From the IMG/VR virus record IMGVR_UViG_3300019487_000006, positions 1-64,000 of that record: DNA of 64,000 nucleotides. One strand, 5' to 3'. Below are positions 1 through 64,000 of this stretch, in pieces (positions within the stretch are counted from its first letter, which is position 1; each line of letters begins with the position of its first letter). Below the pieces are notes generated by a model, which worked only from the letters and a program-made list of their open reading frames with translations, made no database searches and was not told the DNA's origin. The translations under genes were made by a program, and so were the position numbers. This DNA comes from a virus.

Positions 1-77
1 GCGTTATGGATAGAGAATGAGTCGTCCTTGTGGATAATCAGGCGTAACTCCAAGTGAGCGGTAAGAGGGCGGTGAGT

Positions 78-794
78 ATGCTCCAATGCGCGTTGATTAG
101 GTTTTCTCTCATCTTAGCCGTGATGGTTCTAGTAATGAATTGCTCTCTGTCGGCGTATGCTGGACAAGTCTCACTTGTGGGTGGGCTTGGCGGGGCCTTC
201 TTCCAGAACACAGTGGATGATGGTACGTGGAGGCAGGATAAAGTGCAAACGCCGAATACGCGGCTGTTCGACCGTGCATGGAAGGTTGGCCTTGAATATC
301 GAATCAATCCACGATGGTCGGTACAGAGTCATTACTTTGATTGGGGCGAGAACGTTACCAAGTCCCTGTTTGCGAGTGACGACGACTATTATGGTGGGCG
401 CTGCCACAGCGGTCCAGGCCCGTCTTGTCCAGCGTCCTACAATCGCGTGGTAGACCGTATGAAAGGTGTTGATGTGACGGTAAGTCGGTACTGGAAGGTA
501 AATGAGGTGATGGAATTGTATCTGACCGGAGGAGGGGCGATGACATTTCACGAGTTGAAGTGGGCCGGAGGCGACGGCGTCTATGGTCCGACCAGATTTT
601 ATGGAAACATTCCGATGCTCGTGGTTGGTGGAGGGCTGTGCTACAATACGATGTTTTGCTGGGATACGAACTTTTACATGGGCACTCTGTCGATGAACAG
701 CGGGTGTATCGGTGGTGGGCAGACTGAGTGCGGGTATCCACTCGCCAAGCAAGTGGTCGAGACCGCTGCGTTGGTGAAAATACCGTTCAAGTAA
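78..794 (+). CDS. secreted / outer-membrane beta-barrel-like protein (putative)
   Basis: ORF track 54..794. ATG 78 follows AGAGGG. Signal-like N-terminus LILAVMVLVMNCSLSAYA|GQ. Gly/aromatic-rich alternating segments. No enzyme motif seen. Confidence 0.4.
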   Translation: MLQCALIRFSLILAVMVLVMNCSLSAYAGQVSLVGGLGGAFFQNTVDDGTWRQDKVQTPNTRLFDRAWKVGLEYRINPRWSVQSHYFDWGENVTKSLFASDDDYYGGRCHSGPGPSCPASYNRVVDRMKGVDVTVSRYWKVNEVMELYLTGGGAMTFHELKWAGGDGVYGPTRFYGNIPMLVVGGGLCYNTMFCWDTNFYMGTLSMNSGCIGGGQTECGYPLAKQVVETAALVKIPFK

Positions 795-804
795 AGGAGG
801 ATAA

Positions 805-1266
805 ATGGACAAGTACGCGGGTGCCAGTATAATCATCGTTGGTCTTTTACTGTTTCTGATGGCGGCTATACTTGCTCTCAAAGAAGGCTTCCTTTACTGG
901 GATGGAATACACAAAAAGTCTTCCCCTAGTACCGTTACAGCCCCACCAGGACTCCCGATTACGATGCTGACGACCGGCTATCACTGTCCACGGGGAGCAA
1001 AACAGAAACAGTGCGATGCCCTCTTTAATGATGGCTTGACCGCAACGATGACTCCGGTGAGGCGAGGGGTATGTGCTGCCGACTGGCGAGTGTTTCCCGT
1101 CGGGACCAAATTCTATCTCCCTAGATACGGCTACTGTACCGTGCAAGACAGTGGGTCACGAATCAAACTCCTTTCCATTGACTTCTACTACGAGTTAAAC
1201 GAGGACGCGATTAAACACGGCAAACGCTTGGAGACTGTTTACCTTATTCGATGGGGGGCGGAATGA
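805..1266 (+). CDS. membrane-anchored 3D-domain (MltA/RlpA-like) cell-wall hydrolase
   Basis: N-terminal TM segment IIIVGLLLFLMAAILAL. C-terminal GVCAADWRVFPVGTKFYLPRYGYCTVQDSGSRIKLLSIDFYY carries the three conserved Asp of the 3D domain. RBS AAGGAGG lies upstream. Confidence 0.55.
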   Translation: MDKYAGASIIIVGLLLFLMAAILALKEGFLYWDGIHKKSSPSTVTAPPGLPITMLTTGYHCPRGAKQKQCDALFNDGLTATMTPVRRGVCAADWRVFPVGTKFYLPRYGYCTVQDSGSRIKLLSIDFYYELNEDAIKHGKRLETVYLIRWGAE

Positions 1267-1296
1267 TGAAACAAACTCAAATGAAGGAAAGGCGAC

Positions 1297-1452
1297 ATGG
1301 GCACCCGTGACGCATTCAATAGTTGGTTGATGTACCACAAGTCATTGACATACAGCGAGTATTCAAAGCTTGAGAGCGGCACCAAACTTGCAATCCAGGC
1401 TGAGTACCAGGGGAGAAAAAAAGTCGCGAAAGTCGTTGACACGGGCGCGTAG
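1297..1452 (+). CDS. small hypothetical protein (51 aa, below ORF-track cutoff)
   Basis: ATG 1297 follows AAGGAAAGG. Translation is MGTRDAFNSWLMYHKSLTYSEYSKLESGTKLAIQAEYQGRKKVAKVVDTGA, read by hand. Confidence 0.3.
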   Translation: MGTRDAFNSWLMYHKSLTYSEYSKLESGTKLAIQAEYQGRKKVAKVVDTGA

Positions 1453-1613
1453 AAGCGTATACTGACACTGTTTTACTTGAATGGGGAGGGCTCCTACCGT
1501 GGCGAAACCCAAAGCGTCTAATTCTCGTGTGGTCTCACTTCGGGCTATTGACGCCCGTCTCGCCGTCATCGAAAATATGCTCGTGAAAATCTACTCCACT
1601 GTGGAGAGAATCA

Positions 1614-1832
1614 ATGAACGAGAACGGGTCATCATCGACGAACCCTTTTGAGTCGTGCCGTCGGTGTCACACCGGTTGGCTGGAATTAGAGGATGTGCGT
1701 GACGAACAGGGTGACATGCGCGGGTGGCAATACCGGTGTGTGCAGTGTGGTGGACGGCAGGACTTCTCCGCACGAAAAGTGATGAGTAAGACGAAACGAA
1801 TAGGAGGGTTTCTTCGTGGCATTCACGGGTGA
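1614..1832 (+). CDS. zinc-ribbon protein
   Basis: CRRCHTGW...YRCVQCGG gives two CxxC pairs. It resembles the ORF at 24881..25192 (CYRCQG...WRCVNCG). Confidence 0.45.
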   Translation: MNENGSSSTNPFESCRRCHTGWLELEDVRDEQGDMRGWQYRCVQCGGRQDFSARKVMSKTKRIGGFLRGIHG

Positions 1833-2073
1833 CGTTGACGTTGACGAATTCACGGCAGCGGTGTGTCTGGCTCAACATGGAACGCATCACGGCGTCCCGT
1901 ACTCGTATGGTATTGGTTACTATCAATTAGTCTGTTTTCATTGTTACACCGTGAGTCCTAAATTCTTTCGTAAGATTGATCCATCAGACGGGTGGGAACG
2001 GCTTTCTCTTAAACTTGTCTCTTCAGAACAATTTTGGGAATGTGTTAGTAAAGCCAAGGACGAGCGCCGATGA
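1816..2073 (+). CDS. small C-H-C-C zinc-binding protein, family member 1
   Basis: GTG 1816 lies 7 nt after AGGAGGG. Motif DEFTAAVCLAQHGTHH...CFHC is shared with the ORFs at 11860, 12104 and 12279. Confidence 0.5.
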   Translation: MAFTGDVDVDEFTAAVCLAQHGTHHGVPYSYGIGYYQLVCFHCYTVSPKFFRKIDPSDGWERLSLKLVSSEQFWECVSKAKDERR

Positions 2074-3122
2074 TGCCCTTTTACGTCGATAATACTCAAC
2101 TCTCCGCCGTCCAGACCTGTGAAATGAAGGCAGGGTTACGCTACGTCCTTGGTCTCACTACAGGAGAGGAGCGGCTTGAGCTAGACGCCGGGACCGCTTG
2201 CCACGTTGCTCTAGCCGCGTGGCACCAAGGGCGCAGTAAATATGACGCCCTGGCGGAATTTGAGAAAATGTACCGCCCCCTTACCACTCATGTCAGTGCA
2301 GAGGAACGCCTGTCCTATCAAAATGTCCATCGCTGCCTCGACCGGTTCTTTTCGTTTTATGAACAGAACCCCATGCCGTATACCCCTCAGAAGGGATTAG
2401 TGGAGGTCGTGTTCGAGGCTCCCTTGGACGCCAATGGAGACTTTCAAATGGTCGGGCGGATTGACCTGATCGCTGCCTACAAGCAACGACTTGTGGTGTT
2501 TGAGAATAAGACCACCGGTGGGTTGAACGATTTCTGGAAGCGTCGATGGCCTATGACCAGTCAGTTGACGACGTATGTATTTGGGGCGCAGGAAGGATAC
2601 GTGAACGGTAAGCGATTGGGGCTTCCGATTGAAGAGGCCCTGGTCTTGGGTATCGAACTACGCAAAATTCCTGAAAGCACGCGCAAGTGTCCAGAACATA
2701 AACTCCCCTACAGTGAATGTGGAATGATGCACATTAAGTGGGAGTACAGCGGCCCCCATCCACGTCCTACCGGGTTCATTGAACGGTGGCGTCGGGATGC
2801 GCTGGAAGCCGCGATGAAGTTCAAATCCATTACTGAACAAGTTCATACGGTACAAGACGCAGCGGACAAGCTTCAGCAAAATGGCCAGTTTAATGACTCC
2901 TGTCGGTACTGTGAATTCAACGATTCTTGCCGACAGGGGGTGCCAGCAGATTTAATGACCGCGAATCTATTGAAGTCGCCATGGAATCCGCATGACGTGA
3001 AGCATACTGAACTGATCCAGTTGTCGAAAACGCACGCGACCCCCTCGACACATCAGGCGTCCCTCGTCGATGTGACGACTGGAAGTGCGCCGGTGCCGTC
3101 GAATGCGAAACGAGGTGAGTGA
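2070..3122 (+). CDS. PD-(D/E)XK (Cas4/RecB-like) exonuclease
   Basis: GRIDLIA...VVFENKTT...QLTTYVF core. Cys near the N-terminus (QTCEMK) plus C-terminal CRYCEFNDSC, typical of Cas4-like Fe-S nucleases. Confidence 0.7.
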   Translation: MMPFYVDNTQLSAVQTCEMKAGLRYVLGLTTGEERLELDAGTACHVALAAWHQGRSKYDALAEFEKMYRPLTTHVSAEERLSYQNVHRCLDRFFSFYEQNPMPYTPQKGLVEVVFEAPLDANGDFQMVGRIDLIAAYKQRLVVFENKTTGGLNDFWKRRWPMTSQLTTYVFGAQEGYVNGKRLGLPIEEALVLGIELRKIPESTRKCPEHKLPYSECGMMHIKWEYSGPHPRPTGFIERWRRDALEAAMKFKSITEQVHTVQDAADKLQQNGQFNDSCRYCEFNDSCRQGVPADLMTANLLKSPWNPHDVKHTELIQLSKTHATPSTHQASLVDVTTGSAPVPSNAKRGE

Positions 3123-3343
3123 TGCGTTGGGTGAGAAGAAAGATCGATATTTATCAATGGCATCGACGGTTTGCGTGGGGAATTACTGAACGGAAGCTTG
3201 ACAATTTTACGACCGAGAAATTCTGGCTCGTGTGGTTATGGTTTCGGCGTGAACAAGACCCAAAGTATGGTGGGTTAAAATGGAGCGTTAAAACTCAGGC
3301 CGAAATGGTTGCCGAATCGTTATGCCCCGAAAAGGTGAAGTGA
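3119..3343 (+). CDS. hypothetical Trp-rich protein (tandem paralog A)
   Basis: WHRRFAW...FWLVWLW...KWSVKTQAEMVAESL parallels the next ORF. Confidence 0.45.
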   Translation: MMRWVRRKIDIYQWHRRFAWGITERKLDNFTTEKFWLVWLWFRREQDPKYGGLKWSVKTQAEMVAESLCPEKVK

Positions 3344-3603
3344 TGCACTGGTATTGGAGGAAACGTGTTCAAGACCCTAAAAAATGGCATAAGACGTTTG
3401 CGTTACTTCCAAAAATGCAACGTAATAGAATAAACGGTATAAGTATACGGGAGTGTGAATTTTTTTGGTTGATGAATGTCTACCGAGCGCTGTGTACTAG
3501 AGAGACGTGTACACTAGACTCCGCTATGGAGTGTCCCAATAAATGGCACTATAAAACTCAATCCCAAATGACGGCTGACGCCTTGGAAGGACTAGATAAA
3601 TAA
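3343..3603 (+). CDS. hypothetical Trp-rich protein (tandem paralog B)
   Basis: ATG 3343 overlaps the upstream stop (GTGATG). WHKTFAL...FFWLMNV...KWHYKTQSQMTADAL parallels 3119..3343. Confidence 0.45.
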   Translation: MHWYWRKRVQDPKKWHKTFALLPKMQRNRINGISIRECEFFWLMNVYRALCTRETCTLDSAMECPNKWHYKTQSQMTADALEGLDK

Positions 3604-3604
3604 A

Positions 3605-4417
3605 ATGGCTGAACCAAAACGGCATCCTGATATTCACCTTCTATTGTACGGGGAATCTGGCAGTGGGAAATCCACATTTTGGTCCACGATGATTCGTTAT
3701 TATTCGACTAACTTTAATGAACCCTCGTTGATTCTCTCATTTGATCCATGGGATAAGGCCACCCCATACCTGGAACTCGGCACCGTCCAGAAATGCGAGG
3801 AGCAGTACTACAAGACCATCGGGTTGGAGGTGGACGATGTCGTGGACGCAAAGGGCAACCTGATAGTACGGGTGGAATATTACGCGGACCCTGACCCAGA
3901 CAACCCGACGGCGATCTCCTTATTTGAGAAACGCATGGTCGGGTTTGAAAAGGAGTGCCGAAATTGGGCCAGTGTTGGGATGGACTCGATGACCTATTTC
4001 CAGCGAGCCAGCTTATTGAAGTGGAAAAAGCTGAATCCATTGGAGTCGGTCAAGCAGCAGACCAATATCTCCTGGTATGGTGGCGTCGCAGAGGACGCTG
4101 GAGCGGCGGTCATGTCCCGCGCCGCGTGGTGGCGAACCAACGTCGGCGTGATCTGCCACATCGATGAGGCGAAAGACGACCTCGCGGACTTTGGGGTTGT
4201 TCGTAGTGTGGCGCTGGCTGGCAAGTTGTCCAAGCGTGCCCCTGCCGGATTCGGGGAAGTGTATCGAATGCGGGTGGTCGTCAGCGGGAAAGGTGAGCAA
4301 TATAAACGAGAGTTACAGACTCAAGCGGACACGCAGTGGGTGGCCAACTCGTTAGTCGCCAAGGCACCGAACCCTTGTGCTCCATCATATGAGGCGTTGT
4401 GGGGTTCGGCAAAATAG
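3605..4417 (+). CDS. AAA_24 / Sak4-like RecA-fold ATPase
   Basis: Walker A LLLYGESGSGKST. Walker B-like VGMDSMTYF. It sits between a nuclease and a DUF669-like gene, as in phage recombination modules. Confidence 0.7.
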   Translation: MAEPKRHPDIHLLLYGESGSGKSTFWSTMIRYYSTNFNEPSLILSFDPWDKATPYLELGTVQKCEEQYYKTIGLEVDDVVDAKGNLIVRVEYYADPDPDNPTAISLFEKRMVGFEKECRNWASVGMDSMTYFQRASLLKWKKLNPLESVKQQTNISWYGGVAEDAGAAVMSRAAWWRTNVGVICHIDEAKDDLADFGVVRSVALAGKLSKRAPAGFGEVYRMRVVVSGKGEQYKRELQTQADTQWVANSLVAKAPNPCAPSYEALWGSAK

Positions 4418-4624
4418 ATGTTACTCCACTGTAGTCAATGTCCTCATGAATTCGAGTCCTTTGACCGGACCATGCCCTGCGATTGGTGCGGGGCGTCAAG
4501 TTATATTATCAACGAAACCACCCCGTTTGAGAAGTGGTTGGGAACGAGGATGGAACGAGGAGGTGTCCAGGACGTTGTAGATGAATTATTGGCCCGTAAC
4601 GAGGAGCGTGAGAGTTATCCTTAA
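4418..4624 (+). CDS. zinc-ribbon protein
   Basis: CSQCPH...CDWCG. Start abuts the upstream stop. Confidence 0.45.
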   Translation: MLLHCSQCPHEFESFDRTMPCDWCGASSYIINETTPFEKWLGTRMERGGVQDVVDELLARNEERESYP

Positions 4625-4648
4625 CCATTCACCCTATAAGGAGTTGCC

Positions 4649-5284
4649 ATGTCATTACAGTTACCAGAACAAATCAAGGAGCCGTTTTCGCCGTTGCCCA
4701 TCGGAGTCTTGAAAATGCGTATCGAGGACGCCATTCGAGATATGATTGGTAACGAAAACCCCAAGTTTGGGGTGCGTGTTGCGTTGGAAGTGGAGGAGCC
4801 GTTGGATGCGGAGGGGTTGAGTGAGGAAACCGTGTTCATCTTCGGTACCGACGAGGACCCTGGAACGTTGGAGGGTGGAGTGAAGCCTGAAACTTATACC
4901 GCCAAGGCTGGCCGGTTTGCCATGTTCTGCGACGCCGCAGGGGTTGAGGCGCGTGGCAAGAACTTGGACGTCGTGTTGTCTGATCTCAAGGATCACCGGA
5001 TCAAGAGCCGCACGACCGCGACCAAGGAACCCGCCGTCGTCCAGTGGGGTAAGAACAAGGGGCAGGCAAACCCCTACGCGGGACGGTATCGAGTACGGAC
5101 CGCTCAATGGTACAGTGCGAACGAGGGACCGGCGTACGGTATTCAAACCACGGTCCGTGAGCTTGAGGCGAAGGATAACAATGGTGGAGGCACCGCCGCA
5201 TCGTCTCCATCACTTACCACCGCACAGGCTCCACCGCCCCCGGCGGCACCGAGCCCCAGGGCGGCGTTTCCTCGAACGAGGTAA
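4649..5284 (+). CDS. DUF669-like (ssDNA-binding-like) protein with Pro/Ala-rich tail
   Basis: RBS AAGGAG. N-terminal FSPLPIGVLKMRIEDA...FGVRVALEV resembles DUF669, which usually follows Sak4 genes. C-terminus is low complexity (APPPPAAPSPRA). Confidence 0.45.
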   Translation: MSLQLPEQIKEPFSPLPIGVLKMRIEDAIRDMIGNENPKFGVRVALEVEEPLDAEGLSEETVFIFGTDEDPGTLEGGVKPETYTAKAGRFAMFCDAAGVEARGKNLDVVLSDLKDHRIKSRTTATKEPAVVQWGKNKGQANPYAGRYRVRTAQWYSANEGPAYGIQTTVRELEAKDNNGGGTAASSPSLTTAQAPPPPAAPSPRAAFPRTR

Positions 5285-5287
5285 TCC

Positions 5288-5377
5288 ATGGGAACCGTGG
5301 CGGTTATCGTACTAGGAGCCATTGCGTTGTTTCTCGTCTACGTGATGGTGAGTGGAATCAAGAAGGGCGGTAAGTAG
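5288..5377 (+). CDS. 29-aa single-TM micropeptide (putative)
   Basis: Hand translation MGTVAVIVLGAIALFLVYVMVSGIKKGGK. It starts 4 nt after the upstream stop. Confidence 0.3.
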   Translation: MGTVAVIVLGAIALFLVYVMVSGIKKGGK

Positions 5378-5379
5378 GT

Positions 5380-6170
5380 GGCGGAAGTCTCCCGTTCTAC
5401 GGGGAGAACGCACATCGAACGGTCAGTGATGATCGGACCTAGACAGTCGCAGTAACGGCCTGGAGTCTCCCAAGTGCTGACCGAGATTGGGATGACAAGC
5501 GGGGTGGAGGTGGTAGCTAATGACACCAGTAGACGCCTTCATGAGGGACACGCCCTCCTGTGCGATGAAGTTGAGGGACGCCTCAATGGAGCACGGTGCC
5601 GGAAAAACTGCATGTCTGGTATTCCGTGCGGGGGTTGGCATCCCCGCCCTACTTACCTTTTTCTGGATGGGGGCAAGCGAAATGGGTCGGGGGCTGCCTC
5701 TCCCTCGTTAGAGTGGAAGCGCGTCGTCGTGTCGCCCATACTGTTCGACGACCCCCCATCCTCTGTTTGGTCGTTGGTGCGACATGTCCGTTTTAAGTGT
5801 GACACCCAACGTGTGATGGGAACGGAAATGAAACAAGCGACCCCACTAAATCGCACCACCCCGCGCCGTGACGGTTTCACGGCATGACCGAGCGTCTCCT
5901 CGGTAGGGCGCGGAAAGGCTAGGGTCGCTCCTGATGCTGAGTACACAAACTACCTAGGTGTCCCGTTGATTATCCGGGGCACCGACGGGGCGTGTGAGAG
6001 TGTTAATTAGTGAAAGGTGGGTCGAGCGTGTTATCGGTCCTTCAGCCCACTTCTCACTATATTGTATATCGTATAGTGACGAGCGACCGAACAACAAGAA
6101 GGAAGCTCGGTACTCCTTTAGCTTGAGTCAGCCCGATAATCTCAAGGTAAAGGGGTATTTATATTCGATA
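5380..6170 (+). ncRNA. candidate large structured non-coding RNA (class unknown)
   Basis: No RBS-led ORF. All three + frames are open together around 5596..5711 and - strand ORFs overlap the region too. Dense GC hairpins: GAGGG-acacg-CCCTC (5543..5557), TTGAGG-GACG-CCTCAA (5571..5586), GCGGGG-N8-CCCCGC (5628..5647), CCGTGA-cggtt-TCACGG (5866..5882). Strand is assumed from the flanking genes. Confidence 0.3.
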
Positions 6171-6180
6171 GGAGGGAGCG

Positions 6181-6579
6181 ATGGAAGTATTCAAGCTGAC
6201 ATGCCTGGACAGTGAAGTAGTTGAACAATGGCCCAAGGTGCCTGAGACGGCTACGCCTATTGCAAATCCAAACTTTTTTGGTGACCCCTGCGAACCGGAA
6301 ACTTTGGACCCTCGACAAATGCACCGGTTGAAGCAGCCCCACTTTCACCTTACGTTTAGTGGAGAGGCCGTAATCCAAGTTGGGAAGCAGCATGAGGTCA
6401 TGATGTTTGGGAAGTACAAAGGCCAAAAGGTCGCTGACGTCCCTGACCACTATCTCCACTGGATGATTCGTAAGAGTCTCAGTGACGCGGTGGACTTATA
6501 CATCGAGCTACGGAGGCGTAAAGTGTCCAAAGCGTTTGAAACAGGTGAGAATACGTTGGTAGATACCTTGACATTCTAA
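6181..6579 (+). CDS. DUF3820-like motif protein
   Basis: RBS GGAGGGAG. FGKYKGQKVADVPDHYLHWMI matches the F-G-K-x-K-G...VP..YL.W motif. Confidence 0.5.
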   Translation: MEVFKLTCLDSEVVEQWPKVPETATPIANPNFFGDPCEPETLDPRQMHRLKQPHFHLTFSGEAVIQVGKQHEVMMFGKYKGQKVADVPDHYLHWMIRKSLSDAVDLYIELRRRKVSKAFETGENTLVDTLTF

Positions 6580-6878
6580 TGGCACTTTACCGTTGTAAGA
6601 CTGAGGCCATCACCGACTTCGTCTCTATCGAGGCCGTAACCAAGGCCGAGGCGATTAAAACATTTCGTGACCTCCTGAATTCTCAGGAAGGCTTGAAGGA
6701 GTTTACCACCCATGTTACAGTGGAACGACTTACAGTGGTACGACAAACAGTGGTTCGTGGAAAAGTTAGGAAAATTAAATGTCCAGTGTGCGAGATTGTC
6801 AAAGACCGCAAAGAATTCATGGAACACGTTCGCACAACGCATGTCATGGTTGAACGCGGGAGGGATGACGATGAGTAA
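6579..6878 (+). CDS. hypothetical protein with C2H2-like finger
   Basis: CPVCEIVKDRKEFMEHVRTTH has C-x2-C-x11-H-x4-H spacing. Confidence 0.45.
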   Translation: MALYRCKTEAITDFVSIEAVTKAEAIKTFRDLLNSQEGLKEFTTHVTVERLTVVRQTVVRGKVRKIKCPVCEIVKDRKEFMEHVRTTHVMVERGRDDDE

Positions 6879-7275
6879 TATCAGTGGGGTTACATCTTTA
6901 ATGCCAGTGCTTCAGCCGGGAGCAACGGTTACTGTTACTAGTTCTTCATCTTCTAGTTCACTCTCAGGAGGGTTGTTGTACAATCAAATCTATCCATACA
7001 GCAATCCAAAAACCTACCAACAAGGTTTATCAGCACAGCCATTTTTTAATCCAATTCCCGGTCAAGACCTTGTGGCGTTATTCGAGCAAGCCGAAGCTGA
7101 TGGTGTCGCAGTCCATGAGAATAAGTTCTTGTTCGGGGTTCATTCGACTAGGCCCATGCGTGACGTTCCAATTGAATACCTGCTCCAAATCCATAAAGTC
7201 GTCAAAGGTATCCGACGCGCTATCATGGTGGAAGTTCGGCGACGGGCGGTAGTGCAAAGGTTTCAAGAAAAGTAA
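6871..7275 (+). CDS. Ser-rich protein with DUF3820-like C-terminus
   Basis: ATG 6871 lies 6 nt after GGAGGG (ORF track 6712..7275). C-terminus is FGVHSTRPMRDVPIEYLLQIHK...EVRRRAVVQRF. Confidence 0.45.
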   Translation: MSNISGVTSLMPVLQPGATVTVTSSSSSSSLSGGLLYNQIYPYSNPKTYQQGLSAQPFFNPIPGQDLVALFEQAEADGVAVHENKFLFGVHSTRPMRDVPIEYLLQIHKVVKGIRRAIMVEVRRRAVVQRFQEK

Positions 7276-7290
7276 GTAGATCAACGTCCA

Positions 7291-7620
7291 ATGAGTACCC
7301 CAGAGGAAAGGTTACTTCGGGCCTTGAAACCGCATGAAGTGGCAGAGTTAGTAGAAGACGCCGAAGACCGCTTTCATCGGTCTCGGCCAAAGTTGCTGGT
7401 TCCTGGATTGTGTGGGCGGTGTGAACGGGCATGGATTATTCGACGTGATCGTATTCGCGAACCGGAGGTCTGGTGTACGTATCGAGACCCCAGCGTGCGT
7501 GTGCCACCAGACATTATCGAGTGTAGTAAGTTCAAACAAGCCGGGGCCGTGTCACCCCTTGAATTGGCACAGATGGCGAAGTTGATCGAGAAACCGACCG
7601 ATACCGGTCACTACTTTTAA
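7291..7620 (+). CDS. hypothetical protein
   Basis: 109-aa ORF in a co-directional gene array. Contains CGRCERAW. Confidence 0.4.
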   Translation: MSTPEERLLRALKPHEVAELVEDAEDRFHRSRPKLLVPGLCGRCERAWIIRRDRIREPEVWCTYRDPSVRVPPDIIECSKFKQAGAVSPLELAQMAKLIEKPTDTGHYF

Positions 7621-7632
7621 GGAGGGAGTGTT

Positions 7633-8133
7633 ATGAGTACCGCACATTTACCCGCCGAGCGTCGCAGTGAAATTGCCCGTATGGGGGCTTTGGCGAGAAA
7701 CGCCAATCGTACTCGCAAGTCTTTCGAGGAAGCTAATCGTCGCGAAGTCGTCGCAGCGCGGCAGCGCGGCGGAGCCACCAACGGTAAAATCGAGGTGGAC
7801 CCAAAGTTTTTCACTGACCTCCATCACCTAATCGAGTCGTGGGGGCCACAGTTGGGACACCGCAATCGTCCGGCTAAGACTGCATTGGCTGGGCCGGTGG
7901 ACTTCACGGCGGATATCGAGGATATCTCGTTGTTGAAGGTGGGAGAGGCGTTGGTGGTGACCCTGCGGCGCTTGCGGGGGTTGGGGTATCACAGCGTCAG
8001 TTCAGGGGCCGTCCACGCATATCAAACCGCGCAACGAGCAGGGTTCAAAGTGTATGTTATGCGGCTGTCACGAGGGTCTATGCTCATCTACCGTCCACGG
8101 GCCAATGAAGTTCTACGGTCCCACACGTTATAA
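7633..8133 (+). CDS. hypothetical protein
   Basis: RBS AAGGAGGGAG precedes the 166-aa ORF. Confidence 0.45.
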   Translation: MSTAHLPAERRSEIARMGALARNANRTRKSFEEANRREVVAARQRGGATNGKIEVDPKFFTDLHHLIESWGPQLGHRNRPAKTALAGPVDFTADIEDISLLKVGEALVVTLRRLRGLGYHSVSSGAVHAYQTAQRAGFKVYVMRLSRGSMLIYRPRANEVLRSHTL

Positions 8134-8151
8134 GATGAGGAGACTGTCAAC

Positions 8152-8547
8152 ATGGCGAATGACCAATTTCCTTGGAGTGAATTAAATAGAGAGGAGTTGT
8201 TTCGTGTGTCTAAGGAAAAAATGATGTATCAAGAATCTTATACAAAGTTACAAGACTTGATGAAAAGAATCCATCCCCCAGACGCGCAAACGGCGCTAGG
8301 ACTGGTTGGAAAGGTAGAGTATCCCCTTGACGAGCATACCTATTTAACCAAGGACAACCGGCTCGCCTTTGGTCTGTTTTGTGGAAAGTTCCTCGATGAA
8401 GTTCCACTAGAGTATTTACTTCAGTTGGTGTCGCATGGCCAGTTTATCCATGACATTGGTGAGAAGGAACTACGGCGGCGTGCAGTAGTGGAGGAGTTCG
8501 ACAAAACCAGTAAGGACGTGGCAGGCGTAGCAGATAAAGCTGGATAG
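8152..8547 (+). CDS. DUF3820-like motif protein
   Basis: RBS GAGGAG. FGLFCGKFLDEVPLEYLLQLV...ELRRRAVVEEF parallels 6871..7275. Confidence 0.5.
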   Translation: MANDQFPWSELNREELFRVSKEKMMYQESYTKLQDLMKRIHPPDAQTALGLVGKVEYPLDEHTYLTKDNRLAFGLFCGKFLDEVPLEYLLQLVSHGQFIHDIGEKELRRRAVVEEFDKTSKDVAGVADKAG

Positions 8548-8549
8548 CC

Positions 8550-11500
8550 ATGCGACGTATCCAGGGGTGGGGCCGATACGACGCTCGTATTGTCCTGATT
8601 GGTGAGGCCCCCGGCGAGAACGAGGAACGGTTGGGGGAACCGTTTGTCGGGGCGTCGGGATTTCGTCTCAAGCAATGGTGGGAGAAGGTCGGGCTACGTC
8701 GTGAAGACCTTAGAATCGAAAATTTGGTCGAGTATCGACCGCCTCACAACAACATCGAAGCGTTCGACCGCGCCTATCTTGAACAGTGGATGTCCTACCT
8801 GCATGACCGGATCACCTCCCTTCCAGACCCATACGTATTAGTCCCTACTGGTAATTACGCCCTCTATGCCTTGACCCGTAAAGGAAAGGTCAAGTGGCAT
8901 AACCGTGAAGGTCACGAGACCCGTCCTGGGATCACCAACTGGCGAGGGTCTATTCTCAGTTATACCGACCTCAAGGGTCGTGAGATTAAGGTCATTCCGA
9001 CCATCCATCCCGCTGCGACCTTTCGTTCCCCCTCAGATGAAGTCGTGTGTATTCATGACTGGAAACGGATTGTAGAGGAATCCCAATATAAGGACCTGCG
9101 ACTCCCTAAACGGACGCACGAGACAAGGCCGACACTCAACTACGTAGAGGACTACTTAGCGGGGCTCCCCAAAGACAGCGTCGTCGCGGTGGACATCGAA
9201 AACCCTCGACGAAAGGTGACAAAGGAGGTTATCAATGACGCCACAGGTAGAAAAGTCAAAAAAACGGAGTATCTCCCAGCCGAAATCGTCTGTATGGCAT
9301 TTTCCCACACACCTGAGTATTCGCTTACTGTGCCCCTCATCAAAAGCTATTGGGGAGATCACAGCAAGTTGGAGTCCGTATGGGGGTGGATTACTCGGTT
9401 CCTTACCAGCGACACCTCTTCTAAAGTCTTCCACAACGGGTTGTACGACACGTTTCACCTTTCATGGGAGCGAAATATTTCGGTGCAAAATTACCGGTTT
9501 GACACGCTCTACATGCACCATTGTCTTGACCCGGCGGACGCGCATTCCCTTGACTATTGCGCCAGTCGTGATACCCGTGAGCCGTATTGGAAGTGCCTTA
9601 GTCCAGGGACACGTATCCTCACGACCGAGCTTATATGGAAAAAAATAGAGGAACTTAAGGTTGGTGATGAACTTATAGGGTTTGATGTTCAACCAGTCAA
9701 TCGAAAACGAAGGTTTCGTCGAACAACGGTTAAATCGTGCGGAAAGTTACGAAAGCCCTGTTATCGAATTGAGTTTGTTGATGGAACCCAAGTAACTGCC
9801 AGTAAAGAGCATCCATGGCTGGCTCAAAAATACCGCTTGTGTCATTCCTTATTCTGGGTTGAAACCCAACACCTCTCGGCTGGAATGAAAGTTGGGCGAC
9901 TATGTTCTCCATGGGAGACTGACAATACATACGAAGGTGGATGGTTGGCTGGGCTGTATGATGGAGAGGGAAGTTATGGCCCGTCAACAATGTCGTTCTG
10001 CCAGAATCCAGGTGACGTACTTGAGCGTGGAAAAGCGTGGTTGACTATGAAGGGGTTTCGATGGAAAACCTATAATAAAAGTGAGGTTGGACGGATTCAC
10101 CGAGTAACATTTACGTCAACACCTGACGTATTACGCTTTCTTGGGTCTATTCGACCAACACGCTTACTCAAAAACAGTCATCGCGCCTGGGAAGGTAAAC
10201 GGACCGACAGTTTTATTTATAAAAAATTGGAGATTGCAAGCGTTACTTATGTTGGAGAACAAGAAGTGGTCGGTCTTGAAACGACCACAAAAACGTTCAT
10301 TGCGGAGGGACTGTATACACACAACTCAGAAGCGAAAGATTCCGATGAAGCCGCGAAGTACGTCTCTAATTGGGAAGCCTTCCTAGTCTACAACGGGAAG
10401 GACGCCGCTGTAACTCGTGAACTCTACGACGTCTATCATCACCGTCTTGTGGAGCGTGGACAACTAGAGTTTTACCAGAAACACTACACAGAACTGCTCC
10501 AGCCTCTTCAGGCACTACAGTTGCACGGTATACGTGTTGATGATGAAAAACGACGCTACCGGCTCGCCCACCTCCTCGCGGATTGTATCGGCATCCAAGA
10601 CCAGCTTGAACAACTGACGGGTATTCGACTGTACGCGGACAAGACATTGTCGCCGGTGAAACTCAAACATTATCTCTATACGGTGCTGGGCCTCCCCGAA
10701 CAGCTACGAGCACGTAAATCGCGGGGTGAGAAGACCGCCTCCGCTGATGAACTGGCGGTCCGTAAACTCATGCTCAAGTATCCCACAGTGTTGAATACCA
10801 CCGGAGAACTGATTCTACAACACAAGCGCAAGGCCAAATTGACCGAGTTTTACCACGAAAATCGCGTGGATGCGGATGGACGGTTCCGGTCATCCTATTC
10901 ACCCAATACTGAAGCAGGGCGACTGTCTTCCAGTAGTAATCCTAACCAAACTGGCGGGAACGCGCAAAACGTCGACCGGGAGACAAGGGATGCGTTCATT
11001 CCAGACCCCGGTAAAATCCTCGTGGAGGTGGACCTGTCGCAGGCTGAGGCCCGTATCGACTATGCCCTCATCTATCGGTTGACTGGCAGTAAAGATATGT
11101 ATGAACGGGCGCGGTTGCGTCCCGATGAATATGACCAACACACGGAGAACGCTTCCTTTATCTTCAACAAGCCGACTAATCAGGTGATGAAACGTGAGCG
11201 TTACCTGGGCAAGAAGGCAGTCCACGGGGCATTCCGCGACATGCAGGGCAAGAAATTGTCAGATGAACTCCTCAAGGAGGGGTTTGTCGTGGATGAACGC
11301 GAAGCCGACCGTATGCTTGTCGAGTTTAAGAAGCGCGTCCCAGGTATTGAGGAACTATTTCGATGGGTTCGACGACGTATCCTCGAAGAGCGAATGTTGG
11401 TAAACTCATGGGGGCGGCGGTGGTACTGCACCTACGACCGGATGGGGGACGAGTTGTTCCGTCGCGGATACAGTTTCGATCCACAAAGCGAGATGGCTGA

Positions 11501-11810
11501 CTGGATGAATCAGCTTGGCTTTAAGCCGTTTTTCTGGTATATTCATGACCTCTGCCAACGGGAGGGCCGCGACGTGGGAGCCATCAATGTTCATGGTCAC
11601 GACTCCTTGGTCTATTCCATCCTGCCGCAGTATGCGTACGAGACGACAAAATTTCTAGTCGAGTCACTTGAACAGGAGCGAGTGATGCGCGATGTGCCGT
11701 TATCGATTCCTTGTGAGGTAAAATGTGGGAGAACGTGGAAAGGCGAACACGAGTGGAAGAGGCTGCCGTCGCGGGCCGAATTTGACGCCGTTATCGATAG
11801 CCTTACTTGA
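8550..11810 (+). CDS. DNA polymerase: UDG-like domain + 3'-5' exonuclease + family A polymerase (intein-containing precursor)
   Basis: Family-4 UDG-like motifs GEAPGENE..PFVGASG and IHPAA. Exo motifs VDIE, HNGLYD, YNGKDA. Pol A motifs DLSQAEAR, RYLGKKAVHG, HGHDS. Confidence 0.9.
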   Translation: MRRIQGWGRYDARIVLIGEAPGENEERLGEPFVGASGFRLKQWWEKVGLRREDLRIENLVEYRPPHNNIEAFDRAYLEQWMSYLHDRITSLPDPYVLVPTGNYALYALTRKGKVKWHNREGHETRPGITNWRGSILSYTDLKGREIKVIPTIHPAATFRSPSDEVVCIHDWKRIVEESQYKDLRLPKRTHETRPTLNYVEDYLAGLPKDSVVAVDIENPRRKVTKEVINDATGRKVKKTEYLPAEIVCMAFSHTPEYSLTVPLIKSYWGDHSKLESVWGWITRFLTSDTSSKVFHNGLYDTFHLSWERNISVQNYRFDTLYMHHCLDPADAHSLDYCASRDTREPYWKCLSPGTRILTTELIWKKIEELKVGDELIGFDVQPVNRKRRFRRTTVKSCGKLRKPCYRIEFVDGTQVTASKEHPWLAQKYRLCHSLFWVETQHLSAGMKVGRLCSPWETDNTYEGGWLAGLYDGEGSYGPSTMSFCQNPGDVLERGKAWLTMKGFRWKTYNKSEVGRIHRVTFTSTPDVLRFLGSIRPTRLLKNSHRAWEGKRTDSFIYKKLEIASVTYVGEQEVVGLETTTKTFIAEGLYTHNSEAKDSDEAAKYVSNWEAFLVYNGKDAAVTRELYDVYHHRLVERGQLEFYQKHYTELLQPLQALQLHGIRVDDEKRRYRLAHLLADCIGIQDQLEQLTGIRLYADKTLSPVKLKHYLYTVLGLPEQLRARKSRGEKTASADELAVRKLMLKYPTVLNTTGELILQHKRKAKLTEFYHENRVDADGRFRSSYSPNTEAGRLSSSSNPNQTGGNAQNVDRETRDAFIPDPGKILVEVDLSQAEARIDYALIYRLTGSKDMYERARLRPDEYDQHTENASFIFNKPTNQVMKRERYLGKKAVHGAFRDMQGKKLSDELLKEGFVVDEREADRMLVEFKKRVPGIEELFRWVRRRILEERMLVNSWGRRWYCTYDRMGDELFRRGYSFDPQSEMADWMNQLGFKPFFWYIHDLCQREGRDVGAINVHGHDSLVYSILPQYAYETTKFLVESLEQERVMRDVPLSIPCEVKCGRTWKGEHEWKRLPSRAEFDAVIDSLT
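9594..10325 (+). mobile_element. intein (244 aa) with LAGLIDADG motif, inserted between Exo II and Exo III
   Basis: Begins at Cys of CLSPGTRIL. Block B TASKEHPWL. WLAGLYDGEGS. Ends FIAEGLYTHN followed by +1 Ser. In frame with the polymerase. Confidence 0.85.
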
Positions 11811-11859
11811 TGCGGTTTTTCGGCCATCACCATTATTGACGTATTTGAGACGGAAGCAT

Positions 11860-12081
11860 ATGAGTGAATGGACCCTCGATCCAGACTTCGAGTACGCCAC
11901 CGACCCGTTTGTCCGGGCCGTATGCAAGGCGCGAGGACATCAGTGGCAGACAGTTTCTATGGAAGTAAGACATCGCTATGGTTTAACGAATGTGATGTGT
12001 ACGCGATGTTATGTATATGGACTTACACACGATGAAACCATTACGACGACCGTCGACGCCACGGACTCCACCAACGGGTGA
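11860..12081 (+). CDS. small C-H-C-C zinc-binding protein, family member 2
   Basis: ATG 11860 (ORF track 11725..12081). DPFVRAVCKARGHQW...CTRC. Confidence 0.45.
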   Translation: MSEWTLDPDFEYATDPFVRAVCKARGHQWQTVSMEVRHRYGLTNVMCTRCYVYGLTHDETITTTVDATDSTNG

Positions 12082-12103
12082 GACGCCCCCGCGTCACGCC
12101 ATC

Positions 12104-12301
12104 GTGATTAAAGGTGGACAACGTCCGCCTAAAGGCGGTCAGTTTGAAGAGGCCGTATGTCTTGCACGGCACGGAGGACATACTTACATCACCGCCCAGA
12201 ACGAACTCCAACTATTTTGCATCCATTGTGGAGCCCCCCTGGATTGGAAATCGATCACTCAATGGGAGAAAACGGCCCGTGTCGACCATCGACGTGGATG
12301 A
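12104..12301 (+). CDS. small C-H-C-C zinc-binding protein, family member 3
   Basis: ORF track 12011..12301. GTG 12104 is chosen to avoid overlapping the upstream gene, so the start is uncertain. QFEEAVCLARHGGHTY...CIHCG. Confidence 0.4.
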   Translation: MIKGGQRPPKGGQFEEAVCLARHGGHTYITAQNELQLFCIHCGAPLDWKSITQWEKTARVDHRRG

Positions 12302-12464
12302 GTTTACCAGGAAGGTGTGTATGGCCACGCACGGTGGGTATCATCCAGACGCGGTGTCACCTACTACGGTCTGTCCAAGTTGCGGGGTAGATGCCCTCAC
12401 CGCTGCGATAGATAATATACAACGACTACTCGATGGGCTTTCTGACACTTTTAAGACCTTATAA
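12279..12464 (+). CDS. small C-H-C-C zinc-binding protein, family member 4
   Basis: GTG 12279 lies about 10 nt after GGGAG (ORF track 12114..12464). STIDVDEFTRKVCMATHGGYH...CPSCG closely parallels 1816..2073. Confidence 0.4.
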   Translation: MSTIDVDEFTRKVCMATHGGYHPDAVSPTTVCPSCGVDALTAAIDNIQRLLDGLSDTFKTL

Positions 12465-12485
12465 CATCCTCAAAGGAACTCTCAC

Positions 12486-14447
12486 ATGATTGGTGAACTC
12501 GCGGCCCGCACATTTAGTCTCTCCCCCGTGTTCCTAGACCGTTACCGTGGCCTAGAACCGGCGTGGGGGCCATTGGGACTCGTCACGTTTCTGCGAACTT
12601 ACAGCCGCATGGTGGAGGAGGGACACAAGGAATCGTATACAGATACGCTCCAACGGTGTGTCGAGGGATGTTTCTCCATCCAGAAAAACCATTGTCATCT
12701 CCATGGCTTACCGTGGAGCGACGAAAAGGCCCAACGGACCGCGCAACGCATGTTCCAAGCGATGTGGGAGTTCAAATTTCTCCCAGCCGGTCGTGGCCTG
12801 TGGACGATGGGGACTGAACATATCATCAAGTGCGGGGGAGCCAGTTTGAACAACTGTGGGATGGTGTCCACCAAGGACTTACGGAATGATCCCACCAAGC
12901 CATTTACGTTTCTCATGGACATGATGATGGTTGGGGTCGGGGTTGGGTTCGATGTTATGGGGGCCGGACAGGTTATGGTTCGCGAACCCCGTTCCACGAC
13001 CGCGCCCTTGGTCTTCACCGTGGAGGACTCACGAGCCGGGTGGGTCGACTCGACCCGTATCCTTTTGGAAACATATCTCGTTGAACACCGTAGTAATGTC
13101 CATGTATTTGATTACTCGAAAATTCGCCCCGCTGGGGTACCGCTCAAGCTCTTTGGAGGTGTGTCATCTGGCCCTCGCCCATTGATTGACCTCCATCAAC
13201 GGTTGATCGATGTGCTGAAATCCAGGATCGGCCACTTGCTTTCGTCCACCGATATTCTTGACATCATGAACCTGATCGGTCTCTGCGTAAACTCAGGGAA
13301 CATCCGTCGTGGTGCGGAGATTGCCTTGGGTGGGTCAGACGACCGCGAGTTTCTAGACGCGAAACGGGACCACCAAGCGTATCCACACCGATCTATGTCC
13401 AATAACAGCGTACTCGCGACCATTGGGCAATCATATACCGACATCGGGTGGCGGACGGCGATCAACGGGGAACCTGGATATTTTTGGCTGGAGAATGCTC
13501 GTGCGTATGGTAGAATGAAGGATGGGATTACCAACCGCGACCACCTCGTCGTCGGCACCAACCCTTGTAGTGAGCAATCGCTGGAGAACTATGAATTGTG
13601 TAATCTGGTGGAGTCCTTTCCTGCGCGACACGCATCATTGCGTGAATACCTCGATACCCTCAAACTGGCCTACATGTGGGCGAAGACCGTCTCCTTGCTA
13701 CCTACCCACATCAAAGAAACCAACGCCGTCACCTTGCGAAACCGACGAATTGGGTGCAGTCAGTCCGGCATCACCGGAGCCTTTGCACGACACGGACGAC
13801 GGGAAGTCTTGAGGTGGTGCGATGAAGCGTACGCCTATGTGGTCGGGTTGGATAAACAGTATTCCTCCTGGTTGTGCGTCCCTGAAAGTATCAAGAAAAC
13901 GTCGGTTAAACCGAGCGGCACGGTCAGTTTGCTCCCTGGGGAAACTCCAGGCATTCATTATCCACATGCGGAACACTATATTCGGCGTATCCGTATCGCC
14001 TCGAATGACCCACTGGTCATGGTCCTTGCCCAGGCAGGCTACAGTACGGAACCTGACGACGTGGTGCCGGAGACCGTCGTCGTCTCATTCCCGGTAAAGG
14101 AACCCTACTTCGAGCGCGGGAAGGATCAAGTCTCCATGTGGGAGCAACTGGAAAATGTCGCGGCGTACCAGCATTATTGGGCAGATAATCAGGTGAGCGC
14201 GACGGTGACCTTTCGTGACCATGAACAGGCTGATATCCCCAAGGCACTTGAACTGTATGAATCCCGACTCAAATCGATTGCCTTTCTCCCGGCGGATAAC
14301 CACGGGTACCGGCAAGCCCCGTATCAAACCATCTCGCAGTGCGAGTACGACCTTCTGATGCGGCGGGTTACGCGCCCGCTGGATTACCGGTTATTGACGG
14401 ATGGAGAAGGGACGAGGTTTTGTGATAATGACAAATGTCAATCCTAG
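12486..14447 (+). CDS. nrdJ: ribonucleotide reductase, class II (B12-dependent) type
   Basis: Active-site stretch GTNPCSEQSLENYELCNL matches class II NPCGE...CNL spacing. 653 aa. No small-subunit gene nearby. Confidence 0.8.
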   Translation: MIGELAARTFSLSPVFLDRYRGLEPAWGPLGLVTFLRTYSRMVEEGHKESYTDTLQRCVEGCFSIQKNHCHLHGLPWSDEKAQRTAQRMFQAMWEFKFLPAGRGLWTMGTEHIIKCGGASLNNCGMVSTKDLRNDPTKPFTFLMDMMMVGVGVGFDVMGAGQVMVREPRSTTAPLVFTVEDSRAGWVDSTRILLETYLVEHRSNVHVFDYSKIRPAGVPLKLFGGVSSGPRPLIDLHQRLIDVLKSRIGHLLSSTDILDIMNLIGLCVNSGNIRRGAEIALGGSDDREFLDAKRDHQAYPHRSMSNNSVLATIGQSYTDIGWRTAINGEPGYFWLENARAYGRMKDGITNRDHLVVGTNPCSEQSLENYELCNLVESFPARHASLREYLDTLKLAYMWAKTVSLLPTHIKETNAVTLRNRRIGCSQSGITGAFARHGRREVLRWCDEAYAYVVGLDKQYSSWLCVPESIKKTSVKPSGTVSLLPGETPGIHYPHAEHYIRRIRIASNDPLVMVLAQAGYSTEPDDVVPETVVVSFPVKEPYFERGKDQVSMWEQLENVAAYQHYWADNQVSATVTFRDHEQADIPKALELYESRLKSIAFLPADNHGYRQAPYQTISQCEYDLLMRRVTRPLDYRLLTDGEGTRFCDNDKCQS

Positions 14448-14544
14448 ACAAGAATCTGGAGTGGCGACCGTCACCATCCCTTGGTACACTCGTACCCCGG
14501 ACGATCTCACGGAGGCCCTCTGGTTTTTCCAAGGTGGTGTATAG

Positions 14545-14760
14545 ATGGTCACTAAACATAAAATACATGGTGGATTCGATCATGACATATCCGTCTGGAA
14601 GGATGACTGGAGCAACGGTTGTCGCTACTTGCTAATGAGGGACGAGCGTGACGGTACAGGAGAATGGTGGGACAAAACTAAACAGTGCTGGATACAATGC
14701 GACGCCTTCCAGGTTGCCATTCTCGCCAGCCAGTTAGAGAGGGAACGCAATGATAGTTGA
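14545..14760 (+). CDS. hypothetical protein (tandem paralog A)
   Basis: GEWWDKTKQCWIQCDAFQVAILASQLERE parallels the next ORF. Confidence 0.45.
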   Translation: MVTKHKIHGGFDHDISVWKDDWSNGCRYLLMRDERDGTGEWWDKTKQCWIQCDAFQVAILASQLERERNDS

Positions 14761-15022
14761 CATTATAAAGAAGGAAAATCGACATTTTTATACACGTTTT
14801 AGTTATAACGATTTAGCATCTTACACGTCTGCGTATTATGACACCTGCGACAATGTTGCTCCATTTCGTTTACTTATCTTTGCTGATGGAACTGGGGGAC
14901 AGTGGTGGCTCGAAGGTGAGAGAAACTGGTATCGCTGTGATCCATTCGAGACTGCCATTCTCAAACGGCAACTGGACATAAAGGAGTCATATGACAGGGA
15001 CGAGCAAGGAACCAAACCATGA
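14750..15022 (+). CDS. hypothetical protein (tandem paralog B)
   Basis: GQWWLEGERNWYRCDPFETAILKRQLDIKE parallels 14545..14760. Confidence 0.45.
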   Translation: MIVDIIKKENRHFYTRFSYNDLASYTSAYYDTCDNVAPFRLLIFADGTGGQWWLEGERNWYRCDPFETAILKRQLDIKESYDRDEQGTKP

Positions 15023-16223
15023 CTTTATCGACCTTTATCTTCACCATACCGGTGAATCTGAGGTCCCGCAGCAGTTCCATTTGTTTGCGTGCCTCTCGCT
15101 GCTAGCTGCGTCCGTCGCCGACCGGGTCTGGTTGGTACGTGACGACGGTGGGACACGTATCTACCCCAATCTCTATGTATACCTGATCGGTCCATCTGGT
15201 AGTGGGAAGGAAAAGGCGATTACCACCGCCGCTCGGTTCGCGGACGGCTACCCCAAAATTGGCTTATTCATGTCTACCGGGGTTACTAAGCAGTACCTCA
15301 TCGACCACCTTTGTCGTCAACCATGCGACGACAAGCCCCATCCCAACATTCTGTACCTCGTCACCGAGGAGTTGGGCATGGCGATCCCATCCAAGGAGTT
15401 AGGGAAGGAACTGATAAAGTTCATGACTGGGCACTACATCCGGTCTGGGTTGACCAGTTATGAAGGGACACGTATGCATGGGCAGAAAACCATCAAGGAC
15501 CCATCCCTCAACTGGTTGGCCGGTACTACCGATGAATGGTTGACGAAGGCGGTCGACCGTGATGCGATTGAGGGAGGGTTTTTTGCGCGAGTCCTCTCAG
15601 TACGTGGGAAGCGTTCTGGGGATGTTCGATTCGCAGATATGGTCTACCCACAAGACCGTGAACAAATTAGACACGTCTTACAGCAACGTATTGAGGCGTA
15701 TTCAACAGTGACGTTCCAGTTTACGAAATCGAAGGAAGCCGCTGAATATTATAAGGAATGGTATGAGTCTCCGACCATGCGACCGTCACCCAATGACAAA
15801 CTGATGGAACCTGCGTTTAACCGAAGTGATGAAATGGTCCACCGCCTCGCGATGATCCTGAAGCTGTCCTCTATGAACGAATCGATGCTGCCTGGGTATC
15901 TCACCAGTGTCCAGATCGAGCAACCATTTTTCGAGGAAGCTGTCAAGTTTTGGGACGGTGTCTTGCAAGATATTCCACACACCATTCGTCAAGCCGCTGC
16001 CACAAAAGAGAGTGCTGAAGTCGAGAATGTCGCAGAAATCATCAAGCGTCTCAAGGTGTTAGATCATTCAACCTTACTCCGACGGTGTGGGAGTCGTGGA
16101 ATGAACGCGGACCAGGTGAAGGTTGCGTTGAGGACCCTCACCGAGCAATTAGACGTGGAAGCCGGGGTTGAGCAAACCGCGCCCGGTCATACCAAGCGTG
16201 TGTATAAATGGGTTGGGACGTGA
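14991..16223 (+). CDS. DUF3987-like P-loop NTPase (replication-associated, putative)
   Basis: RBS AAGGAG. Walker A YLIGPSGSGKE. LYLVTEELG Walker B-like. GGFFARVL resembles DUF3987/YfjI-like proteins. Confidence 0.45.
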   Translation: MTGTSKEPNHDFIDLYLHHTGESEVPQQFHLFACLSLLAASVADRVWLVRDDGGTRIYPNLYVYLIGPSGSGKEKAITTAARFADGYPKIGLFMSTGVTKQYLIDHLCRQPCDDKPHPNILYLVTEELGMAIPSKELGKELIKFMTGHYIRSGLTSYEGTRMHGQKTIKDPSLNWLAGTTDEWLTKAVDRDAIEGGFFARVLSVRGKRSGDVRFADMVYPQDREQIRHVLQQRIEAYSTVTFQFTKSKEAAEYYKEWYESPTMRPSPNDKLMEPAFNRSDEMVHRLAMILKLSSMNESMLPGYLTSVQIEQPFFEEAVKFWDGVLQDIPHTIRQAAATKESAEVENVAEIIKRLKVLDHSTLLRRCGSRGMNADQVKVALRTLTEQLDVEAGVEQTAPGHTKRVYKWVGT

Positions 16224-16260
16224 TAAGAAAAACTGAAGCTCAGGAAGTTTAGATAGGAAA

Positions 16261-16332
16261 TTTAGCAAACTTGCGTAAAAATGGCATATTTATACAAGTT
16301 TGCTAAACTAAATTTAGCTAATATGCCATTTT
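16261..16332. terminator. AT-rich convergent intergenic element with two interleaved perfect 13-bp inverted repeats
   Basis: TTTAGCAAACTTG (16261..16273) pairs with CAAGTTTGCTAAA (16295..16307). AAAATGGCATATT (16278..16290) pairs with AATATGCCATTTT (16320..16332). It lies between convergent genes. Confidence 0.4.
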
Positions 16333-16334
16333 AT

Positions 16335-18224
16335 TTATAGTGCTTGGCGAAATTCTGGAACTTGAGGCAGTTGCAGATGGTGTGGCGGTAGTCGAGACGG
16401 GCCTTCTCCACCGACGATTCCCAACTGTTCTTGAGATGGGCTACCAGGAAGGTTTGTTACTACTGGAATACCGTTACGTTCCGCAATCGCGGCGACTTTC
16501 ATGATTGCAGCAGTCGCCTGCGGGGTTCCGGCGGGCAGTCGACTTCCGTGAATAATCCACCACCGCGAGACAGGATTATTGAGAAGGAATCCAAACACAT
16601 TCGGGGCAGCGGAGGCAGTTAAGGCTCCCCGAACACTATATTCGAGGAGCAACGACATCATACCACCAATCTGCGCTCCCTTAACCGCGAAGGTAAACCC
16701 CTGGTTTTCTGACTTCACCTGAGTCAGCCGGAGTAGATTGACGACTTCCTCAAGCTCTTGCGCCTCCTTTGGAGAGAACAATTGACGAAGGATTTCTCGT
16801 TCGTTACTGTAGGAAGTGTTCAAGCCTGCCTTCTGCGCGAGAACATTACCAGACACTTGCCGTTCCACCGACCCTTGGATATCTTTGGTCGCGCTAGAGA
16901 CGAGCCGTTCTAAATAATCCCGCTTGATCCCTTCCACCACTTCAGGAGGTAGTAAGTTTTTCGCCACCGTGAAGGCGTCACGTTTGCCGGAGCGTAACAA
17001 GACATCTACGACGGTTCCAGGGTCGTCCGTCATTAACTTACGAAGGACAGGGTCCTCCAAGGTTGAGGCCCCCAATTGGCCAGGTTGCCCGCCCTTCCAA
17101 TAGGCGGAAGCTTCGCGCCACAGCTTGTAGATGTCCGGGCTGGTTTGCGGGTTAATCGCCTTGGCTGCGACCTCCATCGCATCGTCTACACGTTGAGACA
17201 GGAGGCTGGCGTAACTTTCCACCTCGCCTTTGATGATCGATTCATCTCCAACATGGATGCGGAGCAAACGTGATCTAATCCTATTTGCCTCCGAAAATGG
17301 TACAGCTTTAGGAGCATTGAGGATCATCTGAAGCAACCCAACACTGGCCTTATCTTTGATGATGGCCTGTTCACGTAACAACTTTCGGGCTTCTAACTTC
17401 GCTGGGGTCAGGTCAACTTGAATGACTCCAGGCAGCGTCGCGAGGGCCGCGTCTAACTGCTTGTACTTGTCACTTCCAACGCGCTTCCAATCCTCCGCGC
17501 CACGAACCAAACCCTTCTGCATCTCTTCGCCAAGCTCACGCGATGTACCACGTTTTCCATAGGCGCGAACGATATCGTCCACCAATTCTTGTGCCGCCAG
17601 CGCACTTCCTTCCTTCACCTTTCCAGTGGTACTTCCAATAAACCCCGCCTCGCTAATATTTTCCAAGGTATCAAACAAGCGGTTGGTGGTGGCCTGTCCA
17701 ACGGTTAATGATTCACCCTTTTTCCCCAGTAAACGCTGTGTGGCCATAGCACCTGGCTGGAGACTGCCTGCACCGGGGGCGGCGATTTTTGATAACAAGG
17801 CACCTCCCATCTCGCCAACTCCCTGTCCAACTGAGGCGAACTTAGCCGCTTCCTTAGCCGTCTCTAGTGGGTGTTCTGTAGGATTAAAGGTTTCCGATGC
17901 CAGTGATCCAGTACCCGCCCCCAGCCCAGACACCGTTGAACGGAGTGCAACAGGAGCGAGGTTCGGCATTAGACGCAAAACTTGAGCCGGAACCCTCACG
18001 GCTGGATGGAGAGACGCCAATGACCCTCCTAACTCAAGTGCGAACCGTCCAACCTGTTGTGGCGTGACCTGACCGAGTGCGCGTCGATATTCCTCCATTT
18101 TTGTTGGAGTGGTTCCCAACTGAGATGGAGGAGGGGGTAAAGTTGTCCCACTACCTTGTCGTTGCGCCTCACGTTCGATGGCGAGTTCGCGTTGGTACTG
18201 CGCTTCGTACGGATTGTCACTCAT
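16335..18224 (-). CDS. large virion-associated/internal protein (putative)
   Basis: 629-aa ORF, last gene of the - strand late block. Start overlaps the upstream stop (ATGA). No enzyme motifs seen. Confidence 0.5.
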   Translation of the reverse strand: MSDNPYEAQYQRELAIEREAQRQGSGTTLPPPPSQLGTTPTKMEEYRRALGQVTPQQVGRFALELGGSLASLHPAVRVPAQVLRLMPNLAPVALRSTVSGLGAGTGSLASETFNPTEHPLETAKEAAKFASVGQGVGEMGGALLSKIAAPGAGSLQPGAMATQRLLGKKGESLTVGQATTNRLFDTLENISEAGFIGSTTGKVKEGSALAAQELVDDIVRAYGKRGTSRELGEEMQKGLVRGAEDWKRVGSDKYKQLDAALATLPGVIQVDLTPAKLEARKLLREQAIIKDKASVGLLQMILNAPKAVPFSEANRIRSRLLRIHVGDESIIKGEVESYASLLSQRVDDAMEVAAKAINPQTSPDIYKLWREASAYWKGGQPGQLGASTLEDPVLRKLMTDDPGTVVDVLLRSGKRDAFTVAKNLLPPEVVEGIKRDYLERLVSSATKDIQGSVERQVSGNVLAQKAGLNTSYSNEREILRQLFSPKEAQELEEVVNLLRLTQVKSENQGFTFAVKGAQIGGMMSLLLEYSVRGALTASAAPNVFGFLLNNPVSRWWIIHGSRLPAGTPQATAAIMKVAAIAERNGIPVVTNLPGSPSQEQLGIVGGEGPSRLPPHHLQLPQVPEFRQAL

Positions 18225-19630
18225 GGCGTGTTCTGCCGCCGAAATCGTGCATCCGTCAACCGTCGAGCGGCTTCGTCGGACTTACCAGACTTCCGTAATT
18301 GATTATAATACGCCTCCGCTGGCGTTTTGGAGTAGGTTTCCTGTCCCGGCACCACTGGTGGAAGTGGTTGCTGGAACGGTGGGCGTACTCCGGCGCTGTA
18401 GGTCTGTTGCTCCTCCGCCGTGTAGTTTGGGAGGAAACTTGGATCACGATTAAATTGAGCCGTCGTTTGTCGAAAAGGTTGTTCCACCGTGGCGTGGTGG
18501 ACCTGGACTGATTGCTGATACATCCGTTCGGCGGTATTGTATATTTTGGCACGGAAGTCAGGAGGAAAAGTTTGTCCAGTTTCCAGTTTTGGAATAAACT
18601 GCCGCATACGATCAAAAAGTGCCATTCCTTCTTGTAAAGTCGTACGTTCAGCGTCGCGAACACCAGTGACAGGGTCCATCATCTTGGCGAAGGCGTAGGT
18701 TAGAGCAATATCGTCAGCGGCATTGTGGACGCGATTCGGACCAATTGCGTAGGCTGCACGGACTGCCCCAAACGCAGATTTCCCTAAGAGGAATTGTTTG
18801 GAGGCGTCATTATATTCCTTGACGATACCGAGGTCGAAGTTACGATCTTGAACATTCTTCTCGAACGGCGATGGAGTTTTACTTTCAAGTCCACTCAACA
18901 CACGCATGTTCTCGTTAAAGATATTGGCATACTGCCGCTGCCTCTCAGTAGGATCGGTAATATTTGCAGTCGCCTGCTGTGCGAGAGTCGCCGCTTGCTG
19001 TTGCCACTGCATGGCCTGACTAGGCTTGAATGTGGTACTTAACCCAGTCTCATCAATGGTGAAGGACTGGTCATACCCAGCCGGTCCAGCTTGTCCGACC
19101 GCACCAGGGGGCGGTCCAACCGGCTCCAGCACGGACGCGCCCGCTTCCGGGACCGTCGGTAGACCGCCAGGCCCTCCTGTAGTCTGTACGTGACCAGGTC
19201 CAGGCAACTTAAGCGTTCGTAAAGCATTATTAAACCAATACTGTTTTCGTTGTTCCTCGGTAGCCTTAATACGACCAGTTTGTTCCTCTAACTTTTTCTT
19301 ATAATCAAATTCAGCCTGTTGCCGTCTTTCCGCCGCCTGCTGACGAGCTTCCGAAATTGCGTGCTGCTGCGCGATCACTTTATTGTGCGCGGCCTGTTGC
19401 TGGTAATGTTCACCCAAGTTTCGACGATAGTCTAGCAACGACATCGTCTGAAATGGTTGTGTGAGCACGTTGACGTCACCGGTTGGAGATTGCCCTACTC
19501 CATACCCCAGCGCGGCTCCACTCGCGGCAGCGAGAATCGGCATGAGCGTATCCATCAAGCTACTGTCAGGAGGTGGCGTAGCACCAGTCGGGGGCGGTGA
19601 GACTGGAGGTGGTTGAAGTTCAGGAGGCAT
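18221..19630 (-). CDS. Gln/Pro-rich coiled-coil protein (virion-associated, putative)
   Basis: 469-aa ORF with a Pro-rich N-terminus and a Q-rich helical centre. Confidence 0.45.
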   Translation of the reverse strand: MPPELQPPPVSPPPTGATPPPDSSLMDTLMPILAAASGAALGYGVGQSPTGDVNVLTQPFQTMSLLDYRRNLGEHYQQQAAHNKVIAQQHAISEARQQAAERRQQAEFDYKKKLEEQTGRIKATEEQRKQYWFNNALRTLKLPGPGHVQTTGGPGGLPTVPEAGASVLEPVGPPPGAVGQAGPAGYDQSFTIDETGLSTTFKPSQAMQWQQQAATLAQQATANITDPTERQRQYANIFNENMRVLSGLESKTPSPFEKNVQDRNFDLGIVKEYNDASKQFLLGKSAFGAVRAAYAIGPNRVHNAADDIALTYAFAKMMDPVTGVRDAERTTLQEGMALFDRMRQFIPKLETGQTFPPDFRAKIYNTAERMYQQSVQVHHATVEQPFRQTTAQFNRDPSFLPNYTAEEQQTYSAGVRPPFQQPLPPVVPGQETYSKTPAEAYYNQLRKSGKSDEAARRLTDARFRRQNTP

Positions 19631-19644
19631 CGATGGAGACCCCC

Positions 19645-20169
19645 CTAGTACAGACGCTTATTATTTTGCTGCCGTCCCAGGCGCATGTTGACGAGTGATT
19701 GAACCGATGATGGAGCCGTGACGTCCGGCTTCGGTTTATACTGCGGCGGAACCGGTGGAGGAAAGTGTCGAGGATACCTAAACGCTTGTCCAATTCCTGC
19801 CCCGGCGGTGGCCGCAAGGGATGCGAGTAAGGCGTAATTATAGTAGTCCTTCGACTTATCGGCGTCGACTTTTTTACTGGTGGCGTCCTCTGTCATCGTA
19901 GTAGGGGGAGAACCAGGCACCGGCTCAGGTAAATAATCCTGGTCTTCCATCATGGCTGGTCCAGTACCCACTCCTGGAGTTACGGCGTTACTAGGTCCTT
20001 GCCGGTGGAGCGCAGCAGCAGCTTGCGCGGCTCCACCAGGTTTTGGTGGTTCCATCTGGGCTGAGGGTGTAGCCGAACCCATGGGTAGCATATCCCACGG
20101 TAATCCAGTGTCAGGATTGATGTTATACGCCCACTGATTTGGTAGTGACATGTCTGGAAGATTCAGCAT
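19645..20169 (-). CDS. Pro/Ala-rich protein with hydrophobic segment
   Basis: 174-aa ORF. ALLASLAATAGAGIGQAF is TM-like. Confidence 0.4.
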   Translation of the reverse strand: MLNLPDMSLPNQWAYNINPDTGLPWDMLPMGSATPSAQMEPPKPGGAAQAAAALHRQGPSNAVTPGVGTGPAMMEDQDYLPEPVPGSPPTTMTEDATSKKVDADKSKDYYNYALLASLAATAGAGIGQAFRYPRHFPPPVPPQYKPKPDVTAPSSVQSLVNMRLGRQQNNKRLY

Positions 20170-20172
20170 ACG

Positions 20173-20493
20173 TTACCCTACATATGGATGGTTTAATACG
20201 TTGCCACGCCCAGGTCTCAGCCGTTGAAGTTCTTCCTGTGCCAGGTTCTTGTTCTCTCCAAAGTTCAATGGAGTGACTGGTTTTGGCATTGTAGGCGGTG
20301 GTGGACCAGTTTTGGGGTCGAATGATTCTCCAGTGGCTCCACCGATGGCGGTTCCGGCTCCTAGTCCAGCCGCGATGAGTGGTGCAGCTTGCGCGAGAGA
20401 AAGTCCGCCGGTTGCGGGAGCCATTGCCAGTCCTCCAGCGAGTCCTGCCCCACCCGCCGCTCCTGCCCCCATACCCGCCGCTTTACCGCTCAT
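20173..20493 (-). CDS. glycine-zipper membrane protein
   Basis: GMGAGAAGGAGLAGGLAMAP...AAGLGAGTAIGGATG. Confidence 0.4.
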   Translation of the reverse strand: MSGKAAGMGAGAAGGAGLAGGLAMAPATGGLSLAQAAPLIAAGLGAGTAIGGATGESFDPKTGPPPPTMPKPVTPLNFGENKNLAQEELQRLRPGRGNVLNHPYVG

Positions 20494-21017
20494 TTGCCTG
20501 CTCCAGTCGTTGTGCTGATCGTTGGGGGTGAGGTGGACCCAAATAAACCGCTCGTTGTGGCTTCACTCAACCCCTGTTGACGAAGTTGCTCCTCACGCGC
20601 TGCATCGTTAAGGTCCTGTTCCATGCCGCGCTGGACTTCACCCGCCGACGAAAGCCCTTGAAGAGTCTGCGCCTGTTGTCCGGTTTGCTGTCCCCATGCA
20701 GGAATCAAGTTCGTCGCCCCGAAATTGGACGCGGCATTCGTTGCAGCTAGTCGATTGGTGAGGTCATTTTGGACAAACTGTGGAAGGGCCGTGGCCATGG
20801 ACCGTCCCATGACATCCGCCACAATTGGACCATTCCCCAATCCCTGTAGCTGAAGTTGGTTCTGAATGACCGGGGCGGTATTCTGAAGCCACGCGCTGGT
20901 CGCAGCTTGAGTGGCGGGTGAATACCCAAACGGCCCGCTCATGTACGGGTCGAGCGATTGGGCGACCGCGCCTTGTAATCCTTCTGTCCCCCACGGTGCA
21001 TTTGGATCGTATGCCAT
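20490..21017 (-). CDS. hypothetical Gln/Gly-rich protein
   Basis: 175-aa ORF, translationally coupled to its neighbours. Confidence 0.4.
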   Translation of the reverse strand: MAYDPNAPWGTEGLQGAVAQSLDPYMSGPFGYSPATQAATSAWLQNTAPVIQNQLQLQGLGNGPIVADVMGRSMATALPQFVQNDLTNRLAATNAASNFGATNLIPAWGQQTGQQAQTLQGLSSAGEVQRGMEQDLNDAAREEQLRQQGLSEATTSGLFGSTSPPTISTTTGAGK

Positions 21018-21026
21018 AGTGAGCCT

Positions 21027-21569
21027 TTATACTCGTACCCATCTATCAGGTTCTTGATAACCTTCAACCCAGTTATCACCGACATATTGTGCAGGTATCC
21101 ACGGACCAGGAACCCACTGTCCTTGACGATTGGGTACTCCTCCGTATTGGTCAGCAAGCTGCTGTCGAATCTGGTCCATGACGATTTGATTAAGGTCCAC
21201 CGCCTGGAAGTTCAAGGGTACCTCAGGCTTTTGGTTTCCAAATGGAACAGACATTGAGCCTGGTCCACCCATCGCCGTGATATCGCCCTGCGACACGCCA
21301 GGAAATACCGTGGCCCCCTGGCCTTGCTTGCCAAATAGAGATTCCTGGGCTTGCGTCTGGGAGGCCAAGTATGGAGTCAACCCTTTTACTTGTTCATAAT
21401 ACTGGTTTGACCCAGCAACCTGTCTCGGACTCCAGGCTGCAAACCTCTCTAGCGGTAGATTCCCCATCAAGCTCGTGAGATGAGGAAGTGCCGCGCCTTT
21501 TGCCGCTTCTTCTTGCGGAGAGAGTTCAGTCGAAGTGCGGGTCGTGCCCCCGCCACCTGATCCACCCAT
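21027..21569 (-). CDS. hypothetical protein
   Basis: 180-aa ORF with N-terminal GGSGGGG. Confidence 0.4.
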   Translation of the reverse strand: MGGSGGGGTTRTSTELSPQEEAAKGAALPHLTSLMGNLPLERFAAWSPRQVAGSNQYYEQVKGLTPYLASQTQAQESLFGKQGQGATVFPGVSQGDITAMGGPGSMSVPFGNQKPEVPLNFQAVDLNQIVMDQIRQQLADQYGGVPNRQGQWVPGPWIPAQYVGDNWVEGYQEPDRWVRV

Positions 21570-22066
21570 TAGACCACCTCTCGTACAATTCGACGATAGA
21601 TAGTACGGTACACTTCAAACCCCGCGTGCCGCGCCCATGCGTCAGTCATGCGTGGAGTCATCATGAGAGCCTCGGTAACTGGCGACGAAGTTTTTGTAGC
21701 TTGCGCTTGCTGATTAGCTTCCCTGATCCATTGATCGACGGCGTGCATGAATTCTTCCTTGAGGGCGTACCCAGCCGGACCATCCATTTTGACTTGGTTA
21801 ATCCACGCCACCGTGCGCCCATTCCAGACTTCAATATCCCCCAGCGCGTGGCCCACCACGTCCGAATACCCATCCACCGCCACCCAAAGCCCAAGATACG
21901 GCGAGTTTTCGGCATACATTTTCCAGGCACAATTAACGAGCACACTCCCGGACCCGTCAAACTGTCTTGACATCGCCCCGATTCGGTCCATGACCGCATC
22001 GAGATACTGACCACTTCCAGGCCGGTTACGAGCCAGCCGAATCAGTCGATACTTCGTCCCCTCCAT
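21569..22066 (-). CDS. acetyltransferase-like (GNAT-fold?) protein
   Basis: The pattern VVGHALGDIEVWNGRTVAWINQVKM...WARHAGFEVY resembles the GNAT core. This is a weak call. It is preceded by promoter A and GAGGGGGG. Confidence 0.3.
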   Translation of the reverse strand: MEGTKYRLIRLARNRPGSGQYLDAVMDRIGAMSRQFDGSGSVLVNCAWKMYAENSPYLGLWVAVDGYSDVVGHALGDIEVWNGRTVAWINQVKMDGPAGYALKEEFMHAVDQWIREANQQAQATKTSSPVTEALMMTPRMTDAWARHAGFEVYRTIYRRIVREVV

Positions 22067-22086
22067 CTCAGTCCCCCCTCACGTAC

Positions 22087-22116
22087 AGTATAGGTAGAGT
22101 TACGTAGACGTGTCAA
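22087..22116 (-). promoter_or_regulatory. sigma70-like promoter A (TTGACA-N18-TATACT) with CTACGTA in the spacer
   Basis: - strand reads TTGACAcgtctacgtaactctaccTATACTgtacgtGAGGGGGGactgagATG. Confidence 0.45.
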
Positions 22117-22118
22117 GA

Positions 22119-22649
22119 TCATACTTGACCTAAAATGTGGTAATTGGTACCATCCGAGATAAAGATACGTGATTGATATTGAACGGATAATACCTTGGTG
22201 GCCGTCCCGTCGATGGTCCCAGATGCCGGGGTGATCGTGACGGTATTCCCGCTACTATCCACCTTCTTTACACACCAGATTCGCCCGGTGTACGCAGCCC
22301 CCTGAGAAACATTGACGACTTTGTTCCCGGCAGTCGCATCCACCAGGACGGTTCCATCCGTGACCGCAAGCGTGTAGGGGGTTGTGGCCGTAGAGGTGAC
22401 CGTGCCGGTCCACCCCATCAATACTTGCCAAGTTCCACTCTGGCCAATATAGGACACTCCCGTATCTGTCGCGTAGAACTGCGTCTCGTCAAAAAATGGG
22501 GTCGCGGACCGATTGGCGTAGGTATCATTCTTCAAGAGAGAATTGACGACTTGGGTCAAGAACGTCCAGTGGCGCATCCAGACCCGTGCTAGGTTCTCCC
22601 AGGATGGAATATCACGAGGTAAATCAAAGGTTTGTGGTAGATTAGGCAT
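22119..22649 (-). CDS. tail-fibre/receptor-binding-like protein (putative)
   Basis: 176-aa ORF, Thr/Gly/Val-rich beta-type sequence, in the tail region. Confidence 0.35.
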   Translation of the reverse strand: MPNLPQTFDLPRDIPSWENLARVWMRHWTFLTQVVNSLLKNDTYANRSATPFFDETQFYATDTGVSYIGQSGTWQVLMGWTGTVTSTATTPYTLAVTDGTVLVDATAGNKVVNVSQGAAYTGRIWCVKKVDSSGNTVTITPASGTIDGTATKVLSVQYQSRIFISDGTNYHILGQV

Positions 22650-22651
22650 GG

Positions 22652-24190
22652 TTACACCCGGCCTTTATTCCACCCAGTTACTAGCGCCCCTCGGTATTCC
22701 AACGTAGATTGGTAGCCTACCCCTGCCTGACGAACCTTAATCAACTTTCCCTCCTTATTGGGGAAGGTCAAGGTATGTTGTTCATCAGCGGAGGTTACGA
22801 ATTCACGAGTCGTTTCGGTGTCCGTTTCGCCTAACTTATCGGTTACGGTGACTCCAACCGTGACGGTAATACTCGTTGTCGTGTTTCTCCAGTAGGTTGT
22901 CACCGCATCCAAGTATGTCCGCGCTACAAGTTTACCGGGAGCGATCCAGCCGTGCGTAAAATTCCAGCTAATGTTTGTTCCATTATCGGTGGGAGACTGT
23001 CCAAAGTTAAAGACTGATCCGACGCTACTGCCGAGTAAAAGACTGCGGGTAACTCCACCGGACCCGTCCAACCCATCAATGGTCGGCGAGTATGCAGTCA
23101 AGCCATCGATTGTGGACGAGACGGAGTCTAGCCCGTCAATCGTATTCGCAGACAACATGCGCCAATCCATTGCAGCAGTCATGGTGTCTGCAAAAGTGTG
23201 ATGATTGAGTGCCTCAGTTTGAATATTATACGATACTCCATTGAACTTCCCGCTTGGCGTCGGGTAAAAGAACCACACCTCTCGTTCATCCTGCGAAAAC
23301 CACGGGGCTCCAAACATTTGCACCCGGTCAGTAAATACTATATTTGTGGCGATGGTCTTCGCTAATCCTGTCGATACAAGTTTGGGAGCTGATCCATCGA
23401 ACTTATAGAGGGCATAGTCTTCCCCAATCCAATAATGAACCCCCAGGGCATCGACGAGCGCAGCAGGCGACAACGGTCCTGGGACACGAGCAATGAACTG
23501 GAATTGGAACGGTTCCACTGCGGCTTGTAGAGTGGCAGCATAGACCGCGTCGTCCTTATAGACTCCAAATGTATTCGGGCCGAACGGTCGCACGGCGATG
23601 ACGGCTCCTGGAGTATCGGTCAAATCCACGAAGCTCGTACTAGGCCACGAGGTACGGTCCTTAAACCCTGACCATCGCACACGATATGGTAACCCTGCCG
23701 GGTGCGCGACGACGAGACGATTCCCGGCCACGCACAAGTCATTACCATTTGGCGGCGACCCAGCGGTGGCGGCAAAGTTCCCGCTACCACTCCATTCTCG
23801 CAAGGCATTCTTTTGGTTGATGAGCATGGCATAATCTGTCCCGCTTTGCGAGAAGGTCACGATGCGGACATGATCGCCTGCGAGAGAAGTTACCCACCCA
23901 CTTCCAGTACTATCCGTCGTAGTCATTCCATCATAGGTATACGTCTTAGTCGTCGTACTAACAATCACATTCCCGCTTTGATCTTTCGTTCCACGCACGC
24001 CGATGCCCAACACGCGATTCCCGTCCGTACTGATGAGCAGGGTGTACCCAGGTCGTGGACGTCCTACCCCACGACGAGTGAGCCAGTTTGCAGATGCCAG
24101 TAAAGCCCCATCCGGCAACATGGCCGGGTTGAGGTCCTCGCGAACCCCTCCTGGTGACGGTGACAGTATGGTCTCGACTGCGCCACGCAT
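22652..24190 (-). CDS. tail structural protein (putative)
   Basis: 512-aa ORF in the tail-fibre region. No enzyme motif seen. Confidence 0.4.
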   Translation of the reverse strand: MRGAVETILSPSPGGVREDLNPAMLPDGALLASANWLTRRGVGRPRPGYTLLISTDGNRVLGIGVRGTKDQSGNVIVSTTTKTYTYDGMTTTDSTGSGWVTSLAGDHVRIVTFSQSGTDYAMLINQKNALREWSGSGNFAATAGSPPNGNDLCVAGNRLVVAHPAGLPYRVRWSGFKDRTSWPSTSFVDLTDTPGAVIAVRPFGPNTFGVYKDDAVYAATLQAAVEPFQFQFIARVPGPLSPAALVDALGVHYWIGEDYALYKFDGSAPKLVSTGLAKTIATNIVFTDRVQMFGAPWFSQDEREVWFFYPTPSGKFNGVSYNIQTEALNHHTFADTMTAAMDWRMLSANTIDGLDSVSSTIDGLTAYSPTIDGLDGSGGVTRSLLLGSSVGSVFNFGQSPTDNGTNISWNFTHGWIAPGKLVARTYLDAVTTYWRNTTTSITVTVGVTVTDKLGETDTETTREFVTSADEQHTLTFPNKEGKLIKVRQAGVGYQSTLEYRGALVTGWNKGRV

Positions 24191-24192
24191 GG

Positions 24193-25050
24193 TTAATAGT
24201 ATGTCTTAAACGTATACTCTAACGTGTGATGATCTTTCTTATTCGGGATAACATCCACGCGCACGTTGCCAATCGCGGTGGGATTCATTAGACCCGTGGC
24301 CTCCGCGTAGGTGACACAACCCTCGACGTACCCACGGACGAAACATCCGGCTCGTACATAGGCTTTGGGAATCTCGACGAGTTTTCCACGCCCGCGCTTC
24401 GGTACCCCAATGATAGGGCTGTGTGATCCGTGCTTTTTATGATTATGCGCCAGCATCAAAATGTCAAACTCCCACCCTTCAGACTTCTTAATCATTGCAT
24501 TGATGTCGCCACCCATGGTCGAGCCGCCGCCAATACGTTCTCCGTGATGGTAGAGAATGTTGAGAACGATGTGGGCGCTCCGTTTTGGACTGGACACATA
24601 GAGACGAAGAAATCCACCATGTCCACCATACTGGCATTCCAGTTCACGGCACATCTCCTGGACGTCGTTGGTTCCATCAGGAAAAATATGGTGGTGATTC
24701 CCCAGTGAGAGGAACGCCAGCTTGTCCCTGATCGGCCACAACTCCTTGGTAAAGTCTTTCGCACGTTTACGACGCCATCGATGAAGTTCCGTGAAACTGT
24801 GCTGACGGTCCTTCCCCATTCCATCCGCTTTATATTCCGTAAGGAACTCGCGTGCATGGGTTCGTAGCCAGTCGTAATAGTCACCTAATCCCATCGCAAC
24901 GCAATGCTTGGTCTGCTGTACTTCTCGCAGAAAAGCCTGCCACTGTGAAGCGACGTGCCCTTCTGAGTCGGCGTGGACGCACGCGAATGGGAATAACGAG
25001 AAAGGGGTAACTTCCGTCGGGACTGTCAAATGGTAATCGAGGACAATCAT
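24193..25050 (-). CDS. calcineurin-like metallophosphoesterase
   Basis: Ordered motifs VHADSEGH, GLGDYYD, GNHH, YHHGER, LAHNHKKHG. RBS GGGAGGGAG. Confidence 0.6.
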   Translation of the reverse strand: MIVLDYHLTVPTEVTPFSLFPFACVHADSEGHVASQWQAFLREVQQTKHCVAMGLGDYYDWLRTHAREFLTEYKADGMGKDRQHSFTELHRWRRKRAKDFTKELWPIRDKLAFLSLGNHHHIFPDGTNDVQEMCRELECQYGGHGGFLRLYVSSPKRSAHIVLNILYHHGERIGGGSTMGGDINAMIKKSEGWEFDILMLAHNHKKHGSHSPIIGVPKRGRGKLVEIPKAYVRAGCFVRGYVEGCVTYAEATGLMNPTAIGNVRVDVIPNKKDHHTLEYTFKTYY

Positions 25051-25192
25051 AACTCCCTCCCGGTTGACGATAACGGTGAGAAAGTACCACCGTATCGAGC
25101 ATATCTCCGCAATTCACACACCTCCATACGGCTAATTGACCATCTTCCGTCCAATCTGCGACCAACATACCCTGACACCGGTAGCAGATCAC
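24881..25192 (-). CDS. zinc-ribbon ORF overlapping the phosphoesterase start (extent uncertain)
   Basis: GTG 25192 overlaps the upstream stop (GTGA). CYRCQG...WRCVNCG. The frame runs 170 nt into 24193..25050 with no stop. Confidence 0.3.
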   Translation of the reverse strand: MICYRCQGMLVADWTEDGQLAVWRCVNCGDMLDTVVLSHRYRQPGGSYDCPRLPFDSPDGSYPFLVIPIRVRPRRLRRARRFTVAGFSARSTADQALRCDGIR

Positions 25193-25425
25193 GGAGGACC
25201 CTCCAAATCTTCAGCGTCGTCCATGTAGTTATCCACTAAATTCCGCTTGAGAATATCCAACATGAAATTGACCTGTGAGACGCGACCGTTACAGGAGGCA
25301 ACGTCTAAGTCGCAAGTGTCCGTAAAATGCGTGCTCGCGACAAAGGCCATGACTGGATACCGACTTTTCAACTCAGCCAAAATATCATCGGTCGTCGCCA
25401 GCGCGAGATTCATTTCAGGCTCCAC
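25189..25425 (-). CDS. hypothetical acidic protein
   Basis: 78-aa ORF, coupled to its neighbours. Confidence 0.4.
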   Translation of the reverse strand: MEPEMNLALATTDDILAELKSRYPVMAFVASTHFTDTCDLDVASCNGRVSQVNFMLDILKRNLVDNYMDDAEDLEGPP

Positions 25426-25711
25426 ACGCCGGTAGGTACACGTCCTGGATCGTTACATTACTCCCTGCCATGACTTCCCCGAAGCGATTGAGGTAGAACG
25501 CCTCCGCAGTGTGAGATTCCTGGATCAAAAACACCCGTCCCCAAAAGCCTTGCCCGACTGCACACCAACGTTGCCACGTACGGAAGTCGTGCGGCGCACA
25601 TCGATAGGACGTGACCTTAAATGGCTGTCCACTGAGCCGCGTCTCCTGAATGTCAGTGACGTAGCACCCAGCCGTAAAGAATATGGCTATAATTAGTTCA
25701 GTGGCGTTCAC
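25415..25711 (-). CDS. putative lipoprotein
   Basis: IIAIFFTAGC is lipobox-like. It lies next to the holin. Confidence 0.4.
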   Translation of the reverse strand: MNATELIIAIFFTAGCYVTDIQETRLSGQPFKVTSYRCAPHDFRTWQRWCAVGQGFWGRVFLIQESHTAEAFYLNRFGEVMAGSNVTIQDVYLPACGA

Positions 25712-26028
25712 GTTTTCTTTCCATCCCGTAGGGACATAATGGGGTCATCCACAGGAATCAAGCACAGGATATGGGATAGGTCGATTGGAACGCCTGGCGG
25801 GAAGATCGCGATAAACGTCAGTACGTCATTGGGGGATTCACTCGGCCAAAGTTTCAGCACGCGCCACGGTCCGCCATTACCAAAGAGGCAGCGATCCACC
25901 CCTTCCGGGATGTCGTCGGCGGTCGTAATCAGAACATCGGTTCTCACTGGAGGAGGCACAGCACAACCCACTGTGACAAAACACAGGTAAATGACGAGAA
26001 GTACCGACATTTTGTAACAACGTATCAT
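25708..26028 (-). CDS. putative lipoprotein (spanin-like position)
   Basis: LLVIYLCFVTVGC|AVPPP lipobox. The start may be the internal Met at 26010. Confidence 0.45.
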   Translation of the reverse strand: MIRCYKMSVLLVIYLCFVTVGCAVPPPVRTDVLITTADDIPEGVDRCLFGNGGPWRVLKLWPSESPNDVLTFIAIFPPGVPIDLSHILCLIPVDDPIMSLRDGKKT

Positions 26029-26450
26029 TTGCCGTTCGCCATCCTTCCAATAGTGGCGTCCTTTGCTTGACTACCAGCAGAACTTCCGAAATAGTACGAC
26101 GCCACCTGTTCAGCCTTCGCGGAGAGGTACCCGATGACTGCTCCTACCATACCCAGCATTTCAGGCTCTAGTTTAGTGCCAGGCCAGATGTAGGGATGGG
26201 CGACAACAAACACCGCCACGGCGATAAACGCCCCTATAATGAGAAAGGCGAGCCGCGCGGGGGTAGAGTCCTTAACCTCCATTTCGCGCTTGCGGGCACT
26301 GTCACGGTCCTGGATATCAAGCCGCTTTTCCTCCAACAAATTCTTTGCCAATTCCATCGCGGTTTTCTCGCGTTGGTTGGCGTCCGGTATCCATTTCTCT
26401 AAACCAGCCTTGATAAGATCACTAACGGCGGTAATTGGGTCTAGGGCCAT
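26025..26450 (-). CDS. holin, GTA_holin_3TM-like
   Basis: N-terminus AVSDLIKAGLEKWIPDANQREKTAMELAKNLLEE, then hydrophobic segments LAFLIIGAFIAVAVFVVA and MLGMVGAVIGYL. Confidence 0.5.
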   Translation of the reverse strand: MALDPITAVSDLIKAGLEKWIPDANQREKTAMELAKNLLEEKRLDIQDRDSARKREMEVKDSTPARLAFLIIGAFIAVAVFVVAHPYIWPGTKLEPEMLGMVGAVIGYLSAKAEQVASYYFGSSAGSQAKDATIGRMANGK

Positions 26451-26456
26451 CGTATA

Positions 26457-26693
26457 CTACTCCACGACCTTATTCACCCGTGAAGCGACGTCCTTCAACC
26501 ACGAGAGGACCTGCTCATGCCGTTCGTCGTCCTGTTTCTCGTGTCCAACTTGCCAGGTCTCCATTTTTGTCAATCGCCCGTTCGACTTCTTCACCTCAGG
26601 CAAGACATGATAGACCAAAATGTACAAAACGGTCAAGTTCACCAGGAGGTTGAGTTTCGGGAGTTCCCGTATGAGATCAAAAATAAAGTCCAT
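26457..26693 (-). CDS. small membrane protein
   Basis: 78 aa with one TM (LNLLVNLTVLYILVYHVL), directly upstream of the holin. Confidence 0.4.
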   Translation of the reverse strand: MDFIFDLIRELPKLNLLVNLTVLYILVYHVLPEVKKSNGRLTKMETWQVGHEKQDDERHEQVLSWLKDVASRVNKVVE

Positions 26694-26772
26694 GATGATA
26701 TTATCTCTTTAATTTATTGACATGGTAAGCTTCGCGCATGGTCATGGCGTTCCCCTCTCCCCGGTCATGGTG

Positions 26773-28752
26773 TTACCACTCAAAGGCCGTGACCCAATAG
26801 TCGTGGCTGTTACTAATCGACATCATGTAGCCAGCTTGATATTCAACAAATAGAGGATGGAGATGAACAACCGGACTGTTTGATGTTGCACCAAAACTTT
26901 GACCAGACGCCGCACCGATCAACTGAATCAATGCTGCATTATCCACATCGGTTGCTATAATATGTCCCACTTGCAAATTTCCACCGCCAGCCGCATTTCC
27001 ACCACTAAATTCGACGATACAGCCTTGCGGCGGCAAAAATGCACTAAAGTCGTATAAGGCTTCCGCGCCAACCCCGGACGCCACCTTCCACGCTGACCCC
27101 GACACGGTCACTTTCCTGTTTTCTGCGCTAAACCATTTAATGTTTCCACTCCCGTCAATATAGAACCACCCAATCTGCACGGACTGGTCGTAGCCAGAGG
27201 GAGCGGAGAGGGCGGTGTCGTTTTGCGTCGTGTATGCCACGAAGTAGAAGTCGCCCACACCCGTTGCAGCCGACCACGCGCTCCCGTTGTATTGTTTTCC
27301 AGAGCCGTTGGCGTAACCACCAGCCGCGACCCCCCGCCAGGAAATGAACACGGTGTCGCTCTTGGCGTAGTCCCCCTCCATCACCAGATGGTACTGTGTA
27401 CTAGCCGAAGCGGTAAACGGGGTGCGGAATGGGATACGAATAATCGTATTCACCGTAGGAATGCGCGAGGCGTCATATTTATCAGTGGTCGCCAGCGGCG
27501 TCCCAGAGGGATTGCCAGCCGAATCCGCTTGGATCGAGAACCAGATGTTTCCTGACACTGCTCCCGCCCGAACCAGTTCCACATCGATGAACTCGTGCTT
27601 TCCGCCTGTGGCGAATTGGATACCCTGTGCCAGACGGTCGGTTGCGGTGCTGGTCAGCAACCGCAGGGCGCGCGAAGCGTCCCGTGCAGTCGTGAAAGAT
27701 GTATCCGAGAGATAATTCTTCGCCCGCAGCCCCCACAGCCCTTCACTCCCATCACTCCGTTTCCGCAGGTAGTAGAGTTTGTTCCATGTCGAGTTGACCG
27801 CCGCCGCTTGCATCCCACCGATAGAACCAGTCGTTGCTTTATCAAAGATCAGCCCTTGCGCTGGAGCATAATAGTGCCCATCATTGGTTGTAACCATTTC
27901 GAGGTCGGCGCGAATCTTGGTATTGACAACGTCGCTGTCCGGGTGTGAACGCACCACGCCACGGAAGTTAGGCAGGCCGACGTTGACGTACCTAATCTTG
28001 TCCGTTTGGTTGGAATCAGCGGCCAGCACCGTTCCATCTGTTCCGGGGGCGAGCCACTTTAACCCATCACTTTGACTGGTCTGCGGGATCAGGAGTGAAC
28101 CGTCTGATCCAACTCCTTTACGAACCGGCGTCGCACTGCCGGTGGCGGTGATAAGGTCGCCCTTCGATGTCACGATAACTGAAAGGATCGCGTTCGCGAC
28201 GGCAGTGGTGGTAATCACAAACCGCGTACCGTCGTAGGTAATATGCAGCATCGCCCCAGACGGAATGTCACCGGCGATTAGCGCACTAGTCCCGTTTTTC
28301 GTGATCGCCTTAGCCCCCAACCCACTGATATTGACTGTGACATTCGTGGTATTGGCCCCCGACGCAATAAACTTGAACGTCTGGCCTGCGACATAGGCGG
28401 AGAGAGCCGGGCTGGGTGTCAACGTGATGACATCTGGGGTTCCTCCTACGGTCGCGACGTACTCAGAATCTTTCAGTAGTGACTTAACGTTGGTGCCATC
28501 ATACCAATTGATGTCCGCACCGTTCCGTTGTAGGTATCCAGTAACGGCGGGATAGGCGGCGGCATTCTGGAATCGAATATTCTTGAGTCCGGTTGCGTTA
28601 ATTTCAGCTATTGCATTGCTGATTGCCGTCTGGTCCGCAACGCCGAACACATCGACAATCGCCAACGCCAAATCACGTATCCTATCATCGAGAACTGACG
28701 GCGCGTTCGACCCGATTGGGACTGTACTATTAAACTGGTTCGGGAGGGCCAT
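26773..28752 (-). CDS. tail fibre protein
   Basis: 659 aa, Gly/Thr/Ser/Ala-rich beta-type repeats. N-terminus MALPNQFNSTVPIGSNAPSVLDDRIRDLA is typical of fibre N-termini. Confidence 0.55.
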   Translation of the reverse strand: MALPNQFNSTVPIGSNAPSVLDDRIRDLALAIVDVFGVADQTAISNAIAEINATGLKNIRFQNAAAYPAVTGYLQRNGADINWYDGTNVKSLLKDSEYVATVGGTPDVITLTPSPALSAYVAGQTFKFIASGANTTNVTVNISGLGAKAITKNGTSALIAGDIPSGAMLHITYDGTRFVITTTAVANAILSVIVTSKGDLITATGSATPVRKGVGSDGSLLIPQTSQSDGLKWLAPGTDGTVLAADSNQTDKIRYVNVGLPNFRGVVRSHPDSDVVNTKIRADLEMVTTNDGHYYAPAQGLIFDKATTGSIGGMQAAAVNSTWNKLYYLRKRSDGSEGLWGLRAKNYLSDTSFTTARDASRALRLLTSTATDRLAQGIQFATGGKHEFIDVELVRAGAVSGNIWFSIQADSAGNPSGTPLATTDKYDASRIPTVNTIIRIPFRTPFTASASTQYHLVMEGDYAKSDTVFISWRGVAAGGYANGSGKQYNGSAWSAATGVGDFYFVAYTTQNDTALSAPSGYDQSVQIGWFYIDGSGNIKWFSAENRKVTVSGSAWKVASGVGAEALYDFSAFLPPQGCIVEFSGGNAAGGGNLQVGHIIATDVDNAALIQLIGAASGQSFGATSNSPVVHLHPLFVEYQAGYMMSISNSHDYWVTAFEW

Positions 28753-28760
28753 ACGTACTC

Positions 28761-29738
28761 CTACCCAATGTGGTCAAAAATGTCCAAATCGTGGCTTGCT
28801 TCCCAGTCTGTTCCACGTCCAAACGTCTTCCTGGACTTTTGAATCGTTCGAGGTGGAGAGTTCTTGGAAATCTCCCACGGTACGATATCATTGAGGGATT
28901 CCGTGTACTTTTTCTCGTAGAAGAGCCCCATCTTCTCGTAGCCTGGATCACCAGTTTTGGCAAAGAGCATGTTGAAGCAATCGGCGGCGACCCCATAGGT
29001 GAGTGGGGACTGGTGAACCGCGATCACGGTATCTGCATCTGCTGACGGAGCCATGACAAAGTATTGACCACTCAACGTCTTGGCAATGGACGGGAACGGC
29101 CAGACCTCGATTAAACGGACACAATCACTGTTTGCCCCCGCGTATATCCAATGAGTGGGGTCCGATGATCGTGACAAGCGATCTGGGTCATAGGCGTCCA
29201 AGGCGGCACGTCCACCGTCGAACTCCCGCAAGGGGTAATTCGAGGCCAATGAAATGATGACATCCGCGTCACTGGGAAGGGCATAGACACTCTGGAAAAT
29301 AGTCCATCCAGCGGCGGTGTCCGTCGCACGTGCCCACGTTGCCGCATTTCCATTTCCGTCCTCCAACGTACCACTGGAGGTACTGACATAATTGAAGTAG
29401 AAGTATTGCTGTTCGGCCCCAATGCGAATCTGCCGTCCATCCATGGCGGATGTGAACGGCGTTCCGGCAGAGGTGATCGTACTGAGTCCTTGTGTGACGG
29501 TCACCGTTTGACTGGCCGTATTAGATACCGGAGCCACAAGGTTAAGCTTGAAATTCTTCCGTCGCTTGGACCAGGCGTTGGCGTCGTGCATGAGTGCGTA
29601 ACGGGCCACTGCGATAGTTTCAACTTCCGCGATGGACAATTGCGCGTCACTACCGAGCAGCGTCGCCACCCTAGAGGAGACATCTCCTAGAGTGATGCAC
29701 AGGTTCGCAGGAGTGGTGGGACTACCAATAACGGGCAT
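28761..29738 (-). CDS. virion structural protein (neck/adaptor or fibre-associated, putative)
   Basis: 325-aa ORF between two fibre genes. Confidence 0.35.
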   Translation of the reverse strand: MPVIGSPTTPANLCITLGDVSSRVATLLGSDAQLSIAEVETIAVARYALMHDANAWSKRRKNFKLNLVAPVSNTASQTVTVTQGLSTITSAGTPFTSAMDGRQIRIGAEQQYFYFNYVSTSSGTLEDGNGNAATWARATDTAAGWTIFQSVYALPSDADVIISLASNYPLREFDGGRAALDAYDPDRLSRSSDPTHWIYAGANSDCVRLIEVWPFPSIAKTLSGQYFVMAPSADADTVIAVHQSPLTYGVAADCFNMLFAKTGDPGYEKMGLFYEKKYTESLNDIVPWEISKNSPPRTIQKSRKTFGRGTDWEASHDLDIFDHIG

Positions 29739-29739
29739 G

Positions 29740-30054
29740 TTACAAGACTCTCCGTATCATGACTCGTACCAATCGCTTAAGGACCACGATGGCTTGAGCC
29801 GGTGTCGTGACGTTCGCATCCCACCATGTATTGAATTCATCGTTGGTCATGGCTTTGAGTTGCTGAATAACCGTATCCGCGTCAATCGCGACATCTAAGG
29901 CTTGAGCACGCAATTGTGCGACGGTCGGAGGATGGTTGAAATAGGCCACGACGTCTGGATGATCGCTCGCGAGGAACTCTTGGGCATATCCAAGCTGTTC
30001 CTTCGCAAATATTCCAGAGACCGTGCCAGTGAGAGTCCGTTGTACGAATGGCAT
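29740..30054 (-). CDS. hypothetical protein (fibre-associated position)
   Basis: 104-aa ORF, coupled to its neighbours. Confidence 0.4.
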   Translation of the reverse strand: MPFVQRTLTGTVSGIFAKEQLGYAQEFLASDHPDVVAYFNHPPTVAQLRAQALDVAIDADTVIQQLKAMTNDEFNTWWDANVTTPAQAIVVLKRLVRVMIRRVL

Positions 30055-31529
30055 TAGTTGTTCCCTCCTCTAGTATCGACCCAACCAAGCGTCGCAATAT
30101 AGATCGTGTTGCTGGCGGCGGACGCATGAAGTCGGTAACGAATCTGCGCGGATGTATTGGTTCGAATGAGGAATAATCCACCTTGATTCACCGCGCTAAC
30201 CTGCCCGTTTGCGGAGAGTTGATGCAAGGGAGCAACGGTCAATGATCCAGCTTCATCGTTCGCGTCCAAATCGCTGAAATGGGCACTAGCGGTCGCTCCC
30301 GCCGCAGTCGTGAGCAACGAGGCGTTAAACATCGCCATGACTTTAATTCCTACGGGAACCGACAAGGCCACCGTCACCGCCGACGTTCCGGGGTTGTTGG
30401 TACTTACGTCAAGCACAGACGCCTTCCGTCGAAAGTAGTCACCGTCCTGTACAAACGCAACAATCGCGGCACTTTCACGAAGAATCGCACCGATCCGACG
30501 TTTGAAATCGTAATTCGTGGGCATGGTCGGGGCACTGGCACTGGCCGACGCTAGAATGTCCACGACTCCTGTATCAGACCGCATAATCAAGTAAATGTGC
30601 CACGTTCCGTTGGCAATGGACCCGGTATCTCGCATCCCTTGATTTGTGCCGACAGTCCAGCCCGCGTCCAACTGCTTCGTTAAACTGCCGGTGAGCAACA
30701 TTTTTCGCTTGGAGGTTGCGGCTGCGTCATCACTGACCGCCTGACCAATCGCAATATCGATATCATTGGTTGCGTCAGCGCCGTTATTTGACAGCGTAAG
30801 GCCAAACAACATACCACCATCTGCGACATTCCCGATAAGGTTTCCTTGAGCAGACAATGCTCCACTGACTGTCGCTGTACCAGTTAGTGTAGGAGATGAT
30901 AAGGTCTTATTCGTGAGCGTATCAGTCGTCGCTCGTCCAACGATGGTGTCGGTTGTCGTCGGTAAGGAAAGGGTGGCTGCCCCTGCGTTCGTTTTAACCG
31001 CGTTAATATCGATACGGACATCACCGGTGACCGTTAAGTTCGTGTCGACCGTAACCGAGTCAGGTGTTCTCATTACGTCCGCCGCGCTGCGATACCACAA
31101 CGCATCACCACCAATCAACAGACCGGCGTTGGCCCCGGTCGTGCCGAGTTTCAGCCGGTCGTTGGTGTTGTCGTAGAAAAACCCGGCGTTGTCCTCGGTT
31201 AGCCCACCGGTTGTCCCGGCAAACATGACTGACCCAGACGTAGCGGTCCCGGTTGGGAGTGTATTCGCTGGGTCGTAGAGCCGGATGTTGGAGGTATCGG
31301 TACTATCGAACGTGTACCCGGACTTGGTCATCACCAAGCTGTACAGTCCATTGGATGCGTAAAATTTGAAAGACCCGTCGGATTCGGTGGTCAACGGGTT
31401 GGTAAGTGGAGTAACCCCGTCATCGGAATACACGGTCGCGGCCCCGCCAGCCGCCAAGTTGACCTGGACGGAGACGCCAGCAATCGCGTTGCCGTGCGTG
31501 TCCTGGACTACATTACTGTACTTTTGCAC
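30054..31529 (-). CDS. tail fibre/spike protein
   Basis: GTG start. N-terminus GNAIAGVSVQVN...SDGSFKFYASNGLYSLVMTKSGY (carboxypeptidase-regulatory-like fold), then Thr/Gly/Ala-rich repeats. Confidence 0.5.
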   Translation of the reverse strand: MQKYSNVVQDTHGNAIAGVSVQVNLAAGGAATVYSDDGVTPLTNPLTTESDGSFKFYASNGLYSLVMTKSGYTFDSTDTSNIRLYDPANTLPTGTATSGSVMFAGTTGGLTEDNAGFFYDNTNDRLKLGTTGANAGLLIGGDALWYRSAADVMRTPDSVTVDTNLTVTGDVRIDINAVKTNAGAATLSLPTTTDTIVGRATTDTLTNKTLSSPTLTGTATVSGALSAQGNLIGNVADGGMLFGLTLSNNGADATNDIDIAIGQAVSDDAAATSKRKMLLTGSLTKQLDAGWTVGTNQGMRDTGSIANGTWHIYLIMRSDTGVVDILASASASAPTMPTNYDFKRRIGAILRESAAIVAFVQDGDYFRRKASVLDVSTNNPGTSAVTVALSVPVGIKVMAMFNASLLTTAAGATASAHFSDLDANDEAGSLTVAPLHQLSANGQVSAVNQGGLFLIRTNTSAQIRYRLHASAASNTIYIATLGWVDTRGGNN

Positions 31530-31565
31530 GGGTCGAGACGCACTTTCTCCCCTCCGCTAAACCCT

Positions 31566-31594
31566 AGTATACGTAACTCTACGTATTCTTGCAA
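31566..31594 (-). promoter_or_regulatory. sigma70-like promoter B (TTGCAA-N17-TATACT) with TACGTAG in the spacer
   Basis: - strand reads ccTTGCAAgaatacgtagagttacgTATACTagggtttagcGGAGGGGAG...GTG(31529). Confidence 0.45.
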
Positions 31595-31605
31595 GGTCTT
31601 TATAC

Positions 31606-31767
31606 CTACCACCACAGGAGAAATGGGAGGAGTGATCGACGTCCTTCGCGACGGTACTTTGGCCACCGGTTATACTCCGTGGGTACGACCGCCCTCTCAT
31701 ACCAGTATTCGACGCCGTAGTAACGCCCCCAGTACCCATTCCCCCAATATCCCGGTTGTATTGCCAT
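31606..31767 (-). CDS. 53-aa aromatic/Gly-rich micro-protein (putative)
   Basis: Hand translation MAIQPGYWGNGYWGRYYGVEYWYERAVVPTEYNRWPKYRREGRRSLLPFLLWW. GAGGA lies 4 nt upstream. Confidence 0.3.
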   Translation of the reverse strand: MAIQPGYWGNGYWGRYYGVEYWYERAVVPTEYNRWPKYRREGRRSLLPFLLWW

Positions 31768-31773
31768 ATATCC

Positions 31774-32487
31774 TCATGGGGAGAGCGTGACACTCGTTCG
31801 GTTGCCATCCGTATCATTGGTCACCGTGGCGCGAGTCGTCGTGCCGTCCGGTGCCGTGAACACACCAGGGCCTGCGGGATACCCTGACGTCTTCCCCGAC
31901 AAGATGGACAGTATGATGCGGAAGGCCTGCTTGGGCGTCCATCCAGTCTCGACCCCGTCCGTTCTGGCCAGCAACGCATCGGCGGTGGCGTCCCGCTCGG
32001 CTGACGTGAGCCCGACCGCAAAGCCGAAGGCGGTCAAGGTCCGGCTGGCCGTCGCCCACACCTTATCGGCTGCGGCCTGCGTGAGGTCGATCAACCCCCC
32101 AGCCGTGATGGACAGCGCTGAGAAGTTCGCAGGCAAGGTGAAGGTCGCCATACGCGAGGAGATGGCGGCGTCCAGTGCGGTATTCATGTCCACAGCCAGC
32201 ACTTCAAATTCGCCGATCCCATCACGCCCAGAAATCCCCCCGACGGTCGCCACCACGTAGACTGAATAGCGCTTGCCCGCCTCAAAGCCATTACCGGCGG
32301 TCGCGTCGATCTGCACTTTATACAGTCCGGTGGCGACATTCGTGACCGTGGGGGCATAGCCCATGTCTGTCCCATCCTCAGCCACCGTCACCGTGGGTGT
32401 GCTATCGGCGTTGGTGGCCGCTCCCGTGGACACGCTGGACGTCCCGAAGTGCAGCCAGAACGAATCTGAAAGAAAAACTGGCGTCAT
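31774..32487 (-). CDS. virion structural protein (putative)
   Basis: 237-aa Thr/Ala/Gly-rich ORF. Confidence 0.4.
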   Translation of the reverse strand: MTPVFLSDSFWLHFGTSSVSTGAATNADSTPTVTVAEDGTDMGYAPTVTNVATGLYKVQIDATAGNGFEAGKRYSVYVVATVGGISGRDGIGEFEVLAVDMNTALDAAISSRMATFTLPANFSALSITAGGLIDLTQAAADKVWATASRTLTAFGFAVGLTSAERDATADALLARTDGVETGWTPKQAFRIILSILSGKTSGYPAGPGVFTAPDGTTTRATVTNDTDGNRTSVTLSP

Positions 32488-33224
32488 AGACTGACCCTGC
32501 GCACCACCGGCGATCCCACAGGACGAAAGACCGCGCTTCCCGCAGCATCGGGCGTCGTCGGATCGCGCAGATAGATGTTGACGGTCCCAGGCACAACCGT
32601 ATTCTTCGTGATCCCAGCGAGGTCAGGTGAGCCTGTCAGATAGCCGGTCAACTGATAGGCCACATTCATCGGCACGGTGATCGTGAAATTCCCGCTGCCG
32701 TCCGAGATCGCTTCCGCCACGACTGGCGATGGGCTTTCCCATTCCGCCTCATTCGGATTGCCCGCCGACCAAAATTTACGCGGTGGAGTGGCCGTCACCG
32801 CCATGCGTCCGGTTTCGTACACCACGACGCGGCAATTGCCCAATGCCGCCCCCGCCCCAGTCACAGTCTGGCCACTGATCGTGAAGATGTTGGACGCCCA
32901 GAGGAGCCCACTTTGTATGATCGCTTGGCCATACTCCAAACTGAGCCACACCCCGCAGGGGGTGGCGATCCCACCGTTGGCACGAATATGACGCTCGCCC
33001 GATTTGTTCCGCCGGAGTTGAGCGCGGTTGATCTCGACGAATGAATTCATGGGTGGCAAGGCATCTTCTTCCTGCAACACCGAGTCGAATCCTGTGATCG
33101 TCTTGCCGCCCAGCACATCGGAAATGTCGCCCTGATTCGCTGGATCGAAGGTTGACTGCCGCATCTGCTCGCCTTGCAGCACAAGGTCGGTTGGGTCGGA
33201 TGGGCTTGACAGGATGACCGGCAT
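32484..33224 (-). CDS. virion structural protein with Ig/carboxypeptidase-regulatory-like segment
   Basis: 246 aa. ISDGSGNFTITVPMNVAYQLTGY. Confidence 0.4.
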   Translation of the reverse strand: MPVILSSPSDPTDLVLQGEQMRQSTFDPANQGDISDVLGGKTITGFDSVLQEEDALPPMNSFVEINRAQLRRNKSGERHIRANGGIATPCGVWLSLEYGQAIIQSGLLWASNIFTISGQTVTGAGAALGNCRVVVYETGRMAVTATPPRKFWSAGNPNEAEWESPSPVVAEAISDGSGNFTITVPMNVAYQLTGYLTGSPDLAGITKNTVVPGTVNIYLRDPTTPDAAGSAVFRPVGSPVVRRVSL

Positions 33225-33494
33225 TTAGATCACTCCACGATGCCACATGGGTGCGAAGATTCTGGTTTTTGAAATGTTCCAGCCACTATATTGACTATCC
33301 ACCCAGTCTTTAATCCCGTTGATGACTTCGGAATTGAAGGCCACCTCCAATAAACCCGTGTTAAGCTGGATCAGCACGCTGCCATTGGCGTAGTTCGTGC
33401 CGTCGGTGGCTTGAATCGAGAGGACGACATTATACTTATCCTCATTCGAGGGTGTGTCCACGTTGACGATACTGCAAATCGCGTGTAATGTCAT
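33225..33494 (-). CDS. hypothetical protein (89 aa)
   Basis: ATG 33494 lies 6 nt after AGGAGG and overlaps the upstream stop (ATGA). It replaces the 165-aa track ORF 33225..33722. Confidence 0.45.
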   Translation of the reverse strand: MTLHAICSIVNVDTPSNEDKYNVVLSIQATDGTNYANGSVLIQLNTGLLEVAFNSEVINGIKDWVDSQYSGWNISKTRIFAPMWHRGVI

Positions 33495-33706
33495 GGCTGA
33501 CCTCCTGGATGCTTTATAGAAAGTCCTTCGGACCCGCTCCACTCCAAACACCAATTCTCCGGTCGCGTGGCCGGAAAGATGCCCGCAAAGGCTATTCCGT
33601 TCGGCGCTGGAATCACGACCGCACGGGGCGATTTCAGTCGGCATTCCTGTACGCCAAGCCCCTCGTAAAATGCCTTGCAGGTTGTACAGGTATTGGTCGT
33701 AGACAT
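33491..33706 (-). CDS. small Cys/Trp protein (CxxC...WCxEW)
   Basis: MSTTNTCTTCKAFYEG...ECRLKSP...WCLEW. Coupled to the downstream gene by ATGA. Confidence 0.45.
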   Translation of the reverse strand: MSTTNTCTTCKAFYEGLGVQECRLKSPRAVVIPAPNGIAFAGIFPATRPENWCLEWSGSEGLSIKHPGGQP

Positions 33707-33722
33707 GCCAGTCTACGTTCAA

Positions 33723-34274
33723 TTAGGGCGTCAGTTGCTCGATGAGGAACTGATGTAGCGTCAGCGAGCCGGTCGCCACCGTCTGCGTGAAGAAGAAATC
33801 CAGCGTCAGGGCTGATTGCGAATTGAAGCCCGCCCCGACCACCGGGGCTGTGTTGAACGCCAGTGTGTTGCCGCCAGGACCAGGGCCAGTCGTCGGCACG
33901 GCAGTATTGAGGCCTGCCTCAGACAGCCAGTACCATTGCTGCATGAGGGTCGCGGCGGTGCCGGACCCGACCGACCGACAGGTGAACAGCCCCTGCAACC
34001 AGAAATGCACGTTGGTCTTGGCGACAACGTTCAAATTGATCGCCAGCGTATCCGCCGCGACGATCCCGCCGAGCCGGAGATCAAAGCGAGCCGTACCAGG
34101 CGTGGTCACGACGCAGGAGATGCGCCCTGTGGCCGTCAACCGCCAGATGCGCCCGATCTGCCAGTACCCCGCAGGCAACGTCGTCGGCACGTAGGTCGGA
34201 ACGCACGAGGCGGCAGCCGCCGCCGTCAATGTGGGGCCGTCCGTATAACTCGATGCGATCACCTGTACGGCCAT
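33723..34274 (-). CDS. virion structural protein (beta-rich, putative)
   Basis: 183-aa ORF. RBS AAGGAG. Confidence 0.4.
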   Translation of the reverse strand: MAVQVIASSYTDGPTLTAAAAASCVPTYVPTTLPAGYWQIGRIWRLTATGRISCVVTTPGTARFDLRLGGIVAADTLAINLNVVAKTNVHFWLQGLFTCRSVGSGTAATLMQQWYWLSEAGLNTAVPTTGPGPGGNTLAFNTAPVVGAGFNSQSALTLDFFFTQTVATGSLTLHQFLIEQLTP

Positions 34275-34373
34275 GCGTGTCTCCTTTTACTCAGCCTGAT
34301 GACGACTACCTGGCCGCCAGCTTCTCAAAGTATCTTGTCACGCTCGGTGGTGGCGTCGTGCCGCTGTGCCGAT

Positions 34374-34913
34374 TTACTGAACCGACTTCACCAACCGGCT
34401 CAAGTCGTTCTTAAACTGATCGATGCGGGACTTGACGGTCGCTTCTTCCTCGAATAACGCATCGAGGGCTGCCTGTTTCTCAGCCTTCACTTGTTCTACG
34501 CTCTTGGCGTACGACCCTTGAAGGGCCACAAGCTCGGCCTCTGCTGCCGACCGCTGCGCTTTCAGGTCCTTGGTGATCTGGTCCACCTCGCTTTTGGCGT
34601 ACTTTCGGGCGGTGTCGACCTCATCGATGGCGTACTTGAGTTCCGCGTCGAGTTCAGCCTTTTGCTTATCAACGTAGGATTTATACGTTTCGTACTCCAC
34701 CTTGGCGTCGTTGTACGTAATCTGCATGTCTTGGACCGACCGAACCAGTTCATCGACCTGTCTCTGCAAACGGTTGATCTCATCCCCCATTTTCACCGCT
34801 GAGGCGCACGCCTCCTCTAAGTGCTGGAAAGCCCGCGCCACTCGGTTCGCTTCACGAGCATAGGTGTAAATTTCGTTCCATTTCATGGGTGTCTCGTCTG
34901 CCATGGTTATCAC
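34374..34913 (-). CDS. coiled-coil protein
   Basis: 179 aa with heptad-like, charged helical sequence throughout. Confidence 0.45.
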   Translation of the reverse strand: MITMADETPMKWNEIYTYAREANRVARAFQHLEEACASAVKMGDEINRLQRQVDELVRSVQDMQITYNDAKVEYETYKSYVDKQKAELDAELKYAIDEVDTARKYAKSEVDQITKDLKAQRSAAEAELVALQGSYAKSVEQVKAEKQAALDALFEEEATVKSRIDQFKNDLSRLVKSVQ

Positions 34914-34916
34914 TCC

Positions 34917-35252
34917 TTACGAGATACCGATACGAACGTGCTGGGTCGCTCCGGTGCTGCCGAGGGCGGTTGTAGTCGAGGCCGCAACCACGCCAAGCTC
35001 AAAGACGATCCCATACGTTGGGAGACCATCACCGTCCGACGGATCATTGGCAGCGGAGCGCACCACCCACGTTGGAACGGTCGTTCCCACGGTGACATCA
35101 GTGATAGCCGCCGCATCGAATATTTGTGTATACGCAGTCGCCGCCGTGGTGTTGATCGCACGAACCGCCGTCACCACACACCGGCCCTTCTTGGCGAGTG
35201 TGGCGGTACTACCCAGTGAATTCAAGTTCACACGGGTTGAGTAATATTGCAT
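34917..35252 (-). CDS. hypothetical beta-rich structural protein
   Basis: ATG 35252 lies 5 nt after GAGGAG (ORF track 34917..35258). Confidence 0.4.
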   Translation of the reverse strand: MQYYSTRVNLNSLGSTATLAKKGRCVVTAVRAINTTAATAYTQIFDAAAITDVTVGTTVPTWVVRSAANDPSDGDGLPTYGIVFELGVVAASTTTALGSTGATQHVRIGIS

Positions 35253-35274
35253 AATCACTCCTCACACGTAGACA

Positions 35275-35298
35275 GGAAGGGGCCGTAACGCCCCCTCC
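35275..35298 (-). terminator. strong GC hairpin after the 142-aa gene (terminator/attenuator-like)
   Basis: - strand GGAGGGGGC-guuacg-GCCCCUUCC, 9 bp with one G.U, followed by a pyrimidine-rich CUGUCU. Confidence 0.35.
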
Positions 35299-35318
35299 TG
35301 CCTTACGTTATTGACGAA

Positions 35319-35747
35319 CTACACCCCGAACGCCACTACGCGCACAGAGGTAATCGTTGATAGATCATCCGTGTTCGCGATTTCCTTCAACGGTCCCCAC
35401 CGTGACGTGACGGCACCAGCACTGGCTTCTCGCGCGATGCTGATACCTGACGAGACGCCCGGCCCAGCCGTCACTGCGTAGTCGTCCAAGGTGGCGGCCC
35501 CCGCAGCGGCGTGCGCGGCCCCTTGAGTGTATACCTTCACCTTTGAGTTCGTGTAGTCGTACTCGAACACAAACCCAATCTGCGGCTGGAAGGAGATGAA
35601 ATCGACCACGCGCAGTCCCATGTCTGCGGCGGTCAACGATTCTCCACCCGTCGCATATGAGTTATCGAACGCGATGGTCACAAAGGACACGCGCCGATTG
35701 CCCATGTTGGTTTGCCAATCACCTGTTTTGGTAACGGTTAATGCCAT
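35319..35747 (-). CDS. head-associated structural protein (decoration-like, putative)
   Basis: 142 aa. It is near the capsid gene and followed by a hairpin. Confidence 0.35.
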   Translation of the reverse strand: MALTVTKTGDWQTNMGNRRVSFVTIAFDNSYATGGESLTAADMGLRVVDFISFQPQIGFVFEYDYTNSKVKVYTQGAAHAAAGAATLDDYAVTAGPGVSSGISIAREASAGAVTSRWGPLKEIANTDDLSTITSVRVVAFGV

Positions 35748-35777
35748 GTCGTAACCTCCTTTCTATCGTAGTGAAGG

Positions 35778-36548
35778 TTACGGCGAGGCTCCGACGCCCG
35801 CACAGGTGAACAGCTTGAGGTACACGAGGGCTTTCGTCGAGTTGGTGACCGACGCAGCCATCGTAAACCCGACCCAGTTCTCTTGCGCCGCACCACCACC
35901 GGTTGCCACCGATCCGGCAGTACCGGAGATGATAACGTCCGTATTGACCGCAATCGCGGTCGTGGTACATTTCACGGTCGCAGGACCTTCCGCCTGAATC
36001 CAGCCAAAGTTTCCGTCGCTAAGTCCACCGGTGCCGAGGAGGACACCATGGTTATTGACCGCGAGTGGCTGGGTACCAAAGGTCGCGATGTCGCCCTGCC
36101 AGTTGGCTACGATGACCGCATCATCCGAACCACTGTTGGGCGCGGCAGTCAACGCATAGTCCGCTTCCAGGTTGACCAACGTGGCCGTGTTGCTTTTGCA
36201 GATACCTGTCTCACCGTCCGGGGCCGTGCCACCGGTGTTCATCTGGATCAACACCATCTTCCCGTCATGGGCGGAGGCGGTGAGACCAGACGTCACAATC
36301 TGGGTTGCGGTGGACGCAGTGGTCATGTTCGTGACCGCCACGTTTGCGGGCTTCATGACCATCGTGCTCGCGGTCAGAGCCGATCCACGCTTGTTCTTGA
36401 TGTACTTGAAAATGCGTGGATATCCATAGGCGTCCATCACGAATGAAATGGAGCCTGGGCGGTGGTTCGGGGTTGACGTGTCGTCTTGAATCGACGCGCT
36501 ACCCATTCCCACCAAATTGCCGAGTCTGAAAAACAGATCAGCACTCAT
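35778..36548 (-). CDS. head-associated structural protein (putative)
   Basis: 256-aa Thr/Ala/Gly-rich ORF, two genes downstream of the capsid gene. Confidence 0.4.
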   Translation of the reverse strand: MSADLFFRLGNLVGMGSASIQDDTSTPNHRPGSISFVMDAYGYPRIFKYIKNKRGSALTASTMVMKPANVAVTNMTTASTATQIVTSGLTASAHDGKMVLIQMNTGGTAPDGETGICKSNTATLVNLEADYALTAAPNSGSDDAVIVANWQGDIATFGTQPLAVNNHGVLLGTGGLSDGNFGWIQAEGPATVKCTTTAIAVNTDVIISGTAGSVATGGGAAQENWVGFTMAASVTNSTKALVYLKLFTCAGVGASP

Positions 36549-36958
36549 TGCTGCTCTCCTTTATGTCCGTCGGTAAGGGCAAAAGACGACGGGACGGTAA
36601 CCATCGTCTGCTTCCGGTCCATTTCGCTTCCATTGGCGAAATGCCCACGGGTTGCGAATTGCACCGGCACCACTTGAAGGTCCGGGCTTGGGAGCCACCC
36701 CCCAAGCCACTTCTTTACATCCAGCAACAAGGTACCGACATCAAACCGGTGGCGGTGATGTGCCCCCTGCCTGACTTCCACATAGGCACAGTTCTGTTCC
36801 AGAGCGGCACGGAGGACGTAGCGAGCGACAAAGACGCATGCGCCTTTTTCACACGGCCAATCCTTTGGCACGCCTTCCACCACCATCGTCTTATCGGACG
36901 AGGTGGGGATCGGTGCCTTCGTCTCCTGTGCCAAATCTCTGTAGAACGAGTTCTGCAT
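36545..36958 (-). CDS. hypothetical protein
   Basis: 137-aa ORF, coupled (ATGA) to the downstream gene. Confidence 0.4.
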   Translation of the reverse strand: MQNSFYRDLAQETKAPIPTSSDKTMVVEGVPKDWPCEKGACVFVARYVLRAALEQNCAYVEVRQGAHHRHRFDVGTLLLDVKKWLGGWLPSPDLQVVPVQFATRGHFANGSEMDRKQTMVTVPSSFALTDGHKGEQQ

Positions 36959-36961
36959 GGT

Positions 36962-37840
36962 TCATGTCAAGCCATTGCTGTATCCTTGCAACCGAGGCGA
37001 CCGGCAGATGAGATCACCCCAGGTGATTATCTGTCCGATCATTCGCTGTTGGTTGGTCGGCTCCATGAACCCACGGAAGCGGAAATCCCACTTCTTGTGC
37101 GTATAGAACCTCCACCATTTGGTGTTCAGGAAGTACACCGTCCCGGATGGACAGTGCGAGTCGACCGTAACATCCGCTGCATTCATACGAACCGACTCGA
37201 AACCAACCTCACGCTCCGTTTCGGGCTTGTTACGCTCCGACGGCTGTGACCGTTCCCAAATACGGTTCCACAACGTTTGGGTGGTCGGCATGAGGTCGGG
37301 CTTTTCGCGCCCGATCACACAGGACCCATAGTCGTTGTTGAGCCCGGACAGGGATAAGGCTCCACCGGCGGTATTTTCAACACCCGCGAGCAGGGCATTG
37401 CCTGGGTCGCCAGCAGTTGACGACCGAGTGATGCCTCCGTATGGAACAGAGGTGGACCGTGTGACTGCGTTGCCAAGACCGTCCACATCGTTTGACCCGT
37501 TTCCCGTTCCGTCGGAGAAAATCTGGGTCGAGATATTGTCGATCATGGACAGTTCGCCGTTCTCCATCGCCGCTTCGACGAGGTCGAAGACCTGATCCGG
37601 TGAATCGTTGAGGTCGACATCGACCACGTCGAGGTTCACCGGCGCGTAGCAGAACTTCCAGTTGAAAATCATCATGGTGCTGAATTCCTTCGTGGACGTA
37701 TCAAACTCCGTCCCACGTCCATAGGACGAGGCCGGGAAGTTCGCGTACACGAACGTTTCCTGAATGTCGCGCCCACCACCGAGCTTGACGTTCTCCTTTT
37801 TACGGATATACGCCAGCAAAGGTGCTGAACCGAAAAAGTT
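36962..37840 (-). CDS. major capsid protein, exon 2
   Basis: 292 codons plus stop, beginning NFFGSAPLLAYIRKK. The track ORF has only a TTG start, no RBS, and a stop 4 codons upstream. It follows the scaffold gene. C-terminus VYFLNTKWW...FMEPTNQQ...CRSPRLQG is capsid-like. Confidence 0.65.
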   Translation of the reverse strand, partial: NFFGSAPLLAYIRKKENVKLGGGRDIQETFVYANFPASSYGRGTEFDTSTKEFSTMMIFNWKFCYAPVNLDVVDVDLNDSPDQVFDLVEAAMENGELSMIDNISTQIFSDGTGNGSNDVDGLGNAVTRSTSVPYGGITRSSTAGDPGNALLAGVENTAGGALSLSGLNNDYGSCVIGREKPDLMPTTQTLWNRIWERSQPSERNKPETEREVGFESVRMNAADVTVDSHCPSGTVYFLNTKWWRFYTHKKWDFRFRGFMEPTNQQRMIGQIITWGDLICRSPRLQGYSNGLT

Positions 37841-38100
37841 CAAATCTGTTACTTACTAACTACCGAACAGTGTGTTAGACTGTGCTCGGTAGCGGGCCGT
37901 CATTTCTGCGGCCTCTGACGGTTTGCCATCCCGTCAGGTCGGACTGTCGCATATTCACTTCATGGTTATGAAGCGAACCCCACTCACTCAGTCTCTGCAA
38001 GTGAAGGCATAGTTCATATGCCCCCTTCTTGAGGGTTGCCCTATCATCTTGGAGGGGTTTCCCCATTGATCAGAGCGGGTTTAACGTGGACAACTTACTT
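37841..38100 (-). ncRNA. group I self-splicing intron (260 nt, no ORF) in the major capsid gene
   Basis: IGS AAGTTGTCCAC (38096..38086) complements the ligated junction GTGGAT|AACTT with G.U at the 5' splice site. The intron ends in G (37841). R-like GCAGAGACUGAG (37998..37987) and S-like ACAGUCCGACC (37947..37937) can pair GACUG/CAGUC as P7. There are multiple hairpins. Confidence 0.75.
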
Positions 38101-38181
38101 ATCCACCAACCCCGGACGACGGTTCTCGTACGTCGCGGCATAGAAGGTGTTAAGGGTCTGTGTTCTCGTTGGGGCTGCCAT
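38101..38181 (-). CDS. major capsid protein, exon 1
   Basis: AAGGAGG then ATG 38181. 27 codons MAAPTRTQTLNTFYAATYENRRPGLVD. An in-frame TAA follows two codons into the intron. Confidence 0.65.
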
Positions 38182-38239
38182 AGTTCACGCCTCCTTGCGT
38201 GCTGTGCCGGGGTGACTCTATGACAGGCCCGACGAATCG

Positions 38240-39178
38240 TTAGATTCGCGGAAACTGTTCACGAAGTCCTTCCGTACCCACGGCCTCTTTGACGGTGGAC
38301 ATGACGTTCTTGAACCGATCCTCACGTTTCTCCGTTGGTTTTGGTTGATCCGTGGGTCGGCTGAACAAGCCACCATTATTACCGATTGATCCAAGAGATT
38401 CCTTTTCACGACGTTCACGGTCCGCCCGCAGTTCACTGAGTTCCTTCTCCAGTCTCGACTTGTCACTCCGCAGCGAGAGGGTTTCTCCCGCCAGTGAGAG
38501 TGGGTCGATGTTTTTGGGGTCCGCGTACTTCAAGGCTTCATCGTGCCACGCACGGGTTTCCTGGAGCTTCTCCGGTGGAAGGACACGTTCCAGGGTTTTC
38601 CACAATACGTCACTGAATGCCTTGTGCCGTTGATCCAACTGGGACGAAATCTGTTGGGCCTGCTTCTGCCCCCAATCTTCAACCGTGCGAGCGAACTGCT
38701 GCGTCCACGGTGCCAGCGCACTCTGGAAAATACGTTGTGCGGTCTGGTTGATGAGTGCGTCCTTCTCCTGCTGCGTGAGGAGTTCCACCCCTTGGGTGTT
38801 CGCCACGGCATACTGAGCCTGCTGATACGCCTGTTGCTGCATGGCTTGGGAGTTCGGTTGCTGCTGCGTCATCTGACCATTTCCACCGAACTGCTGCGGC
38901 TGTGCCCCCTGGTAACCATGCCACCACTGTTGGATCGGTTGGTTATATTTTCCATACCACTCTACGATGGGAGCCGCCTTCTGTGCCCACTCCAGGATTT
39001 CCTGGTACTTCTTGGCGTAGTCTTCATACTGCTTCTTCGTGTCGCCCAGCGACTTGCCCTGTTCACCCAACTTTTTTTCAAGCTCGGTATAACCCTTCTC
39101 GGCATCCTCCATGGTGTCGTACTTTCCAAGGAATTTGCCAGTTTTTGGGTCGCGAGCTTGTCCGTCTTTCTCAGCCAT
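38240..39178 (-). CDS. scaffolding protein (putative)
   Basis: 312 aa, charged, Gln-rich and helical, immediately upstream of the capsid gene. Confidence 0.5.
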   Translation of the reverse strand: MAEKDGQARDPKTGKFLGKYDTMEDAEKGYTELEKKLGEQGKSLGDTKKQYEDYAKKYQEILEWAQKAAPIVEWYGKYNQPIQQWWHGYQGAQPQQFGGNGQMTQQQPNSQAMQQQAYQQAQYAVANTQGVELLTQQEKDALINQTAQRIFQSALAPWTQQFARTVEDWGQKQAQQISSQLDQRHKAFSDVLWKTLERVLPPEKLQETRAWHDEALKYADPKNIDPLSLAGETLSLRSDKSRLEKELSELRADRERREKESLGSIGNNGGLFSRPTDQPKPTEKREDRFKNVMSTVKEAVGTEGLREQFPRI

Positions 39179-39245
39179 GGTGCATTACCTTTCCTAGAAT
39201 CCGCCGCCTCGTGAGAGGGTGTGACGGGTAGGGGTTATGAGGAGA

Positions 39246-39512
39246 TTATTCATCCTCATGTAACGTGGTAGAGTCCTCATCTTCGTCCTCGTCTCCATGT
39301 CGGAGTATTTCCAAGGCTTCCTCGATATTGGACTTTACACGTTTATTCGACTCGGCCTTATACGCCATGTGCAGGTTCTCGATAGCTGCCTGCAATGAAT
39401 CCTGGGCGCGACCAGCATGTCCGGCGAGCATCTCCTCCAGGCGAGCCGTGACGGGCTCGGTGTCTGGAGCAGTCTCGGTGAGTCCGGGGATAAGGTCGAG
39501 ATCGGTCTCCAC
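39246..39512 (-). CDS. acidic hypothetical protein
   Basis: GTG start. 88 aa. C-terminus GDEDEDEDSTTLHEDE. Confidence 0.4.
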   Translation of the reverse strand: METDLDLIPGLTETAPDTEPVTARLEEMLAGHAGRAQDSLQAAIENLHMAYKAESNKRVKSNIEEALEILRHGDEDEDEDSTTLHEDE

Positions 39513-39515
39513 GCG

Positions 39516-39638
39516 CTACTTGCCTTTCTTACTGACGGTCGAAATGGGATCGCTGCCCTTCCGTTGCTCCTTCGATGGTGACGTAATCTTGTTACCATCA
39601 GAGTATTTCTCGGTCGGGGCATTGGATTTTGGGTGCAT
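39516..39638 (-). CDS. 40-aa hydrophilic micro-protein (putative)
   Basis: AGGAGG lies 5 nt before ATG 39638. MHPKSNAPTEKYSDGNKITSPSKEQRKGSDPISTVSKKGK. Confidence 0.4.
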   Translation of the reverse strand: MHPKSNAPTEKYSDGNKITSPSKEQRKGSDPISTVSKKGK

Positions 39639-39647
39639 ATGAACCTC

Positions 39648-39932
39648 CTATGGCATGATCGGTGGTGGGGTGACGGGAGCGGGCAGTCCACCGGGTTGCG
39701 GCGCTCCTTGCTGATAGTGCCACGGGAACGTAGACGGATACTTCGGCATTCCAGTTTGGGGATTCAGTTGTTTACCGCCCATCAACGCATTCATCAGAGA
39801 TTCGACCAGGTTGAGTGATGGACCGGCGTCAGGAGGAGCCCCTGGGGTAGGAGACACGCCAGGGGACGACACCGTCTCGTCTTTTCCAGCTTGATCGATC
39901 TGCCGTTCAGCCGCTTTTCCACCGTATGGCAT
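39648..39932 (-). CDS. Pro/Gly-rich protein
   Basis: 94 aa, MPYGGKAAER...PGGLPAPVTPPPIMP. Confidence 0.4.
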   Translation of the reverse strand: MPYGGKAAERQIDQAGKDETVSSPGVSPTPGAPPDAGPSLNLVESLMNALMGGKQLNPQTGMPKYPSTFPWHYQQGAPQPGGLPAPVTPPPIMP

Positions 39933-39934
39933 CG

Positions 39935-40099
39935 TTACCTCGAAAAACTGCGCGTATGTTTTCGCGTTTGATCGCGGTGTTTGAAATAGTCGACTTCACG
40001 CAACCGCTTCCGTGCGCCGGACTTTGATAAACCCCCGCCGAGATTCCGTCCACTATGACTCACGACCCGGTATTTACCTCCACCTTCGGAACGGATCAT
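39935..40099 (-). CDS. 54-aa basic micro-protein (putative)
   Basis: Hand translation MIRSEGGGKYRVVSHSGRNLGGGLSKSGARKRLREVDYFKHRDQTRKHTRSFSR. The stop lies 2 nt before the next ATG. Confidence 0.3.
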   Translation of the reverse strand: MIRSEGGGKYRVVSHSGRNLGGGLSKSGARKRLREVDYFKHRDQTRKHTRSFSR

Positions 40100-40210
40100 T
40101 GCGGTCGCCCACCTACGACTTTTTCTTACTGCACGGCTGAACCCCCTTCGATGGAATGGGGGATGAAATCAGCTTGCAAGGAACCTCATGCGACGGCGCT
40201 GACTTTTTCA

Positions 40211-40238
40211 TATATACGTACTCCTACGTAGATTGCAA
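40211..40238 (-). promoter_or_regulatory. sigma70-like promoter C (TTGCAA-N16-TATATA) with CTACGTA in the spacer
   Basis: - strand reads ccTTGCAAtctacgtaggagtacgTATATAtgaaaaag. Confidence 0.4.
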
Positions 40239-40249
40239 GGTAAATTTTT

Positions 40250-40594
40250 TTAGACCAGCCCTCGCGCTGCGGTCAATTGGTTCTGCATTTCCAGGTTTGG
40301 GGCCTGCATCAACCCCGCCATGGGAGGCGGTGGCATCATCGGCGGACCACCCATCGGGGGTGGCGGTGCGCCGGGAGAGGACCCCATCGGCATCGTTGGT
40401 ACTGGACTAAGACCGGGGGAGGGAGGTCCAGCCATGGGTCCAGGTGATGGCGATGGGGCTAAAGGAGGTGGTATCATCTTCTTCAACTCCGCCAACAAAA
40501 TAACCAGTTTGTCGACGTCACCCAGTTTCCCTTCCAGTTGCGTTTTAGCCGACGGTTCACTTTTGGTGTAGCCGTCATGCTCATCCGTGTGCAT
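40250..40594 (-). CDS. Pro/Gly/Met-rich protein
   Basis: 114 aa. PSPGPMAGPPSPGLSPVPTMPMGSSPGAPPPPMGGPPMMPPPPMAG. Confidence 0.4.
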   Translation of the reverse strand: MHTDEHDGYTKSEPSAKTQLEGKLGDVDKLVILLAELKKMIPPPLAPSPSPGPMAGPPSPGLSPVPTMPMGSSPGAPPPPMGGPPMMPPPPMAGLMQAPNLEMQNQLTAARGLV

Positions 40595-40957
40595 TTAGAC
40601 TTTCATCCCCGCCAACGGTGCCGCCATGGACCCGCCCGGTGAGGAGTTCATGAGCGCACTCTGTTGAGGGTTGACCATTTGTGCGCCGTCACGCTGACGC
40701 TTGCCGAGGTCCATTTTCTTCAGCAGTTCGTAGAAGCCGACGCCTTGCATGATCGCGTCACGCTGCGCCGGGTCCTTGTCCATTAGAAAGGAGAGAATCA
40801 ATTTGCCACGGTCGATCTCGTTGCCTTGCGGGGCGGGCGGCGGAGCCCCCATGCCGGGCGGTGGGGGTGGTCCCATACTCGCCGGATTCATGTTGGGTTG
40901 CGCGAGCATCCCCAACAAGGAGTTGCTGGAACTGGGGGGAGTCATCTCATAAGGCAT
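40595..40957 (-). CDS. Pro/Gly-rich protein
   Basis: 120 aa, MPYEMTPPSS...GPPPPPGMGAPPPAPQG. The MPY start parallels 39648..39932. Confidence 0.4.
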   Translation of the reverse strand: MPYEMTPPSSSNSLLGMLAQPNMNPASMGPPPPPGMGAPPPAPQGNEIDRGKLILSFLMDKDPAQRDAIMQGVGFYELLKKMDLGKRQRDGAQMVNPQQSALMNSSPGGSMAAPLAGMKV

Positions 40958-40988
40958 ACGTAGTTCTCCCTATTTCAACTTATACACA

Positions 40989-41273
40989 TTATGGGATAGG
41001 TCTGTCAAGTCCTTGTCCACGTTGGAGGGCCTGCGCCTCGGCATACCGTTTCATCACCATCTCCACCAAGTTTCCAAAATCGAATGAGCGACGCTGGGCG
41101 GCATCGACCGCTTCAGGTTCAGTGGGATACGATAATTTCTCATACGGGAACTGTAACGGAAGGACCTGGCCTGGTAGGGCGGTAACGCCTGGGGTATTTA
41201 CGACTCCAGGCCCGTAGACGTTTTCGTACCGACGGCCTGGTGCATCCTGTGTAACAGATTGTTCGTGTGCCAT
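40989..41273 (-). CDS. hypothetical protein
   Basis: 94-aa ORF directly after the portal gene. Confidence 0.4.
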   Translation of the reverse strand: MAHEQSVTQDAPGRRYENVYGPGVVNTPGVTALPGQVLPLQFPYEKLSYPTEPEAVDAAQRRSFDFGNLVEMVMKRYAEAQALQRGQGLDRPIP

Positions 41274-41281
41274 ATATTACC

Positions 41282-42982
41282 CTAGTTTGCTTTCTTTCTC
41301 TCAAATCCCGGAGGAGGAAAAGTCTTAAACTCCTCCTGCACATCTAGGAGAATGCGGTCCACGTCATTGAAGTCCGCCGCCTCCAAAACCATTTTTCTCG
41401 TGGCACATCCCAACATCATGAGTTTGACCATCATTTCCGCCCGTTTCTGTCTGGTTCCTGGAGCGGAAGAGCCAGGTAGTACCGCGAACCGCAAGTGACG
41501 AAAGACATCCCGACGGTCTTTATCACTGACCGGTGAACCATCGTCGTTGATGAACAGTTCCTTACGGTTTAGGATATACTCGAAGGCTTCTCCACCAGGG
41601 CCGAGCAAGTGGAACACGCGGTCTCCTGGCCAAAATTGGAGAATCCTGGCCATGAGCTTGCTCCCAACACGACCGTAAAAGTCTTCCAAGCGGGAGGCGC
41701 GGCTACGGGTCATCAGGCTGGCCCCTTCCTGAAGTCCTTCAATGGCTTGACCGGACTGCAACGAACCTGGGTGTTCTCCCAACGTGACGTCGGTGACCCC
41801 GGTCATTAACTGGGCATAGGTGAACAGGGCTTTCGCCATATTGAGCTTGTCGGCTCCAAATGAAGGGGGCGGTGTTACGGTCAGTTCCTTGTTTGCGCTG
41901 GTTTTACGAAGAATCAAGCTGTTGGTGATCTTTTGAAGGTTTGCCCACTGTGCCGGGTCCAACACATCTGAGGCACCGGTTATCAAGAGAAAATTGCTGA
42001 GAATGTGGTTGGCGACGGTACCGTCCAGTATCTCATTGAAAGAGAGTTGTAGACGCTTGAGCATCATCGGGGCACTGATCCCCCATGGGTGCTCCGGGTC
42101 AACCCCCCAATCAAACCAGTCCACTGGGAATTGTCCATCCCAATACGGGACCGGACCGTCCCACAAAACCAGGTCCTTAGTATAGATGAGCCGACGACCA
42201 TGCGGAAAATAGGGTTCCCCGTCGGCCCCGCACTGACGATCACGCAGGAATGCCTCGTAAATGTACGTCCGTGGAATGATCCGCGAGACGGACTTACGAG
42301 GCGAGGACTTCAACAGGTCCGTGACCGGTGACTTGATCGATATGCCGGACCGTTCCTTGTCACTGGTGAAGGAGACATCTTCAGACTTGATAAGCGCCCC
42401 CCGGCCAGGAAACCGGTAGACCAGTTCGTCCACCGGCTTAATCCGCTCCACAATCACGAACTCTCCCTGGTCAATCTGGGAGGATTCGTTGATCTGTGGA
42501 TCGAAGTGGACCTGGTCCTTGGTGAGGATTTCAATGCTGACGCAGTCATTGATGGCGTCGTAGCCGGTGTACATGCCGGATGACCGGCGAATGGCGGAAT
42601 TGTGGCACATGCGGTAGCTTTTGCGCTGCATGTCCTCTTCCTGCCAGACGGCGGTCATGGATTTCTCCAGTGCCGACGCCATTTTCTTAAGGCCCTGCTT
42701 ACGGTTCTCGACTCGTAGGACGGGACGGTTGTCGGTGAGCCCGGCGACCATGCGGTCGATGAACATTTGCACGAAATCGCAGGAATAATATTGGTTGCGG
42801 TCACCGGGTTTATACTGACCCCGGTAGAGTTTCAGGGCGTCCTTATCATCCTCAACTGGACAGAACTTTTTCTTGGCGTCCTCAGACTCCTCCTTGAGTT
42901 CGTTCAAATAATCCAGGACGTATTGCTCGTCCTTGGAATTCCCGGTTGAGGTTTTTGTATCAATCGCCCCAGGGAGCGACAT
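41282..42982 (-). CDS. portal protein (putative)
   Basis: 566 aa. The size fits, and it lies just downstream of TerL and upstream of scaffold and capsid. Confidence 0.55.
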   Translation of the reverse strand: MSLPGAIDTKTSTGNSKDEQYVLDYLNELKEESEDAKKKFCPVEDDKDALKLYRGQYKPGDRNQYYSCDFVQMFIDRMVAGLTDNRPVLRVENRKQGLKKMASALEKSMTAVWQEEDMQRKSYRMCHNSAIRRSSGMYTGYDAINDCVSIEILTKDQVHFDPQINESSQIDQGEFVIVERIKPVDELVYRFPGRGALIKSEDVSFTSDKERSGISIKSPVTDLLKSSPRKSVSRIIPRTYIYEAFLRDRQCGADGEPYFPHGRRLIYTKDLVLWDGPVPYWDGQFPVDWFDWGVDPEHPWGISAPMMLKRLQLSFNEILDGTVANHILSNFLLITGASDVLDPAQWANLQKITNSLILRKTSANKELTVTPPPSFGADKLNMAKALFTYAQLMTGVTDVTLGEHPGSLQSGQAIEGLQEGASLMTRSRASRLEDFYGRVGSKLMARILQFWPGDRVFHLLGPGGEAFEYILNRKELFINDDGSPVSDKDRRDVFRHLRFAVLPGSSAPGTRQKRAEMMVKLMMLGCATRKMVLEAADFNDVDRILLDVQEEFKTFPPPGFERKKAN

Positions 42983-43608
42983 CAGCGACCTATCATGGCT
43001 CTAGGCACGCGAGGATATTGTTTCGGCATCGGTGGCGTCAGGTCCGGGTTACGGGGAAGCTGTACCTCCTGAGGACGGGTCGCCCGCATCTGGGCTACAA
43101 GATGTTTCCGTCCGCATGAGTCGGACCCATCTGCTGGGGGCGGACAAAATTGCTGTCCTTTCGTGACCGGCACGAAGTAGCGATGACAATACTGACACTC
43201 AGATTGGTCCGGCGGAGGACTTTCCAGTGCGGCGACCGTGGCATCTGTCCACGGCCCCAAGGTATCTGCGACGGCCCCCTGCTCGCGGGCTCGAAGGATT
43301 GCGGACATGATGAATGAGGTGACTGGGCGTTGCGTATCCTTCGCAAGTTGGTGAATCAGATCACGGTGTTCAGGGTCGAGACAACTCACAATCATTCGGC
43401 AGGCGTCTTCGATGTTGGTGGGGGATACTGGGATCGGTGGAGTCAGCGCGACATTGGCTGCCGCCTCCTCCATTAGTTGCTGTACGATAGTCGCGAAGTG
43501 CCGTTTGGGGCTTTTCCCCGGCAGCGCCTCCATCCGTTCACGGGCAATCCTGACCCACGACTCCGGTACTTCCAACATGACCAGTTCACGACCAGCAGGT
43601 TCAGACAT
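42982..43608 (-). CDS. hypothetical protein with C-terminal zinc ribbon
   Basis: ATG 43608 lies 6 nt after GGAGGA (ORF track 42982..43623). CQYCHRYF...CPP...SCGRKH. Confidence 0.45.
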   Translation of the reverse strand: MSEPAGRELVMLEVPESWVRIARERMEALPGKSPKRHFATIVQQLMEEAAANVALTPPIPVSPTNIEDACRMIVSCLDPEHRDLIHQLAKDTQRPVTSFIMSAILRAREQGAVADTLGPWTDATVAALESPPPDQSECQYCHRYFVPVTKGQQFCPPPADGSDSCGRKHLVAQMRATRPQEVQLPRNPDLTPPMPKQYPRVPRAMIGR

Positions 43609-43628
43609 GGTGAGTCCTCCCATTCGTA

Positions 43629-45344
43629 TTACTGCGTAGATAGCACCCGGTCTACATACGACCCTAGCGTATTTGAGGAGACGCCGTCAAGTAGATCAGC
43701 GTCAATATCGTGGATCAGCCACTCCCGCCCGGTTTTCGGCTGGGTGGGCGGCAGAGGAGCGAAAATGGGGGCGCGTTCGTCGGTGGCACTCAAGACCGCC
43801 AACATCCACGCAGTGATGACGTCGTCGTGGGTTCCTGGGGCCGCCCCCCATTCATCAATCCCAATCGTCAGGAACGACCGCATTTCCTTGAGGAGTTCCC
43901 GTGAACGAATAATGGGGCGTTCGCGAATGAGGGCCTTTACTGCATTGTGGACGAGCCACGTTTTATCCCGTTTAGTGTAATAGAAGCCTAGCCTGGACGA
44001 GACCTTTTCCTGGGCGTCATCACGGCGACGCCATTGCCAGATGTTCGGGTAATTACGTTTTTGCAAGTCTGAGAGAAGGGCATGACCCCACCCGCCGGTG
44101 ATATCCGGGGTCATTTGCCCGGAGTTGTACGCACGGCCCAGCCAATAGGTGAGATTGAGGAATTCCTCGCTGGACGGGTCCATATGGAGACGCACTTCCG
44201 CCACTTGTTCCAGGGTATCGCGCCGCAACACGATAATCACCGTCCAGTCGGCTCGTTCGGTCGCGCCACCCGCCACGTCGACGCCGATATCGTAGTACAC
44301 TCCCTCCTTCGGAAGTTGCCAGACTTCAATCTCCCCGCCGATGTTCTCTTGTAAGCCGTTGGCGGTGACCACATGCCGCACGCCTGGCTTGAGGTGCGCG
44401 TGAATGTAGGTGAGATGCTCCTCCTGGAATGTTTGCATCGTGCCTTGCGGAAGTATCCACGACTCTCCCCACGAAAATGCATATTCCTGCCCAAAAAGTG
44501 CCAAGTTGGTGGAAAAGGTCGAGCGCGTCAATCGATACCACACCATATTTTCGAGGGTGAGACCACGGTATTGACGTAATAGGTCCTTCTCGAATTCCGT
44601 CAACTCAAATCCTTTGGGCACCGGTAAGCGATAATCCTGGTGCATGAACCAGGGGACGAAATGGAATTCATACTCATTTCGTTCCTTCATCGCTTCCTCG
44701 GCAAAGTCCTTGAACCAATCTCCACCGAATCTGGAGGTCGACTCGATGATGACAACACTACAGTCACGTCCAGTCGCAGACGAGATGGACGGGAATAGTG
44801 ATCCCTGGATTTCGCTGCCGTTGGGGTACCGAGCGACTTCCGTGAGATGGACGATGTGGTTCATCTGAGACGCGCCGACGTGCATGTTCCGGGCGTGGTT
44901 CACCAGGATTTTGCTGTTGCGGTTGGTGAACTCCATCTTGGACTTACTGCGGTATTTGGTCAACGGGCGTAGTTCCGACGGCAACGCATCGTAAAACCCG
45001 GTGTCCATTTGGAACATTTCCATCGCGTCGGGCTCATCATGAGCAACCACGAGCGCGTTGGTGTGATCGCGGAATGCCGTGCGGTGGAACGAGAGGGCGC
45101 GACAGTAAGTACTGCTGCCGACTTGTCGGCTTTTTCCCCAGACCTGTCTAACCTTTCCCGTACGCCGGAGTTGGTCCTGAATAGCCGCATGAAGATATTG
45201 CTGGACGTTGTTGAACTTTAACGTCGGAAAGCCGATGACATGCTTGGACTTGAACCGCAGGTAATTACGGGCGAGGTAATCGAAGTCGTCCTCGCACAGT
45301 TTCTTGATATGCGCCCAGCGGACTTGTTGAGGGGTTAGAGCCAT
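43629..45344 (-). CDS. terL: terminase large subunit
   Basis: Walker A-like WGKSRQVGSSTY. Walker B HIVHLTEVA. C-terminal RNaseH-like nuclease Asp motifs DIGVDVAGG and GTHDDVITAW. Confidence 0.85.
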   Translation of the reverse strand: MALTPQQVRWAHIKKLCEDDFDYLARNYLRFKSKHVIGFPTLKFNNVQQYLHAAIQDQLRRTGKVRQVWGKSRQVGSSTYCRALSFHRTAFRDHTNALVVAHDEPDAMEMFQMDTGFYDALPSELRPLTKYRSKSKMEFTNRNSKILVNHARNMHVGASQMNHIVHLTEVARYPNGSEIQGSLFPSISSATGRDCSVVIIESTSRFGGDWFKDFAEEAMKERNEYEFHFVPWFMHQDYRLPVPKGFELTEFEKDLLRQYRGLTLENMVWYRLTRSTFSTNLALFGQEYAFSWGESWILPQGTMQTFQEEHLTYIHAHLKPGVRHVVTANGLQENIGGEIEVWQLPKEGVYYDIGVDVAGGATERADWTVIIVLRRDTLEQVAEVRLHMDPSSEEFLNLTYWLGRAYNSGQMTPDITGGWGHALLSDLQKRNYPNIWQWRRRDDAQEKVSSRLGFYYTKRDKTWLVHNAVKALIRERPIIRSRELLKEMRSFLTIGIDEWGAAPGTHDDVITAWMLAVLSATDERAPIFAPLPPTQPKTGREWLIHDIDADLLDGVSSNTLGSYVDRVLSTQ

Positions 45345-45619
45345 CCTTGTCTCCCCTTAAACGTTCCAGTGTCCGCCGGATCGTATGATGCCTTACCTTT
45401 TCGTCCAAGTAAGACATCGACGAGGGACGGCGGTTGTTCCAGTTCTGGCTGTTCCACGGAGATGGAGGACTGAAGCACCGGTGTCTCGTCCGTCGATGTC
45501 AACAGGTCGAGAATGTACAGAACGTAGCGATATATACGGATACTGACGAACAATAACGCGGCTACGGCCAGGAGGATACATCCCAGCAGGCCGATGACGA
45601 TCCAGTCAAACATGGTCAT
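45335..45619 (-). CDS. small membrane protein
   Basis: 94 aa with N-terminal TM WIVIGLLGCILLAVAALLFVSI. Confidence 0.4.
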   Translation of the reverse strand: MTMFDWIVIGLLGCILLAVAALLFVSIRIYRYVLYILDLLTSTDETPVLQSSISVEQPELEQPPSLVDVLLGRKGKASYDPADTGTFKGRQGWL

Positions 45620-47268
45620 GGTTGCTCCCTCCCGAATCGGGTCAAGTGGTATTGACGTTCACGGTCGGTCGTGTCGTCGGATTTACGACCAGCAAGTTGC
45701 TCGGCCAAGGCACCTCCGGCGAGGCCGGTCGCAGCGACGGGAGCGGTCTGGAACAAGGGCTGTCCCTCACCCAAAATGGAGGCTTTCATATTGGGGGTGA
45801 GACGGACGGCCCAGACTTTTTGAACGTTATTTTTTTCTGGAAACGCGGCATTGAATGCAGAACCTAGAGAGTCACTAAACGGCATCTCCATTTGCTCCAC
45901 TTTTGCCCCGTATCGTTTCAGGTACTTGTTCATCTCGTTGACGAGTTCCCGGTCGTAGAAGGTATTCATTTCCTGCCCGCCAACATCGAGGTCGAGGCCA
46001 GAATAGATTAAGTCTGGGTTGGTCCGTGAATCCTCAACAATTTTATTCGCCATCTCCTTTCCAACGGCACTTTCTAACTCAGATCGTCTTAATGTGCCAA
46101 GAAAGACCGGCGCACCATCATTACTCACTGCTTTTATAGTATAGTTACCAAGCATTCCATTATAGTGTGAATCAAGCGATGTAATATGATTACTCAACTT
46201 ATACCGCTCCCCTTGCTGACGTCCGGTCGTCCACGCCAGGAGGTCCTTGTTATTCTTGGCCGCGTCGTAGAGGGCGTACTTCATGCCCAAGACCGGCCAG
46301 GTTTTCTTGAAGGGGGCGTCAGGGACACCACTGTATTCTTTCCCATATCCGCTTTTACGTCCAGCCTGGTGCCAGTCACTTTGTAGTTCCTCTACAAATA
46401 AGGCTTGCTGCCCCTCCTGGGTGACACGATCCTTGACGCGCAGGTGGACGAGGGGATTGTTGACGTCTGAGAAGTGAGGGGATTCATAAGACGGCCTTCC
46501 CTTTGACGCGGTCTTTGGCACGGTCAAAATAATCTCTCGATAGTTCTCGCCACCGGGTTCGGTATATTGACGGTATTTGGGTTCTTTTCGTTTTCGCGCT
46601 TCTTCTAAATCTGCTGCCCTGTTACGTAATTGGTCATACTCTGCTTCGGCTGTGTCCATTTCTCTTGAGAGGGCTGAATTAGCTCTATCCTCCATCCATT
46701 TATCCATAGCATCATGAAATTTACGATATGAGAGTCGTGCCTGTCGGTATGCCTCGGTTGTTTCTGAGTCAAGTTGTTGGTCTTCACCACGAACATCCAC
46801 CCCAACCTGAGGCCGCGTCTTTTGAATGTGTTGAATGAACTCATCGCGGTTCACTTGGGGATGCTTCGCCAGATAGTCCTCCACGCCGCTCCAGTCGAGT
46901 TCCTCCTGTTTGACTTGCGCTCCTCTCATCGCACCACGGACCTGTTCAATTGGCGCGGTCTTAGGGGTGCGCTGTATGAGGGCTTCCTCTAATTTGGAAT
47001 ACCACGGGGTACCTTCGATTCGACCAGGCAGGCCCCTGACGTTCATCATCATGCCGGTGGCTTCCACGCCGGGGAAGTTCCCGGTGGCGGCTTGCCAGAG
47101 GGTTTCCATCAACCGTGTACCCAGCGTGGGCTGGTAGGGACTGATCGTCGCCGGAGGTGGAGGCGGTTGGAATCCGTAGTATGGCGGTTTCTCCGGTCCA
47201 GTAACACTCGGTGTGAAACCGGGTGGAAACGTAAACTCGTTGGAGGCCGGGACGTTAATCTGAGCCAC
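45616..47268 (-). CDS. large hypothetical protein (virion/polyvalent-like?)
   Basis: 550 aa with a Pro-rich N-terminus, a central helical region and the conserved-looking stretch LFVEELQSDWHQAGRKSGY. Function not recognised. Confidence 0.45.
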   Translation of the reverse strand: MAQINVPASNEFTFPPGFTPSVTGPEKPPYYGFQPPPPPATISPYQPTLGTRLMETLWQAATGNFPGVEATGMMMNVRGLPGRIEGTPWYSKLEEALIQRTPKTAPIEQVRGAMRGAQVKQEELDWSGVEDYLAKHPQVNRDEFIQHIQKTRPQVGVDVRGEDQQLDSETTEAYRQARLSYRKFHDAMDKWMEDRANSALSREMDTAEAEYDQLRNRAADLEEARKRKEPKYRQYTEPGGENYREIILTVPKTASKGRPSYESPHFSDVNNPLVHLRVKDRVTQEGQQALFVEELQSDWHQAGRKSGYGKEYSGVPDAPFKKTWPVLGMKYALYDAAKNNKDLLAWTTGRQQGERYKLSNHITSLDSHYNGMLGNYTIKAVSNDGAPVFLGTLRRSELESAVGKEMANKIVEDSRTNPDLIYSGLDLDVGGQEMNTFYDRELVNEMNKYLKRYGAKVEQMEMPFSDSLGSAFNAAFPEKNNVQKVWAVRLTPNMKASILGEGQPLFQTAPVAATGLAGGALAEQLAGRKSDDTTDRERQYHLTRFGREQP

Positions 47269-47685
47269 TTACCACCCCTGTTCCACTTCCTTCGCCAAGG
47301 TCTGGCTCAATACGGGGTACGGCCCCAAGAACAAGGAGACAATTTTGGCACTGTTCTGTTCCCGGTAGCTCTGTGGAGTCTTGCCACTGAAAAGATAGAA
47401 TAACGCCTCGTATTCGGCCTCCCCCACGACCAAGGCGGGCATCCCATGAATGGTTCGCATGTAAGGTTCAGGATGCGCGAAGATGTGTTCCGCCAATTCA
47501 CGCCCCATCGTGACAAGGACATCGGGGTCCCGCTGTTTAATGTTGGCATTCTCCCCGTTCTCCAGAAAACGGACGGCGAGCGTGGGGCGCTTGGTGCCTG
47601 TACGAGCGGAGGTTTTCGCTGGAATGGACCCGAACCATCGTGTCCACCAGGAATGGTTATCGTTTTTCTTTCTCGCCTGCGCCAT
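47269..47685 (-). CDS. hypothetical protein
   Basis: 138-aa ORF. Confidence 0.4.
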   Translation of the reverse strand: MAQARKKNDNHSWWTRWFGSIPAKTSARTGTKRPTLAVRFLENGENANIKQRDPDVLVTMGRELAEHIFAHPEPYMRTIHGMPALVVGEAEYEALFYLFSGKTPQSYREQNSAKIVSLFLGPYPVLSQTLAKEVEQGW

Positions 47686-48199
47686 AGGTCCAGTGTTTTC
47701 CTTTTATAATTCTACCTATCTGCTGAAAAGATACTCCAAATTGTCTAGAAAGGTCGATATATCGGACATTACCAGTAGCGTACAAAGATCGTATGGCATC
47801 AACATGTTGTCGAGTAAGTTTGGCATTGGTGGGAGTGACTCCCCATGCTCGTGATTCTGGGTGAGTGTACATACCATTTCGTTCGCCTACCGCCGTTCTT
47901 CCTTTCATGGAGGCATCACGATTATTGTCCTTCGCTGTCCCGATAAATAGGTGACTAGGATTCACGCAGCGCATATTATCACAATGATGACAAACGAATA
48001 TTCCACGAGGAATCTCACCAAAATGAAGTTGATAAGAAAAACGATGAGTGCCTATCCTTTTGCCTTTTACTTTTAATTTACCGTATTTTCCAGAAATCGT
48101 CGATCCCGTCCATTCCCAACATCCAGTGTCTTGTTTAATTACATACGACCAAAAACGTTCCACTGGAGACATTCGTCTTCGCGTATGCCATATGCTCAT
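47657..48199 (-). CDS. HNH homing endonuclease (free-standing)
   Basis: CWEWTGS...GKYGKLKV...THRFSY...VCHHCDNMRCVNPSHLFIGTAKDNNRD, with a C-terminal HTH-like LSRQFGVSFQQIGRI. Confidence 0.8.
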   Translation of the reverse strand: MSIWHTRRRMSPVERFWSYVIKQDTGCWEWTGSTISGKYGKLKVKGKRIGTHRFSYQLHFGEIPRGIFVCHHCDNMRCVNPSHLFIGTAKDNNRDASMKGRTAVGERNGMYTHPESRAWGVTPTNAKLTRQHVDAIRSLYATGNVRYIDLSRQFGVSFQQIGRIIKGKHWTYGAGEKEKR

Positions 48200-48579
48200 T
48201 TTTTCTCCTTTTGTCCTGCTCCTATCGACCCGCCTACGAAGCGTTTATCGTGGATTTCGGTGGATTTACACTTCGGACACACAAATGTCCAACATCCCTC
48301 AAATTCACGGGCCACTTTCATGATACTACGGCACCACTCACAGAGACGCACACGGCTGGGGACTGATTGAGGACCGCGTGGCCGTCTTTTAATAATATCC
48401 CACGCATGGGGGTGGATGGTCAAATACATTATCCCCACCTCCGTTGTTTTCCGCACGGCGGGACGTCCATCCGGGAGGACGGTCTTCTCGTGATTGCTCG
48501 CCTGCTTGAGCGCAAGACCGAACTGGTCGGCGCGGCACTCGACCCATAAACTGCCGTCCGATCTATGAACGCTTCTCAT
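48196..48579 (-). CDS. hypothetical protein with C-terminal zinc ribbon
   Basis: 127 aa. CEWC...CPKC. Confidence 0.4.
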   Translation of the reverse strand: MRSVHRSDGSLWVECRADQFGLALKQASNHEKTVLPDGRPAVRKTTEVGIMYLTIHPHAWDIIKRRPRGPQSVPSRVRLCEWCRSIMKVAREFEGCWTFVCPKCKSTEIHDKRFVGGSIGAGQKEKK

Positions 48580-49021
48580 TGGGAAGGTCTTCCCAGGCCC
48601 ACTTGCCGGTCCGTAGCATCATGCTGAGTTCCTTCGCACGTGGGCCGACCTGTTTGGCCCAGAGACTCAGGAGCATGTTGTCGGCGGCTTTGTCATACTG
48701 ACCGTTTCGAATGAACGTCAGGGTGTTGACAAACGTCAGGAGGCGGTCGATTCCCAGATTGAATGCCATACTGAGCACGACTGCTTGTCTCACTTCATCG
48801 AGCTTGGTCCACCATGGAATAGCGCGGGTGAGGTCGTTCCGGGTGCGTTCAATGTCGTTGGTCAATAACATCATCGCCTCGTCGTGCGAGAGACCGATGT
48901 CGGTGAGATTCCTGCCGATTCCTATTGAAATTTTCCCTTTAATAGTACTCCCAGCAGTAACTTGCTCTCCTGTGAGGTCATCATAAGGAAACGTTCTCAA
49001 CCCTTCATGTTTTATTAGCAT
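48563..49021 (-). CDS. T4-type lysozyme (GH24 endolysin)
   Basis: MLIKHEGLRTFPYDD...ISIGIGRNL supplies the catalytic Glu, Asp and Thr. The track ORF extends to GTG 49093 and GTG 49054 is also possible, so the start is uncertain. Confidence 0.8.
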   Translation of the reverse strand: MLIKHEGLRTFPYDDLTGEQVTAGSTIKGKISIGIGRNLTDIGLSHDEAMMLLTNDIERTRNDLTRAIPWWTKLDEVRQAVVLSMAFNLGIDRLLTFVNTLTFIRNGQYDKAADNMLLSLWAKQVGPRAKELSMMLRTGKWAWEDLPNEKRS

Positions 49022-49046
49022 CTCGACTAGAGGGTTTTCTAAAAAA

Positions 49047-49559
49047 TTACCCACGATAAACCTCACGACGACAGGCACGACACAATCGCCCACCTGTTTT
49101 ACTTACATATGTATTAACAGAATCGAACACATGTCCTCGTTTACAGTGAGTTTTATTTTTATTTCTTGGCTGGCGAGATTTCCAAATAGTCAGCGCGTTT
49201 GTGATTTGTCCTTTTCTGCGAGGAGACATCAAAGTAAAAATGGTCAACATAAGGGCAGCCGCGTGCGAACCAACCAAGGTCCATCTCCATATTGGTTGTC
49301 CTCTATCTCTTTCACTTCCACTTCGTGGACGAAGATAAAGATACCCACCGAAGGTTGAGTGAAGTATGTCTAGAGGCCATTTTTGTACTTGGCAAGCCTC
49401 CACACTCGGACTTGATCCTGTTCCAGCAGACATGCGAAACGATCCTTCACCTTCCAAGAAACCAGCCACCCAACGAAAATCTTTTAAGGATAATCCACTA
49501 ACGGGCTTGGCAGCCTCAACCCTCAATGTACTTTTTTCGTTATTCATCAGGGTGCTCAT
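49047..49559 (-). CDS. LAGLIDADG homing endonuclease with C-terminal C-GH-C-C zinc-finger module (free-standing)
   Basis: WVAGFLEGEGSF. C-terminal HCKRGHVFDSVNTYVSKTGGRLCRACRRE matches the repeats of the HNH protein at 50457..51086. Start uncertain (49559, 49547 or 49655). Confidence 0.7.
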   Translation of the reverse strand: MSTLMNNEKSTLRVEAAKPVSGLSLKDFRWVAGFLEGEGSFRMSAGTGSSPSVEACQVQKWPLDILHSTFGGYLYLRPRSGSERDRGQPIWRWTLVGSHAAALMLTIFTLMSPRRKGQITNALTIWKSRQPRNKNKTHCKRGHVFDSVNTYVSKTGGRLCRACRREVYRG

Positions 49560-50243
49560 CCACTGCGGGAGGATCGTCGTGTTCGGTCGGCGGCTTGAAA
49601 TACTCTTCGTCGGTTTGCGGGACGGCCTCCCCTTCGACGACCGTGGCATGTTCAAGCGCTTCCAGGTAGCGTTGTCTTACGTGAACTGGAATTCGATCCC
49701 ATTGAGGTATATCGGCTTGGGAACGAATGGTGCCGCTGACGTTGACTTGCTTGCCGACCGTGAGTTCGAGCGTCTTGAGCGCGAGCGTGCCACTGGCTTG
49801 CGAGGCTTTGATGCAGGCATCGAAGTCCCCGGTGTACTCGGCTTGGGTGGCGACGTTCTTGAGGCGGTTGATGTTCTCGAACACGATGTTGGCGGTATGA
49901 GGAGCGGTCCGCTGTAGGATGGATCGGACACTGTCTCCCACGGTACTAAACGGGATTGCGTCGGCGACGAGAGTCGATCCCAGTTGGCCCGTAGGCTGTC
50001 CCACAGAAGATGGTCCGCCAGTCGAGGCGGGACCCCCTGCTGGGCCAGGTAGAGTCCCACTCGTTTTCGCGGGGGATACCCGATCCCCGCGATCATCCCC
50101 TGGTTGTGGACTTGCGTTCTCCGTTGATGCCACCGGTCGATCTGTTTCAGGAAGCGAGGGTCCTGGTACGCTTCCAGTGTTTTGACAATCCATAGACGTG
50201 ATCTCCCTGTGAGGATACGGAGTTCTGCGATGGTCGTATACAC
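49540..50243 (-). CDS. terminase small subunit-like DNA-binding protein, split across two frames (-1 shift near 49975..49985)
   Basis: The frame from GTG 50243 is protein-like to about ...LRANWDRL (HTH-like YTTIAELRILTGRSRLWIV). The -1 frame is protein-like from about GSTLVADAIPF... to the stop at 49540. The remainder of each frame looks like out-of-frame S/P/R-rich sequence. Confidence 0.45.
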
Positions 50244-50274
50244 GCCAAAATCCCTGTAGGAATACTACGTAATT

Positions 50275-50460
50275 TTAACGTACCTCGTATCTCCCTCGAC
50301 TGTCAAGTAAATAGAAACATCTCCACGAGTTGCCGAACGTCAAGGCCCAAATCAAGAAGTTTAGGATTCGTAACATGTCCTCATGTCCCACGTCATTGTC
50401 GTGTATATGAACTACATTAACCCATACACCTGACAATGTCTTATTAGTTGATTCGTTCAT
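50275..50460 (-). CDS. hypothetical protein
   Basis: 61 aa. The start overlaps the HNH stop (ATGA). Confidence 0.35.
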   Translation of the reverse strand: MNESTNKTLSGVWVNVVHIHDNDVGHEDMLRILNFLIWALTFGNSWRCFYLLDSRGRYEVR

Positions 50461-51086
50461 TTATTCTTTCTCTTGTAGCGTTTCGACTGTTCATTATTAC
50501 AAACAATACAGTACGAATCACCGGTCTTGGGAATGATTCGTCGATTTCCTTCATACGGATGTCCATGAACACAAACAGTTTTAATAGTACGTTCCTTTCG
50601 ACGCATTAGTTTCCTCTTAACTTTCTCTCTAATACACACACGGCAACGTATTCTTCCATTACTCAAAATTTTTATAGTTTCCGTAGTTCTACGATGACCA
50701 TTTCGACAAAATAACGAACGCCAAACACCATATGGTTTTTGAGAAATACCAGCAAAATATCTTCTCACGTTCTCTTGAGATGTAACCGGTTCTAAATGAT
50801 CTGGATTAACACATAATGTTGTCGAACATAAATGATCCAATACTAAACCATCTGGAATTGGTCCTTTCATCTGTTCATAGAAGAATCTATGAGATTTCAC
50901 GCACTTCTTATTTACAACAAGACAACCATAAAATGGTCTCGCTCGTTTTGTCTCTGTGGTGTGATGACCTGTCGTGCTGCCCTGCCAAATCCAACATCCA
51001 CTCACTCCATCAGGAAATTTTACTCTCCCCACCAAGCGATATAGTGACTCTGGTAAATCCGGGATAATCATACTTAATACCCCCAT
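50457..51086 (-). CDS. HNH homing endonuclease with two C-GH-C-C zinc-finger repeats (free-standing)
   Basis: CWIWQGS...SHRFFY...VLDHLCSTTLCVNPDHLEPVTSQEN. Repeats CRNGHRR...GRIRCRVC and CVHGHPY...GDSYCIVC. Confidence 0.8.
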   Translation of the reverse strand: MGVLSMIIPDLPESLYRLVGRVKFPDGVSGCWIWQGSTTGHHTTETKRARPFYGCLVVNKKCVKSHRFFYEQMKGPIPDGLVLDHLCSTTLCVNPDHLEPVTSQENVRRYFAGISQKPYGVWRSLFCRNGHRRTTETIKILSNGRIRCRVCIREKVKRKLMRRKERTIKTVCVHGHPYEGNRRIIPKTGDSYCIVCNNEQSKRYKRKNK

Positions 51087-51234
51087 TTTTTGTGACGTTT
51101 ATTTATACCATATTGTGAACTTTTTATCCAAAAATTTTTAAATTTTTCATGAGGGGTCCAGCGCGCCTCTCGCATAGTGGGCACCTTGTGAACCAGGGGG
51201 CCGAATGCACATGTGCACGCGCACATACACACAA

Positions 51235-51400
51235 CTACGTATACGTAGATATACATACGTATATACACTTGTACGTAGAACTGCATAGGCATTTGTACGT
51301 GTACGTCGCCATGCGTACGTAGAACCTGGTATCATACAACTACGCCTCGGTGGAATTGCATATGCAAGTATATATACGTATCATACGTACAACTACTTAG
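51235..51400. repeat. ACGT/TACGTA-rich repeat tract in the divergent control region
   Basis: Nine ACGT cores between 51237 and 51389. GTACGTAGAAC is duplicated at 51271..51281 and 51315..51325. Perfect palindrome TTGCATATGCAA at 51356..51367. Confidence 0.7.
51356..51384 (+). promoter_or_regulatory. sigma70-like promoter (TTGCAT-N17-TATCAT) facing the + strand early block
   Basis: TTGCATatgcaagtatatatacgTATCATacgtac has the same acgTATnnT context as promoters B and C. Confidence 0.4.
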
Positions 51401-51429
51401 GTCTCCTCACTGATCCAACGACCACGTCC

Positions 51430-51563
51430 ACAACCCCTTGAGAACGTTACCTTTTCGTAACATTGTGTTACCTTCGTGAAAGACGTGTTACCTCACGGTG
51501 ACACCGTGAATCCTTTTTGGGCGTATCTAAACAGATACTTCCTGTTATGTGTCAAGGGGTTGT
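51430..51563 (+). promoter_or_regulatory. operator/leader element: three phased GTTACCT repeats bracketed by a 12-bp inverted repeat
   Basis: GTTACC at 51446, 51467 and 51487 (20-21 bp spacing). ACAACCCCTTGA (51430..51441) pairs with TCAAGGGGTTGT (51552..51563). 15-bp palindrome CACGGTGACACCGTG at 51494..51508. Confidence 0.45.
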
Positions 51564-51651
51564 AGGTTGGGGCTCCAGTGGCATGCGGTGTGCATCTTAG
51601 GGGGTAGGCAGGCGCGGCGATCAGGCCGAGTCAACCAGGGAGGGTGATATA

Positions 51652-52317
51652 ATGAGACATGAGGACTTTCTCAATGGTGTCAAGGAGATCGTCATTCAAC
51701 GGGCCGCTCCATCGGTACGGGAGCGGTTACAGATGTTTAAGCTGACCTACGGCATGGGGAACGGAAACACGCGGGGCCGGTGCTTCTATGGTGCGTGGCG
51801 CGGGGCGGACGGAGCGCCGGTAGACTTTGTCGAGGTTGCCGCTGCGTCAGAAGAGAGTGTGTGTCAGCTGGCCGGTACAACCATCCATGAAATGGCGCAC
51901 GTCCTGGCCGGTCATGGGGCTGGGCATGGTGTGGCGTGGAAAGAGGCAGGCCGGTTGCTGGGCTTACTCACCATTGAGGCCGCGGGGCAAGGATACACTC
52001 CCGATCACTTCGAACATGGCCTGTGGGAGTCCATCGTCACGTTGGGGGAACCAAAGGATGGACAACCGAACACGTCCAGTGTCGGGTCTGGTATTCCATT
52101 TGTCGGCCTTCCCACAGGCCCAGGTAGAGCGTGTCCGCTTGGTATCGGTACCCGTGGCGGAACCTCACGCGGGAAAGGCTCAGGGTCAAGGCTCCGGCTG
52201 TATGAGTGCCGGTGTGCGGAGCCGGTTAAGGTGAGAGTCGCGTCTGATACGTTCGAGGCGACGTGTAACCGATGCCACGCCTTGTTTCTCAAGCCGATCA
52301 CGTCAGGGAATGCGTAG
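51652..52317 (+). CDS. SprT-like zinc metalloprotease with C-terminal zinc ribbon
   Basis: TIHEMAHVLAGHGAGHGVAWK (HExxH). CRCAEP...CNRC. RBS GGGAGGG. Confidence 0.65.
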   Translation: MRHEDFLNGVKEIVIQRAAPSVRERLQMFKLTYGMGNGNTRGRCFYGAWRGADGAPVDFVEVAAASEESVCQLAGTTIHEMAHVLAGHGAGHGVAWKEAGRLLGLLTIEAAGQGYTPDHFEHGLWESIVTLGEPKDGQPNTSSVGSGIPFVGLPTGPGRACPLGIGTRGGTSRGKGSGSRLRLYECRCAEPVKVRVASDTFEATCNRCHALFLKPITSGNA

Positions 52318-52375
52318 TTCACGTTTAACCCAGGGGGTAGGTGATACCGTAGCCTACCCTCAATGGAGGGATACC

Positions 52376-52708
52376 ATGATCACGACACCGAGACCTGGTG
52401 AGTGGAGGGTAGTGCGGGCGTTTCAGGATAACGGGCCTGACTATTGGCTCATTTTCGAAGGGAACAAGACTTTCGGGGCAGACCCCATCGCTCGATGTGA
52501 CCAGCAGGAGCGTGCCGAACAGATCGTCCGCGAGCACAACGCGCATGACAAGCTGGTGGAGGCATTGAAGAAGGCTCTCGATAACCTAGAACATAAAAAC
52601 AAGATTGAACGCAAAAGAGTCTACGGAAATTCTTGGACAGTTGCCGACGAGAACACTCTTGAGTTCCTTAAGGCCGCCCTCGCGCTGGCGAAGGAAGGCA
52701 AGCCGTGA
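52376..52708 (+). CDS. hypothetical protein
   Basis: ATG 52376 follows GGAGGG (ORF track 52310..52708). Confidence 0.45.
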   Translation: MITTPRPGEWRVVRAFQDNGPDYWLIFEGNKTFGADPIARCDQQERAEQIVREHNAHDKLVEALKKALDNLEHKNKIERKRVYGNSWTVADENTLEFLKAALALAKEGKP

Positions 52709-52911
52709 AAAGCCCCGCGACACAATACGCTGAGAGATTCAACGAAGGAAGGGCTAACGCTCGCTTAGATGCCTCCGTGCTTGAAAGGTTCTTTGATGTG
52801 TCCCGCCTTGAGGGGGGCGCGTATGGTGAAGGATATAGGCAAGGTATGGCGGACGTTGCTCAGGCCATTTATTGTCGGACATTGAAGGCGAGGAAGGCTG
52901 GAATACTATGA
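52705..52911 (+). CDS. hypothetical protein
   Basis: 68 aa, coupled to its neighbours. Confidence 0.4.
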   Translation: MKSPATQYAERFNEGRANARLDASVLERFFDVSRLEGGAYGEGYRQGMADVAQAIYCRTLKARKAGIL

Positions 52912-53168
52912 CAACGCACAAACCCGACCACCTGATACCACCAGACACCGGCATCGGCCCTCCCGCGCCTATCTACTTTGCGAACGATGCGCCACCATAC
53001 CGGCGCAAGGGAGGCAAGACACCGAGTCCGTTCTGCGAGAAGTGCTGGCTAAGTCGCGTTCAGCGACAAGGGGAGGTCTGCGTTCACTGTACGGGTGGCA
53101 CCGTTCCCGCGTTCAAGCCCGATGCGGTGCCGAGCACGAAGGGAGGGGAACATGGTCAAGATCGTTGA
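52908..53168 (+). CDS. small CxxC protein
   Basis: ATG 52908 overlaps the upstream stop (ATGA). FCEKCW...VCVHC. Confidence 0.4.
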   Translation: MTTHKPDHLIPPDTGIGPPAPIYFANDAPPYRRKGGKTPSPFCEKCWLSRVQRQGEVCVHCTGGTVPAFKPDAVPSTKGGEHGQDR

Positions 53169-53352
53169 AGCATTGGTTAAGGCTCCGTTCGTTTTCATAG
53201 GCGCGGTATTGCTCGCGCTTGCGAGCGTGGTTGGAGGGCTGGCGGTCTACTTGACCAGCGAAACGCTGACACTTGCACAGAGTCGGAGGACATTCGCGGT
53301 TCTCATAGCTTGGTATGTGTTGAACGCCGTGGAGGATACCAAGGAAAAGTAG
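53152..53352 (+). CDS. small two-TM membrane protein
   Basis: ATG 53152 follows GGAGGGG. FVFIGAVLLALASVVGGLAVYL and FAVLIAWYVL. Confidence 0.4.
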   Translation: MVKIVEALVKAPFVFIGAVLLALASVVGGLAVYLTSETLTLAQSRRTFAVLIAWYVLNAVEDTKEK

Positions 53353-53384
53353 GGGTAACTAACTCAAGGGAAAAGGGGGCCGTC

Positions 53385-53678
53385 ATGGCACGATTTAAGG
53401 GCACCGTCCAGGGCAATCGGAATTTAGTATCTAGGATAGGCCACGAAACTAGTGGAATAGTCACGGAGTGCAACGGGTGGCAGTCGGGTGTGCATGTTCA
53501 GGGGAGAGTCGGGGAGGATGGGCGCGATGTGTTTACGATCACGGCCACGGGAGGGAGCAACTATAGAAGCGCGAGTATCATGGTTGGCAAAGTGACCGTC
53601 AACGACAAAGGCCGGATGGAGTTTAATCCATCGAGAGAATTTATTGCTCGATTCACCCGTGCCTTAGAAGGGGAGTAA
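53385..53678 (+). CDS. hypothetical protein
   Basis: ATG 53385 follows AAAGGGGG. 97 aa. Confidence 0.4.
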   Translation: MARFKGTVQGNRNLVSRIGHETSGIVTECNGWQSGVHVQGRVGEDGRDVFTITATGGSNYRSASIMVGKVTVNDKGRMEFNPSREFIARFTRALEGE

Positions 53679-53683
53679 AACCC

Positions 53684-54010
53684 ATGAATGCGATGACCCC
53701 GTTTACACGCAGTATTCTGGTTGCATCGGGCCGACGCCTTCACCTCACGACCTACGACGCGATTGATCTATCACGCGGGAAGCCTTTTCGTTTAAACAAG
53801 CGAGAGTATAAGCATACGTGGGCCGAGCGCCTCGACAAACCAGACATTTTGAAGTTCTCTTATATCAAGTTTAGGGAGGAAACCCTAGAGGACACCTTGC
53901 AAAACAATCTCGCCTACTGGCGGGTCGTGTCGAAAGAGATACAGGCGTTTAATCGAGCGGCACGGGGCTTGCATGTAGACAGAAGAAAAAATCCTCTAAA
54001 AATATCTTGA
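53684..54010 (+). CDS. hypothetical protein
   Basis: 108-aa ORF. RBS GGGGAG. Confidence 0.4.
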   Translation: MNAMTPFTRSILVASGRRLHLTTYDAIDLSRGKPFRLNKREYKHTWAERLDKPDILKFSYIKFREETLEDTLQNNLAYWRVVSKEIQAFNRAARGLHVDRRKNPLKIS

Positions 54011-54035
54011 CACAAATACGCGGGCAGGGTATAAC
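54007..54035 (+). promoter_or_regulatory. sigma70-like promoter (TTGACA-N17-TATAAC) upstream of the MoxR-like gene
   Basis: TTGACAcaaatacgcgggcagggTATAAC lies 57 nt before ATG 54092. Confidence 0.5.
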
Positions 54036-54091
54036 ACACTATCACCCTATAGGAAAAAGTCTATATCACTCACACTCACAAGGGAGGGGCC

Positions 54092-55126
54092 ATGAAAGTC
54101 ACAGTTGAACAAGCGGAGGTGTTGATAACGTCCTGTATGAAACGGGGGAAGCCGGTCACGTTGCTCGGCCCCGCCGGATGCGCGAAAACCGCGCTTTTCA
54201 TGCAGGTGGCAAAAAAGCTGGGGTATCACTGTCTAGTATTCCATCCGGTCACAAGTGACCCCACAGACTTCAAAGGCTTTCCCTGGATTAGTGAGGACAA
54301 ACAAAGCGCGGACTTCGTGCCGTTCGGAGAGTTTGGGCGGTTACTATCCGCGACGGAACCGACACTGGCGTTTTTTGACGACTTGGGCCATGCTACCAAA
54401 GCCGTACAAGGGACGCTCATGCAACCGGTACACAAGCGGACGTTGAACGGCCACGTTATCCCTGAGTGTGTCCGGTTCGGCTTTGCTTCCAACCGGCGGG
54501 AGGACAAGGCAGGCGTTGAGGGGATTATTGAGCCGTTGCTGTCCAGGTGTCATGGCGTCTTCGACATTGTGCCGGATACCGACTCCTTTGCGGCGTGGTG
54601 GATGCGGGAGAATAAACCCCAGGAAGTGATCGGGTTCCTCAAGTTCCGCCCCGAATTCCTCTACAGCACGGACAAAAAACATGCGATGTATAATTTCCCG
54701 TGTTTCCGTACGTGGGAGGCCGTAGGCGATTGGCTGGCCGCCGACCTTCCTGCATCCCTCGAAAAGACAGCCTACTGCGGAGCCGTGGGCGAGGGGGCAG
54801 GCACGGAGTTTTTCGCCTACCTGAAAATTTACCGTGAAATCCCCGATGTGGACGAAGCCCTGGCCAACCCCGACAAGGCCCCGATTCCAACCAATGCGTC
54901 TATCTTGTGGGCGTTTACCACGGCGTTCGCGTACCGTGCGAGCCGTAAAACCTTCCCGTCTATCGCCACGTATATTGACCGGTTGGCGAAGGCTAACAAA
55001 GAAGAACAAGCAGTCTATTTGTTCAAGGGCGCGTATACCCGTTGCAAGGAAATCGAACGAGCGGCGGAGTTTTCCAAGCTGGCGAGTTCCAGGATAGGAA
55101 AACTTATCACGCCGAGCGGAGAGTAA
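54092..55126 (+). CDS. MoxR/CobS-like AAA+ ATPase
   Basis: Walker A LLGPAGCAKT. Walker B LAFFDDLG. About 340 aa, as for AAA_5-type ATPases. Confidence 0.7.
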   Translation: MKVTVEQAEVLITSCMKRGKPVTLLGPAGCAKTALFMQVAKKLGYHCLVFHPVTSDPTDFKGFPWISEDKQSADFVPFGEFGRLLSATEPTLAFFDDLGHATKAVQGTLMQPVHKRTLNGHVIPECVRFGFASNRREDKAGVEGIIEPLLSRCHGVFDIVPDTDSFAAWWMRENKPQEVIGFLKFRPEFLYSTDKKHAMYNFPCFRTWEAVGDWLAADLPASLEKTAYCGAVGEGAGTEFFAYLKIYREIPDVDEALANPDKAPIPTNASILWAFTTAFAYRASRKTFPSIATYIDRLAKANKEEQAVYLFKGAYTRCKEIERAAEFSKLASSRIGKLITPSGE

Positions 55127-55127
55127 C

Positions 55128-55349
55128 TTGATCGTAGGTAGACTTTTAGACACGGTTGAGCGTGAGGGTGTTTGCCAATGCGGTCACTCCTACCTCTTTC
55201 ACCATAAAGCCGTATCGGAAGGTGGGGCACAAGTTGTGCTTAGATGGTGTGTCGGTCAATCCATTACCAGGAGCTTTGGCTGTGTTTGCAAGAAGTTTCG
55301 CTACTCTCGCTTCAACACGGTAAAGGCCGCTCTACGTGGGGAAATATGA
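55128..55349 (+). CDS. small Cys-rich protein (TTG start?)
   Basis: 73-aa ORF. CQCGH...CVCKKF. The start codon is uncertain. Confidence 0.3.
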   Translation: MIVGRLLDTVEREGVCQCGHSYLFHHKAVSEGGAQVVLRWCVGQSITRSFGCVCKKFRYSRFNTVKAALRGEI

Positions 55350-55508
55350 GACAGGTAGACTATGAAGACGGCTGGTGTACGTACACGCTCCGTTTGGTGG
55401 ATGTTTTGGTAAAGGGTTATGGTCTGACGGTGGTATGAAGTGCGGGTGCTGTAAGTTTGTTTATAGTCCAGTCGAAACAATCAAGGCAGTATTTGACGGG
55501 AGGGACGA

Positions 55509-56357
55509 ATGAACATCAAAGACCACGCCATGCTTGCCAGTCTCAACCTCAAAGTGTGGACTGCGAGGAAGTACGATAAGGCCGCGAGTGATGCAGTGGC
55601 CACTGTCTACAGTGTCACGACAAAGGCGGGCCGGTACAATAAAAACCTTCTCCCGCAAGGCAGCAAGCAGTACGAAGTGATCTTGACGATTATGGGTGAA
55701 GCGCGAAACGCATTTTATCACTATACGCTCCCCTGGACGCAGGACGGGGCCAGGATTCTACCGGCCACTGCGTTCATGGACTTCACGGACAGTATGAACA
55801 AGCACGAAGCAGCGTTTAGTCCAGCCGTGGCACAATTCATTCAGGAATTTCCAATGATGGTTACGAACGCACAGCACAACTTAGGCACCTTGTTCAAGCC
55901 GCAGGACTACCCCGCCGATATTGCGGACAGGTTCGGTTTTAAGGTGTCCATCTTTCCATTACCGGACGCTGGGGATTTTCGAGTCGGGTTGAACGTCGAG
56001 GAAGTGCAGGACATACGCGACAGTATCACGGCGAACGTGCAAGAGGCGGTCAAGGACGCTATGCAAGAGCTATACCAACGGTTGTTTGATACCGTCGCGC
56101 ATATGGCCGACTGTCTCAGTGATGCGGATAAAATCTTTCGAGACAGTCTAGTGGACAATCTTGTACGGGTTTGTAAGGTGTTGCCAAAGCTGAATCTCAC
56201 AAACGATGTTCGTTTACACGATCTACACAAGGAAGTCACGCAGCACTTGCTTGGACACTCCCCAAAAGACTTGCGAACGGACAAGGTGTTAAGGAAACAA
56301 GTAGCTGACAAGGCGGTTGAGTTGCAGAAAAAAATGCAAACCATGATGGGGCAGTAG
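55509..56357 (+). CDS. DUF3150-like protein
   Basis: LNLKVWTARKYDKAAS near the N-terminus. It sits between the MoxR-like ATPase and VWA genes, as in cobS-DUF3150-cobT-like triads. Confidence 0.5.
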   Translation: MNIKDHAMLASLNLKVWTARKYDKAASDAVATVYSVTTKAGRYNKNLLPQGSKQYEVILTIMGEARNAFYHYTLPWTQDGARILPATAFMDFTDSMNKHEAAFSPAVAQFIQEFPMMVTNAQHNLGTLFKPQDYPADIADRFGFKVSIFPLPDAGDFRVGLNVEEVQDIRDSITANVQEAVKDAMQELYQRLFDTVAHMADCLSDADKIFRDSLVDNLVRVCKVLPKLNLTNDVRLHDLHKEVTQHLLGHSPKDLRTDKVLRKQVADKAVELQKKMQTMMGQ

Positions 56358-56367
56358 GGAGGTACAA

Positions 56368-57594
56368 ATGGGAATGACCCCCGCCGATAAAATTAAACGG
56401 GCACGTATCCGGTTATTGCTCACTCAACCGTTTTTCGGCAACCTCGCGTGTCGGATGGAAGTGATGGAAAACCCCGCTGTGACTTCTACAATGGGCACGG
56501 AGGGCCGCAATCTGTTTTACAACGCGAAGTTTGTGGATACTCTGACCCAAGAGGAATTGATCGGCGTAATTTGTCACGAAGTTTTACACTGTGCGAACCT
56601 GCATCATTTACGGGTCGGACGTAGGCATCCGGTTGTGTGGAACCTCGCCTGTGACTACGCCATTAACCCGACCATCGAAGAGAATAACTTCAAGCTCCCG
56701 AAGGATTGCCTACTCGATCAAAAGTATAAGGGATGGGCAGCGGAACGGATTTACGATGACTTACTTAATAGTGGTAAGGTGAAAATTATCACTGTGACCG
56801 TCTCCGGTGGGCAAGGCGATGGACAGTCTGGTGAAAGTGAACAGGGGGATAGTTCAGTCGCAGGTGGTACCGCTGTGAACAAAGACGGAACGCCAATTGT
56901 CCCGTCCTGTGGGGAAGTGTTGCCGGTATCGGGCACCGAGGAACAAAAAAAGCAGGACGGCGAGGATTGGACGGTGGCCGTGCGACAAGCCGCCTTGTCC
57001 GCAAAGATGCAGGGCAAACTACCGGCTAACTTAGCTGGCTGGATTGACAAATTAGTAGAACCGGTGGTGGACTGGAAGGGGCTCCTATGGGAGTTCGTTG
57101 AAACAGTGACAAACCAAGACGACTATACATACAACCGACCCAACTCACGGTACATCGGGTACGACCTGTTCCTTCCGACCATGCACGGGGAGGCGTGTCC
57201 GTCCTTGGCAGTGACGATTGATACCTCAGGCAGCGTGTCCGAGCAAGAGTTGACCGCGTTCCTGTCTGAGCTAAACAATCTGGTCGAAACGATGCGGCCA
57301 GAACGGACGTTTATCCTCGACTGTGACGCGACGGTACATAAGTGTCGCGTGTTTGAGCGAGGCGAGAGTTTGTTCAAAGACGGAAAGTGGAAAACCTACG
57401 GACGTGGTGGAACGGATTTCCGGCCCCCCTTTGATTATATTCAGAAACACCGCCTGGATATAGCGTGTCATATCTACTTGACTGACATGCAAGGGCCGTT
57501 CCCGACCACGCCGCCGCCGTACCCGTGTCTGTGGATTGCCACGACGGACACGAAGGCTCCATTTGGGCAAACAGTCAAGTTAGATTTACGGTGA
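56368..57594 (+). CDS. DUF2201-type putative metallopeptidase + VWA-like domain protein
   Basis: ICHEVLHCANLHH (HExxH). LAVTIDTSGSVS is a MIDAS-like VWA motif. Confidence 0.75.
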   Translation: MGMTPADKIKRARIRLLLTQPFFGNLACRMEVMENPAVTSTMGTEGRNLFYNAKFVDTLTQEELIGVICHEVLHCANLHHLRVGRRHPVVWNLACDYAINPTIEENNFKLPKDCLLDQKYKGWAAERIYDDLLNSGKVKIITVTVSGGQGDGQSGESEQGDSSVAGGTAVNKDGTPIVPSCGEVLPVSGTEEQKKQDGEDWTVAVRQAALSAKMQGKLPANLAGWIDKLVEPVVDWKGLLWEFVETVTNQDDYTYNRPNSRYIGYDLFLPTMHGEACPSLAVTIDTSGSVSEQELTAFLSELNNLVETMRPERTFILDCDATVHKCRVFERGESLFKDGKWKTYGRGGTDFRPPFDYIQKHRLDIACHIYLTDMQGPFPTTPPPYPCLWIATTDTKAPFGQTVKLDLR

Positions 57595-57608
57595 AGGGAC
57601 AGAGGGCT

Positions 57609-58031
57609 ATGGGTTGCGACATACACTGTATGGTCGAGTATCTCCTTCATTCCACAGAGAAAGGTAAGGGAGAGGTTGTAACGCATTGGTGGCTTAACTT
57701 CGGGGGAGTTATTAGTGTTGATCGTAACTACGTCCTGTTTGCAAAAATGGCCGGTGTTCGTAGGTCAGAGACAGTCAAACCAATGTTTAAGCAGCGCGGA
57801 GTACCTAACGACGTGGGATTGGTGGCGATGGGCATATTAGCTAAAGAGTGGGCCCGCGGTCACTCTCACAGTTGGCTGACTCTAGAAGAATTTGAGTCTG
57901 TGTTGACGAGCTACCAACTAGAAGGGTATGAGTTCGAATTAGACGTTGAATGGCGAGCGATGCTGGCAGCGATGCGGACGTTACAGGATGGAGGACACAC
58001 GGTTCGGCTAATTTTTTGGTTTGACAGCTAG
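57609..58031 (+). CDS. hypothetical protein
   Basis: ATG 57609 follows AGAGGG (ORF track 57525..58031). Confidence 0.45.
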   Translation: MGCDIHCMVEYLLHSTEKGKGEVVTHWWLNFGGVISVDRNYVLFAKMAGVRRSETVKPMFKQRGVPNDVGLVAMGILAKEWARGHSHSWLTLEEFESVLTSYQLEGYEFELDVEWRAMLAAMRTLQDGGHTVRLIFWFDS

Positions 58032-58045
58032 GGAGGATACTGGCG

Positions 58046-58342
58046 ATGCACCTTCAGTTTTTTAGGGGGGTAAGCACCGAGACTTACTACGTCTATTATC
58101 CCACGGAACAAGCGTACGTTCGAATAGCCGACCGTCATGGGGAGTGTTTGACTCCGCCTGATATAGTCAGAACTTTCCCGTTTGACACTCGGAGTGTTTA
58201 CCCCGTTGAGTCGCGGCTTGAGTGGATAATCCTAGCCACTCAATTTTTGAACGAAAACCGTGGCCGAATACTTGCTGTCTCACGCGAGCGCGTTAGGGAC
58301 GAGGCAAAACTAAGGAGGATAAACACGCGATGGAAACTTTAA
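58046..58342 (+). CDS. hypothetical protein
   Basis: RBS GGAGGA. 98 aa. Confidence 0.45.
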   Translation: MHLQFFRGVSTETYYVYYPTEQAYVRIADRHGECLTPPDIVRTFPFDTRSVYPVESRLEWIILATQFLNENRGRILAVSRERVRDEAKLRRINTRWKL

Positions 58343-58875
58343 CCCCCCTGCTCCCATTTACTGAGTCGGTTCCGTCGGTGATAAAGTCTGATGCACGACC
58401 AGACGTGTCGGCCTTTTTTGACCACATCAGGAAGTTAAAAGGTGAGGCTGACGCGGCGGACGAGGAGGTACACAAGATTCAGACTTCGGCGGACGATGCA
58501 AAACGTCCATTTATACAAACATCTAGGCGAATTAACGCGGAGATTCATGAAGCTGAGTATACCGCTCGCCAGTTTGCGCCAGTGACGTGCGGAGACTTAC
58601 TATATTCCGTCAAATCTCTGCACTATGGGCGAAAGCCAAAGATTGCGCGGGGTGCCTTCTATTATAAAGTGTCTGACGTTGAGGCCCGTGTCTCGTTGTC
58701 AGACAGTACGGTATCGTTTATGGTAACTGCCAGCCATGTCGCGCCGACAGGGGAAACTCTCGTACGTGGCGCGGTTCGACGTCGTTTATCTGACTTTACG
58801 GGCAAGGTCGTGGACGGACACCAGATGCTGGCAAAATACTACAAGTGCGAAGTGCGTAAACAGTTAAGGGGGTAA
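58330..58875 (+). CDS. hypothetical protein
   Basis: 181 aa. AAGGAGG upstream. Confidence 0.45.
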   Translation: METLTPLLPFTESVPSVIKSDARPDVSAFFDHIRKLKGEADAADEEVHKIQTSADDAKRPFIQTSRRINAEIHEAEYTARQFAPVTCGDLLYSVKSLHYGRKPKIARGAFYYKVSDVEARVSLSDSTVSFMVTASHVAPTGETLVRGAVRRRLSDFTGKVVDGHQMLAKYYKCEVRKQLRG

Positions 58876-58965
58876 AGGGGGTTGACCATGACTAGACAAG
58901 AATTGATCGCCGCCGTGCGCAGAGTTTAATCTCACATACCAAGACGTTGTAGGGAGTATAAGAAC

Positions 58966-59193
58966 ATGGCCAGACCAAAACTAGACCCCCTTAATAAGCG
59001 TCATTATCACTATGTTTGCCGGTTGTGCGGACAGTCGTTCGGAGAGCACGATGAACTTTCCTGTAATTTCCCGTTCAATGATGTTAAAGGATGTTTTTTT
59101 ACGTGGACTAATCGTGAGGCTCAGGTATTCAGAGTGAAGTGTGCCTTACGCGGTATTACACTACCAAACAAACGAGAACGTACTGTAGATTGA
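58966..59193 (+). CDS. small CxxC protein
   Basis: YVCRLCGQSFGEHDELSC. Confidence 0.4.
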   Translation: MARPKLDPLNKRHYHYVCRLCGQSFGEHDELSCNFPFNDVKGCFFTWTNREAQVFRVKCALRGITLPNKRERTVD

Positions 59194-59194
59194 T

Positions 59195-59344
59195 GGATTA
59201 TCTGGAATTACATCGTGTAACCTATTGATATAAGGCCCAATTATTATTTTACGTGAATCCAAAAATCTGGAATTCATTAGTGTTTTCAAAATGTTACGAG
59301 CCGAGTTATCTAAAACTGGATTATCTGGGTACCCTATCTCTCTC
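59195..59344. repeat. left arm of a large imperfect inverted repeat
   Basis: Shares ordered blocks with the reverse complement of 59478..59631: TAACCTATTGA, AATTATT.TTTTACGTGAATCCA, ATGTTAC, GAGTTATCT, GGGTACCC, TATCTCTCTC. Confidence 0.7.
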
Positions 59345-59436
59345 GGTCGTGTAGGGATGGTGGTGTGGGGGTGTTGTGGTTGGTAGTATATATAATAAAA
59401 TCAAATAGTTAATGAAAAAACACACAAGGCCACCTG

Positions 59437-59457
59437 ACAACGTGTTGTGGTGTGTTT
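59437..59457 (+). repeat. 21-nt direct repeat copy 1 (ACAACGTGTTGTGGTGTGTTT)
   Basis: Identical to 59717..59737, exactly 280 bp away. Copy 1 can pair with the upstream AAACACAC...CCAC. Confidence 0.8.
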
Positions 59458-59477
59458 GTTAGTAGTAGAGAGATTGT

Positions 59478-59631
59478 GAGAGAGATAGAGCATGGGTACC
59501 CTGATAATTCAGAAAACAGATAACTCTGCTGTAACATATTGATACACAAAGTAAAAACGGAAAAGCTGGATTCACGTAAAAAAATAATTTAGCCTGATTT
59601 CAATAGGTTATGAGAAATAATTTTAGATAAC
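59478..59631. repeat. right arm of the large imperfect inverted repeat
   Basis: See the left arm, for example TGGATTCACGTAAAA (59567..59581) against TTTTACGTGAATCCA (59247..59261). Confidence 0.7.
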
Positions 59632-59637
59632 GCAGTC

Positions 59638-59646
59638 TGTGGATAA
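59638..59646 (-). promoter_or_regulatory. consensus DnaA-box sequence (TTATCCACA)
   Basis: + strand TGTGGATAA. Several TTATCT-type near-boxes lie in both arms. Confidence 0.35.
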
Positions 59647-59716
59647 CTAGGGACACATATATTTTTTTATGGTTCGTCCTTCGCTTAAACGAACAGTCAA
59701 AATGCTACGGTACGCT

Positions 59717-59737
59717 ACAACGTGTTGTGGTGTGTTT
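59717..59737 (+). repeat. 21-nt direct repeat copy 2
   Basis: Identical to 59437..59457. It lies about 40 nt upstream of the ATG at 59776. Confidence 0.8.
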
Positions 59738-59775
59738 ACGTTGGGCGTGGTCAGCTCAGGTAGAAGGGAGGCACG

Positions 59776-59922
59776 ATGCGTGATTTACTAGACATGCTTG
59801 GCGGGTGGGTGTGGTTGACGGTGGTAGTTGGGTTCATGCTACTACTGGACATCATCGGGTTTATGCAGCGACGTCGTTGGCGGAACAAACAGTACCCACA
59901 ACGTACTCGTACAAAGGATTAG
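59776..59922 (+). CDS. 48-aa single-TM protein with basic tail (putative)
   Basis: GAAGGGAGG then ATG. MRDLLDMLGGWVWLTVVVGFMLLLDIIGFMQRRRWRNKQYPQRTRTKD, read by hand. Confidence 0.45.
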   Translation: MRDLLDMLGGWVWLTVVVGFMLLLDIIGFMQRRRWRNKQYPQRTRTKD

Positions 59923-59956
59923 TAATATGGTGCTGGAGGCTAGAAAGGAGAAAATC

Positions 59957-60214
59957 ATGGATACTACTCTACGACTGACCACAAAGGCCCGCGTGCGCGG
60001 CCTATTAACACTCCTGGTATTCGCTTGTGCGGTGGTGATACCCCAATCAGGGGACTGCCACCACGACGGGGGCAGCGGAATGTCGCCAGGGGGCTGTACG
60101 ACGCAAATCTGGCAGGGTCCTGGGGGAACCCAACTCTGTACCACCTGCTGCAACGTCCGTAACCCGAATGACTGTACGACGTGGTGTACCCCGTGGGGTG
60201 GTGGAGGAAAATGA
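59957..60214 (+). CDS. secreted (or lipo-) Cys/Thr/Gly-rich peptide, 85 aa
   Basis: AAAGGAG then ATG 59957 (within track ORF 59828..60214). Signal-like RVRGLLTLLVFACAVV. Mature part has 7 Cys and the recurring motif C-T-T/P (GCTTQ, LCTTCC, DCTTW, WCTPW). Confidence 0.5.
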   Translation: MDTTLRLTTKARVRGLLTLLVFACAVVIPQSGDCHHDGGSGMSPGGCTTQIWQGPGGTQLCTTCCNVRNPNDCTTWCTPWGGGGK

Positions 60215-60232
60215 GGTCCAACAAAAAAACCC

Positions 60233-60261
60233 TTGACTTCATGTAAACGAGGTTATAGAGT
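60233..60261 (+). promoter_or_regulatory. possible promoter (TTGACT-N17-TAGAGT) upstream of the LuxR-type gene
   Basis: ccTTGACTtcatgtaaacgaggttaTAGAGTtacgt. Confidence 0.3.
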
Positions 60262-60307
60262 TACGTCTATAGGGTAACTTGTCGGAGTGGTGGTATACGG
60301 AGGTCCT

Positions 60308-60535
60308 GTGAAAAAGAAACGAGCGGTGAAGGCTCTCTCAAAACGTCAGCAACAGATATTAGAGGCGTTCTGGCGCGGTGAGAGTATCACCGATACCGCC
60401 GACCGCTTACACCTCAACCGGAAAACTATTGAGTTGTACCGGCGGAATACCAAGCACAAGTTCAAGGTGGACACGATGGCTGAAGCCGCGCATGCGGCGT
60501 TACGCCTCGGTTGGTTGACGGTCAAGGGGGTCTAA
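60308..60535 (+). CDS. LuxR/GerE-type HTH transcriptional regulator (stand-alone HTH)
   Basis: GTG 60308 lies 4 nt after GGAGG (ORF track 60287..60535). LSKRQQQILEAFWRGESITDTADRLHLNRKTIELYRRNTKHKFKV. Confidence 0.65.
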   Translation: MKKKRAVKALSKRQQQILEAFWRGESITDTADRLHLNRKTIELYRRNTKHKFKVDTMAEAAHAALRLGWLTVKGV

Positions 60536-60537
60536 CA

Positions 60538-60732
60538 GTGGTATGGTGGGCGTTTCAGGTCACGATTCTTTCGATCCAGCTAGCCATTGGCCCGTTTGGG
60601 TCTATAGAGGAATGTCGGATTCAACGGACAAAACTCTTGCGGCAACTCGCAGCCGTGACGGTGCCCTACGAGGTTGAGCGGTGTCGGACGGTAAAAGTGT
60701 GGGAAATCAAACCGGTGGGGAGGCCGCGATGA
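60538..60732 (+). CDS. small hydrophobic-N-terminus protein
   Basis: GTG 60538 follows AAGGGGG (ORF track 60511..60732). Confidence 0.35.
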   Translation: MVWWAFQVTILSIQLAIGPFGSIEECRIQRTKLLRQLAAVTVPYEVERCRTVKVWEIKPVGRPR

Positions 60733-60905
60733 GCGTGAAGGTGTTTTTTCACAACGTATTCGGCTTGCATTGTTGGCATTATACAGGTCTAACGAAATGG
60801 ATTCGACCAGAATGCCATGGTATTAAAGGTCCGCGTACCATTGGGTTTATTGACCGATGCTGCATCTGCAAACAGTCTAAGGCGTTTATGTCTAATGGGT
60901 GGTGA
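60729..60905 (+). CDS. small Cys-rich protein
   Basis: ATG 60729 overlaps the upstream stop. CWHY...PECHG...DRCCICK. Confidence 0.35.
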   Translation: MSVKVFFHNVFGLHCWHYTGLTKWIRPECHGIKGPRTIGFIDRCCICKQSKAFMSNGW

Positions 60906-60909
60906 TGCC

Positions 60910-61248
60910 ATGAGCATGAAGCGTTTGCCAGATGAGCGGTTGCGACAAATTCGCCGTGAATTGGGTAGTTGCAGCTTGGAAGCGGACAGTCGACCAACCC
61001 TGTATGACGAGCTTGATGGGCATATTCGGGCGCTTCAAGCCGACTACGACCGTCTGGCCGAGGCGGTGAAGGCATTGCCTTTATTAGAAGGGAAAATTTG
61101 GTCATGCCGCGAGCAGTCGCGTGACCCGTGGTTATCAGTCTGCTTTGGAACGGAAGGCGACTATCAGGTGTTTGCCAGAAGCTTAACAAACACCGAAGCC
61201 AACGCCCTCGCCGCGCTTCTCAAACTACGGCAGGAGATGGAGGGGTAG
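60910..61248 (+). CDS. hypothetical helical protein
   Basis: ATG 60910 (ORF track 60817..61248). Confidence 0.4.
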   Translation: MSMKRLPDERLRQIRRELGSCSLEADSRPTLYDELDGHIRALQADYDRLAEAVKALPLLEGKIWSCREQSRDPWLSVCFGTEGDYQVFARSLTNTEANALAALLKLRQEMEG

Positions 61249-61710
61249 ATGTCAGCCTTGAAACGCGAAATGATGATTTGGATGCCGCACGCAGGACACC
61301 TCATTGTCTCGCGGGATTGCCAATTTCACCTCAACACATTTGTCAACGGCTACATTATTTCGACGGTCGGTGAATACTGGCCATGCCGTGCAGTACGTGA
61401 GATTCATGCACGGGTTCATGATCTAGCGTGGTTAGAAGAAAACAAGCACCTGCGCGGCGACGACTTCGACTACGCGTACATGAAGAAGTTTGGATTTGAA
61501 ATGATTGGATGCAACCGTCTATACGAAACAATGGTTTTCACGGCCATGAAATCAAAACAAACATGCTGTCCGTACAAAATGGCCGACACAAGCGAAATAG
61601 ACTCTGCTGGATACAACGATGCCGGGAAAGCCTATAAGGGACACCTTGCGATGGTCAAGAAGTATGCTTGCCGCACCATGAAACCCCTAACCCGCACGGC
61701 GCGAGGGTGA
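61249..61710 (+). CDS. hypothetical protein
   Basis: RBS GGAGGGG. 153 aa with GYIISTVGEY...YETMVF. Confidence 0.45.
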   Translation: MSALKREMMIWMPHAGHLIVSRDCQFHLNTFVNGYIISTVGEYWPCRAVREIHARVHDLAWLEENKHLRGDDFDYAYMKKFGFEMIGCNRLYETMVFTAMKSKQTCCPYKMADTSEIDSAGYNDAGKAYKGHLAMVKKYACRTMKPLTRTARG

Positions 61711-61886
61711 TGAGGTATCACATCGTAAAGGACGGTGAATGGGTGCAACCAAGATGGAAGAATTACTATATAAAGTGTTGCGATTGCGGACTCGTTCATG
61801 CGTTGGATTTCAGGTTAATTAAGCGTGGCTGGTTCGTGAGGATTCAATTCCGTGGACGACGCATTGCCAAACGAGGTGGACGATGA
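61710..61886 (+). CDS. small basic CxC protein
   Basis: ATG 61710 overlaps the upstream stop (TGATG). KCCDCGLVH. Confidence 0.35.
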   Translation: MRYHIVKDGEWVQPRWKNYYIKCCDCGLVHALDFRLIKRGWFVRIQFRGRRIAKRGGR

Positions 61887-62620
61887 GTGTCATTATTGAA
61901 CAGATACAAAATCGAATTCGCGTGGGGTATCAACGCACCTTTGCTGACCTGTCACCTGGGTTCGATGAGACAAAAGCTCTAGAGGATATTTGTTGTCTCG
62001 TCAATCACATCGCCACCCTCCAGCGTGAACTGAGCCGTGCGGCTGAGGTAATTGAACGACAAGAGCGTGACCTGATTCGCACCGAAGAGACGATTGATCT
62101 CTTGGAGAACCACCAAGAAGTCAAGGGCGTGGTTCAGGGGTTGCGGGAACAACTGGAAATGGCACAGCGCGAATTGAGCGAGACGAAGGCTATCAACAAA
62201 AGACTGCTTGACGAAAGCCAAGAAGATTTGGAATCTACCGAACGTCAGCTTGGAGAACTAAACGACCAACTCACCGTCGCCCACGCCGACAATGAGAAGA
62301 TGCGGGAATTATTAACTGCCAAAGCACAACAACTACGGAAAGATTCAGCCGCGGCGGAGATTGAAGGAGATTTATCTGCGCCATCGGATGAGCAGTTATA
62401 TACCGCCGTGACTATCGAGACATTTCTTGAGCATTTACCACCCCACCCCGGCTCCGCGATGGTGGAGCGGGTAAAGTGGTTGGAGGAAGGGTTAGAGCAT
62501 GTGAGGAACACAATTAGACGCAGACTTAAGGATTACGGCTGGAAGGATTGGTCTCCTGATATTGTAGAGTGTTTAGCAAAGGCTTGCGACGACTATCTCT
62601 CTCGCGAACCGAATGGGTGA
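61883..62620 (+). CDS. coiled-coil protein
   Basis: 245 aa, long acidic heptad-like helices. Confidence 0.45.
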   Translation: MSVIIEQIQNRIRVGYQRTFADLSPGFDETKALEDICCLVNHIATLQRELSRAAEVIERQERDLIRTEETIDLLENHQEVKGVVQGLREQLEMAQRELSETKAINKRLLDESQEDLESTERQLGELNDQLTVAHADNEKMRELLTAKAQQLRKDSAAAEIEGDLSAPSDEQLYTAVTIETFLEHLPPHPGSAMVERVKWLEEGLEHVRNTIRRRLKDYGWKDWSPDIVECLAKACDDYLSREPNG

Positions 62621-62623
62621 ACC

Positions 62624-62797
62624 ATGCGTACTGAACTGGAATCGTGGAATGCCTTAGTGTTACTAGCTAATCGTCTCGGTCGTAACGGGCAACATATTCG
62701 CAATTTTGGAATTGTACCTCCGCGTACAACAGCAGACCCACGGTATTTTATAGTCTTTGAAGGTTATTATCCAAAAACAGCAGGCGAGAGTGACTAG
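62624..62797 (+). CDS. 57-aa hypothetical protein (below ORF-track cutoff)
   Basis: Hand translation MRTELESWNALVLLANRLGRNGQHIRNFGIVPPRTTADPRYFIVFEGYYPKTAGESD. Confidence 0.3.
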   Translation: MRTELESWNALVLLANRLGRNGQHIRNFGIVPPRTTADPRYFIVFEGYYPKTAGESD

Positions 62798-62813
62798 CGA
62801 GCCGAAAGGGTGA

Positions 62814-63095
62814 ATGATGCACCCAAGTAGCGATTGCCCATGCGAGGACTGCCGAAAGGTGTGGAAGCTACTTGGTGTGACCGTTGAGGCCGGTGTCGTC
62901 TATACCCCAATCGGCGGCATGGGACTCTGTAAGCGATGCGGTTTTCGTGAGGACTTGCGAATGGGCGCCTGCTTTCAGTGCAGCGATTTCGTAAACGGAA
63001 AGAATCACGGGTCAGGCATTCACGAATTATGGGACAGAGACAGGCCGACGAACAGATGGTTTGCCATGTTACCAGAGCCCACGGGGAAGGAGTGA
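62814..63095 (+). CDS. multi-CxxC zinc-binding protein
   Basis: DCPCEDC...CKRCG...CFQC. Confidence 0.4.
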   Translation: MMHPSSDCPCEDCRKVWKLLGVTVEAGVVYTPIGGMGLCKRCGFREDLRMGACFQCSDFVNGKNHGSGIHELWDRDRPTNRWFAMLPEPTGKE

Positions 63096-63097
63096 CG

Positions 63098-63283
63098 ATG
63101 CTTATTACGCTGACGAGAGGCCATGAATCGGTGTCTATCGAGGCGCACGACGACGCGATTTATAGAGACTTGGCCTATTCCAATATGTTCGAGCGTCAGG
63201 TGAAGTTGCTTGCTGAGAAATTCTACGGCGAGTCCAGCGCGCCGACGCAGGATGGTGATGTGAGCGAAAAGGTGACACCATGA
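63098..63283 (+). CDS. hypothetical protein
   Basis: ATG 63098 follows GGAG (ORF track 62978..63283). Confidence 0.35.
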   Translation: MLITLTRGHESVSIEAHDDAIYRDLAYSNMFERQVKLLAEKFYGESSAPTQDGDVSEKVTP

Positions 63284-63507
63284 GCGAGTTCAAGCACACT
63301 TTCTTTAACAACACTCTTGGTGAGATTACGTTTTCGCGCCCGTATCGGTTCACGTACTACTACGATGATGGAACATTTTGTGCGTTCGACAACGTAAAGA
63401 CCGTGCAGGCCATGAAAACCGGGTGTTACATCTTGTTTACCACAGACGGGAAAATCATCGTGATCCCCCCGAAACATCGGTATTGCGTTGAGGAGCCCAT
63501 GCCATGA
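63280..63507 (+). CDS. hypothetical protein
   Basis: 75 aa, coupled (ATGA). Confidence 0.4.
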   Translation: MSEFKHTFFNNTLGEITFSRPYRFTYYYDDGTFCAFDNVKTVQAMKTGCYILFTTDGKIIVIPPKHRYCVEEPMP

Positions 63508-63728
63508 CCGACCCCAAGGACGAGGCGATCCGGGTGCTTATTTTAGCGGGGCAGAGGTTAGTTGAATCACACGGACATATTCCGTCTTGTCAATTTCTTC
63601 GTGTCGGAAAAGCAGCATGCACTTGCAATTCAGTTGCGCGCGTGAGCGAAGCAAGGGAATCATGGCGGGACGCCCTCCAGCACGAGGTGGTGAGAGCAGT
63701 AGTTCAAACCAAGGGAGGTTCACCATGA
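63504..63728 (+). CDS. hypothetical protein
   Basis: 74 aa, coupled. Confidence 0.4.
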   Translation: MTDPKDEAIRVLILAGQRLVESHGHIPSCQFLRVGKAACTCNSVARVSEARESWRDALQHEVVRAVVQTKGGSP

Positions 63729-63925
63729 GGCGTTTACGAACAATCCGTATCAACGGCAAAAGTCAGTTGGATGTAAAGATTACAGTTGAAATCGTATCTC
63801 GTCGGAGTCTCACACGTGTCGAACAGGAGCGGGTTGTTGAGACATTAACGGATCATCTACACGAGGCGTGCTTGCTCGATGTTCCATATCATACTGTTCA
63901 TGCCAGCGATATCACGATCAGGTAA
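63725..63925 (+). CDS. hypothetical protein
   Basis: ATG 63725 overlaps the upstream stop (ORF track 63587..63925). Confidence 0.35.
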   Translation: MRRLRTIRINGKSQLDVKITVEIVSRRSLTRVEQERVVETLTDHLHEACLLDVPYHTVHASDITIR

Positions 63926-64000
63926 GCACGAGGCGGTGCGGGCGGTGAAGTCTTGATCTACCGAGTCTTGAAATGGCTCTCTGTTAGTTGGGTATTGTTC

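What the first reader, a model, noticed from the sequence alone, without database searches (positions are those of the whole stretch)
5380..6170. About 790-nt ORF-poor, hairpin-dense region inside the replication module: candidate large structured RNA
The flanking genes are tightly packed with clear RBSs. Here there is no RBS-led ORF, and all three forward frames are open at once around 5596..5711, with reverse-strand ORFs overlapping the region as well. That pattern fits stop-poor, non-coding GC-rich sequence rather than a gene. The region is full of short perfect stems, for example 5543..5557, 5571..5586 (GACG tetraloop), 5628..5647, 5866..5882 and 5958..5983. An 8-bp dyad TCACTATA/TATAGTGA lies at 6051..6077, just upstream of the next gene. 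Large ornate RNAs such as GOLLD and ROOL are known from phages, but I could not match any known RNA (tmRNA, RNase P, or group I/II core motifs) by eye. The alternative is a decayed gene.
Basis: partly seen in the sequence, partly recalled or inferred. Interest (0 to 1): 0.65.

Follow-up and report, generated by a model that had tools for sequence, protein, structure and literature searches.

The report
New structured phage RNA, tRNA-slot
The first ~290 bases of this "empty" stretch encode a previously uncatalogued, intricately folded phage RNA that sits where sister phages carry a tRNA gene, while the remaining ~520 bases are still unexplained.

Summary
The ORF-poor gap (5378-6180) is real. 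It is not one 790-nt RNA. Window 5369-5657 (+) is a ~289-nt structured RNA with nine sequence types on at least 17 metagenomic or viral contigs, 46-86% identical between types. A profile built without the window finds it at E=4e-20. A 16-17-helix fold is strongly supported: 89-94% of cells are paired against 35-45% when partners are slid, and 47-51 pairs show compensatory changes. The fold has a closing stem, a loop-to-internal-loop pseudoknot and a consensus K-turn. Six lineages have a near-consensus sigma-70 promoter that starts transcription 0-25 nt before the closing stem. No Rfam family, tRNA or tmRNA matches; only one lineage gives a weak manA-like hit. In two lineages the RNA lies inside dense tRNA arrays. 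In five it lies within 3 kb of an RNA ligase, and in four of those also near an RF-1 rescue-factor gene. The window's closest relatives carry tRNA-Met in exactly this slot. Best reading: a stand-alone stable RNA of the GOLLD/ROOL kind, with unknown function. Within the remainder, 5885-6045 is conserved noncoding sequence shared with one sister contig. The stretch 5658-5884 has no relatives and no coding signal.

The parts
5369..5657 (+). Conserved structured RNA (full extent, closed by the 10-bp helix P1)
   Evidence: nhmmer homology to L013, L118, L129, L141-L150, L161, L240, L235 and L247. A profile built without the window hits 5377-5649 at E=4e-20.
5369..5378 (+). P1 5' strand GGUAAGUAGG. 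It pairs with 5648-5657 (CCUACUUACC) and overlaps the TAG stop (5375-5377) of the 29-aa ORF.
   Evidence: Inverted repeat I1. P1 covaries in every lineage and is 21 bp long in L240 and L235.
5381..5411 (+). P2 (GCG/CGC) enclosing hairpin P3 (5387-5408). The conserved P3 loop is GUUCUACG.
   Evidence: P2 pair types are GCG/CGC, CCA/UGG, GCU/AGC and GCA/UGC.
5396..5400 (+). Pseudoknot 5' strand UCUAC (P3 loop), pairing with GUAGA at 5529-5533
   Evidence: All 45 cells are paired. L013 changes both sides, CCUAC/GUAGG.
5420..5435 (+). P4 hairpin (CGGUCA-GUGA-UGAUCG in the window)
   Evidence: MFE fold. The equivalent hairpin covaries in the other lineages and is flanked there by AGUA/GAAA, which is loop-E-like.
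5438..5458 (+). 5' strands of the long-range helices that pair with 5599-5624 and enclose the central multi-helix junction
   Evidence: Helices 6-8. The GUGC/GCAC to GCAC/GUGC swap between L240 and L235 was read.
5459..5503 (+). Variable arm (P6)
   Evidence: All 6 pairs of helix 10 show compensatory changes.
5504..5542 (+). P7 arm with invariant GGUAGC (5512-5517) and CAGUAGRCG (5527-5535)
   Evidence: 9-bp stem, 6 pairs with compensatory changes. Invariant columns are listed.
5543..5557 (+). P8 hairpin GAGGG-ACACG-CCCUC
   Evidence: 4 of 5 pairs show compensatory changes.
5558..5596 (+). K-turn arm: C stem 5558-5563/5591-5596, 3-nt bulge GAU 5564-5566, tandem G.A from GA 5567-5568 and GA 5589-5590, then the NC stem and GACG loop 5577-5580
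   Evidence: The consensus C-stem/NNN/GA...GA/C-stem is kept in all lineages while both stems covary.
5628..5647 (+). P10 3' hairpin GCGGGGGU-UGGC-AUCCCCGC, stacked directly on the P1 3' strand
   Evidence: Pairs covary, GCGGGG/CCCCGC against GUGGAG/CUCCAC against GAGGGG/CCCCUC.
5658..5884 (.). Unexplained spacer. It is hairpin-rich on both strands, with no relatives and no coding signal.
5885..6045 (+). Noncoding blocks conserved with sister contig L246 (downstream of its tRNA-Met). Includes hairpins 5887-5904 and 5958-5983.
   Evidence: nhmmer E=2e-8; alignment A7.
6054..6079 (.). 8-bp dyad TCACTATA / TATAGTGA in the AT-rich stretch upstream of gene 6181. Possibly an operator or promoter-proximal site (inference only).
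5289..5377 (+). 29-aa hydrophobic ORF whose stop codon lies inside P1
   Evidence: Read from the sequence.

Best explanation
Window 5369-5657 (+) is a gene for a stand-alone, highly structured non-coding RNA of about 290 nt. It belongs to a family that no current library describes.

Shown:
- The sequence is conserved across nine sequence types.
- It has a closed fold of 16-17 helices, with a 5'/3' closing stem, a pseudoknot and a K-turn.
- The fold is strand-specific: conserved G-U pairs occur only on the + strand.
- Six lineages have a strong sigma-70-type promoter placed so that transcription begins at, or about 20 nt before, the closing stem.

Inferred:
- The RNA is made early. In the window, where no promoter is seen, it is probably made by read-through from the upstream replication genes.
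- It is trimmed to the closing stem. The 21-bp version of P1 in two lineages would suit RNase III.
- It acts in trans as a compact RNA particle, like phage tRNAs and the GOLLD/ROOL RNAs with which it shares genomic habitat.
- Its job most likely concerns keeping translation or tRNAs working during infection. It replaces tRNA-Met in the same slot in sister phages, lies inside tRNA arrays, and travels with an RNA ligase and an RF-1-type ribosome-rescue factor.
- The K-turn and the loop-E-like motif are candidate protein-docking sites.
- A palindromic UUGCAA (or CCGG) loop at the tip of the K-turn arm in six lineages suggests dimerisation through a kissing loop. The window's own copy has GACG there.

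The remaining 5658-6180 is not part of this RNA.
For: - Homology: (E=4e-20 without the window). Three members not used to build core model R1 score 41, 39 and 73 bits.
- Structure: one search gives 84 pairs, 93.5% of cells paired against 38-45% when slid, 47 pairs with compensatory changes, and 0 of 500 shuffles reaching the observed value. One search, with eight lineages, gives 88.8% against 35-45%, and 51 of 74 pairs compensatory. The pseudoknot covaries in L013.
- Strand: + strand z=-2.8 against - strand z=-0.7. G-U pairs are conserved.
- Promoters: TTGACA-17-TATACT, TTGACG-17-TAGTAT, TTGTGA-18-TAGAAT and TTGACA-17-TATATT lie 7-8 nt before P1 (about 22-25 nt in L240 and L235).
- Context: L240 has 17 tRNAs and L235 has 10 around the RNA. 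tRNA-Met(CAT) occupies the same slot in L246, L002 and L003.
- Neighbouring genes: RNA_ligase PF09414 and RF-1 PF00472.
- Known parallel: GOLLD and ROOL are 'often near tRNA islands', and GOLLD env-38 lies downstream of Met-tRNA (bioRxiv 10.1101/2024.12.08.627333).
- Palindromic loops.
Against: - No transcript data exist.
- No promoter was found in the window or L013.
- No terminator follows the RNA in any lineage.
- In five lineages the next ORF starts only 5-36 nt after P1, which is the layout of a 5' leader.
- The window's 64-kb contig has no RNA ligase, RF-1 gene or tRNA, so the link to translation is not universal.
- Four of the RF-1-linked contigs were found by searching for RF-1. However, L118, L129, L161, L240 and L235 were also found by DNA pattern alone.
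- The palindromic loop is absent from the window, L013 and L247.
- The structure was derived from the same alignments on which it was scored.
Confidence: 0.6

Rival explanations
1. Cis-acting 5' leader: a riboswitch-like, antitermination or translation-control element that governs the genes immediately downstream on the same transcript.
For: In all lineages the RNA is co-oriented with the next gene. In six it lies directly behind a promoter. In five it ends 5-36 nt before a start codon with no terminator between. The weakly similar manA motif was proposed to be cis-regulatory (PMC2864571).
Against: - Downstream genes are unrelated: small ORFs plus RF-1, a VWA protein, a QSregVF_b-like protein, and an unknown gene.
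- In the window the next gene is 523 nt away, and in L013 it is 139 nt away.
- No alternative pairing or expression platform overlaps an RBS or a terminator.
- The RNA is interchangeable with a tRNA gene in the same slot, and it lies inside tRNA arrays.
Confidence: 0.25
2. The whole 790-nt interval is one large ornate RNA, with a window-specific 3' extension of the conserved core.
For: The 5653-6180 stretch also folds better than shuffles (z=-3.5). One 12-nt segment (5903-5914) is complementary to the 3' strand of P10/P1 (I3).
Against: P1 closes the fold at 5657 in every lineage. No relative carries the extension. The - strand folds almost as well (z=-3.1). The part 5885-6045 is shared with L246, which lacks the RNA altogether.
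Confidence: 0.05
3. Decayed or unusual protein-coding gene.
For: A gene caller called a 137-aa ORF at 5474-5887.
Against: That ORF has no true homologue. There are no Pfam or PHROG hits for any ORF on either strand. Substitutions between relatives are compensatory in helices, with indels not in multiples of three. tblastn with all neighbouring proteins of related loci gives only noise.
Confidence: 0.02
4. DNA-level element, such as a replication origin or single-strand initiation signal inside the replication module.
For: It is located between recombination/SSB-like genes and the DNA polymerase in the window. L013 has a 35-nt tandem repeat just downstream.
Against: Conserved G-U pairs and the folding asymmetry are specific to one strand. 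RNA motifs are present (K-turn, pseudoknot). Promoters are dedicated to the element. In six lineages the element sits in non-replication contexts.
Confidence: 0.03

Closest known systems
GOLLD and ROOL RNAs (large ornate phage/prophage RNAs of unknown function)
   Same: Phage-borne. Elaborate multi-helix, pseudoknotted fold. No known protein partner. Found in or beside tRNA islands; GOLLD env-38 lies downstream of tRNA-Met, and here the RNA replaces tRNA-Met in the same slot. Self-association is possible here through a palindromic loop, and it is demonstrated for GOLLD and ROOL.
   Different: No match to any Rfam model, even at E<=10. Size is 280-345 nt, against about 580 and more than 800 nt. 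The conserved sequence blocks differ. Oligomerisation has not been tested.
manA RNA motif (Rfam RF01745; cyanophage and marine)
   Same: The 5' module looks alike: closing stem, UG, a 2-3-bp helix, GAAUA-type bulge, hairpin, UAA, return strand. There is also a GGUAGC...GUAG hairpin and a GGUA...UCC hairpin (alignment). Both are phage RNAs. In phage S-CREM1, manA lies flush between two tRNA genes.
   Different: Only one lineage (L129) scores, at 14.3 bits and E=0.21, against a gathering score of 55.2. The window, L013, L118, L141-type and L161 give nothing. Our core model does not find a genuine manA. This RNA is about 100 nt longer, with a K-turn arm, long-range helices and a 3' hairpin that are not in the manA consensus printed by cmscan.
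Bacterial Y-like RNAs (YrlA) in rsr-rtcB RNA-repair operons
   Same: A structured RNA closed by a 5'/3' stem, encoded next to an RNA ligase. In two lineages it lies directly upstream of a VWA-domain protein, and Ro60 carries a VWA domain (this last point is from my own knowledge, not tested).
   Different: No TROVE/Ro60 gene. The VWA protein matches only generic VWA domains. No tRNA-like T-arm. The RNA is 2-3 times larger. No Rfam Y-RNA hit.
tmRNA
   Same: The 5' and 3' ends pair, and a hairpin abuts the 3' strand as in an acceptor/T-arm stack. It neighbours a ribosome-rescue-type RF-1 gene. Size is similar.
   Different: ARAGORN and Rfam are negative. By inspection there is no G3-U70, no CCA, no T-loop consensus and no conserved tag reading frame. 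P1 varies from 8 to 21 bp.

Membership tests
Any Rfam 15 family | Covariance-model score at or above the family's gathering threshold | tested here: not met
   Zero hits for the whole window. Permissive scans of the window, L013, L118 (as L125), L129, L150 and L161 give only sub-threshold chance-level hits.
manA RNA (RF01745) | Score >= 55.2 bits against the manA model | tested here: not met
   14.3 bits and E=0.21 for L129 only. Nothing for the five other lineages tested.
manA RNA (RF01745) | Reciprocal recognition: a model of this RNA's core finds a genuine manA (S-CREM1, 96.6 bits to Rfam) | tested here: not met
   R1 gives no hit at E<=10 in L140.
manA RNA (RF01745) | 5' module: P1, UG, short helix with GAAUA/UAA internal loop, hairpin | tested here: inconclusive
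   Present by eye in all lineages. No statistical support for homology.
GOLLD / ROOL | Match to the family covariance model; size about 580 to >800 nt | tested here: not met
   No Rfam hit. Length is 279-344 nt.
GOLLD / ROOL | Phage-encoded, near tRNA islands | tested here: met
   L240 and L235 lie inside arrays of 17 and 10 tRNAs. tRNA-Met occupies the same slot in L246, L002 and L003. This is a feature of habitat, not of homology.
GOLLD / ROOL | Homo-oligomeric RNA-only assembly | not testable with these tools
   The only hint is the palindromic UUGCAA/CCGG loop in six lineages.
tmRNA / tRNA | Detection by ARAGORN or Rfam; tRNA-like domain with T-loop, G3-U70 and CCA; tag ORF | tested here: not met
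   Inspection of P1 and P10.
RNase P RNA / T-box / other large ribozymes and riboswitches | Rfam model match | tested here: not met
   No hit even at E<=10 in 300-1100-nt searches.
Y RNA / YrlA | Adjacent Ro60 (TROVE) gene and a Ro-binding stem | tested here: not met
   The neighbouring proteins are RF-1, RNA ligase and generic VWA. No TROVE domain.
Riboswitch / cis-regulatory leader (as a functional class) | 5'-UTR position plus an expression platform (alternative terminator or RBS-sequestering helix) | tested here: inconclusive
   The position fits in 5-6 lineages. No terminator or RBS-sequestering alternative was found by scan or inspection. The window's next gene is 523 nt away.
K-turn-containing RNAs (structural motif) | C stem, 3-nt bulge, tandem sheared G.A/A.G, NC stem | tested here: met
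   The sequence consensus is kept in all lineages while both stems covary. The three-dimensional kink itself has not been tested.

The most novel reading that the evidence does not exclude
A new class of phage 'ornate' RNA belonging to a translation-protection toolkit made up of tRNA arrays, an RNA ligase and an RF-1-type rescue factor. It would be an early, abundant, self-associating RNA particle (kissing-loop dimer or higher oligomer) that binds or shields tRNAs, ribosomes or a repair enzyme, or that decoys a host tRNA- or rRNA-targeting defence nuclease. It would be functionally interchangeable with a tRNA-Met gene at the same genomic slot.
Probability: 0.3. Interest if true: 0.8.

Novelty: new variant of a known kind. 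Interest (0 to 1): 0.62.

Why it matters
Complex-fold RNAs of about 300 nt with unknown function are rare. Each past example (RNase P, tmRNA, riboswitch classes, OLE, GOLLD, ROOL) has pointed to new biology.

This family is small enough for direct structural work and carries recognisable building blocks: a K-turn, a pseudoknot and a loop-E-like motif. In most lineages it has a host-type promoter, so it can be expressed in a laboratory host.

Its genomic company is tRNA islands, the slot of tRNA-Met, an RNA ligase and an RF-1 rescue factor. That company gives a concrete, testable lead on an open question: what do tRNA-island-associated phage RNAs such as GOLLD and ROOL actually do?

Tried and rejected
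- **GenBank phages.** blastn and megablast with the region, the first 20 kb and two relatives found nothing.
- **Flanking proteins in IMG/VR.** No relatives of the 211-aa or 132-aa proteins. The 132-aa protein has only one 33%-identical relative anywhere.
- **DNA patterns.** CTCCCGTNCTACGGGGAG and GGTTGGCATCNCCNCCC gave only chance matches. The genome-contig scan gave 8 chance matches and no member. L119, L122 and L127 looked similar by eye but were rejected by the HMM and the CM.
- **tmRNA idea.** Prompted by the P1/P10 stack and the RF-1 neighbour. Rejected: ARAGORN and Rfam are negative, there is no G-U or CCA, and the apparent 23-codon frame is not conserved.
- **RNase P, SRL mimic and 16S 3'-end mimic.** These were resemblances by eye, not conserved across lineages, and there is no Rfam support.
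- **manA relationship.** Not reproducible beyond L129.
- **Second copy of the RNA in the remainder.** The alignment score is below the shuffled mean.
- **Decayed tRNA-Met in 5653-5890.** None.
- **Shared partner protein** between the RF-1-type loci or L240/L235 and the window. None.
- **Ro60 link of the VWA protein.** Only generic VWA matches.
- **Fremin et al. 2023 candidate list.** Supplements are not held, so prior listing cannot be excluded.
- **Full-length covariance model.** Not attempted, because the stated calibration limits were expected to exclude about 290 positions. A 102-position core model was used instead.
- **First control script.** It timed out and was redone.

Full report
**Setting.** The window is a 64-kb metagenomic phage contig (ENA ERZ27251177). 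Genes 54-16223 all run on the + strand and form a replication/recombination module:
- PD-(D/E)XK exonuclease, 2070-3122
- Sak4-like ATPase, 3605-4417
- a 211-aa protein, 4649-5284
- a QSregVF_b/ExoX-C-like protein, 6181-6579
- a UDG-PolA fusion, 8550-11810
- a class II ribonucleotide reductase
- a DUF3987 primase-like protein

There is no DNA match to GenBank phages.

**Observation.** The gap is real. After the 211-aa gene and a 29-aa hydrophobic ORF (5289-5377), nothing credible is coding until 6181.
- The three forward ORFs that overlap at 5596-5711 and all reverse ORFs lack Pfam and PHROG hits.
- The 137-aa ORF called in the source record has no true relative among 1.8 billion representative proteins.
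- The + strand of 5380-6180 folds better than shuffles (z=-5.1); the - strand does not (z=-1.6).
- In 280-nt windows the z-scores overlap those of the neighbouring genes. Energy alone proves little.

**What is conserved.**
- nhmmer with the gap found a ~290-nt match in L013. That contig shows the same synteny: the match lies right after a homologue of the 211-aa gene.
- Conserved blocks were turned into DNA patterns and scanned over public collections. The scans added L118 (a 168-kb viral contig), L129, L161, L240 and L235.
- Protein-guided look-ups added nine near-identical contigs, L141-L150, and L247.
- That makes nine sequence types, 46-86% identical to each other.
- A profile built from three relatives without the window hits window 5377-5649 at E=4e-20.
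- A 102-position core covariance model (R1) scores members that were not in its training set at 41, 39 and 73 bits. It scores nothing else in about 0.65 Mb of loci.

**Structure.** RNAalifold gives the same architecture on four, seven and nine rows.
- On alignment A4: 84 pairs in 16 helices, 93.5% of cells paired against 38-45% with slid partners, 47 pairs with changes on both sides against 8-16 when slid, and 0 of 500 shuffles reaching the observed values.
- With the two most divergent lineages added (A6): 88.8% against 35-45%, 51 of 74 pairs compensatory, covariation score 0.56 against at most 0.16.
- Caveat: the structure was derived from these same alignments. The margin is nevertheless large.

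Elements in window coordinates:
- P1: 5369-5378 with 5648-5657, 10 bp here, 8-21 bp elsewhere.
- P2: 5381-5383 with 5409-5411.
- P3 hairpin: 5387-5408.
- Pseudoknot: P3 loop UCUAC (5396-5400) with GUAGA (5529-5533). L013 changes to CCUAC/GUAGG.
- P4: 5420-5435.
- Long-range helices: 5438-5458 with 5599-5624. They enclose four arms, P6 to P9.
- P7: carries the invariant GGUAGC and CAGUAGRCG.
- P8: 5543-5557.
- K-turn arm: 5558-5596. This is a textbook K-turn, with a C stem, 3-nt bulge, tandem G.A and NC stem.
- P10: 5628-5647, abutting the P1 3' strand.

Other structural points:
- Six of the nine sequence types (not the window or L240/L235) flank P4 with AGUA/GAAA, which is loop-E-like.
- Conserved G-U pairs and the fold asymmetry (z=-2.8 on +, -0.7 on -) fix the strand.

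**Transcription signals.** Near-consensus sigma-70 promoters lie 7-8 nt upstream of P1 in L129, L161, L141 and L118, and about 22-25 nt upstream in L240 and L235. No such promoter is seen in the window or L013. No terminator follows the RNA anywhere.

**Identity.** No Rfam 15 family reaches threshold in the window. Permissive scans of six lineages give only noise.
- The single noteworthy hit is manA (RF01745) for L129, at 14.3 bits and E=0.21 against a gathering score of 55.2.
- The 5' module does look alike. The hit does not recur in other lineages, and R1 does not find the genuine manA of cyanophage S-CREM1.
- ARAGORN finds no tRNA or tmRNA in the RNA itself.
- I therefore do not file it under any known family.

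**Context.**
- *tRNA-Met slot.* The closest relatives of the 211-aa gene (L246 at 67%, L002 and L003 at 65%) carry tRNA-Met(CAT) immediately downstream of that gene. This is the slot that the RNA fills in the window, L013 and L247. L005 and L006 carry yet another conserved noncoding element there.
- *tRNA arrays.* In L240 and L235 the RNA sits inside arrays of 17 and 10 tRNAs. It lies after tRNA-Leu or tRNA-Glu and before a VWA protein and tRNA-Met.
- *RNA ligase and RF-1.* In L118, L129, L161, the L141 group, L240 and L235 an RNA ligase (PF09414) lies within 3 kb. In all of these except L240, an RF-1-domain (ArfB/PrfH-like) gene is also present. In the L141 group, PRPP-synthetase-like and NAMPT genes follow.
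- *Not obligatory.* 69 other IMG/VR RF-1 loci and the RtcB-RF-1 loci lack the RNA. The window has no ligase, RF-1 gene or tRNA.
- *Known parallel.* GOLLD and ROOL are likewise phage RNAs 'often near tRNA islands', and GOLLD env-38 lies downstream of Met-tRNA.

**Mechanism.**
- *Shown:* a conserved, strand-specific, closed fold, with its own promoter in most lineages.
- *Inferred:* a stand-alone stable RNA acting in trans, probably on the translation or tRNA-maintenance side of infection.
- The K-turn and loop-E-like motifs are possible protein sites.
- A palindromic UUGCAA (CCGG in L161) loop at the tip of the K-turn arm is a possible kissing-dimer contact. It is absent from the window's clade, which has GACG.
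- The 21-bp P1 of L240 and L235 would be an RNase III substrate.
- The main rival is a cis-acting leader. It is favoured by the promoter-RNA-ORF layout without a terminator. It is disfavoured by the unrelated downstream genes, the 523-nt distance in the window, the lack of any expression platform, and the interchange with a tRNA gene.

**The rest of the interval.**
- 5658-5884 has no relative in 1.66 Mb of related loci or elsewhere in the window. It shows no tRNA remnant and no protein signal. It folds equally well on both strands. It remains unexplained.
- 5885-6045 is homologous to the sequence downstream of tRNA-Met in L246 (E=2e-8). Fully conserved blocks include the loop UUGAUUAUC of hairpin 5958-5983 and GGGGCGUGUGAG. 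This is a conserved noncoding element independent of the RNA.
- The dyad at 6054-6079 lies in the AT-rich stretch before gene 6181. A role as an operator or promoter element is only a guess.

**Verdict.** There is a new ~290-nt structured phage RNA family, closest in habitat to GOLLD and ROOL and faintly similar in its 5' module to manA. Its function is unknown. Next to it lies about 520 nt that is only partly conserved and still unexplained.

Noticed in passing
L246 1176-1248; L002 1251-1325; L003 2464-2540: tRNA-Met(CAT) genes lie immediately downstream of the homologues of the window's 211-aa gene. This is the exact slot that holds the structured RNA in the window, L013 and L247.
   Followed up: partly
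L005 2708-2842 and L006 6768-6870: A different conserved noncoding element, CAUGAGAACGCCUGGAGYCAGAAGG ... CCACAGAACGGCGUGAC, occupies the same slot in two other relatives. It has a closing stem and apparent compensatory changes, but only two sequences are available.
   Followed up: partly
L013 about 7010-7085; L004 4204-4277: A 35-nt tandem direct repeat (CTGACAAATGGCCGCCGTTTTACAGCGGACGGTTG, two copies) lies just downstream of the RNA in L013. The region is homologous to the intergenic DNA of L004, which lacks the RNA. It may be iteron-like.
   Followed up: no
L140 (Synechococcus phage S-CREM1, OP535465 10132-10501): The genuine manA RNA lies flush between tRNA-Leu and tRNA-Asn, with an abiF RNA 30 nt further on. 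That is the layout of a processed stable RNA rather than a 5' UTR element.
   Followed up: no
L141 3001-6360; L118 3909-6003: Downstream of the RNA lies a gene island: RF-1-domain protein, 64-aa ORF, RNA ligase (PF09414), PRPP-synthetase-like protein and NAMPT. It resembles RNA-repair plus NAD-salvage (counter-defence) modules. Other phages pair the same RF-1 protein with RtcB instead (L151-L155).
   Followed up: partly
L240 2470-2520; L235 6395-6444: Inverted repeats flank the -10 element of the RNA's promoter (spacer against transcribed leader). They may form an operator. The promoters also have a T-rich UP-like tract.
   Followed up: no
window 5289-5377: A 29-aa hydrophobic ORF (MGTVAVIVLGAIALFLVYVMVSGIKKGGK) has its TAG stop inside the RNA's closing stem. 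L006 has a 38-aa ORF at the same place.
   Followed up: no
window 8421-8700: The + strand folding z-score (-2.9, 25 shuffles) is as low as anything in the studied gap. The stretch spans the junction before the UDG-PolA gene start at 8550.
   Followed up: no
window 8550-11810: The DNA polymerase A carries an N-terminal uracil-DNA-glycosylase-superfamily domain (1086 aa). The same fusion is present in relatives L003, L005, L006 and L007.
   Followed up: no
window 5903-5914 against 5641-5652 and 5374-5385: GTAGGGCGCGGA repeats the RNA's 5' start (GTAGGTGGCGGA) and is 11/12 complementary to the P10/P1 3' strand 250 nt upstream. It could offer an alternative pairing, but the similarity is not above chance.
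   Followed up: partly

Follow-up and report, generated by a model that had tools for sequence, protein, structure and literature searches.

The locus and its capsid gene

The window, by which we mean the whole 64,000-nt stretch of viral DNA analysed here (positions 1 to 64,000 of IMG/VR record IMGVR_UViG_3300019487_000006), comes from a metagenome assembly. On its minus strand lies a phage major capsid gene, set in an intact head module and split 27 codons from its start by 260 nt that are predicted to be an intron. The parts of the gene are as follows.

38190..38196, minus strand: ribosome-binding site AAGGAGG, 8 nt 5' of the capsid ATG at 38181 (read from the sequence)
38101..38181, minus strand: exon 1, ATG plus 26 codons, MAAPTRTQTLNTFYAATYENRRPGLVD (direct reading and homologue alignment)
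37841..38100, minus strand: predicted group I intron, 260 nt (homologue-defined insertion and the family model R1)
36962..37840, minus strand: exon 2, 292 codons plus stop, NFFGSAPLL...GLT (direct reading and homologue alignment)

A first-pass annotation of this DNA had described a ribosome-binding site and an ATG at 38181 followed soon by a stop, and downstream of them a long capsid-like frame with no proper start. Both descriptions are borne out. AAGGAGG occupies 38196..38190, and the 27 codons of exon 1 run into AAG TAA (ORF 38095..38181, 28 aa). The frame at 36962..37843 has a TTG as its sole start and a TAA four codons upstream, and exon 2 possesses neither a start codon nor a ribosome-binding site of its own. 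When the exons are joined the product is in frame and 319 aa long, as had been predicted, and its residues 7-313 match the major head protein profile PHROG 9953 (E = 1.9e-43).

Comparison with intron-less homologues, a check proposed in the same annotation, found single proteins that span both parts and not two independent genes. About 100 uninterrupted homologues of 315-322 aa, up to 81% identical, read ...NRRPGLVD-NFFGSAPLL... gap-free, and residues 1-27 of the joined product match their N-termini, again without gaps. In 17 aligned homologues with identities of 41-82% the stretch ...PGLVD|NFFGS... is likewise continuous; D27 is invariant among the homologues. Since they are gap-free across the junction, 38100..37841 on the minus strand can be defined as an exact 260-nt insertion in the major head protein gene. 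The intron-less site in the genes of relatives such as P0001 and P0005 reads GGUGGAUAACUUUUUC. Neither exon contains a stop or a frameshift, and both share 76-81% identity with P0001-P0012, the nearest of the intact homologues; this speaks for purifying selection acting on the spliced product.

In the automatic annotation of the source contig (k141_1478234 of ENA ERZ27251177) the capsid protein was shortened to 237 aa (P0013), leaving a gap of 564 nt; records of this truncated protein exist for three contigs from different source collections. Four N-terminally short homologues (P0063, P0067, P0069 and P0070) were considered as further calls of exon 2 only and were set aside, as all of them read across the junction.

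Ends and guide of the predicted intron

Intron positions are given here as n = 38101 minus the window coordinate. The 260 nt start with AAGTAAGTTGTCCAC, which places an in-frame UAA at nt 4-6, and end in G. Two elements near the ends are central to the interpretation.

38086..38096, minus strand: internal guide AAGUUGUCCAC, of which nt 5-9 would pair with exon 2 (P10) and nt 10-15 with exon 1 (P1)
37841..37852, minus strand: 3' tail composed of the conserved GUAACA (37852..37847), GAUUU and the omega-G (37841), recognised by recurrence in relatives

Exon 1 ends in GUGGAU (38106..38101), the 5' strand of P1, which pairs with GUCCAC over 6 bp, its last U forming the terminal U.G wobble. The first five bases of exon 2, AACUU, pair with AAGUU of the guide in a 5-bp P10 that is contiguous with P1. 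It had been noted that the 11-mer AAGTTGTCCAC is the reverse complement of GTGGAT|AACTT but for one G.U opposite the last exon base, and this is correct. The P1/P10 arrangement proposed on that basis is supported by the guides of related introns, which covary with their exons, and by shuffling: only 94 of 300,000 shuffled introns offered a P1 with U.G and an adjacent P10 at the junction, a chance of about 3e-4. Because AA is repeated there, the sequence alone would allow a shift of the junction by 0 to +2 nt; only register 0 gives both an exon-terminal U and an intron-terminal G. The predicted ligated junction is ...GGUGGAU|AACUUUUUC.... At the 3' end, most of the family members examined have GUAACA, or a motif much like it, then a few further bases and a terminal G. 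The 7-mer AGUAAGU found near both intron ends was considered as a target-site duplication and rejected, about two such repeats being expected by chance in 260 nt by our own estimate.

The largest ORF in the window intron codes for 63 aa (37875..38066) and is too short for an endonuclease. The earlier description of the intron as ORF-less is not correct to the letter, then, but it holds in that no peripheral loop has a homing endonuclease ORF. ORF-less group I introns are common, so the missing endonuclease ORF is no bar to membership. Three free-standing endonuclease genes said to lie nearby are real, but they are 9.5-13 kb away:

47657-48199 and 50457-51086: HNH_3 genes
about 49050-49540: LAGLIDADG-like ORF of the phrog_5046 family

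Fold and covariation

The fold was assessed in a MAFFT alignment of 20 sequences that was made without structural input, and the following elements were assigned.

38073..38079, minus strand: 5' strand of P3, CCCGCUC (nt 22-28); 7/7 pairs compensatory, 100% of cells paired in 20 sequences
38032..38064, minus strand: P4-P5 domain; P4 98.8% paired, P5 with 4/4 pairs compensatory
37999..38030, minus strand: P6, AAG/CUU (nt 71-73 / 100-102), and the P6a hairpin (nt 76-98); 3/3 pairs of P6 compensatory
37979..37995, minus strand: R-like element with the P7 5' strand G-(A bulge)-GACUG (nt 106-112), J7/3 and the P3 3' strand GAGUGGG (nt 116-122)
37956..37975, minus strand: P8 hairpin (nt 126-145), formed at the anchored position in 20/20 members from unrelated sequences
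37941..37955, minus strand: S-like element with J8/7 AAUAUGCGA (nt 146-154) and the P7 3' strand CAGUCC (nt 155-160), from the alignment
37860..37937, minus strand: peripheral 3' domain with P9 (nt 164-186), P9.1 (nt 188-206) and P9.2 (nt 209-241), on a mixed basis

Across the alignment 81.7% of cells are paired, compared with 35-51% when the partners are slid, and none of 500 shuffles reached the observed pairing or covariation score. Folding of the sense strand gives z = -4.96 and that of the antisense strand z = -2.44. P3 is preceded on its 5' side by a conserved A-rich J1/3 (GUUAAA) and followed on its 3' side by J3/4, UGAUCAAU (38072..38065), which at 8 nt is conserved and unusually long. 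P4 consists of GGGG/CCCU (nt 37-40 / 66-69), only 4 bp that are nearly invariant and show no covariation; J4/5 is AAA, P5 is CCCU/AGGG (nt 45-48 / 59-62) and J5/4 is CAA. A hairpin that had been proposed from GGGGAAACCCC did not survive this analysis: its pairing in the family is no better than in shuffles or in a slid register, and its GGGG and CCCU are the 5' strands of P4 and P5, respectively.

The R-like and S-like elements GCAGAGACTGAG and ACAGTCCGACC, on the other hand, are present as described, and the P7 suggested for them is 100% paired in the alignment and crosses P3, giving the P3/P7 pseudoknot. Two of the six P7 pairs are compensatory and the others invariant; the terminal pairs 106-160 and 112-155 change from G-C to A-U independently. 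G108-C159 is invariant in 20/20 sequences, with an unpaired A or C on the 5' side of G108 and then the covarying closing pair 106-160. By analogy, G108-C159 beside this bulged base is the predicted guanosine-binding site.

In the periphery, P9 appears in 19/20 minimum-energy folds (L030 differs), mostly with a GNRA loop. P9.1, in which 6/7 pairs are compensatory, ends in a CA-GAAA-UG cap and has a bulged A, and P9.2 comes from single-sequence folding only. The window intron therefore has P9.1 and P9.2, and it has no P2 and no P7.1/P7.2. Inspection for partners of the conserved J3/4 UGAUYAAU and the 3' GUAACA gave none consistent across members. All positions that are invariant among the 20 members are intact in the window intron, and all of its helices are fully paired.

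Related introns in other phages

Two pattern scans of viral contigs recovered 43 loci with related elements, of which about 30 are distinct; the nearest relative of the window intron is 72% identical to it over the core. The relatives interrupt different host genes, and in each the guide varies with the exons of that member, with a U.G-bearing P1, a P10 and a restored reading frame. A P1 with U.G, of differing sequence, was found in 24 of 27 family entries, the assignment being unreliable for three of these (L008, L013 and L014). Automatic assignment of P1 or the 3' splice site failed or was dubious, and was left uncounted, in these three and in L016, L017, L019, L025, L026, L028, L034, L037 and L040. 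Where junctions are clear, P10 measures 3-8 bp.

P6 of the relatives holds an insertion of 0.3-0.7 kb, with an endonuclease ORF in those examined; in many this is a LAGLIDADG-type ORF (phrog_5046) on either strand. Many relatives occupy a capsid site reading 'IP|EIW', and the site of the window intron differs from it. The window intron most plausibly belongs to a mobile family as one of its ORF-less members, with a guide adapted to a different site. Among 79 related capsid loci there was no intron at the same site and only two weaker matches at other positions (L074 and L054); homing into this site is thus undocumented, no other genome having been found with an intron at exactly this place. 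Neither the locus, by megablast, nor the intron, by blastn, had a match in the phage collection, and a scan of the genome collection returned five MAG contigs only, with no host information. A possible second intron in the window, at 45321-45356 by a 272-nt inter-ORF gap (R1 6.7 bits), was rejected as chance: the match is the ribosome-binding site and ATG of the terminase gene, and a small ORF fills the gap.

Covariance models

R1, the covariance model built from the intron family, scores the window intron at 108.4 bits (E = 5e-24), matching 38085..37891, and this is the sole copy that the window has; compact members of the family score 102-138 bits. It also recognises other group I introns. 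Four of five Intron_gpI instances called by Rfam in the loci are detected, at 60.4 bits in L031 and at 36.5, 31.5 and 29.7 bits in L026, while the fifth (L018) reaches only 9.3 bits, and the intron of mycobacteriophage BAKA is matched with 43 bits (E = 3.9e-10).

Rfam itself is silent at this locus. RF00028, Intron_gpI, the model that the first-pass annotation had named as a check, gave no match at its gathering score over the whole window, nor at E <= 10 over 37700-38250, and no match to any Rfam family was obtained for the intron region. Yet RF00028 scores the spliced BAKA intron at 28.6 bits against a threshold of 50, and in nine loci it missed every family member at its gathering score while finding other introns there. 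Because a validated intron falls below the threshold, the silence of Rfam does not discriminate; it reflects a limit of sensitivity and is no ground for exclusion.

Nature of the insertion

The exact insertion, the covarying family fold and the cross-detection by R1 all favour the compact group I intron that had first been proposed, and we consider it very probable that 38100..37841 on the minus strand is a group I self-splicing intron in the major capsid protein gene of a phage. Splicing at this locus, like the viability of the phage, is something that we infer from the sequence. It could be supposed instead that the element is a group I intron by descent which now splices poorly or not at all, so that the phage would be defective or decaying and its capsid gene a pseudogene. 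The contig was assembled from a metagenome, the endonuclease ORF of the relatives was lost or never present, and even the nearest relative is just 72% identical over the core, all of which would suit such decay. The intact invariant positions, the fully paired helices, and a P1 and P10 that fit the exons of this particular gene speak against it, as do the clean exons at 76-81% identity to P0001-P0012 and the intact head module, and we regard decay as improbable.

It is less probable still that the insertion belongs to another class, such as a group II fragment, an IStron- or MITE-like element or an unrelated ribozyme. The silence of the Rfam group I model, and the intron start GUAAGU that results if the junction is slid by +2, might be cited in its favour. 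However, a group II intron would have to be far longer than 260 nt, Rfam offers no match in any of its families, and a mobile element is poorly served by a sequence in which no terminal inverted repeats were seen and the sole junction repeat is an AA dinucleotide; moreover, the covarying topology is that of group I and R1 matches curated group I introns. An intein was also considered and rejected. That ribosomes hop the 260 nt without splicing, in the manner of T4 gene 60 with its 50-nt gap, is scarcely credible, even though the take-off region is soon followed by a stop and there is a GAT at a distance of 5 nt from the start of exon 2, on its 5' side. Known translational bypasses are of about 50 nt, so that this one would be some five times as long; a landing on the downstream GAT would give the protein an extra leucine, which no homologue has, and the conserved ribozyme-like fold common to endonuclease-bearing relatives in other genes would be left unaccounted for. 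We give equally little weight to the idea that the two ORFs are independent genes or an assembly artefact, to which the gene caller's reporting of only the 237-aa downstream fragment might lend itself. The homologues are single proteins over both parts and exon 2 lacks a start or ribosome-binding site, the truncated protein occurs on three contigs from different source collections, and a chimeric join would not be expected to yield a covarying ribozyme fold with a guide fitting both flanks.

Proposed splicing of the capsid transcript

[quoted passage not shown] The pre-mRNA would fold into a core of the P3-P8 and P4-P6 domains, and the guide AAGUUGUCCAC would pair with the end of exon 1 as P1, with the U.G wobble marking the 5' splice site. 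Free guanosine held at G108-C159 of P7 would then attack after the splice-site U. The terminal G260 would take the same P7 site while P10 aligned exon 2, and ligation would give GAU|AAC and a single mRNA for the 319-aa capsid protein. On unspliced RNA, the UAA at intron nt 4-6 should free ribosomes before they reach the core.

Comparison with known introns

The classical self-splicing group I introns of phages are those of T4 td, nrdB and nrdD, SPO1 DNA polymerase and Twort orf142. Like them, the window intron resides in a protein-coding phage gene and has a stop codon early in its sequence. The classical introns are often mobile by way of a homing endonuclease in a peripheral loop and lie mostly in nucleotide-metabolism or replication genes with GIY-YIG or HNH endonucleases, whereas the window intron is in a capsid gene. 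Their subgroup is IA, which has P7.1/P7.2 insertions that the window intron lacks. RF00028 has the same order of elements (P3, J3/4, P4, J4/5, P5, J5/4, P4', P6, J6/7, P7, P3', P8, J8/7, P7', P9), and its consensus junctions AAUUGCGGgAAA, GUUCAaAGACUAAA and AAGAUAUAGUC are similar to AAUGGGGAAA, UUGCAGAGACUGAG and AUAUGCGACAGUC of the window intron. The window intron is nevertheless unlike RF00028 in its 4-bp P4, 8-nt J3/4, 9-nt J8/7, lack of P2 and P9.1/P9.2 extension.

The cluster J mycobacteriophages offer a closer parallel. A 265-bp ORF-less intron is found in a tail gene of BAKA and Optimus (Pope et al. 2013, PMC3706429), and the capsid gene of LittleE has an intron with a bottom-strand LAGLIDADG ORF (PMC3706429). 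The cluster J introns and the window intron are compact and placed in virion structural genes, with a U as the last base of exon 1 and a G as that of the intron; in cluster J, as in the family described here, forms with a LAGLIDADG ORF and ORF-less forms have a core in common, and free-standing HNH genes are present both in those phages and in the window genome. BAKA shares with the window intron the arrangement of P9 and a P9.1 of GGCAGAAAUGACC, and both fall under the Rfam gathering score. The BAKA intron is distant all the same: there is no blastn match, R1 gives it 43 bits where the compact members of the family score 102-138, the long J3/4 block is short of four bases and P4 is different. 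Host gene, insertion site and presumably host phylum differ as well. Splicing of the BAKA and LittleE introns was proven by RT-PCR and N-terminal sequencing, for BAKA in vivo (PMC3706429), whereas for the window intron we infer it.

Short group I introns in essential late genes are also reported from the huge 'Jug' phages of the gut, where they were found by comparative genomics with subtype-specific covariance models and many have metatranscriptome support (PMC12880540); the models are attributed there to Selles Vidal 2025. A capsid-gene group I intron of Tuc2009 is cited in PMC3706429. As described, the Jug and Tuc2009 introns resemble the window intron in being small, of about 200-260 nt, and in splitting essential late genes, terL and capsid among them.

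Implications for phage introns and capsid genes

With LittleE and Tuc2009, group I introns in capsid genes are already published, and the window intron is an element of a known kind. Because such introns and intron-rich phages are both established (PMC3706429, PMC12880540), current understanding is unchanged. It is a doubtful proposition that the family represents a coherent and previously unmodelled group I lineage whose speciality is the 5' end of the major capsid gene in phages and which escapes Rfam annotation. The copy in the window would then record a move into a capsid family and a site new to the lineage, in which the guide was retuned and the endonuclease lost. Features of this candidate lineage are the absence of P2, the 8-nt J3/4 UGAUYAAU, the 4-bp P4, a GAAA-capped P9.1 with bulged A, GUAACA before the terminal G and a phrog_5046 LAGLIDADG-type ORF in P6. 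Were this so, the free-standing phrog_5046-family endonuclease 11 kb away might mobilise the intron in trans.

The window intron family is common in the capsid genes of uncultured phages. Rfam would miss the cause of the 237-aa capsid truncation and, given the truncated call together with its silence, introns of the family are probably under-called in viral metagenomes, to the detriment of capsid-based phage classification and protein clustering. Within the family the guide has been refitted to no fewer than two capsid gene families that are unrelated to each other, and the locus described here would add an essential, very highly expressed late gene to those that depend on splicing by a ribozyme.

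The capsid gene and its insertion

The capsid gene lies on the minus strand of the window and is read there in two parts.

38196..38190, minus: RBS AAGGAGG, ahead of the ATG at 38181
38181..38101, minus: exon 1
38100..37841, minus: insertion
37840..36962, minus: exon 2

From the ATG, exon 1 encodes MAAPTRTQTLNTFYAATYENRRPGLVD, and the frame then continues into AAG TAA. The downstream ORF (36962..37843, 293 aa) has TTG as its only start and a TAA four codons earlier. When 38101 is joined to 37840 a protein of 319 aa is obtained, and residues 7-313 of the 319 match PHROG 9953 'major head protein' (E = 1.9e-43). A comparison with intron-less homologues, proposed in the first-pass annotation, favoured this product: in a large protein collection some 100 homologues (315-322 aa, identity up to 81%) have no interruption, and an alignment of 17 homologues was colinear with it, crossing the junction (...NRRPGLVD-NFFGSAPLLAY...) without a gap or added residue and with D27 invariant. 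Remotely related capsid genes, among them those of Myxococcus phages Mx8 and Mx9, also align as single unbroken pieces. Because homologues cross the junction in this way, the 260 nt at 38100..37841 constitute an exact insertion. An AA repeat at both ends of the insert would, from sequence alone, permit the junction to slide by up to 2 nt; register 0 is the sole register in which exon 1 ends in U and the insert in G. In the public gene calls on the source contig (L123, ena:ERZ27251177:k141_1478234) the capsid is cut to a 237-aa fragment (P0013), preceded by a 564-nt unannotated hole at 2437-3000 that holds exon 1 and the intron, and this case illustrates how introns of the family corrupt capsid annotation in metagenomes.

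Conserved fold

Twenty distinct intron cores were aligned with MAFFT after removal of P6 insertions (alignment A2), and the hand-drawn model of the window intron was projected onto the columns.

Helices in alignment A2 (compensatory pairs; cells paired)
P3: 7/7; 100%
P4: none, nearly invariant; 98.8%
P5: 4/4; 84.8%
P6: 3/3; 96.7%
P7: 2/6, remainder invariant; 100%
P9.1: 6/7; 85.9%

Overall, 81.7% of cells are paired, as against 35-51% when the 3' partners are slid by one to three columns, and none of 500 shuffles matched the observed pairing or covariation score. The P7 that the first-pass annotation had formed from R-like and S-like elements is thus well founded; its pairs 106-160 and 112-155 show independent G-C to A-U switches, and the invariant G108-C159 adjoins an unpaired base. 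Since P3 and P7 cross, the fold has the group I pseudoknot. The GGGGAAACCCC hairpin of the same annotation has to be abandoned, as its pairing is no better than in shuffles or in a slid register, it has no covariation, and its GGGG serves in P4 as the 5' strand. The low score of P9 in A2 is an alignment effect only, MAFFT having displaced the 3' strand of P9 by one column. In anchored segments folded singly, the P8 hairpin is found in all 20 members and the P9 hairpin, usually with a GNRA loop, in 19 of 20 minimum-energy folds, the exception being family member L030, in which complementary arms are visible by eye. The sense strand is much more stably folded than its shuffles (z = -4.96), and more so than the antisense strand (z = -2.44).

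Two single-stranded motifs are also conserved, namely UGAUYAAU in J3/4 (8 nt, 38065-38072, minus; A2 columns 14-21) and GUAACA (37847-37852, minus), which lies a few bases 5' of the terminal G. No pairing partner was identified for either. The J3/4 of group I introns is usually about 3 nt, so that 8 nt is longer than usual.

Splice sites and guide sequences

In the window intron, P1 pairs GUGGAU with GUCCAC, placing a U.G at the splice site, P10 pairs AACUU with AAGUU directly 5' of the P1 guide strand, and the 3'-terminal base is G. The guide and terminal G described earlier are therefore present, and when the junction set by the homologues is kept, shuffling the intron reproduced the P1/P10 arrangement in 94 of 300,000 trials. 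From member to member the guide sequence varies with the exons.

Guides and restored junctions in related introns (viral-contig loci)
L001, L007, L010, L022: P1 CAUCCCU / GGGGAUG; P10 5-7 bp; junction in L001, L007 and L010 ...(G/T)FIP-EIWS(A/G)KL...
L006, L027, L032: P1 (U)AUCCCU / GGGGAU(A/G); P10 5-8 bp; junction ...(Y/F)IP-E(I/V)WG...
L038: P1 GUUCUCCU / GGGAGAGU; P10 6 bp; junction ...SSP-TLWAK...
L043: P1 CGAAGGU / GCCUUCG; P10 5 bp; junction ...IIPK-VFDQ...

The 3' splice site of L022 was set one base off by the assignment script, and about 12 members for which automatic assignment was unreliable were left out of the support. The L001-type and L006-type junctions (L001, L006, L007, L010, L022, L027 and L032; guide GGGGAU(G/A)) represent one common site, ...(F/Y)IP-E(I/V)W(S/G)..., close to the N-terminus in a family of capsid-like genes other than that of the window. 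With so many members at one such site, the intron family seems to have specialised in the 5' ends of capsid genes.

An intron at the exact site used in the window was found in no other genome, and in viral contigs the genes of close capsid relatives are unbroken. Among distant members of this capsid family, two (L074 and L054, 30-34% identity) match at the protein level only from residue 73-86 on, and directly upstream of that start lie matches to R1, the covariance model of the intron family (155 positions), at L074:1358-1481 (28.1 bits) and L054:1270-1482 (19.4 bits). These matches point to a second intron position in the same capsid family.

The intron family and its relation to accepted group I introns

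Viral contigs were scanned with two core elements, GCAGAGACTGAG...ACAGTCCGAC, separated by a variable spacer, which gave 23 loci where we estimate a chance expectation of fewer than one. A further scan, for the 5' block TGATYAATGGGGAA...AACCCTCAA and leaving P7 unconstrained, returned 24 loci, of which 20 were new. When species-representative genomes were scanned, five MAG contigs were the only matches. The members are alike far beyond the search patterns.

Order of elements shared by family members
5' part: A-rich J1/3, P3, UGAUYAAU
P4-P6: GGGG-AA(A), P5, (C/U)AA-CCCU-C, P6
P7-P8: GCA-R-N-GACUR-AG, P3', P8, (A/G)(A/U)GCGA-YAGUCY
3' part: P9, P9.1, variable region, GUAACA, few bases, G

Compact members of 220-260 nt include the window intron, L003, L017, L018 and L031, and many others have in P6 an insertion of 0.3-0.7 kb with a LAGLIDADG-type ORF (YLAGLFDGEGC...). 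In some members this ORF has the orientation of the intron and can run on into the core; in others, such as L008, L013 and L014, it is antisense to the intron, as has been reported for the capsid intron of mycobacteriophage LittleE (PMC3706429). The P6 ORFs of L001 and L013 match phrog_5046 (E = 9e-22 and 5e-25), and L013 is the nearest core relative of the window intron (72% identical).

The window intron itself contains a 63-aa ORF (37875-38066, minus; ...QRLSE...MRQSD...) in the frame of the C-terminal tails of intron-borne endonucleases in L001-type relatives. The simplest reading is that it arises incidentally from the conserved RNA core, though it could also be what remains of an ORF since lost. 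The element at L016:8026-8376 has a full core (137.8 bits) and an extra perfect hairpin, UCUACA-GUAA-UGUAGA, ahead of J1/3; it has neither a recognisable P1 with a U.G pair nor the GUAACA motif, and may be a degenerate copy or have gained a P2-like addition.

At gathering scores Rfam 15 matched nothing anywhere in the window, and Intron_gpI was absent from 37700-38250 even at E <= 10, an outcome that the first-pass annotation had taken to speak against its reading. R1 has a single match in the window (38085..37891, 108.4 bits, E = 5e-24). Intron_gpI reports no family members in the related loci, where it does call five other introns (54-92 bits), and R1 detects four of these five (L031, 60.4 bits; L026, 36.5, 31.5 and 29.7 bits). 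It also detects, at 43 bits (E = 3.9e-10), the 265-bp tail-gene intron of mycobacteriophage BAKA, which has the same P9/P9.1 arrangement and has been found to splice by RT-PCR (PMC3706429), and whose Rfam score, 28.6 bits, is short of the gathering score of 50. As Rfam scores an intron that splices below threshold, and as R1 detects that intron and four of the five Rfam calls, the negative Rfam result reflects a limit of sensitivity, and the kinship of the family with group I introns, both curated and experimentally validated ones, is demonstrated.

Viral contig L026 is unusually intron-dense, with about eight group I-like R1 matches in some 4 kb (1149-5073, minus), three of which Rfam also calls.

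R1 matches in L026
2344-2516, minus: family member
1149-1321, 1414-1497, 2597-2792, 3275-3360, 4191-4367, 4439-4638 and 4900-5073, minus: other matches

Genomic neighbourhood

The capsid gene lies in a normal head module. Directly upstream is a 312-aa ORF that has no family match and is presumably the scaffold protein.

41285-42982: P22-like portal (PF16510)
43632-45344: terminase large subunit (phrog_2)
47657-48199, minus: free-standing HNH_3 endonuclease (PF13392, E = 1.7e-10)
48566-49093: phage lysozyme (PF00959)
about 49050-49540, minus: free-standing LAGLIDADG-like ORF (phrog_5046, E = 1.9e-13)
50457-51086, minus: free-standing HNH_3 endonuclease (PF13392, E = 5.3e-12)

The three free-standing endonucleases that had been placed near the intron are real genes, at a distance of 9.5-13 kb. 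The two HNH_3 genes flank the lysozyme region. The LAGLIDADG-like ORF, located between a 217-aa ORF and the lysozyme gene, has a single motif, FRWVAGFLEGEGSF, and a C-terminal Cys/His cluster; a Pfam search with it gave no match, and it shares phrog_5046 with the P6 endonuclease ORFs of L001 and L013.

Probable splicing and significance

By established group I chemistry, the core of the window copy would fold and P1 would then present its U.G pair. With its binding site at the P7 G-C pair, an exogenous guanosine would cleave after U(-1); G260 would take its place, P10 would align exon 2, and ligation of the exons would follow. On unspliced RNA, ribosomes would meet the in-frame UAA at intron nt 4-6 and halt short of the core. 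The exact insertion, the covarying fold, guides that match the exons and homology to introns that splice, seen in R1 cross-detection, are shown here, and they uphold the original proposal of a group I intron in the major capsid gene. We infer that the window copy splices, efficiently enough for a capsid gene, and the insertion is very probably a functional group I intron.

Phage structural genes are already known from the literature to contain group I introns, and the window intron adds one more. Cases reported or cited include the LittleE capsid-gene intron with its LAGLIDADG ORF, the ORF-less BAKA intron and the capsid-gene intron of Tuc2009 (PMC3706429), and in Jug phages 136 of 139 curated genomes have essential genes split by short group I introns, 2,513 of them in all (PMC12880540). 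The family is of modest interest in that it is invisible to Rfam and concentrated in capsid genes, that its guide has been retuned to a second capsid family, and that it conserves the 8-nt J3/4 and the GUAACA motif.

Follow-up and report, generated by a model that had tools for sequence, protein, structure and literature searches.

The 64-kb window, i.e., the whole stretch of DNA analyzed here, is a complete circular phage genome carrying a gene-free, single-copy non-coding cis element of about 580 bp, in which two long inverted arms, sets of a short motif pointing towards the centre, and several predicted sites for the host protein IHF are arranged around the least stable duplex of the genome. 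We tentatively read this tract as a replication origin that carries iterons, is folded by IHF and depends on phage proteins (a DUF3987 helicase and PolA) instead of DnaA. The sequence-only reading had classified the region as origin- or switch-like: a site of protein assembly is still the class that fits best, whereas the DnaA-based version of the origin did not stand.

The tract had been described as AT-rich, non-coding and placed between co-directional genes, and this was borne out (GC content 0.38 versus 0.53 in the genome). The upstream gene (58966..59193, + strand), the stop of which coincides exactly with the start of the left arm, encodes a small C2H2-like protein of 75 amino acids, rich in Cys and His; in related phages the homologous region is surrounded by small zinc-finger-like proteins of one family, to which the 75-amino acid protein belongs as a divergent member. 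The conserved gene set located downstream, also on the + strand, encodes a 48-amino acid TM peptide (59776-59922), a secreted Cys-rich peptide (59957-60214) and the LuxR-type regulator previously noticed there (60308-60535, with an alternative start at 60287), whose GerE/LuxR domain was recovered with E = 4.6e-11. The phage looks lytic; it belongs to an uncultured lineage whose amino-acid identity with deposited phages does not exceed 33% and which matches none of them at the DNA level, and no close DNA relatives were present in the phage collection searched. No tRNAs were found.

The large imperfect inverted repeat detected by eye proved to be real. Its left arm lies at 59194..59344 (the aligned part starting at 59198) and its right arm at 59478..59647, where the alignment covers 59478-59631 and the arm is prolonged to 59647 by its outermost RTTATC motif, the one that doubles as the DnaA-box match. 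Alignment of the left arm with the reverse complement of the right arm by MAFFT gave 109 identical columns out of 159 (69%), with two gap columns. The collinear pairs include 59198-59261/59567-59630 (64 nt, 81%), 59316-59344/59484-59512 (29 nt, 79%) and, among the shorter ones, the inner pair 59334-59344/59478-59488 (CTATCTCTCTC/GAGAGAGATAG; 11 nt, 100%). This is the longest inverted repeat of the whole window, and no second copy of it exists in the genome. Folded as single-stranded DNA, the segment 59190-59640 reaches -78.6 kcal/mol, as compared with -35.7 +/- 3.9 for shuffled sequences (z = -10.95). All the ordered blocks reported to be conserved between the arms are present: nine exact blocks of 5-15 nt can be recognized (TTATCT, AATTA, TAACCTATTGA, AATTATT, TTTTACGTGAATCCA, ATGTTAC, GAGTTATCT, ATTATC, and GGGTACCC), in addition to the 11-nt inner pair. 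The matches gather into blocks modestly above chance (permutation P = 0.024 and 0.009), and the identity of the arms outside the blocks is 41%. The proposal that such block-wise conservation favors protein-binding sites over a hairpin does not separate the two, because stems and internal loops yield the same picture. Within the genome, the boxes, GGGTACCC, the motif AGATAAC and the 21-mer direct repeat described below occur in the tract only. The 133-bp centre between the arms is asymmetric, with a G-rich island (GGTCGTGTAGGGATGGTGGTGTGGGGGTGTTGTGGTTGG, 59345..59385, + strand) between the left arm and the AT-rich core.

The motif RTTATC recurs along the arms in an iteron-like manner. Three copies are carried by the left arm (59197-59202, 59305-59310, and 59320-59325), exclusively on the + strand, and a mirror set of four is carried by the right arm (59503-59508, 59519-59524, 59626-59631, and 59642-59647), exclusively on the - strand, the two sets pointing towards the centre. 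These seven copies are to be compared with 0.86 expected (P<5e-4, composition-matched Markov simulations), and the tract thereby shows what is typical of iteron-type origins, namely several copies of a short replicon-specific motif. The perfect DnaA-box match (TTATCCACA, 59638-59646, - strand) does exist; it is one of four perfect boxes scattered over the genome and the region's only site with no more than one mismatch. A role of DnaA is not supported by this single box, with no cluster around it and no DnaA boxes with up to one mismatch in the homologous regions of the relatives L010, L011, and L039. The TTATCT-type sequences taken for near-boxes differ from TTATCCACA at two positions or more. 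The box is in fact one variant (GTTATCCACAG) of the RTTATC family, one of its seven copies, and we judged it to be incidental. A DnaA-dependent (oriC-type) origin was therefore rejected, since the box is not conserved and the clustering typical of such origins (TTATNCACA) is not observed. As regards annotation from sequence only, this case calls for caution: a perfect DnaA box lying in an AT-rich repeat region turned out to be no more than one variant, arisen by chance, of a motif specific to the phage.

The core consensus of IHF, WATCAANNNNTTR (PMC10380432), was matched post hoc, after a conserved box had been noticed. Three perfect matches were found in the tract: AATCAAATAGTTA (59399..59411, + strand), which ends at the dyad centre (~59411), TATCAATAGGTTA in the left arm (59218..59230, - strand; mirror position 59598-59610 on the + strand, one mismatch) and TATCAATATGTTA in the right arm (59532..59544, - strand; mirror position 59284-59296 on the + strand, one mismatch). 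The 580 bp of the tract thus contain three of the five perfect matches present in the genome, and its other AT-rich gaps contain none. The homologous regions likewise hold both of the perfect matches of the 21-kb L010 locus and the only one of the 21-kb L011 locus. The three regions together show six perfect consensus sites versus 0.13 expected, a number reached in none of 5000 composition-matched simulations, and just two perfect matches occur outside them in about 150 kb. The site near the dyad also recurs: in L010 it is located at 362-374 (centre ~377), and in L011 a site with one mismatch (2135-2147) spans the centre (2141). In the window, the bend predicted at the central site lies some 15-20 bp off the exact dyad, and the arms need not align in register. 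The predicted sites also provide a hint as to the host clade, which would be one of the IHF-bearing bacteria such as Proteobacteria.

The AT-rich core at the dyad centre (59380..59420) is a candidate DNA-unwinding element. The segment 59380-59419 is the least stable 40-bp duplex of the genome (-1.012 kcal/mol per bp, versus a mean of -1.445 and a standard deviation of 0.103), and both arms rank among its eight least stable stretches. A candidate for the AT-rich unwinding element that adjoins the boxes at oriC-type origins is present at 59380-59419.

The relatives were found via the exonuclease gene (52-65% amino-acid identity). The proteins of the four phages (the window, L010, L011, and L039) are 40-65% identical, and the non-coding tract is kept at the same place in all four, as an AT-rich region upstream of the genes for the small TM peptide, the Cys-rich peptide and the LuxR protein. 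The earlier view that the tract is a real repeat-rich cis element of the phage is supported. The downstream gene order of the window is repeated in L010, and orthologues of the LuxR protein were found in L010, L011, and L041; they lie 0.55-2.2 kb downstream of the region in the window, L010, and L011. The large inverted repeat is present in three of the four versions, with an arm sequence that differs in each phage: the identity between arms amounts to 69% in the window, 68% in L011 and 58% in L010, and the arms are unrelated from one phage to another. Arms that match each other within a phage and are unrelated between phages form the pattern expected if the site and its binding protein co-evolve. 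In L011, the arms (1939-2060/2222-2343; fold z = -8.3) lie at the lowest-GC point of the locus; in L010, the arms (294-325/430-461; z = -3.5) each contain GAGTTCCTT twice (four copies, P = 0.001). L039 shows no long inverted repeat (z = -0.2); it carries GTTACT/AGTAAY motifs in both orientations, and RTTAYY occurs 11 times versus 4.2 expected. The extent of the repeat ranges from 10 to 150 nt among the relatives, and the inner arm ends are the best matched parts (11 exact nt in the window, 13 nt in L010, and in L011 33 nt with a single mismatch). G/C-rich islands lie beside the AT core in all four phages, and in L010 the succession of GC-island, TATATAAT and IHF site appears inverted with respect to the genes on either side. 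The boxes, whose lack of conservation in related phages had been named as a refuting outcome, are mostly not conserved in sequence, whereas the architecture is; what is shared amounts to a box of about 10 nt, CTATTGAT, which is IHF-like and recurs as exact 9-11-mers (best blastn E ~1e-3), and two fragments of the 21-mer, GTTGTGGTGTG at 540-550 in L010, beside a gene start, and CAACGTGTTG at 1841-1850 in L011. An iteron common to the phages (RAGTTMYYT) was suggestive by eye; this motif was picked post hoc and is not significant in every phage, and it is not claimed here.

These features are consistent with the following course of events. Host IHF would bind the predicted sites, a single one near the dyad centre plus a pair in each arm, and bend the DNA sharply, and the bends would bring the mirror-image arms together. 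A phage-encoded protein would then bind the three or four centre-facing copies of the motif in each arm (RTTATC here, other motifs in the relatives), the strain might be relieved by melting of the AT-rich core (59380-59420), and the MCM-like DUF3987 helicase would be loaded at the core, where a PolA-type polymerase would start synthesis; DnaA would play no part. The inverted repeat, the oriented motif arrays, the enrichment of IHF-consensus sites, the stability minimum, the syntenic retention of the architecture and the presence of the helicase and polymerase genes are observed; the binding of IHF, the nature of the protein reading the motifs and the start of replication at the tract are inferred. 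The segment that follows the right arm (59632-59775, with copy 2 of the 21-mer) more probably serves the next gene as its leader or control region than belongs to the origin core. An origin independent of DnaA is plausible because the phage itself encodes a member of the DUF3987 helicase family and a PolA-UDG polymerase (8550-11810). The DUF3987 gene (14991..16223, + strand; Pfam PF13148, 46.9 bits for a cut-off of 27), a candidate replicative helicase gene, is located some 19 kb beyond the tract on the circle; a single-sequence AlphaFold model of its product was unusable (pLDDT 36). The DUF3987 family has been described as consisting of MCM-related replicative helicases with a C-terminal wHTH (PMC4889955), and one member was demonstrated to be a 5'-3' helicase (PMC11724360). 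It is from this family description that we infer an action of the helicase at the tract, and if the tract is an origin, it would show how phages with DUF3987 (MCM-like) proteins choose the site at which replication starts.

At the Escherichia coli oriC, oppositely oriented arrays of initiator boxes, an IHF site (IBS1) and a DUE act together (PMC10380432). The tract resembles it in having opposed box arrays on both sides and an IHF site that would couple them to an AT-rich unwinding element, and in occurring once per replicon; it differs from oriC in its single, non-conserved DnaA box, its repeated motif RTTATC, which is replaced by another in each relative, its arms, which are 150-bp inverted copies, and its five IHF-like sites instead of one or two. 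Other IHF-assisted origins are those of pSC101 and R6K gamma. Non-coding, repeat-rich origins are also known in lytic phages, such as those of the lactococcal phage c2, the 936-type and Streptococcus thermophilus Sfi21-type ori, and the T7 primary origin. Like the tract, these are AT-rich intergenic regions of 300-600 bp that contain repeats, both direct and inverted, and lie within the genome's early or replication part, and the helicase and polymerase are supplied by the phage itself; they were established by plasmid replication or mapping, whereas the tract is known from its sequence, which shows no similarity to theirs.

Several observations speak against an origin. The cumulative GC skew reaches its lowest value near 51-52 kb and does not change course at 59.4 kb, although the skew was found to be uninformative as an origin locator here, being dominated by the gene strand. 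A second repeat-rich non-coding region, at a divergent gene junction (51.09-51.65 kb), has TACGTA repeats with a 10-bp phasing and an AT-rich stretch of its own, and is just as classical a candidate for the origin. Nor is the inverted repeat universal, being absent in L039. The neighbours of the tract encode small zinc-finger-like proteins and a LuxR-type protein, and no initiator gene (Rep, O, or RepA-type domain) was recognized among 91 ORFs of the genome scanned against Pfam or PHROGs.

It is possible, if on the less probable side, that the tract is instead an operator/promoter (switch) region for the operon of the TM peptide, Cys-rich peptide and LuxR genes, the mirrored motifs being bound by the GerE/LuxR protein (60308-60535) or one of the small zinc-finger-like proteins, with IHF looping the DNA. 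The same gene set always lies directly downstream of the region, and IHF-assisted looping is well known at phage control regions such as the Mu operator and lambda pL. The 21-nt direct repeat recognized earlier (ACAACGTGTTGTGGTGTGTTT, + strand) would then be a promoter-proximal or 5'-UTR control element: its two copies (59437..59457, in the centre, and 59717..59737) were confirmed and are unique in the genome even when three mismatches are allowed (expected 0), and the partial third copy, GTGTTGTGGT, is indeed present in the G-rich island (59371-59380). A distance of 38 nt separates the end of copy 2 from the ATG at 59776, and its core GTTGTGGTGTG stands beside a gene start in L010. The GGGTACCC palindromes are found in the tract only, and TAGGGTA(A/C)C is found again upstream of the LuxR gene. 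Against the operator, neither the corresponding conserved positions of the two arms nor the stretch preceding the gene show a sigma-70-like promoter: the promoter scan gave two weak 9/12 matches, i.e., chance level, and a promoter duplicated in the arms was rejected, as the conserved blocks contain no hexamer pairs at legal spacing. A length of 260-580 bp is also large for such an element, the motifs of the tract have no further copies in the genome whereas TACGTA, a motif resembling a regulator site, recurs at several promoter-like gaps, and the flipped centre of L010 is hard to square with a directional central promoter.

A cos- or pac-like terminase site, at which TerS (42982-43623) would bind the mirrored repeats across an IHF bend and the DNA would be cut in or near the G/C-rich island, is unlikely. 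In the cosB of lambda (R3 - I1 - R2 - R1), gpNu1 binds R3 and R2 across I1, and the IHF bend turns R3 and R2 towards one another for binding by the TerS dimer (PMC4856287). The layout of the tract resembles it in outline, with a host IHF site between inverted binding sites of a phage protein; the single copy and the fast sequence turnover are what co-evolution with TerS would produce, a G/C-rich island lies within AT-rich DNA in all four phages, and the L039 contig ends 38 nt past the region. However, cosB covers about 120 bp and adjoins cosN and the terminase genes, whereas the tract, with its symmetric 435 bp and far longer arms, lies within the early co-directional gene block, 14 kb from TerL (43629-45344), and thus does not show the adjacency to terminase genes characteristic of lambda-type cos. 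The three independent assemblies of the phage all span the tract unbroken, with the genes on either side on the same three contigs, and the circle closes elsewhere, so that an assembly break as a sign of physical ends was rejected; nor was a nick site with two-fold symmetry recognized.

Distinctly unlikely, in our view, is that the tract is the loading site of the MCM-related DUF3987 helicase with the IHF-folded mirror iteron arms placing two rings head to head around the AT core. Ring helicases are loaded head to head at the core origins of SV40 and papillomaviruses and at the archaeal oriC, where inverted ORB elements surround the DUE. These origins share with the tract the inverted initiator sites around an AT-rich melting region, and the likeness is an analogy only. 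The centre could flip during evolution without loss of function because it lies between inverted arms, as L010 suggests. If head-to-head loading is true, the tract would be a bacteriophage counterpart of the symmetric origins of the archaeal, eukaryotic and SV40 type; and since, to our knowledge, no origin has been defined for any phage encoding DUF3987, it would be the first one defined for this widespread class of phage replicases.

An element acting at the RNA level, i.e., a hairpin of about 435 nt terminating or insulating the upstream operon or serving as an RNase III target, or else a source of small RNAs, is very unlikely. The whole tract, taken as RNA, does fold far better than shuffled sequences (z = -9.2), the end of the upstream gene falls exactly at the outset of the left arm, and the mismatches of the L011 arms lean towards G.U on the + strand (16 versus 7). 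In the window, however, the G.U-compatible mismatches are balanced (8 versus 7) and transversions dominate, and the L011 bias is approximately that predicted from a G-rich + strand. The arms, centre and tail folded singly (eight sub-regions) gave z values between -0.6 and +1.6, the terminator scan remained at chance level, and no Rfam family was found at E<=1 in 57000-62000; the small-RNA source suggested earlier is not supported, as no part folds better than shuffled sequences. The hairpin is thus disfavored by the lack of a G.U strand bias, of a repeat in L039 (z = -0.2) and of structure in the sub-regions.

There is little probability that the tract has no function of its own and is what remains of local duplications, direct and inverted, or of a foldback or MITE-like insertion, in a duplication-prone spacer. 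The sequence that follows copy 1 of the 21-mer weakly aligns with the 5' UTR, SD and ATG of the gene at 59776, of which it looks like a degenerate copy, L039 has a degenerate copy of the start of its next gene about 243 bp upstream, and the extent of the repeat is variable. Against this reading, the tract is kept in place in four phages with proteins so divergent, and its motifs and IHF-consensus sites are enriched far above the composition-matched expectation. A MITE or foldback element is not supported: there is no second genome copy, the arm ends show no target-site duplication (the flanks TTGATGG and GCAGTCT are not duplicated), and the 22-nt box has no match in IMG/VR, the JGI metagenomes or the GTDB genomes, just as the 21-mer has none in the IMG/VR scan.

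An invertible switch, in which a site-specific recombinase would flip the 133-bp centre, is scarcely credible, even though this centre is short, asymmetric and flanked by inverted repeats best matched at their inner ends, and appears flipped in L010, since no recombinase, invertase or transposase domain was detected in any of the 91 ORFs scanned (Pfam or PHROGs), known recombinase sites are ten times shorter than the arms, and homologous recombination between arms would also yield an evolutionary flip. P1 parS has an IHF site in its middle and, in both arms, boxes for protein binding that become bridged once the DNA is bent. The tract has a similar plan, with a predicted central IHF site and boxes on both arms; it differs from parS in its much longer arms and in belonging to a phage that looks lytic, and an attP or P1 parS-type site is not supported, as Pfam or PHROG scans of the genome detected no integrase, ParA or ParB (nor any RNA polymerase gene).

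As a defined cis site with predicted IHF sites, the tract offers a handle for building replicons, for narrowing down the host clade and for locating the phage's origin or packaging site in metagenome reads. Further loci were sought with exonuclease profiles in IMG/VR and the JGI metagenomes, where only distant ones (up to 34% identity) were found, save one 1.4-kb fragment (60%) too short to reach the region. The DUF2201 gene led to best matches (43%) in unrelated genome contexts (L002 to L005) and was given up as a route to relatives; a neighbouring 181-amino acid protein is an orphan. GTGGTGTG was considered as a Chi-like signal and rejected, showing no enrichment in the regions of the relatives. 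Each arm also contains a short ORF, of 33 amino acids at 59253-59354 (+ strand) and 38 amino acids at 59459-59575 (- strand), and both begin with MNP at the conserved GTGAATCCA; they were judged to be non-coding because their frames diverge via 1-nt indels and their amino-acid identity, which is about 45% by inspection, is lower than the nucleotide identity of 69%.

All the features which the sequence-only reading had described in the non-coding tract at 59195-59760 were found to be present, and the observation itself was confirmed. The tract has a GC content of 0.38, versus 0.53 in the genome as a whole, and forms the longest inverted repeat in that genome: the arms (59198-59344 and 59478-59631) are identical at 109 of 159 columns (69%, two gap columns) when one is compared with the reverse complement of the other, and the fold of the tract as single-stranded DNA reaches -78.6 kcal/mol, versus -35.7 ± 3.9 for shuffles (z = -10.95). 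The ordered blocks reported in the arms were recovered as exact matches (TTATCT, AATTA, TAACCTATTGA, AATTATT, TTTTACGTGAATCCA, ATGTTAC, GAGTTATCT, ATTATC, and GGGTACCC), together with an additional exact inner pair of 11 nt (CTATCTCTCTC/GAGAGAGATAG); identity between the blocks is 41%, and the grouping of the matches into blocks exceeds chance, but only modestly (P = 0.009-0.024). No other 40 bp of the genome are as unstable in duplex form as the repeat centre (59380-59419), and both arms are within the top eight. The short, phage-specific motif RTTATC occurs seven times in the tract versus 0.86 expected (P<5e-4), and since the three copies in the left arm are on the + strand and the four in the right arm on the - strand, every copy is directed at the centre.

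The 21-mer direct repeat likewise has exactly two copies, spaced by 280 bp, with no other site in the genome even when 3 mismatches are allowed, and its core, GTGTTGTGGT, does recur at 59371. The sequence following the first copy resembles a degenerate version of the leader that precedes the next gene, SD and ATG included (59437-59500 vs. 59717-59780), and the segment 59632-59775, including the second copy, is more likely to be the leader of that gene. A similar duplicated gene start is present in L039, a contig from a related phage (9270-9314 vs. 9515-9555). That both phages have, within the non-coding region and 240-280 bp upstream of the next gene's leader and start, a degenerate direct copy of these suggests that local duplication is recurrent here.

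No usable relatives were obtained via the neighboring DUF2201 gene and 181-aa gene. The exonuclease gene located 6.3 kb downstream of the tract has homologs at 52-65% identity, and the contigs bearing these were used for comparison. In L011, a 44-kb contig, the gene order is that of the window (DUF2201, small genes, non-coding gap, GerE regulator, exonuclease, PolA); the gap (1910-2435, GC 0.38) includes the lowest-GC point of the locus and carries inverted arms at 1939-2060 and 2222-2343 (one stretch of 63 nt at 78% and another of 46 nt at 72%; fold z = -8.3), in which identity is again block-wise, one block of 33 nt having a single mismatch. In L010, a 61-kb contig, the 259-bp gap (289-547) carries arms at 294-325 and 430-461 with two copies of GAGTTCCTT per arm (z = -3.5), and is followed, in the same order as in the window, by genes for a small TM peptide, a secreted Cys-rich peptide, and a LuxR-type regulator. 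L039 and L041 originate from the same sample and were joined by synteny; the 407-bp, AT-rich gap of L039, which follows the DUF2201 gene and a small Cys-rich one, has no long inverted repeat (z = -0.2) and shows GTTACT/AGTAAY motifs in both orientations, paired 13 nt apart. In all four versions, a G/C-rich island adjoins an AT core containing TATATA. The arms cannot be aligned between phages (the best blastn matches are ~20 nt at E ~1e-3), whereas the likeness between arms holds within each of the three phages with a repeat; position and architecture are thus conserved, and sequence is not. The tract is a real, lineage-conserved cis element.

The sole box common to the phages, CTATTGAT with its flanks, corresponds in reverse complement to the IHF core consensus WATCAANNNNTTR, which is written TAAnnnnTTGATW in a review (PMC10380432). 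The genome carries five perfect matches versus 1.63 expected, three of these putative IHF sites being inside the tract (59218-59230 and 59532-59544 on the - strand, 59399-59411 on the + strand). One-mismatch mirror copies occur at 59598-59610 and 59284-59296. The only two perfect matches in L010 (362-374 and 531-543) and the only one in L011 (2269-2281) also lie within the gaps. The four regions together contain six sites versus 0.13 expected, a number reached in none of 5000 composition-matched simulations, the consensus having been matched post hoc, after the conserved box had been noticed. Only two matches occur outside these regions in ~150 kb, and the genome's remaining AT-rich gaps, the 51-kb region among them, have none. 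In the window (dyad centre ~59411) and in L010 (~377), a site lies near the centre, and in L011 a one-mismatch site (2135-2147) spans the dyad centre at 2141.

The proposal that the region is an origin or a switch was partly supported, apart from its DnaA component, which is refuted: within the tract, no site other than the perfect box (59638-59646) comes within one mismatch, this box is one of four perfect ones scattered over the genome, and the homologous regions of three relatives have no site with at most one mismatch. The box, of sequence GTTATCCACAG, is no more than the outermost member of the RTTATC motif family. Perfect DnaA boxes (TTATCCACA) as such number 4 in the 64 kb versus 0.48 expected, which 0 of 100 shuffles attain; they are dispersed (29-37, 13958-13966, 26939-26947, and 59638-59646), three of the four being within genes.

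The features of the tract are those of a site designed for folding. In a lytic phage lacking recombinase or partition genes, such a design is known from replication origins, terminase sites, and looped control regions. We tentatively favor an IHF-assisted, iteron-bearing replication origin; the next choice would be a terminase or operator site that is built in this way. The origin is favored because the tract is unique in the genome, oriented iteron-like arrays flank the stability minimum on both sides, the sequence changes in step within each phage, and the phage encodes its own replicative helicase family (DUF3987) and PolA polymerase, so that DnaA would not be needed. DUF3987 proteins are, according to a published description, related to MCM and equipped with a wHTH domain (PMC4889955), and one member was shown to be a 5'-3' helicase (PMC11724360). 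The predicted IHF bends would bring together the two mirror-image arms, which would be loaded with a sequence-specific protein beside easily melting DNA; oriC likewise combines oppositely oriented initiator arrays with an IHF site and a DUE (PMC10380432). Candidate readers of RTTATC are the wHTH of the helicase, the LuxR-type protein, and the small zinc-finger-like proteins.

GC skew, which tracks gene strand, has its minimum near 51-52 kb and shows no inflection at the tract. As an alternative origin, the divergent gap at 51.09-51.65 kb has to be taken seriously: it contains TACGTA repeats phased at 10 bp and an AT-rich stretch, with sequence-level conservation in L039; but it looks primarily regulatory, since TACGTA pairs recur before late genes. 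This palindrome has 21 copies in the genome, seven of which are clustered with 10-bp phasing (51218-51404) in the gap that separates the HNH gene from the first + strand gene (51087-51651), adjoining an inverted repeat (17 nt, 94%) and the palindrome GCACATGTGC. Gaps before late genes, and the one ahead of the LuxR gene, hold TACGTA-N4-TACGTA pairs or TAGAGTTACGTA (22095-22106, 31570-31585, 40215-40230, and 60256-60267), and the array is conserved in L039 (1740-1870). The set looks like the operators of a phage regulator, its 51-kb gap being a rival origin candidate.

That the tract instead serves as a control region for the downstream peptide and LuxR genes is rather unlikely: its fixed position upstream of these genes and the 21-mer are consistent with this role, but consensus scans for promoters and terminators in the tract give chance levels, and the absence of promoters, the size of the tract, and the central module apparently flipped in L010 weaken it. 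A cos/pac-like site, which would follow the same logic as lambda cosB (PMC4856287), seems improbable, as the terminase genes are 14 kb away and three out of three assemblies run through the tract.

The other readings are less likely. An RNA hairpin is very unlikely: there is no Rfam match in the tract at E<=1, the arms, centre, and tail, when each is folded singly, show no advantage over shuffles on either strand (z between -0.6 and +1.6), and the arm mismatches, mostly transversions, show no G.U strand bias (8 vs. 7). A duplication relic is, if anything, less probable, and an invertible switch the least likely. A recombination or transposition element was rejected, since integrase, invertase, transposase, ParB, Rep, and RNA-polymerase domains are absent from the 91 ORFs scanned, the tract is single-copy, and its 22-nt box was not found in IMG/VR, JGI metagenomes, or GTDB genomes; so were coding arms, as, by inspection, the two small ORFs starting at the conserved GTGAATCCA do not stay in frame with each other and have a protein similarity lower than their DNA similarity.

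The GerE/LuxR domain of the LuxR-type gene reported downstream was verified. The order small TM peptide, secreted peptide (8 Cys in that of the window), and stand-alone GerE/LuxR regulator is common to the window (59776-60535) and L010 (795-1861), LuxR orthologs being present in L011 and L041 as well; this trio could be a phage-encoded peptide-signaling or toxin module. The non-coding region of the relatives is surrounded by paralogous, zinc-finger-like small proteins (65-115 aa) with the pattern (F/I)(D/N)LK..xC..(H/Y)G.H ... W.C..CG..F, encoded by at least 10 tandem genes in L011 (1134-4574), at 548-820, 1282-1539, and 2160-2438 in L010, and at 8868-9116 in L039. The 75-aa protein of the window (58966-59193), whose only matches among 1.8 billion representatives are C2H2-like repeats, appears to be a divergent member of this family.

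The phage genome is circular and ~64,027 bp long, the window being nearly all of it. The ENA metagenome contig k141_1478234 (ERZ27251177; 64,168 bp) is 100% identical to the window, its length being that of the genome plus a 141-nt assembly overlap, and bridges the junction from 64000 to 1 by 27 extra bases, the only ones missing from the window; the genome is complete, whether circular, circularly permuted, or terminally redundant. No DNA-level match was found in the deposited phage collection, the best protein identities with cultured phages are 25-33%, and no tRNAs were found in the window. Early and replication functions occupy the + strand from 51652 across the junction to 16223, including the MoxR-type ATPase (54092), the DUF2201/VWA protein (56368), the PD-(D/E)XK exonuclease (2070), the PolA polymerase with an N-terminal UDG-like (UDG-superfamily) domain (8550-11810), the class II RNR (12486), and the DUF3987 protein (14991); structural and packaging functions occupy the - strand from 16335 to 51086, including the portal (41282) and TerL (43629). 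The polymerase has 1086 aa, versus 831-847 aa in the relatives L006, L007, L010, and L011, and thus ~240 extra residues: might these be an insertion or an intein-like segment? In the 111-bp, 28% GC gap where the two gene blocks converge, a near-perfect palindrome (16261-16307; 23-nt arms, 1-nt loop) is probably a bidirectional terminator. The HNH endonuclease gene (50457-51086), which borders the divergent control region, lies where the GC content of the genome is lowest (0.35-0.40) and likely encodes a mobile homing endonuclease. The cassette of MoxR-ATPase and DUF2201 (VWA/metallopeptidase) genes (window, 54092-57594; L039, 5897-8493; L011, 1-954) shows 40-52% identity among relatives versus 52-65% for their exonucleases, and its next-best homologs occur in unrelated phage backbones (L002 and L005), which suggests that it may be a fast-evolving or exchanged module.
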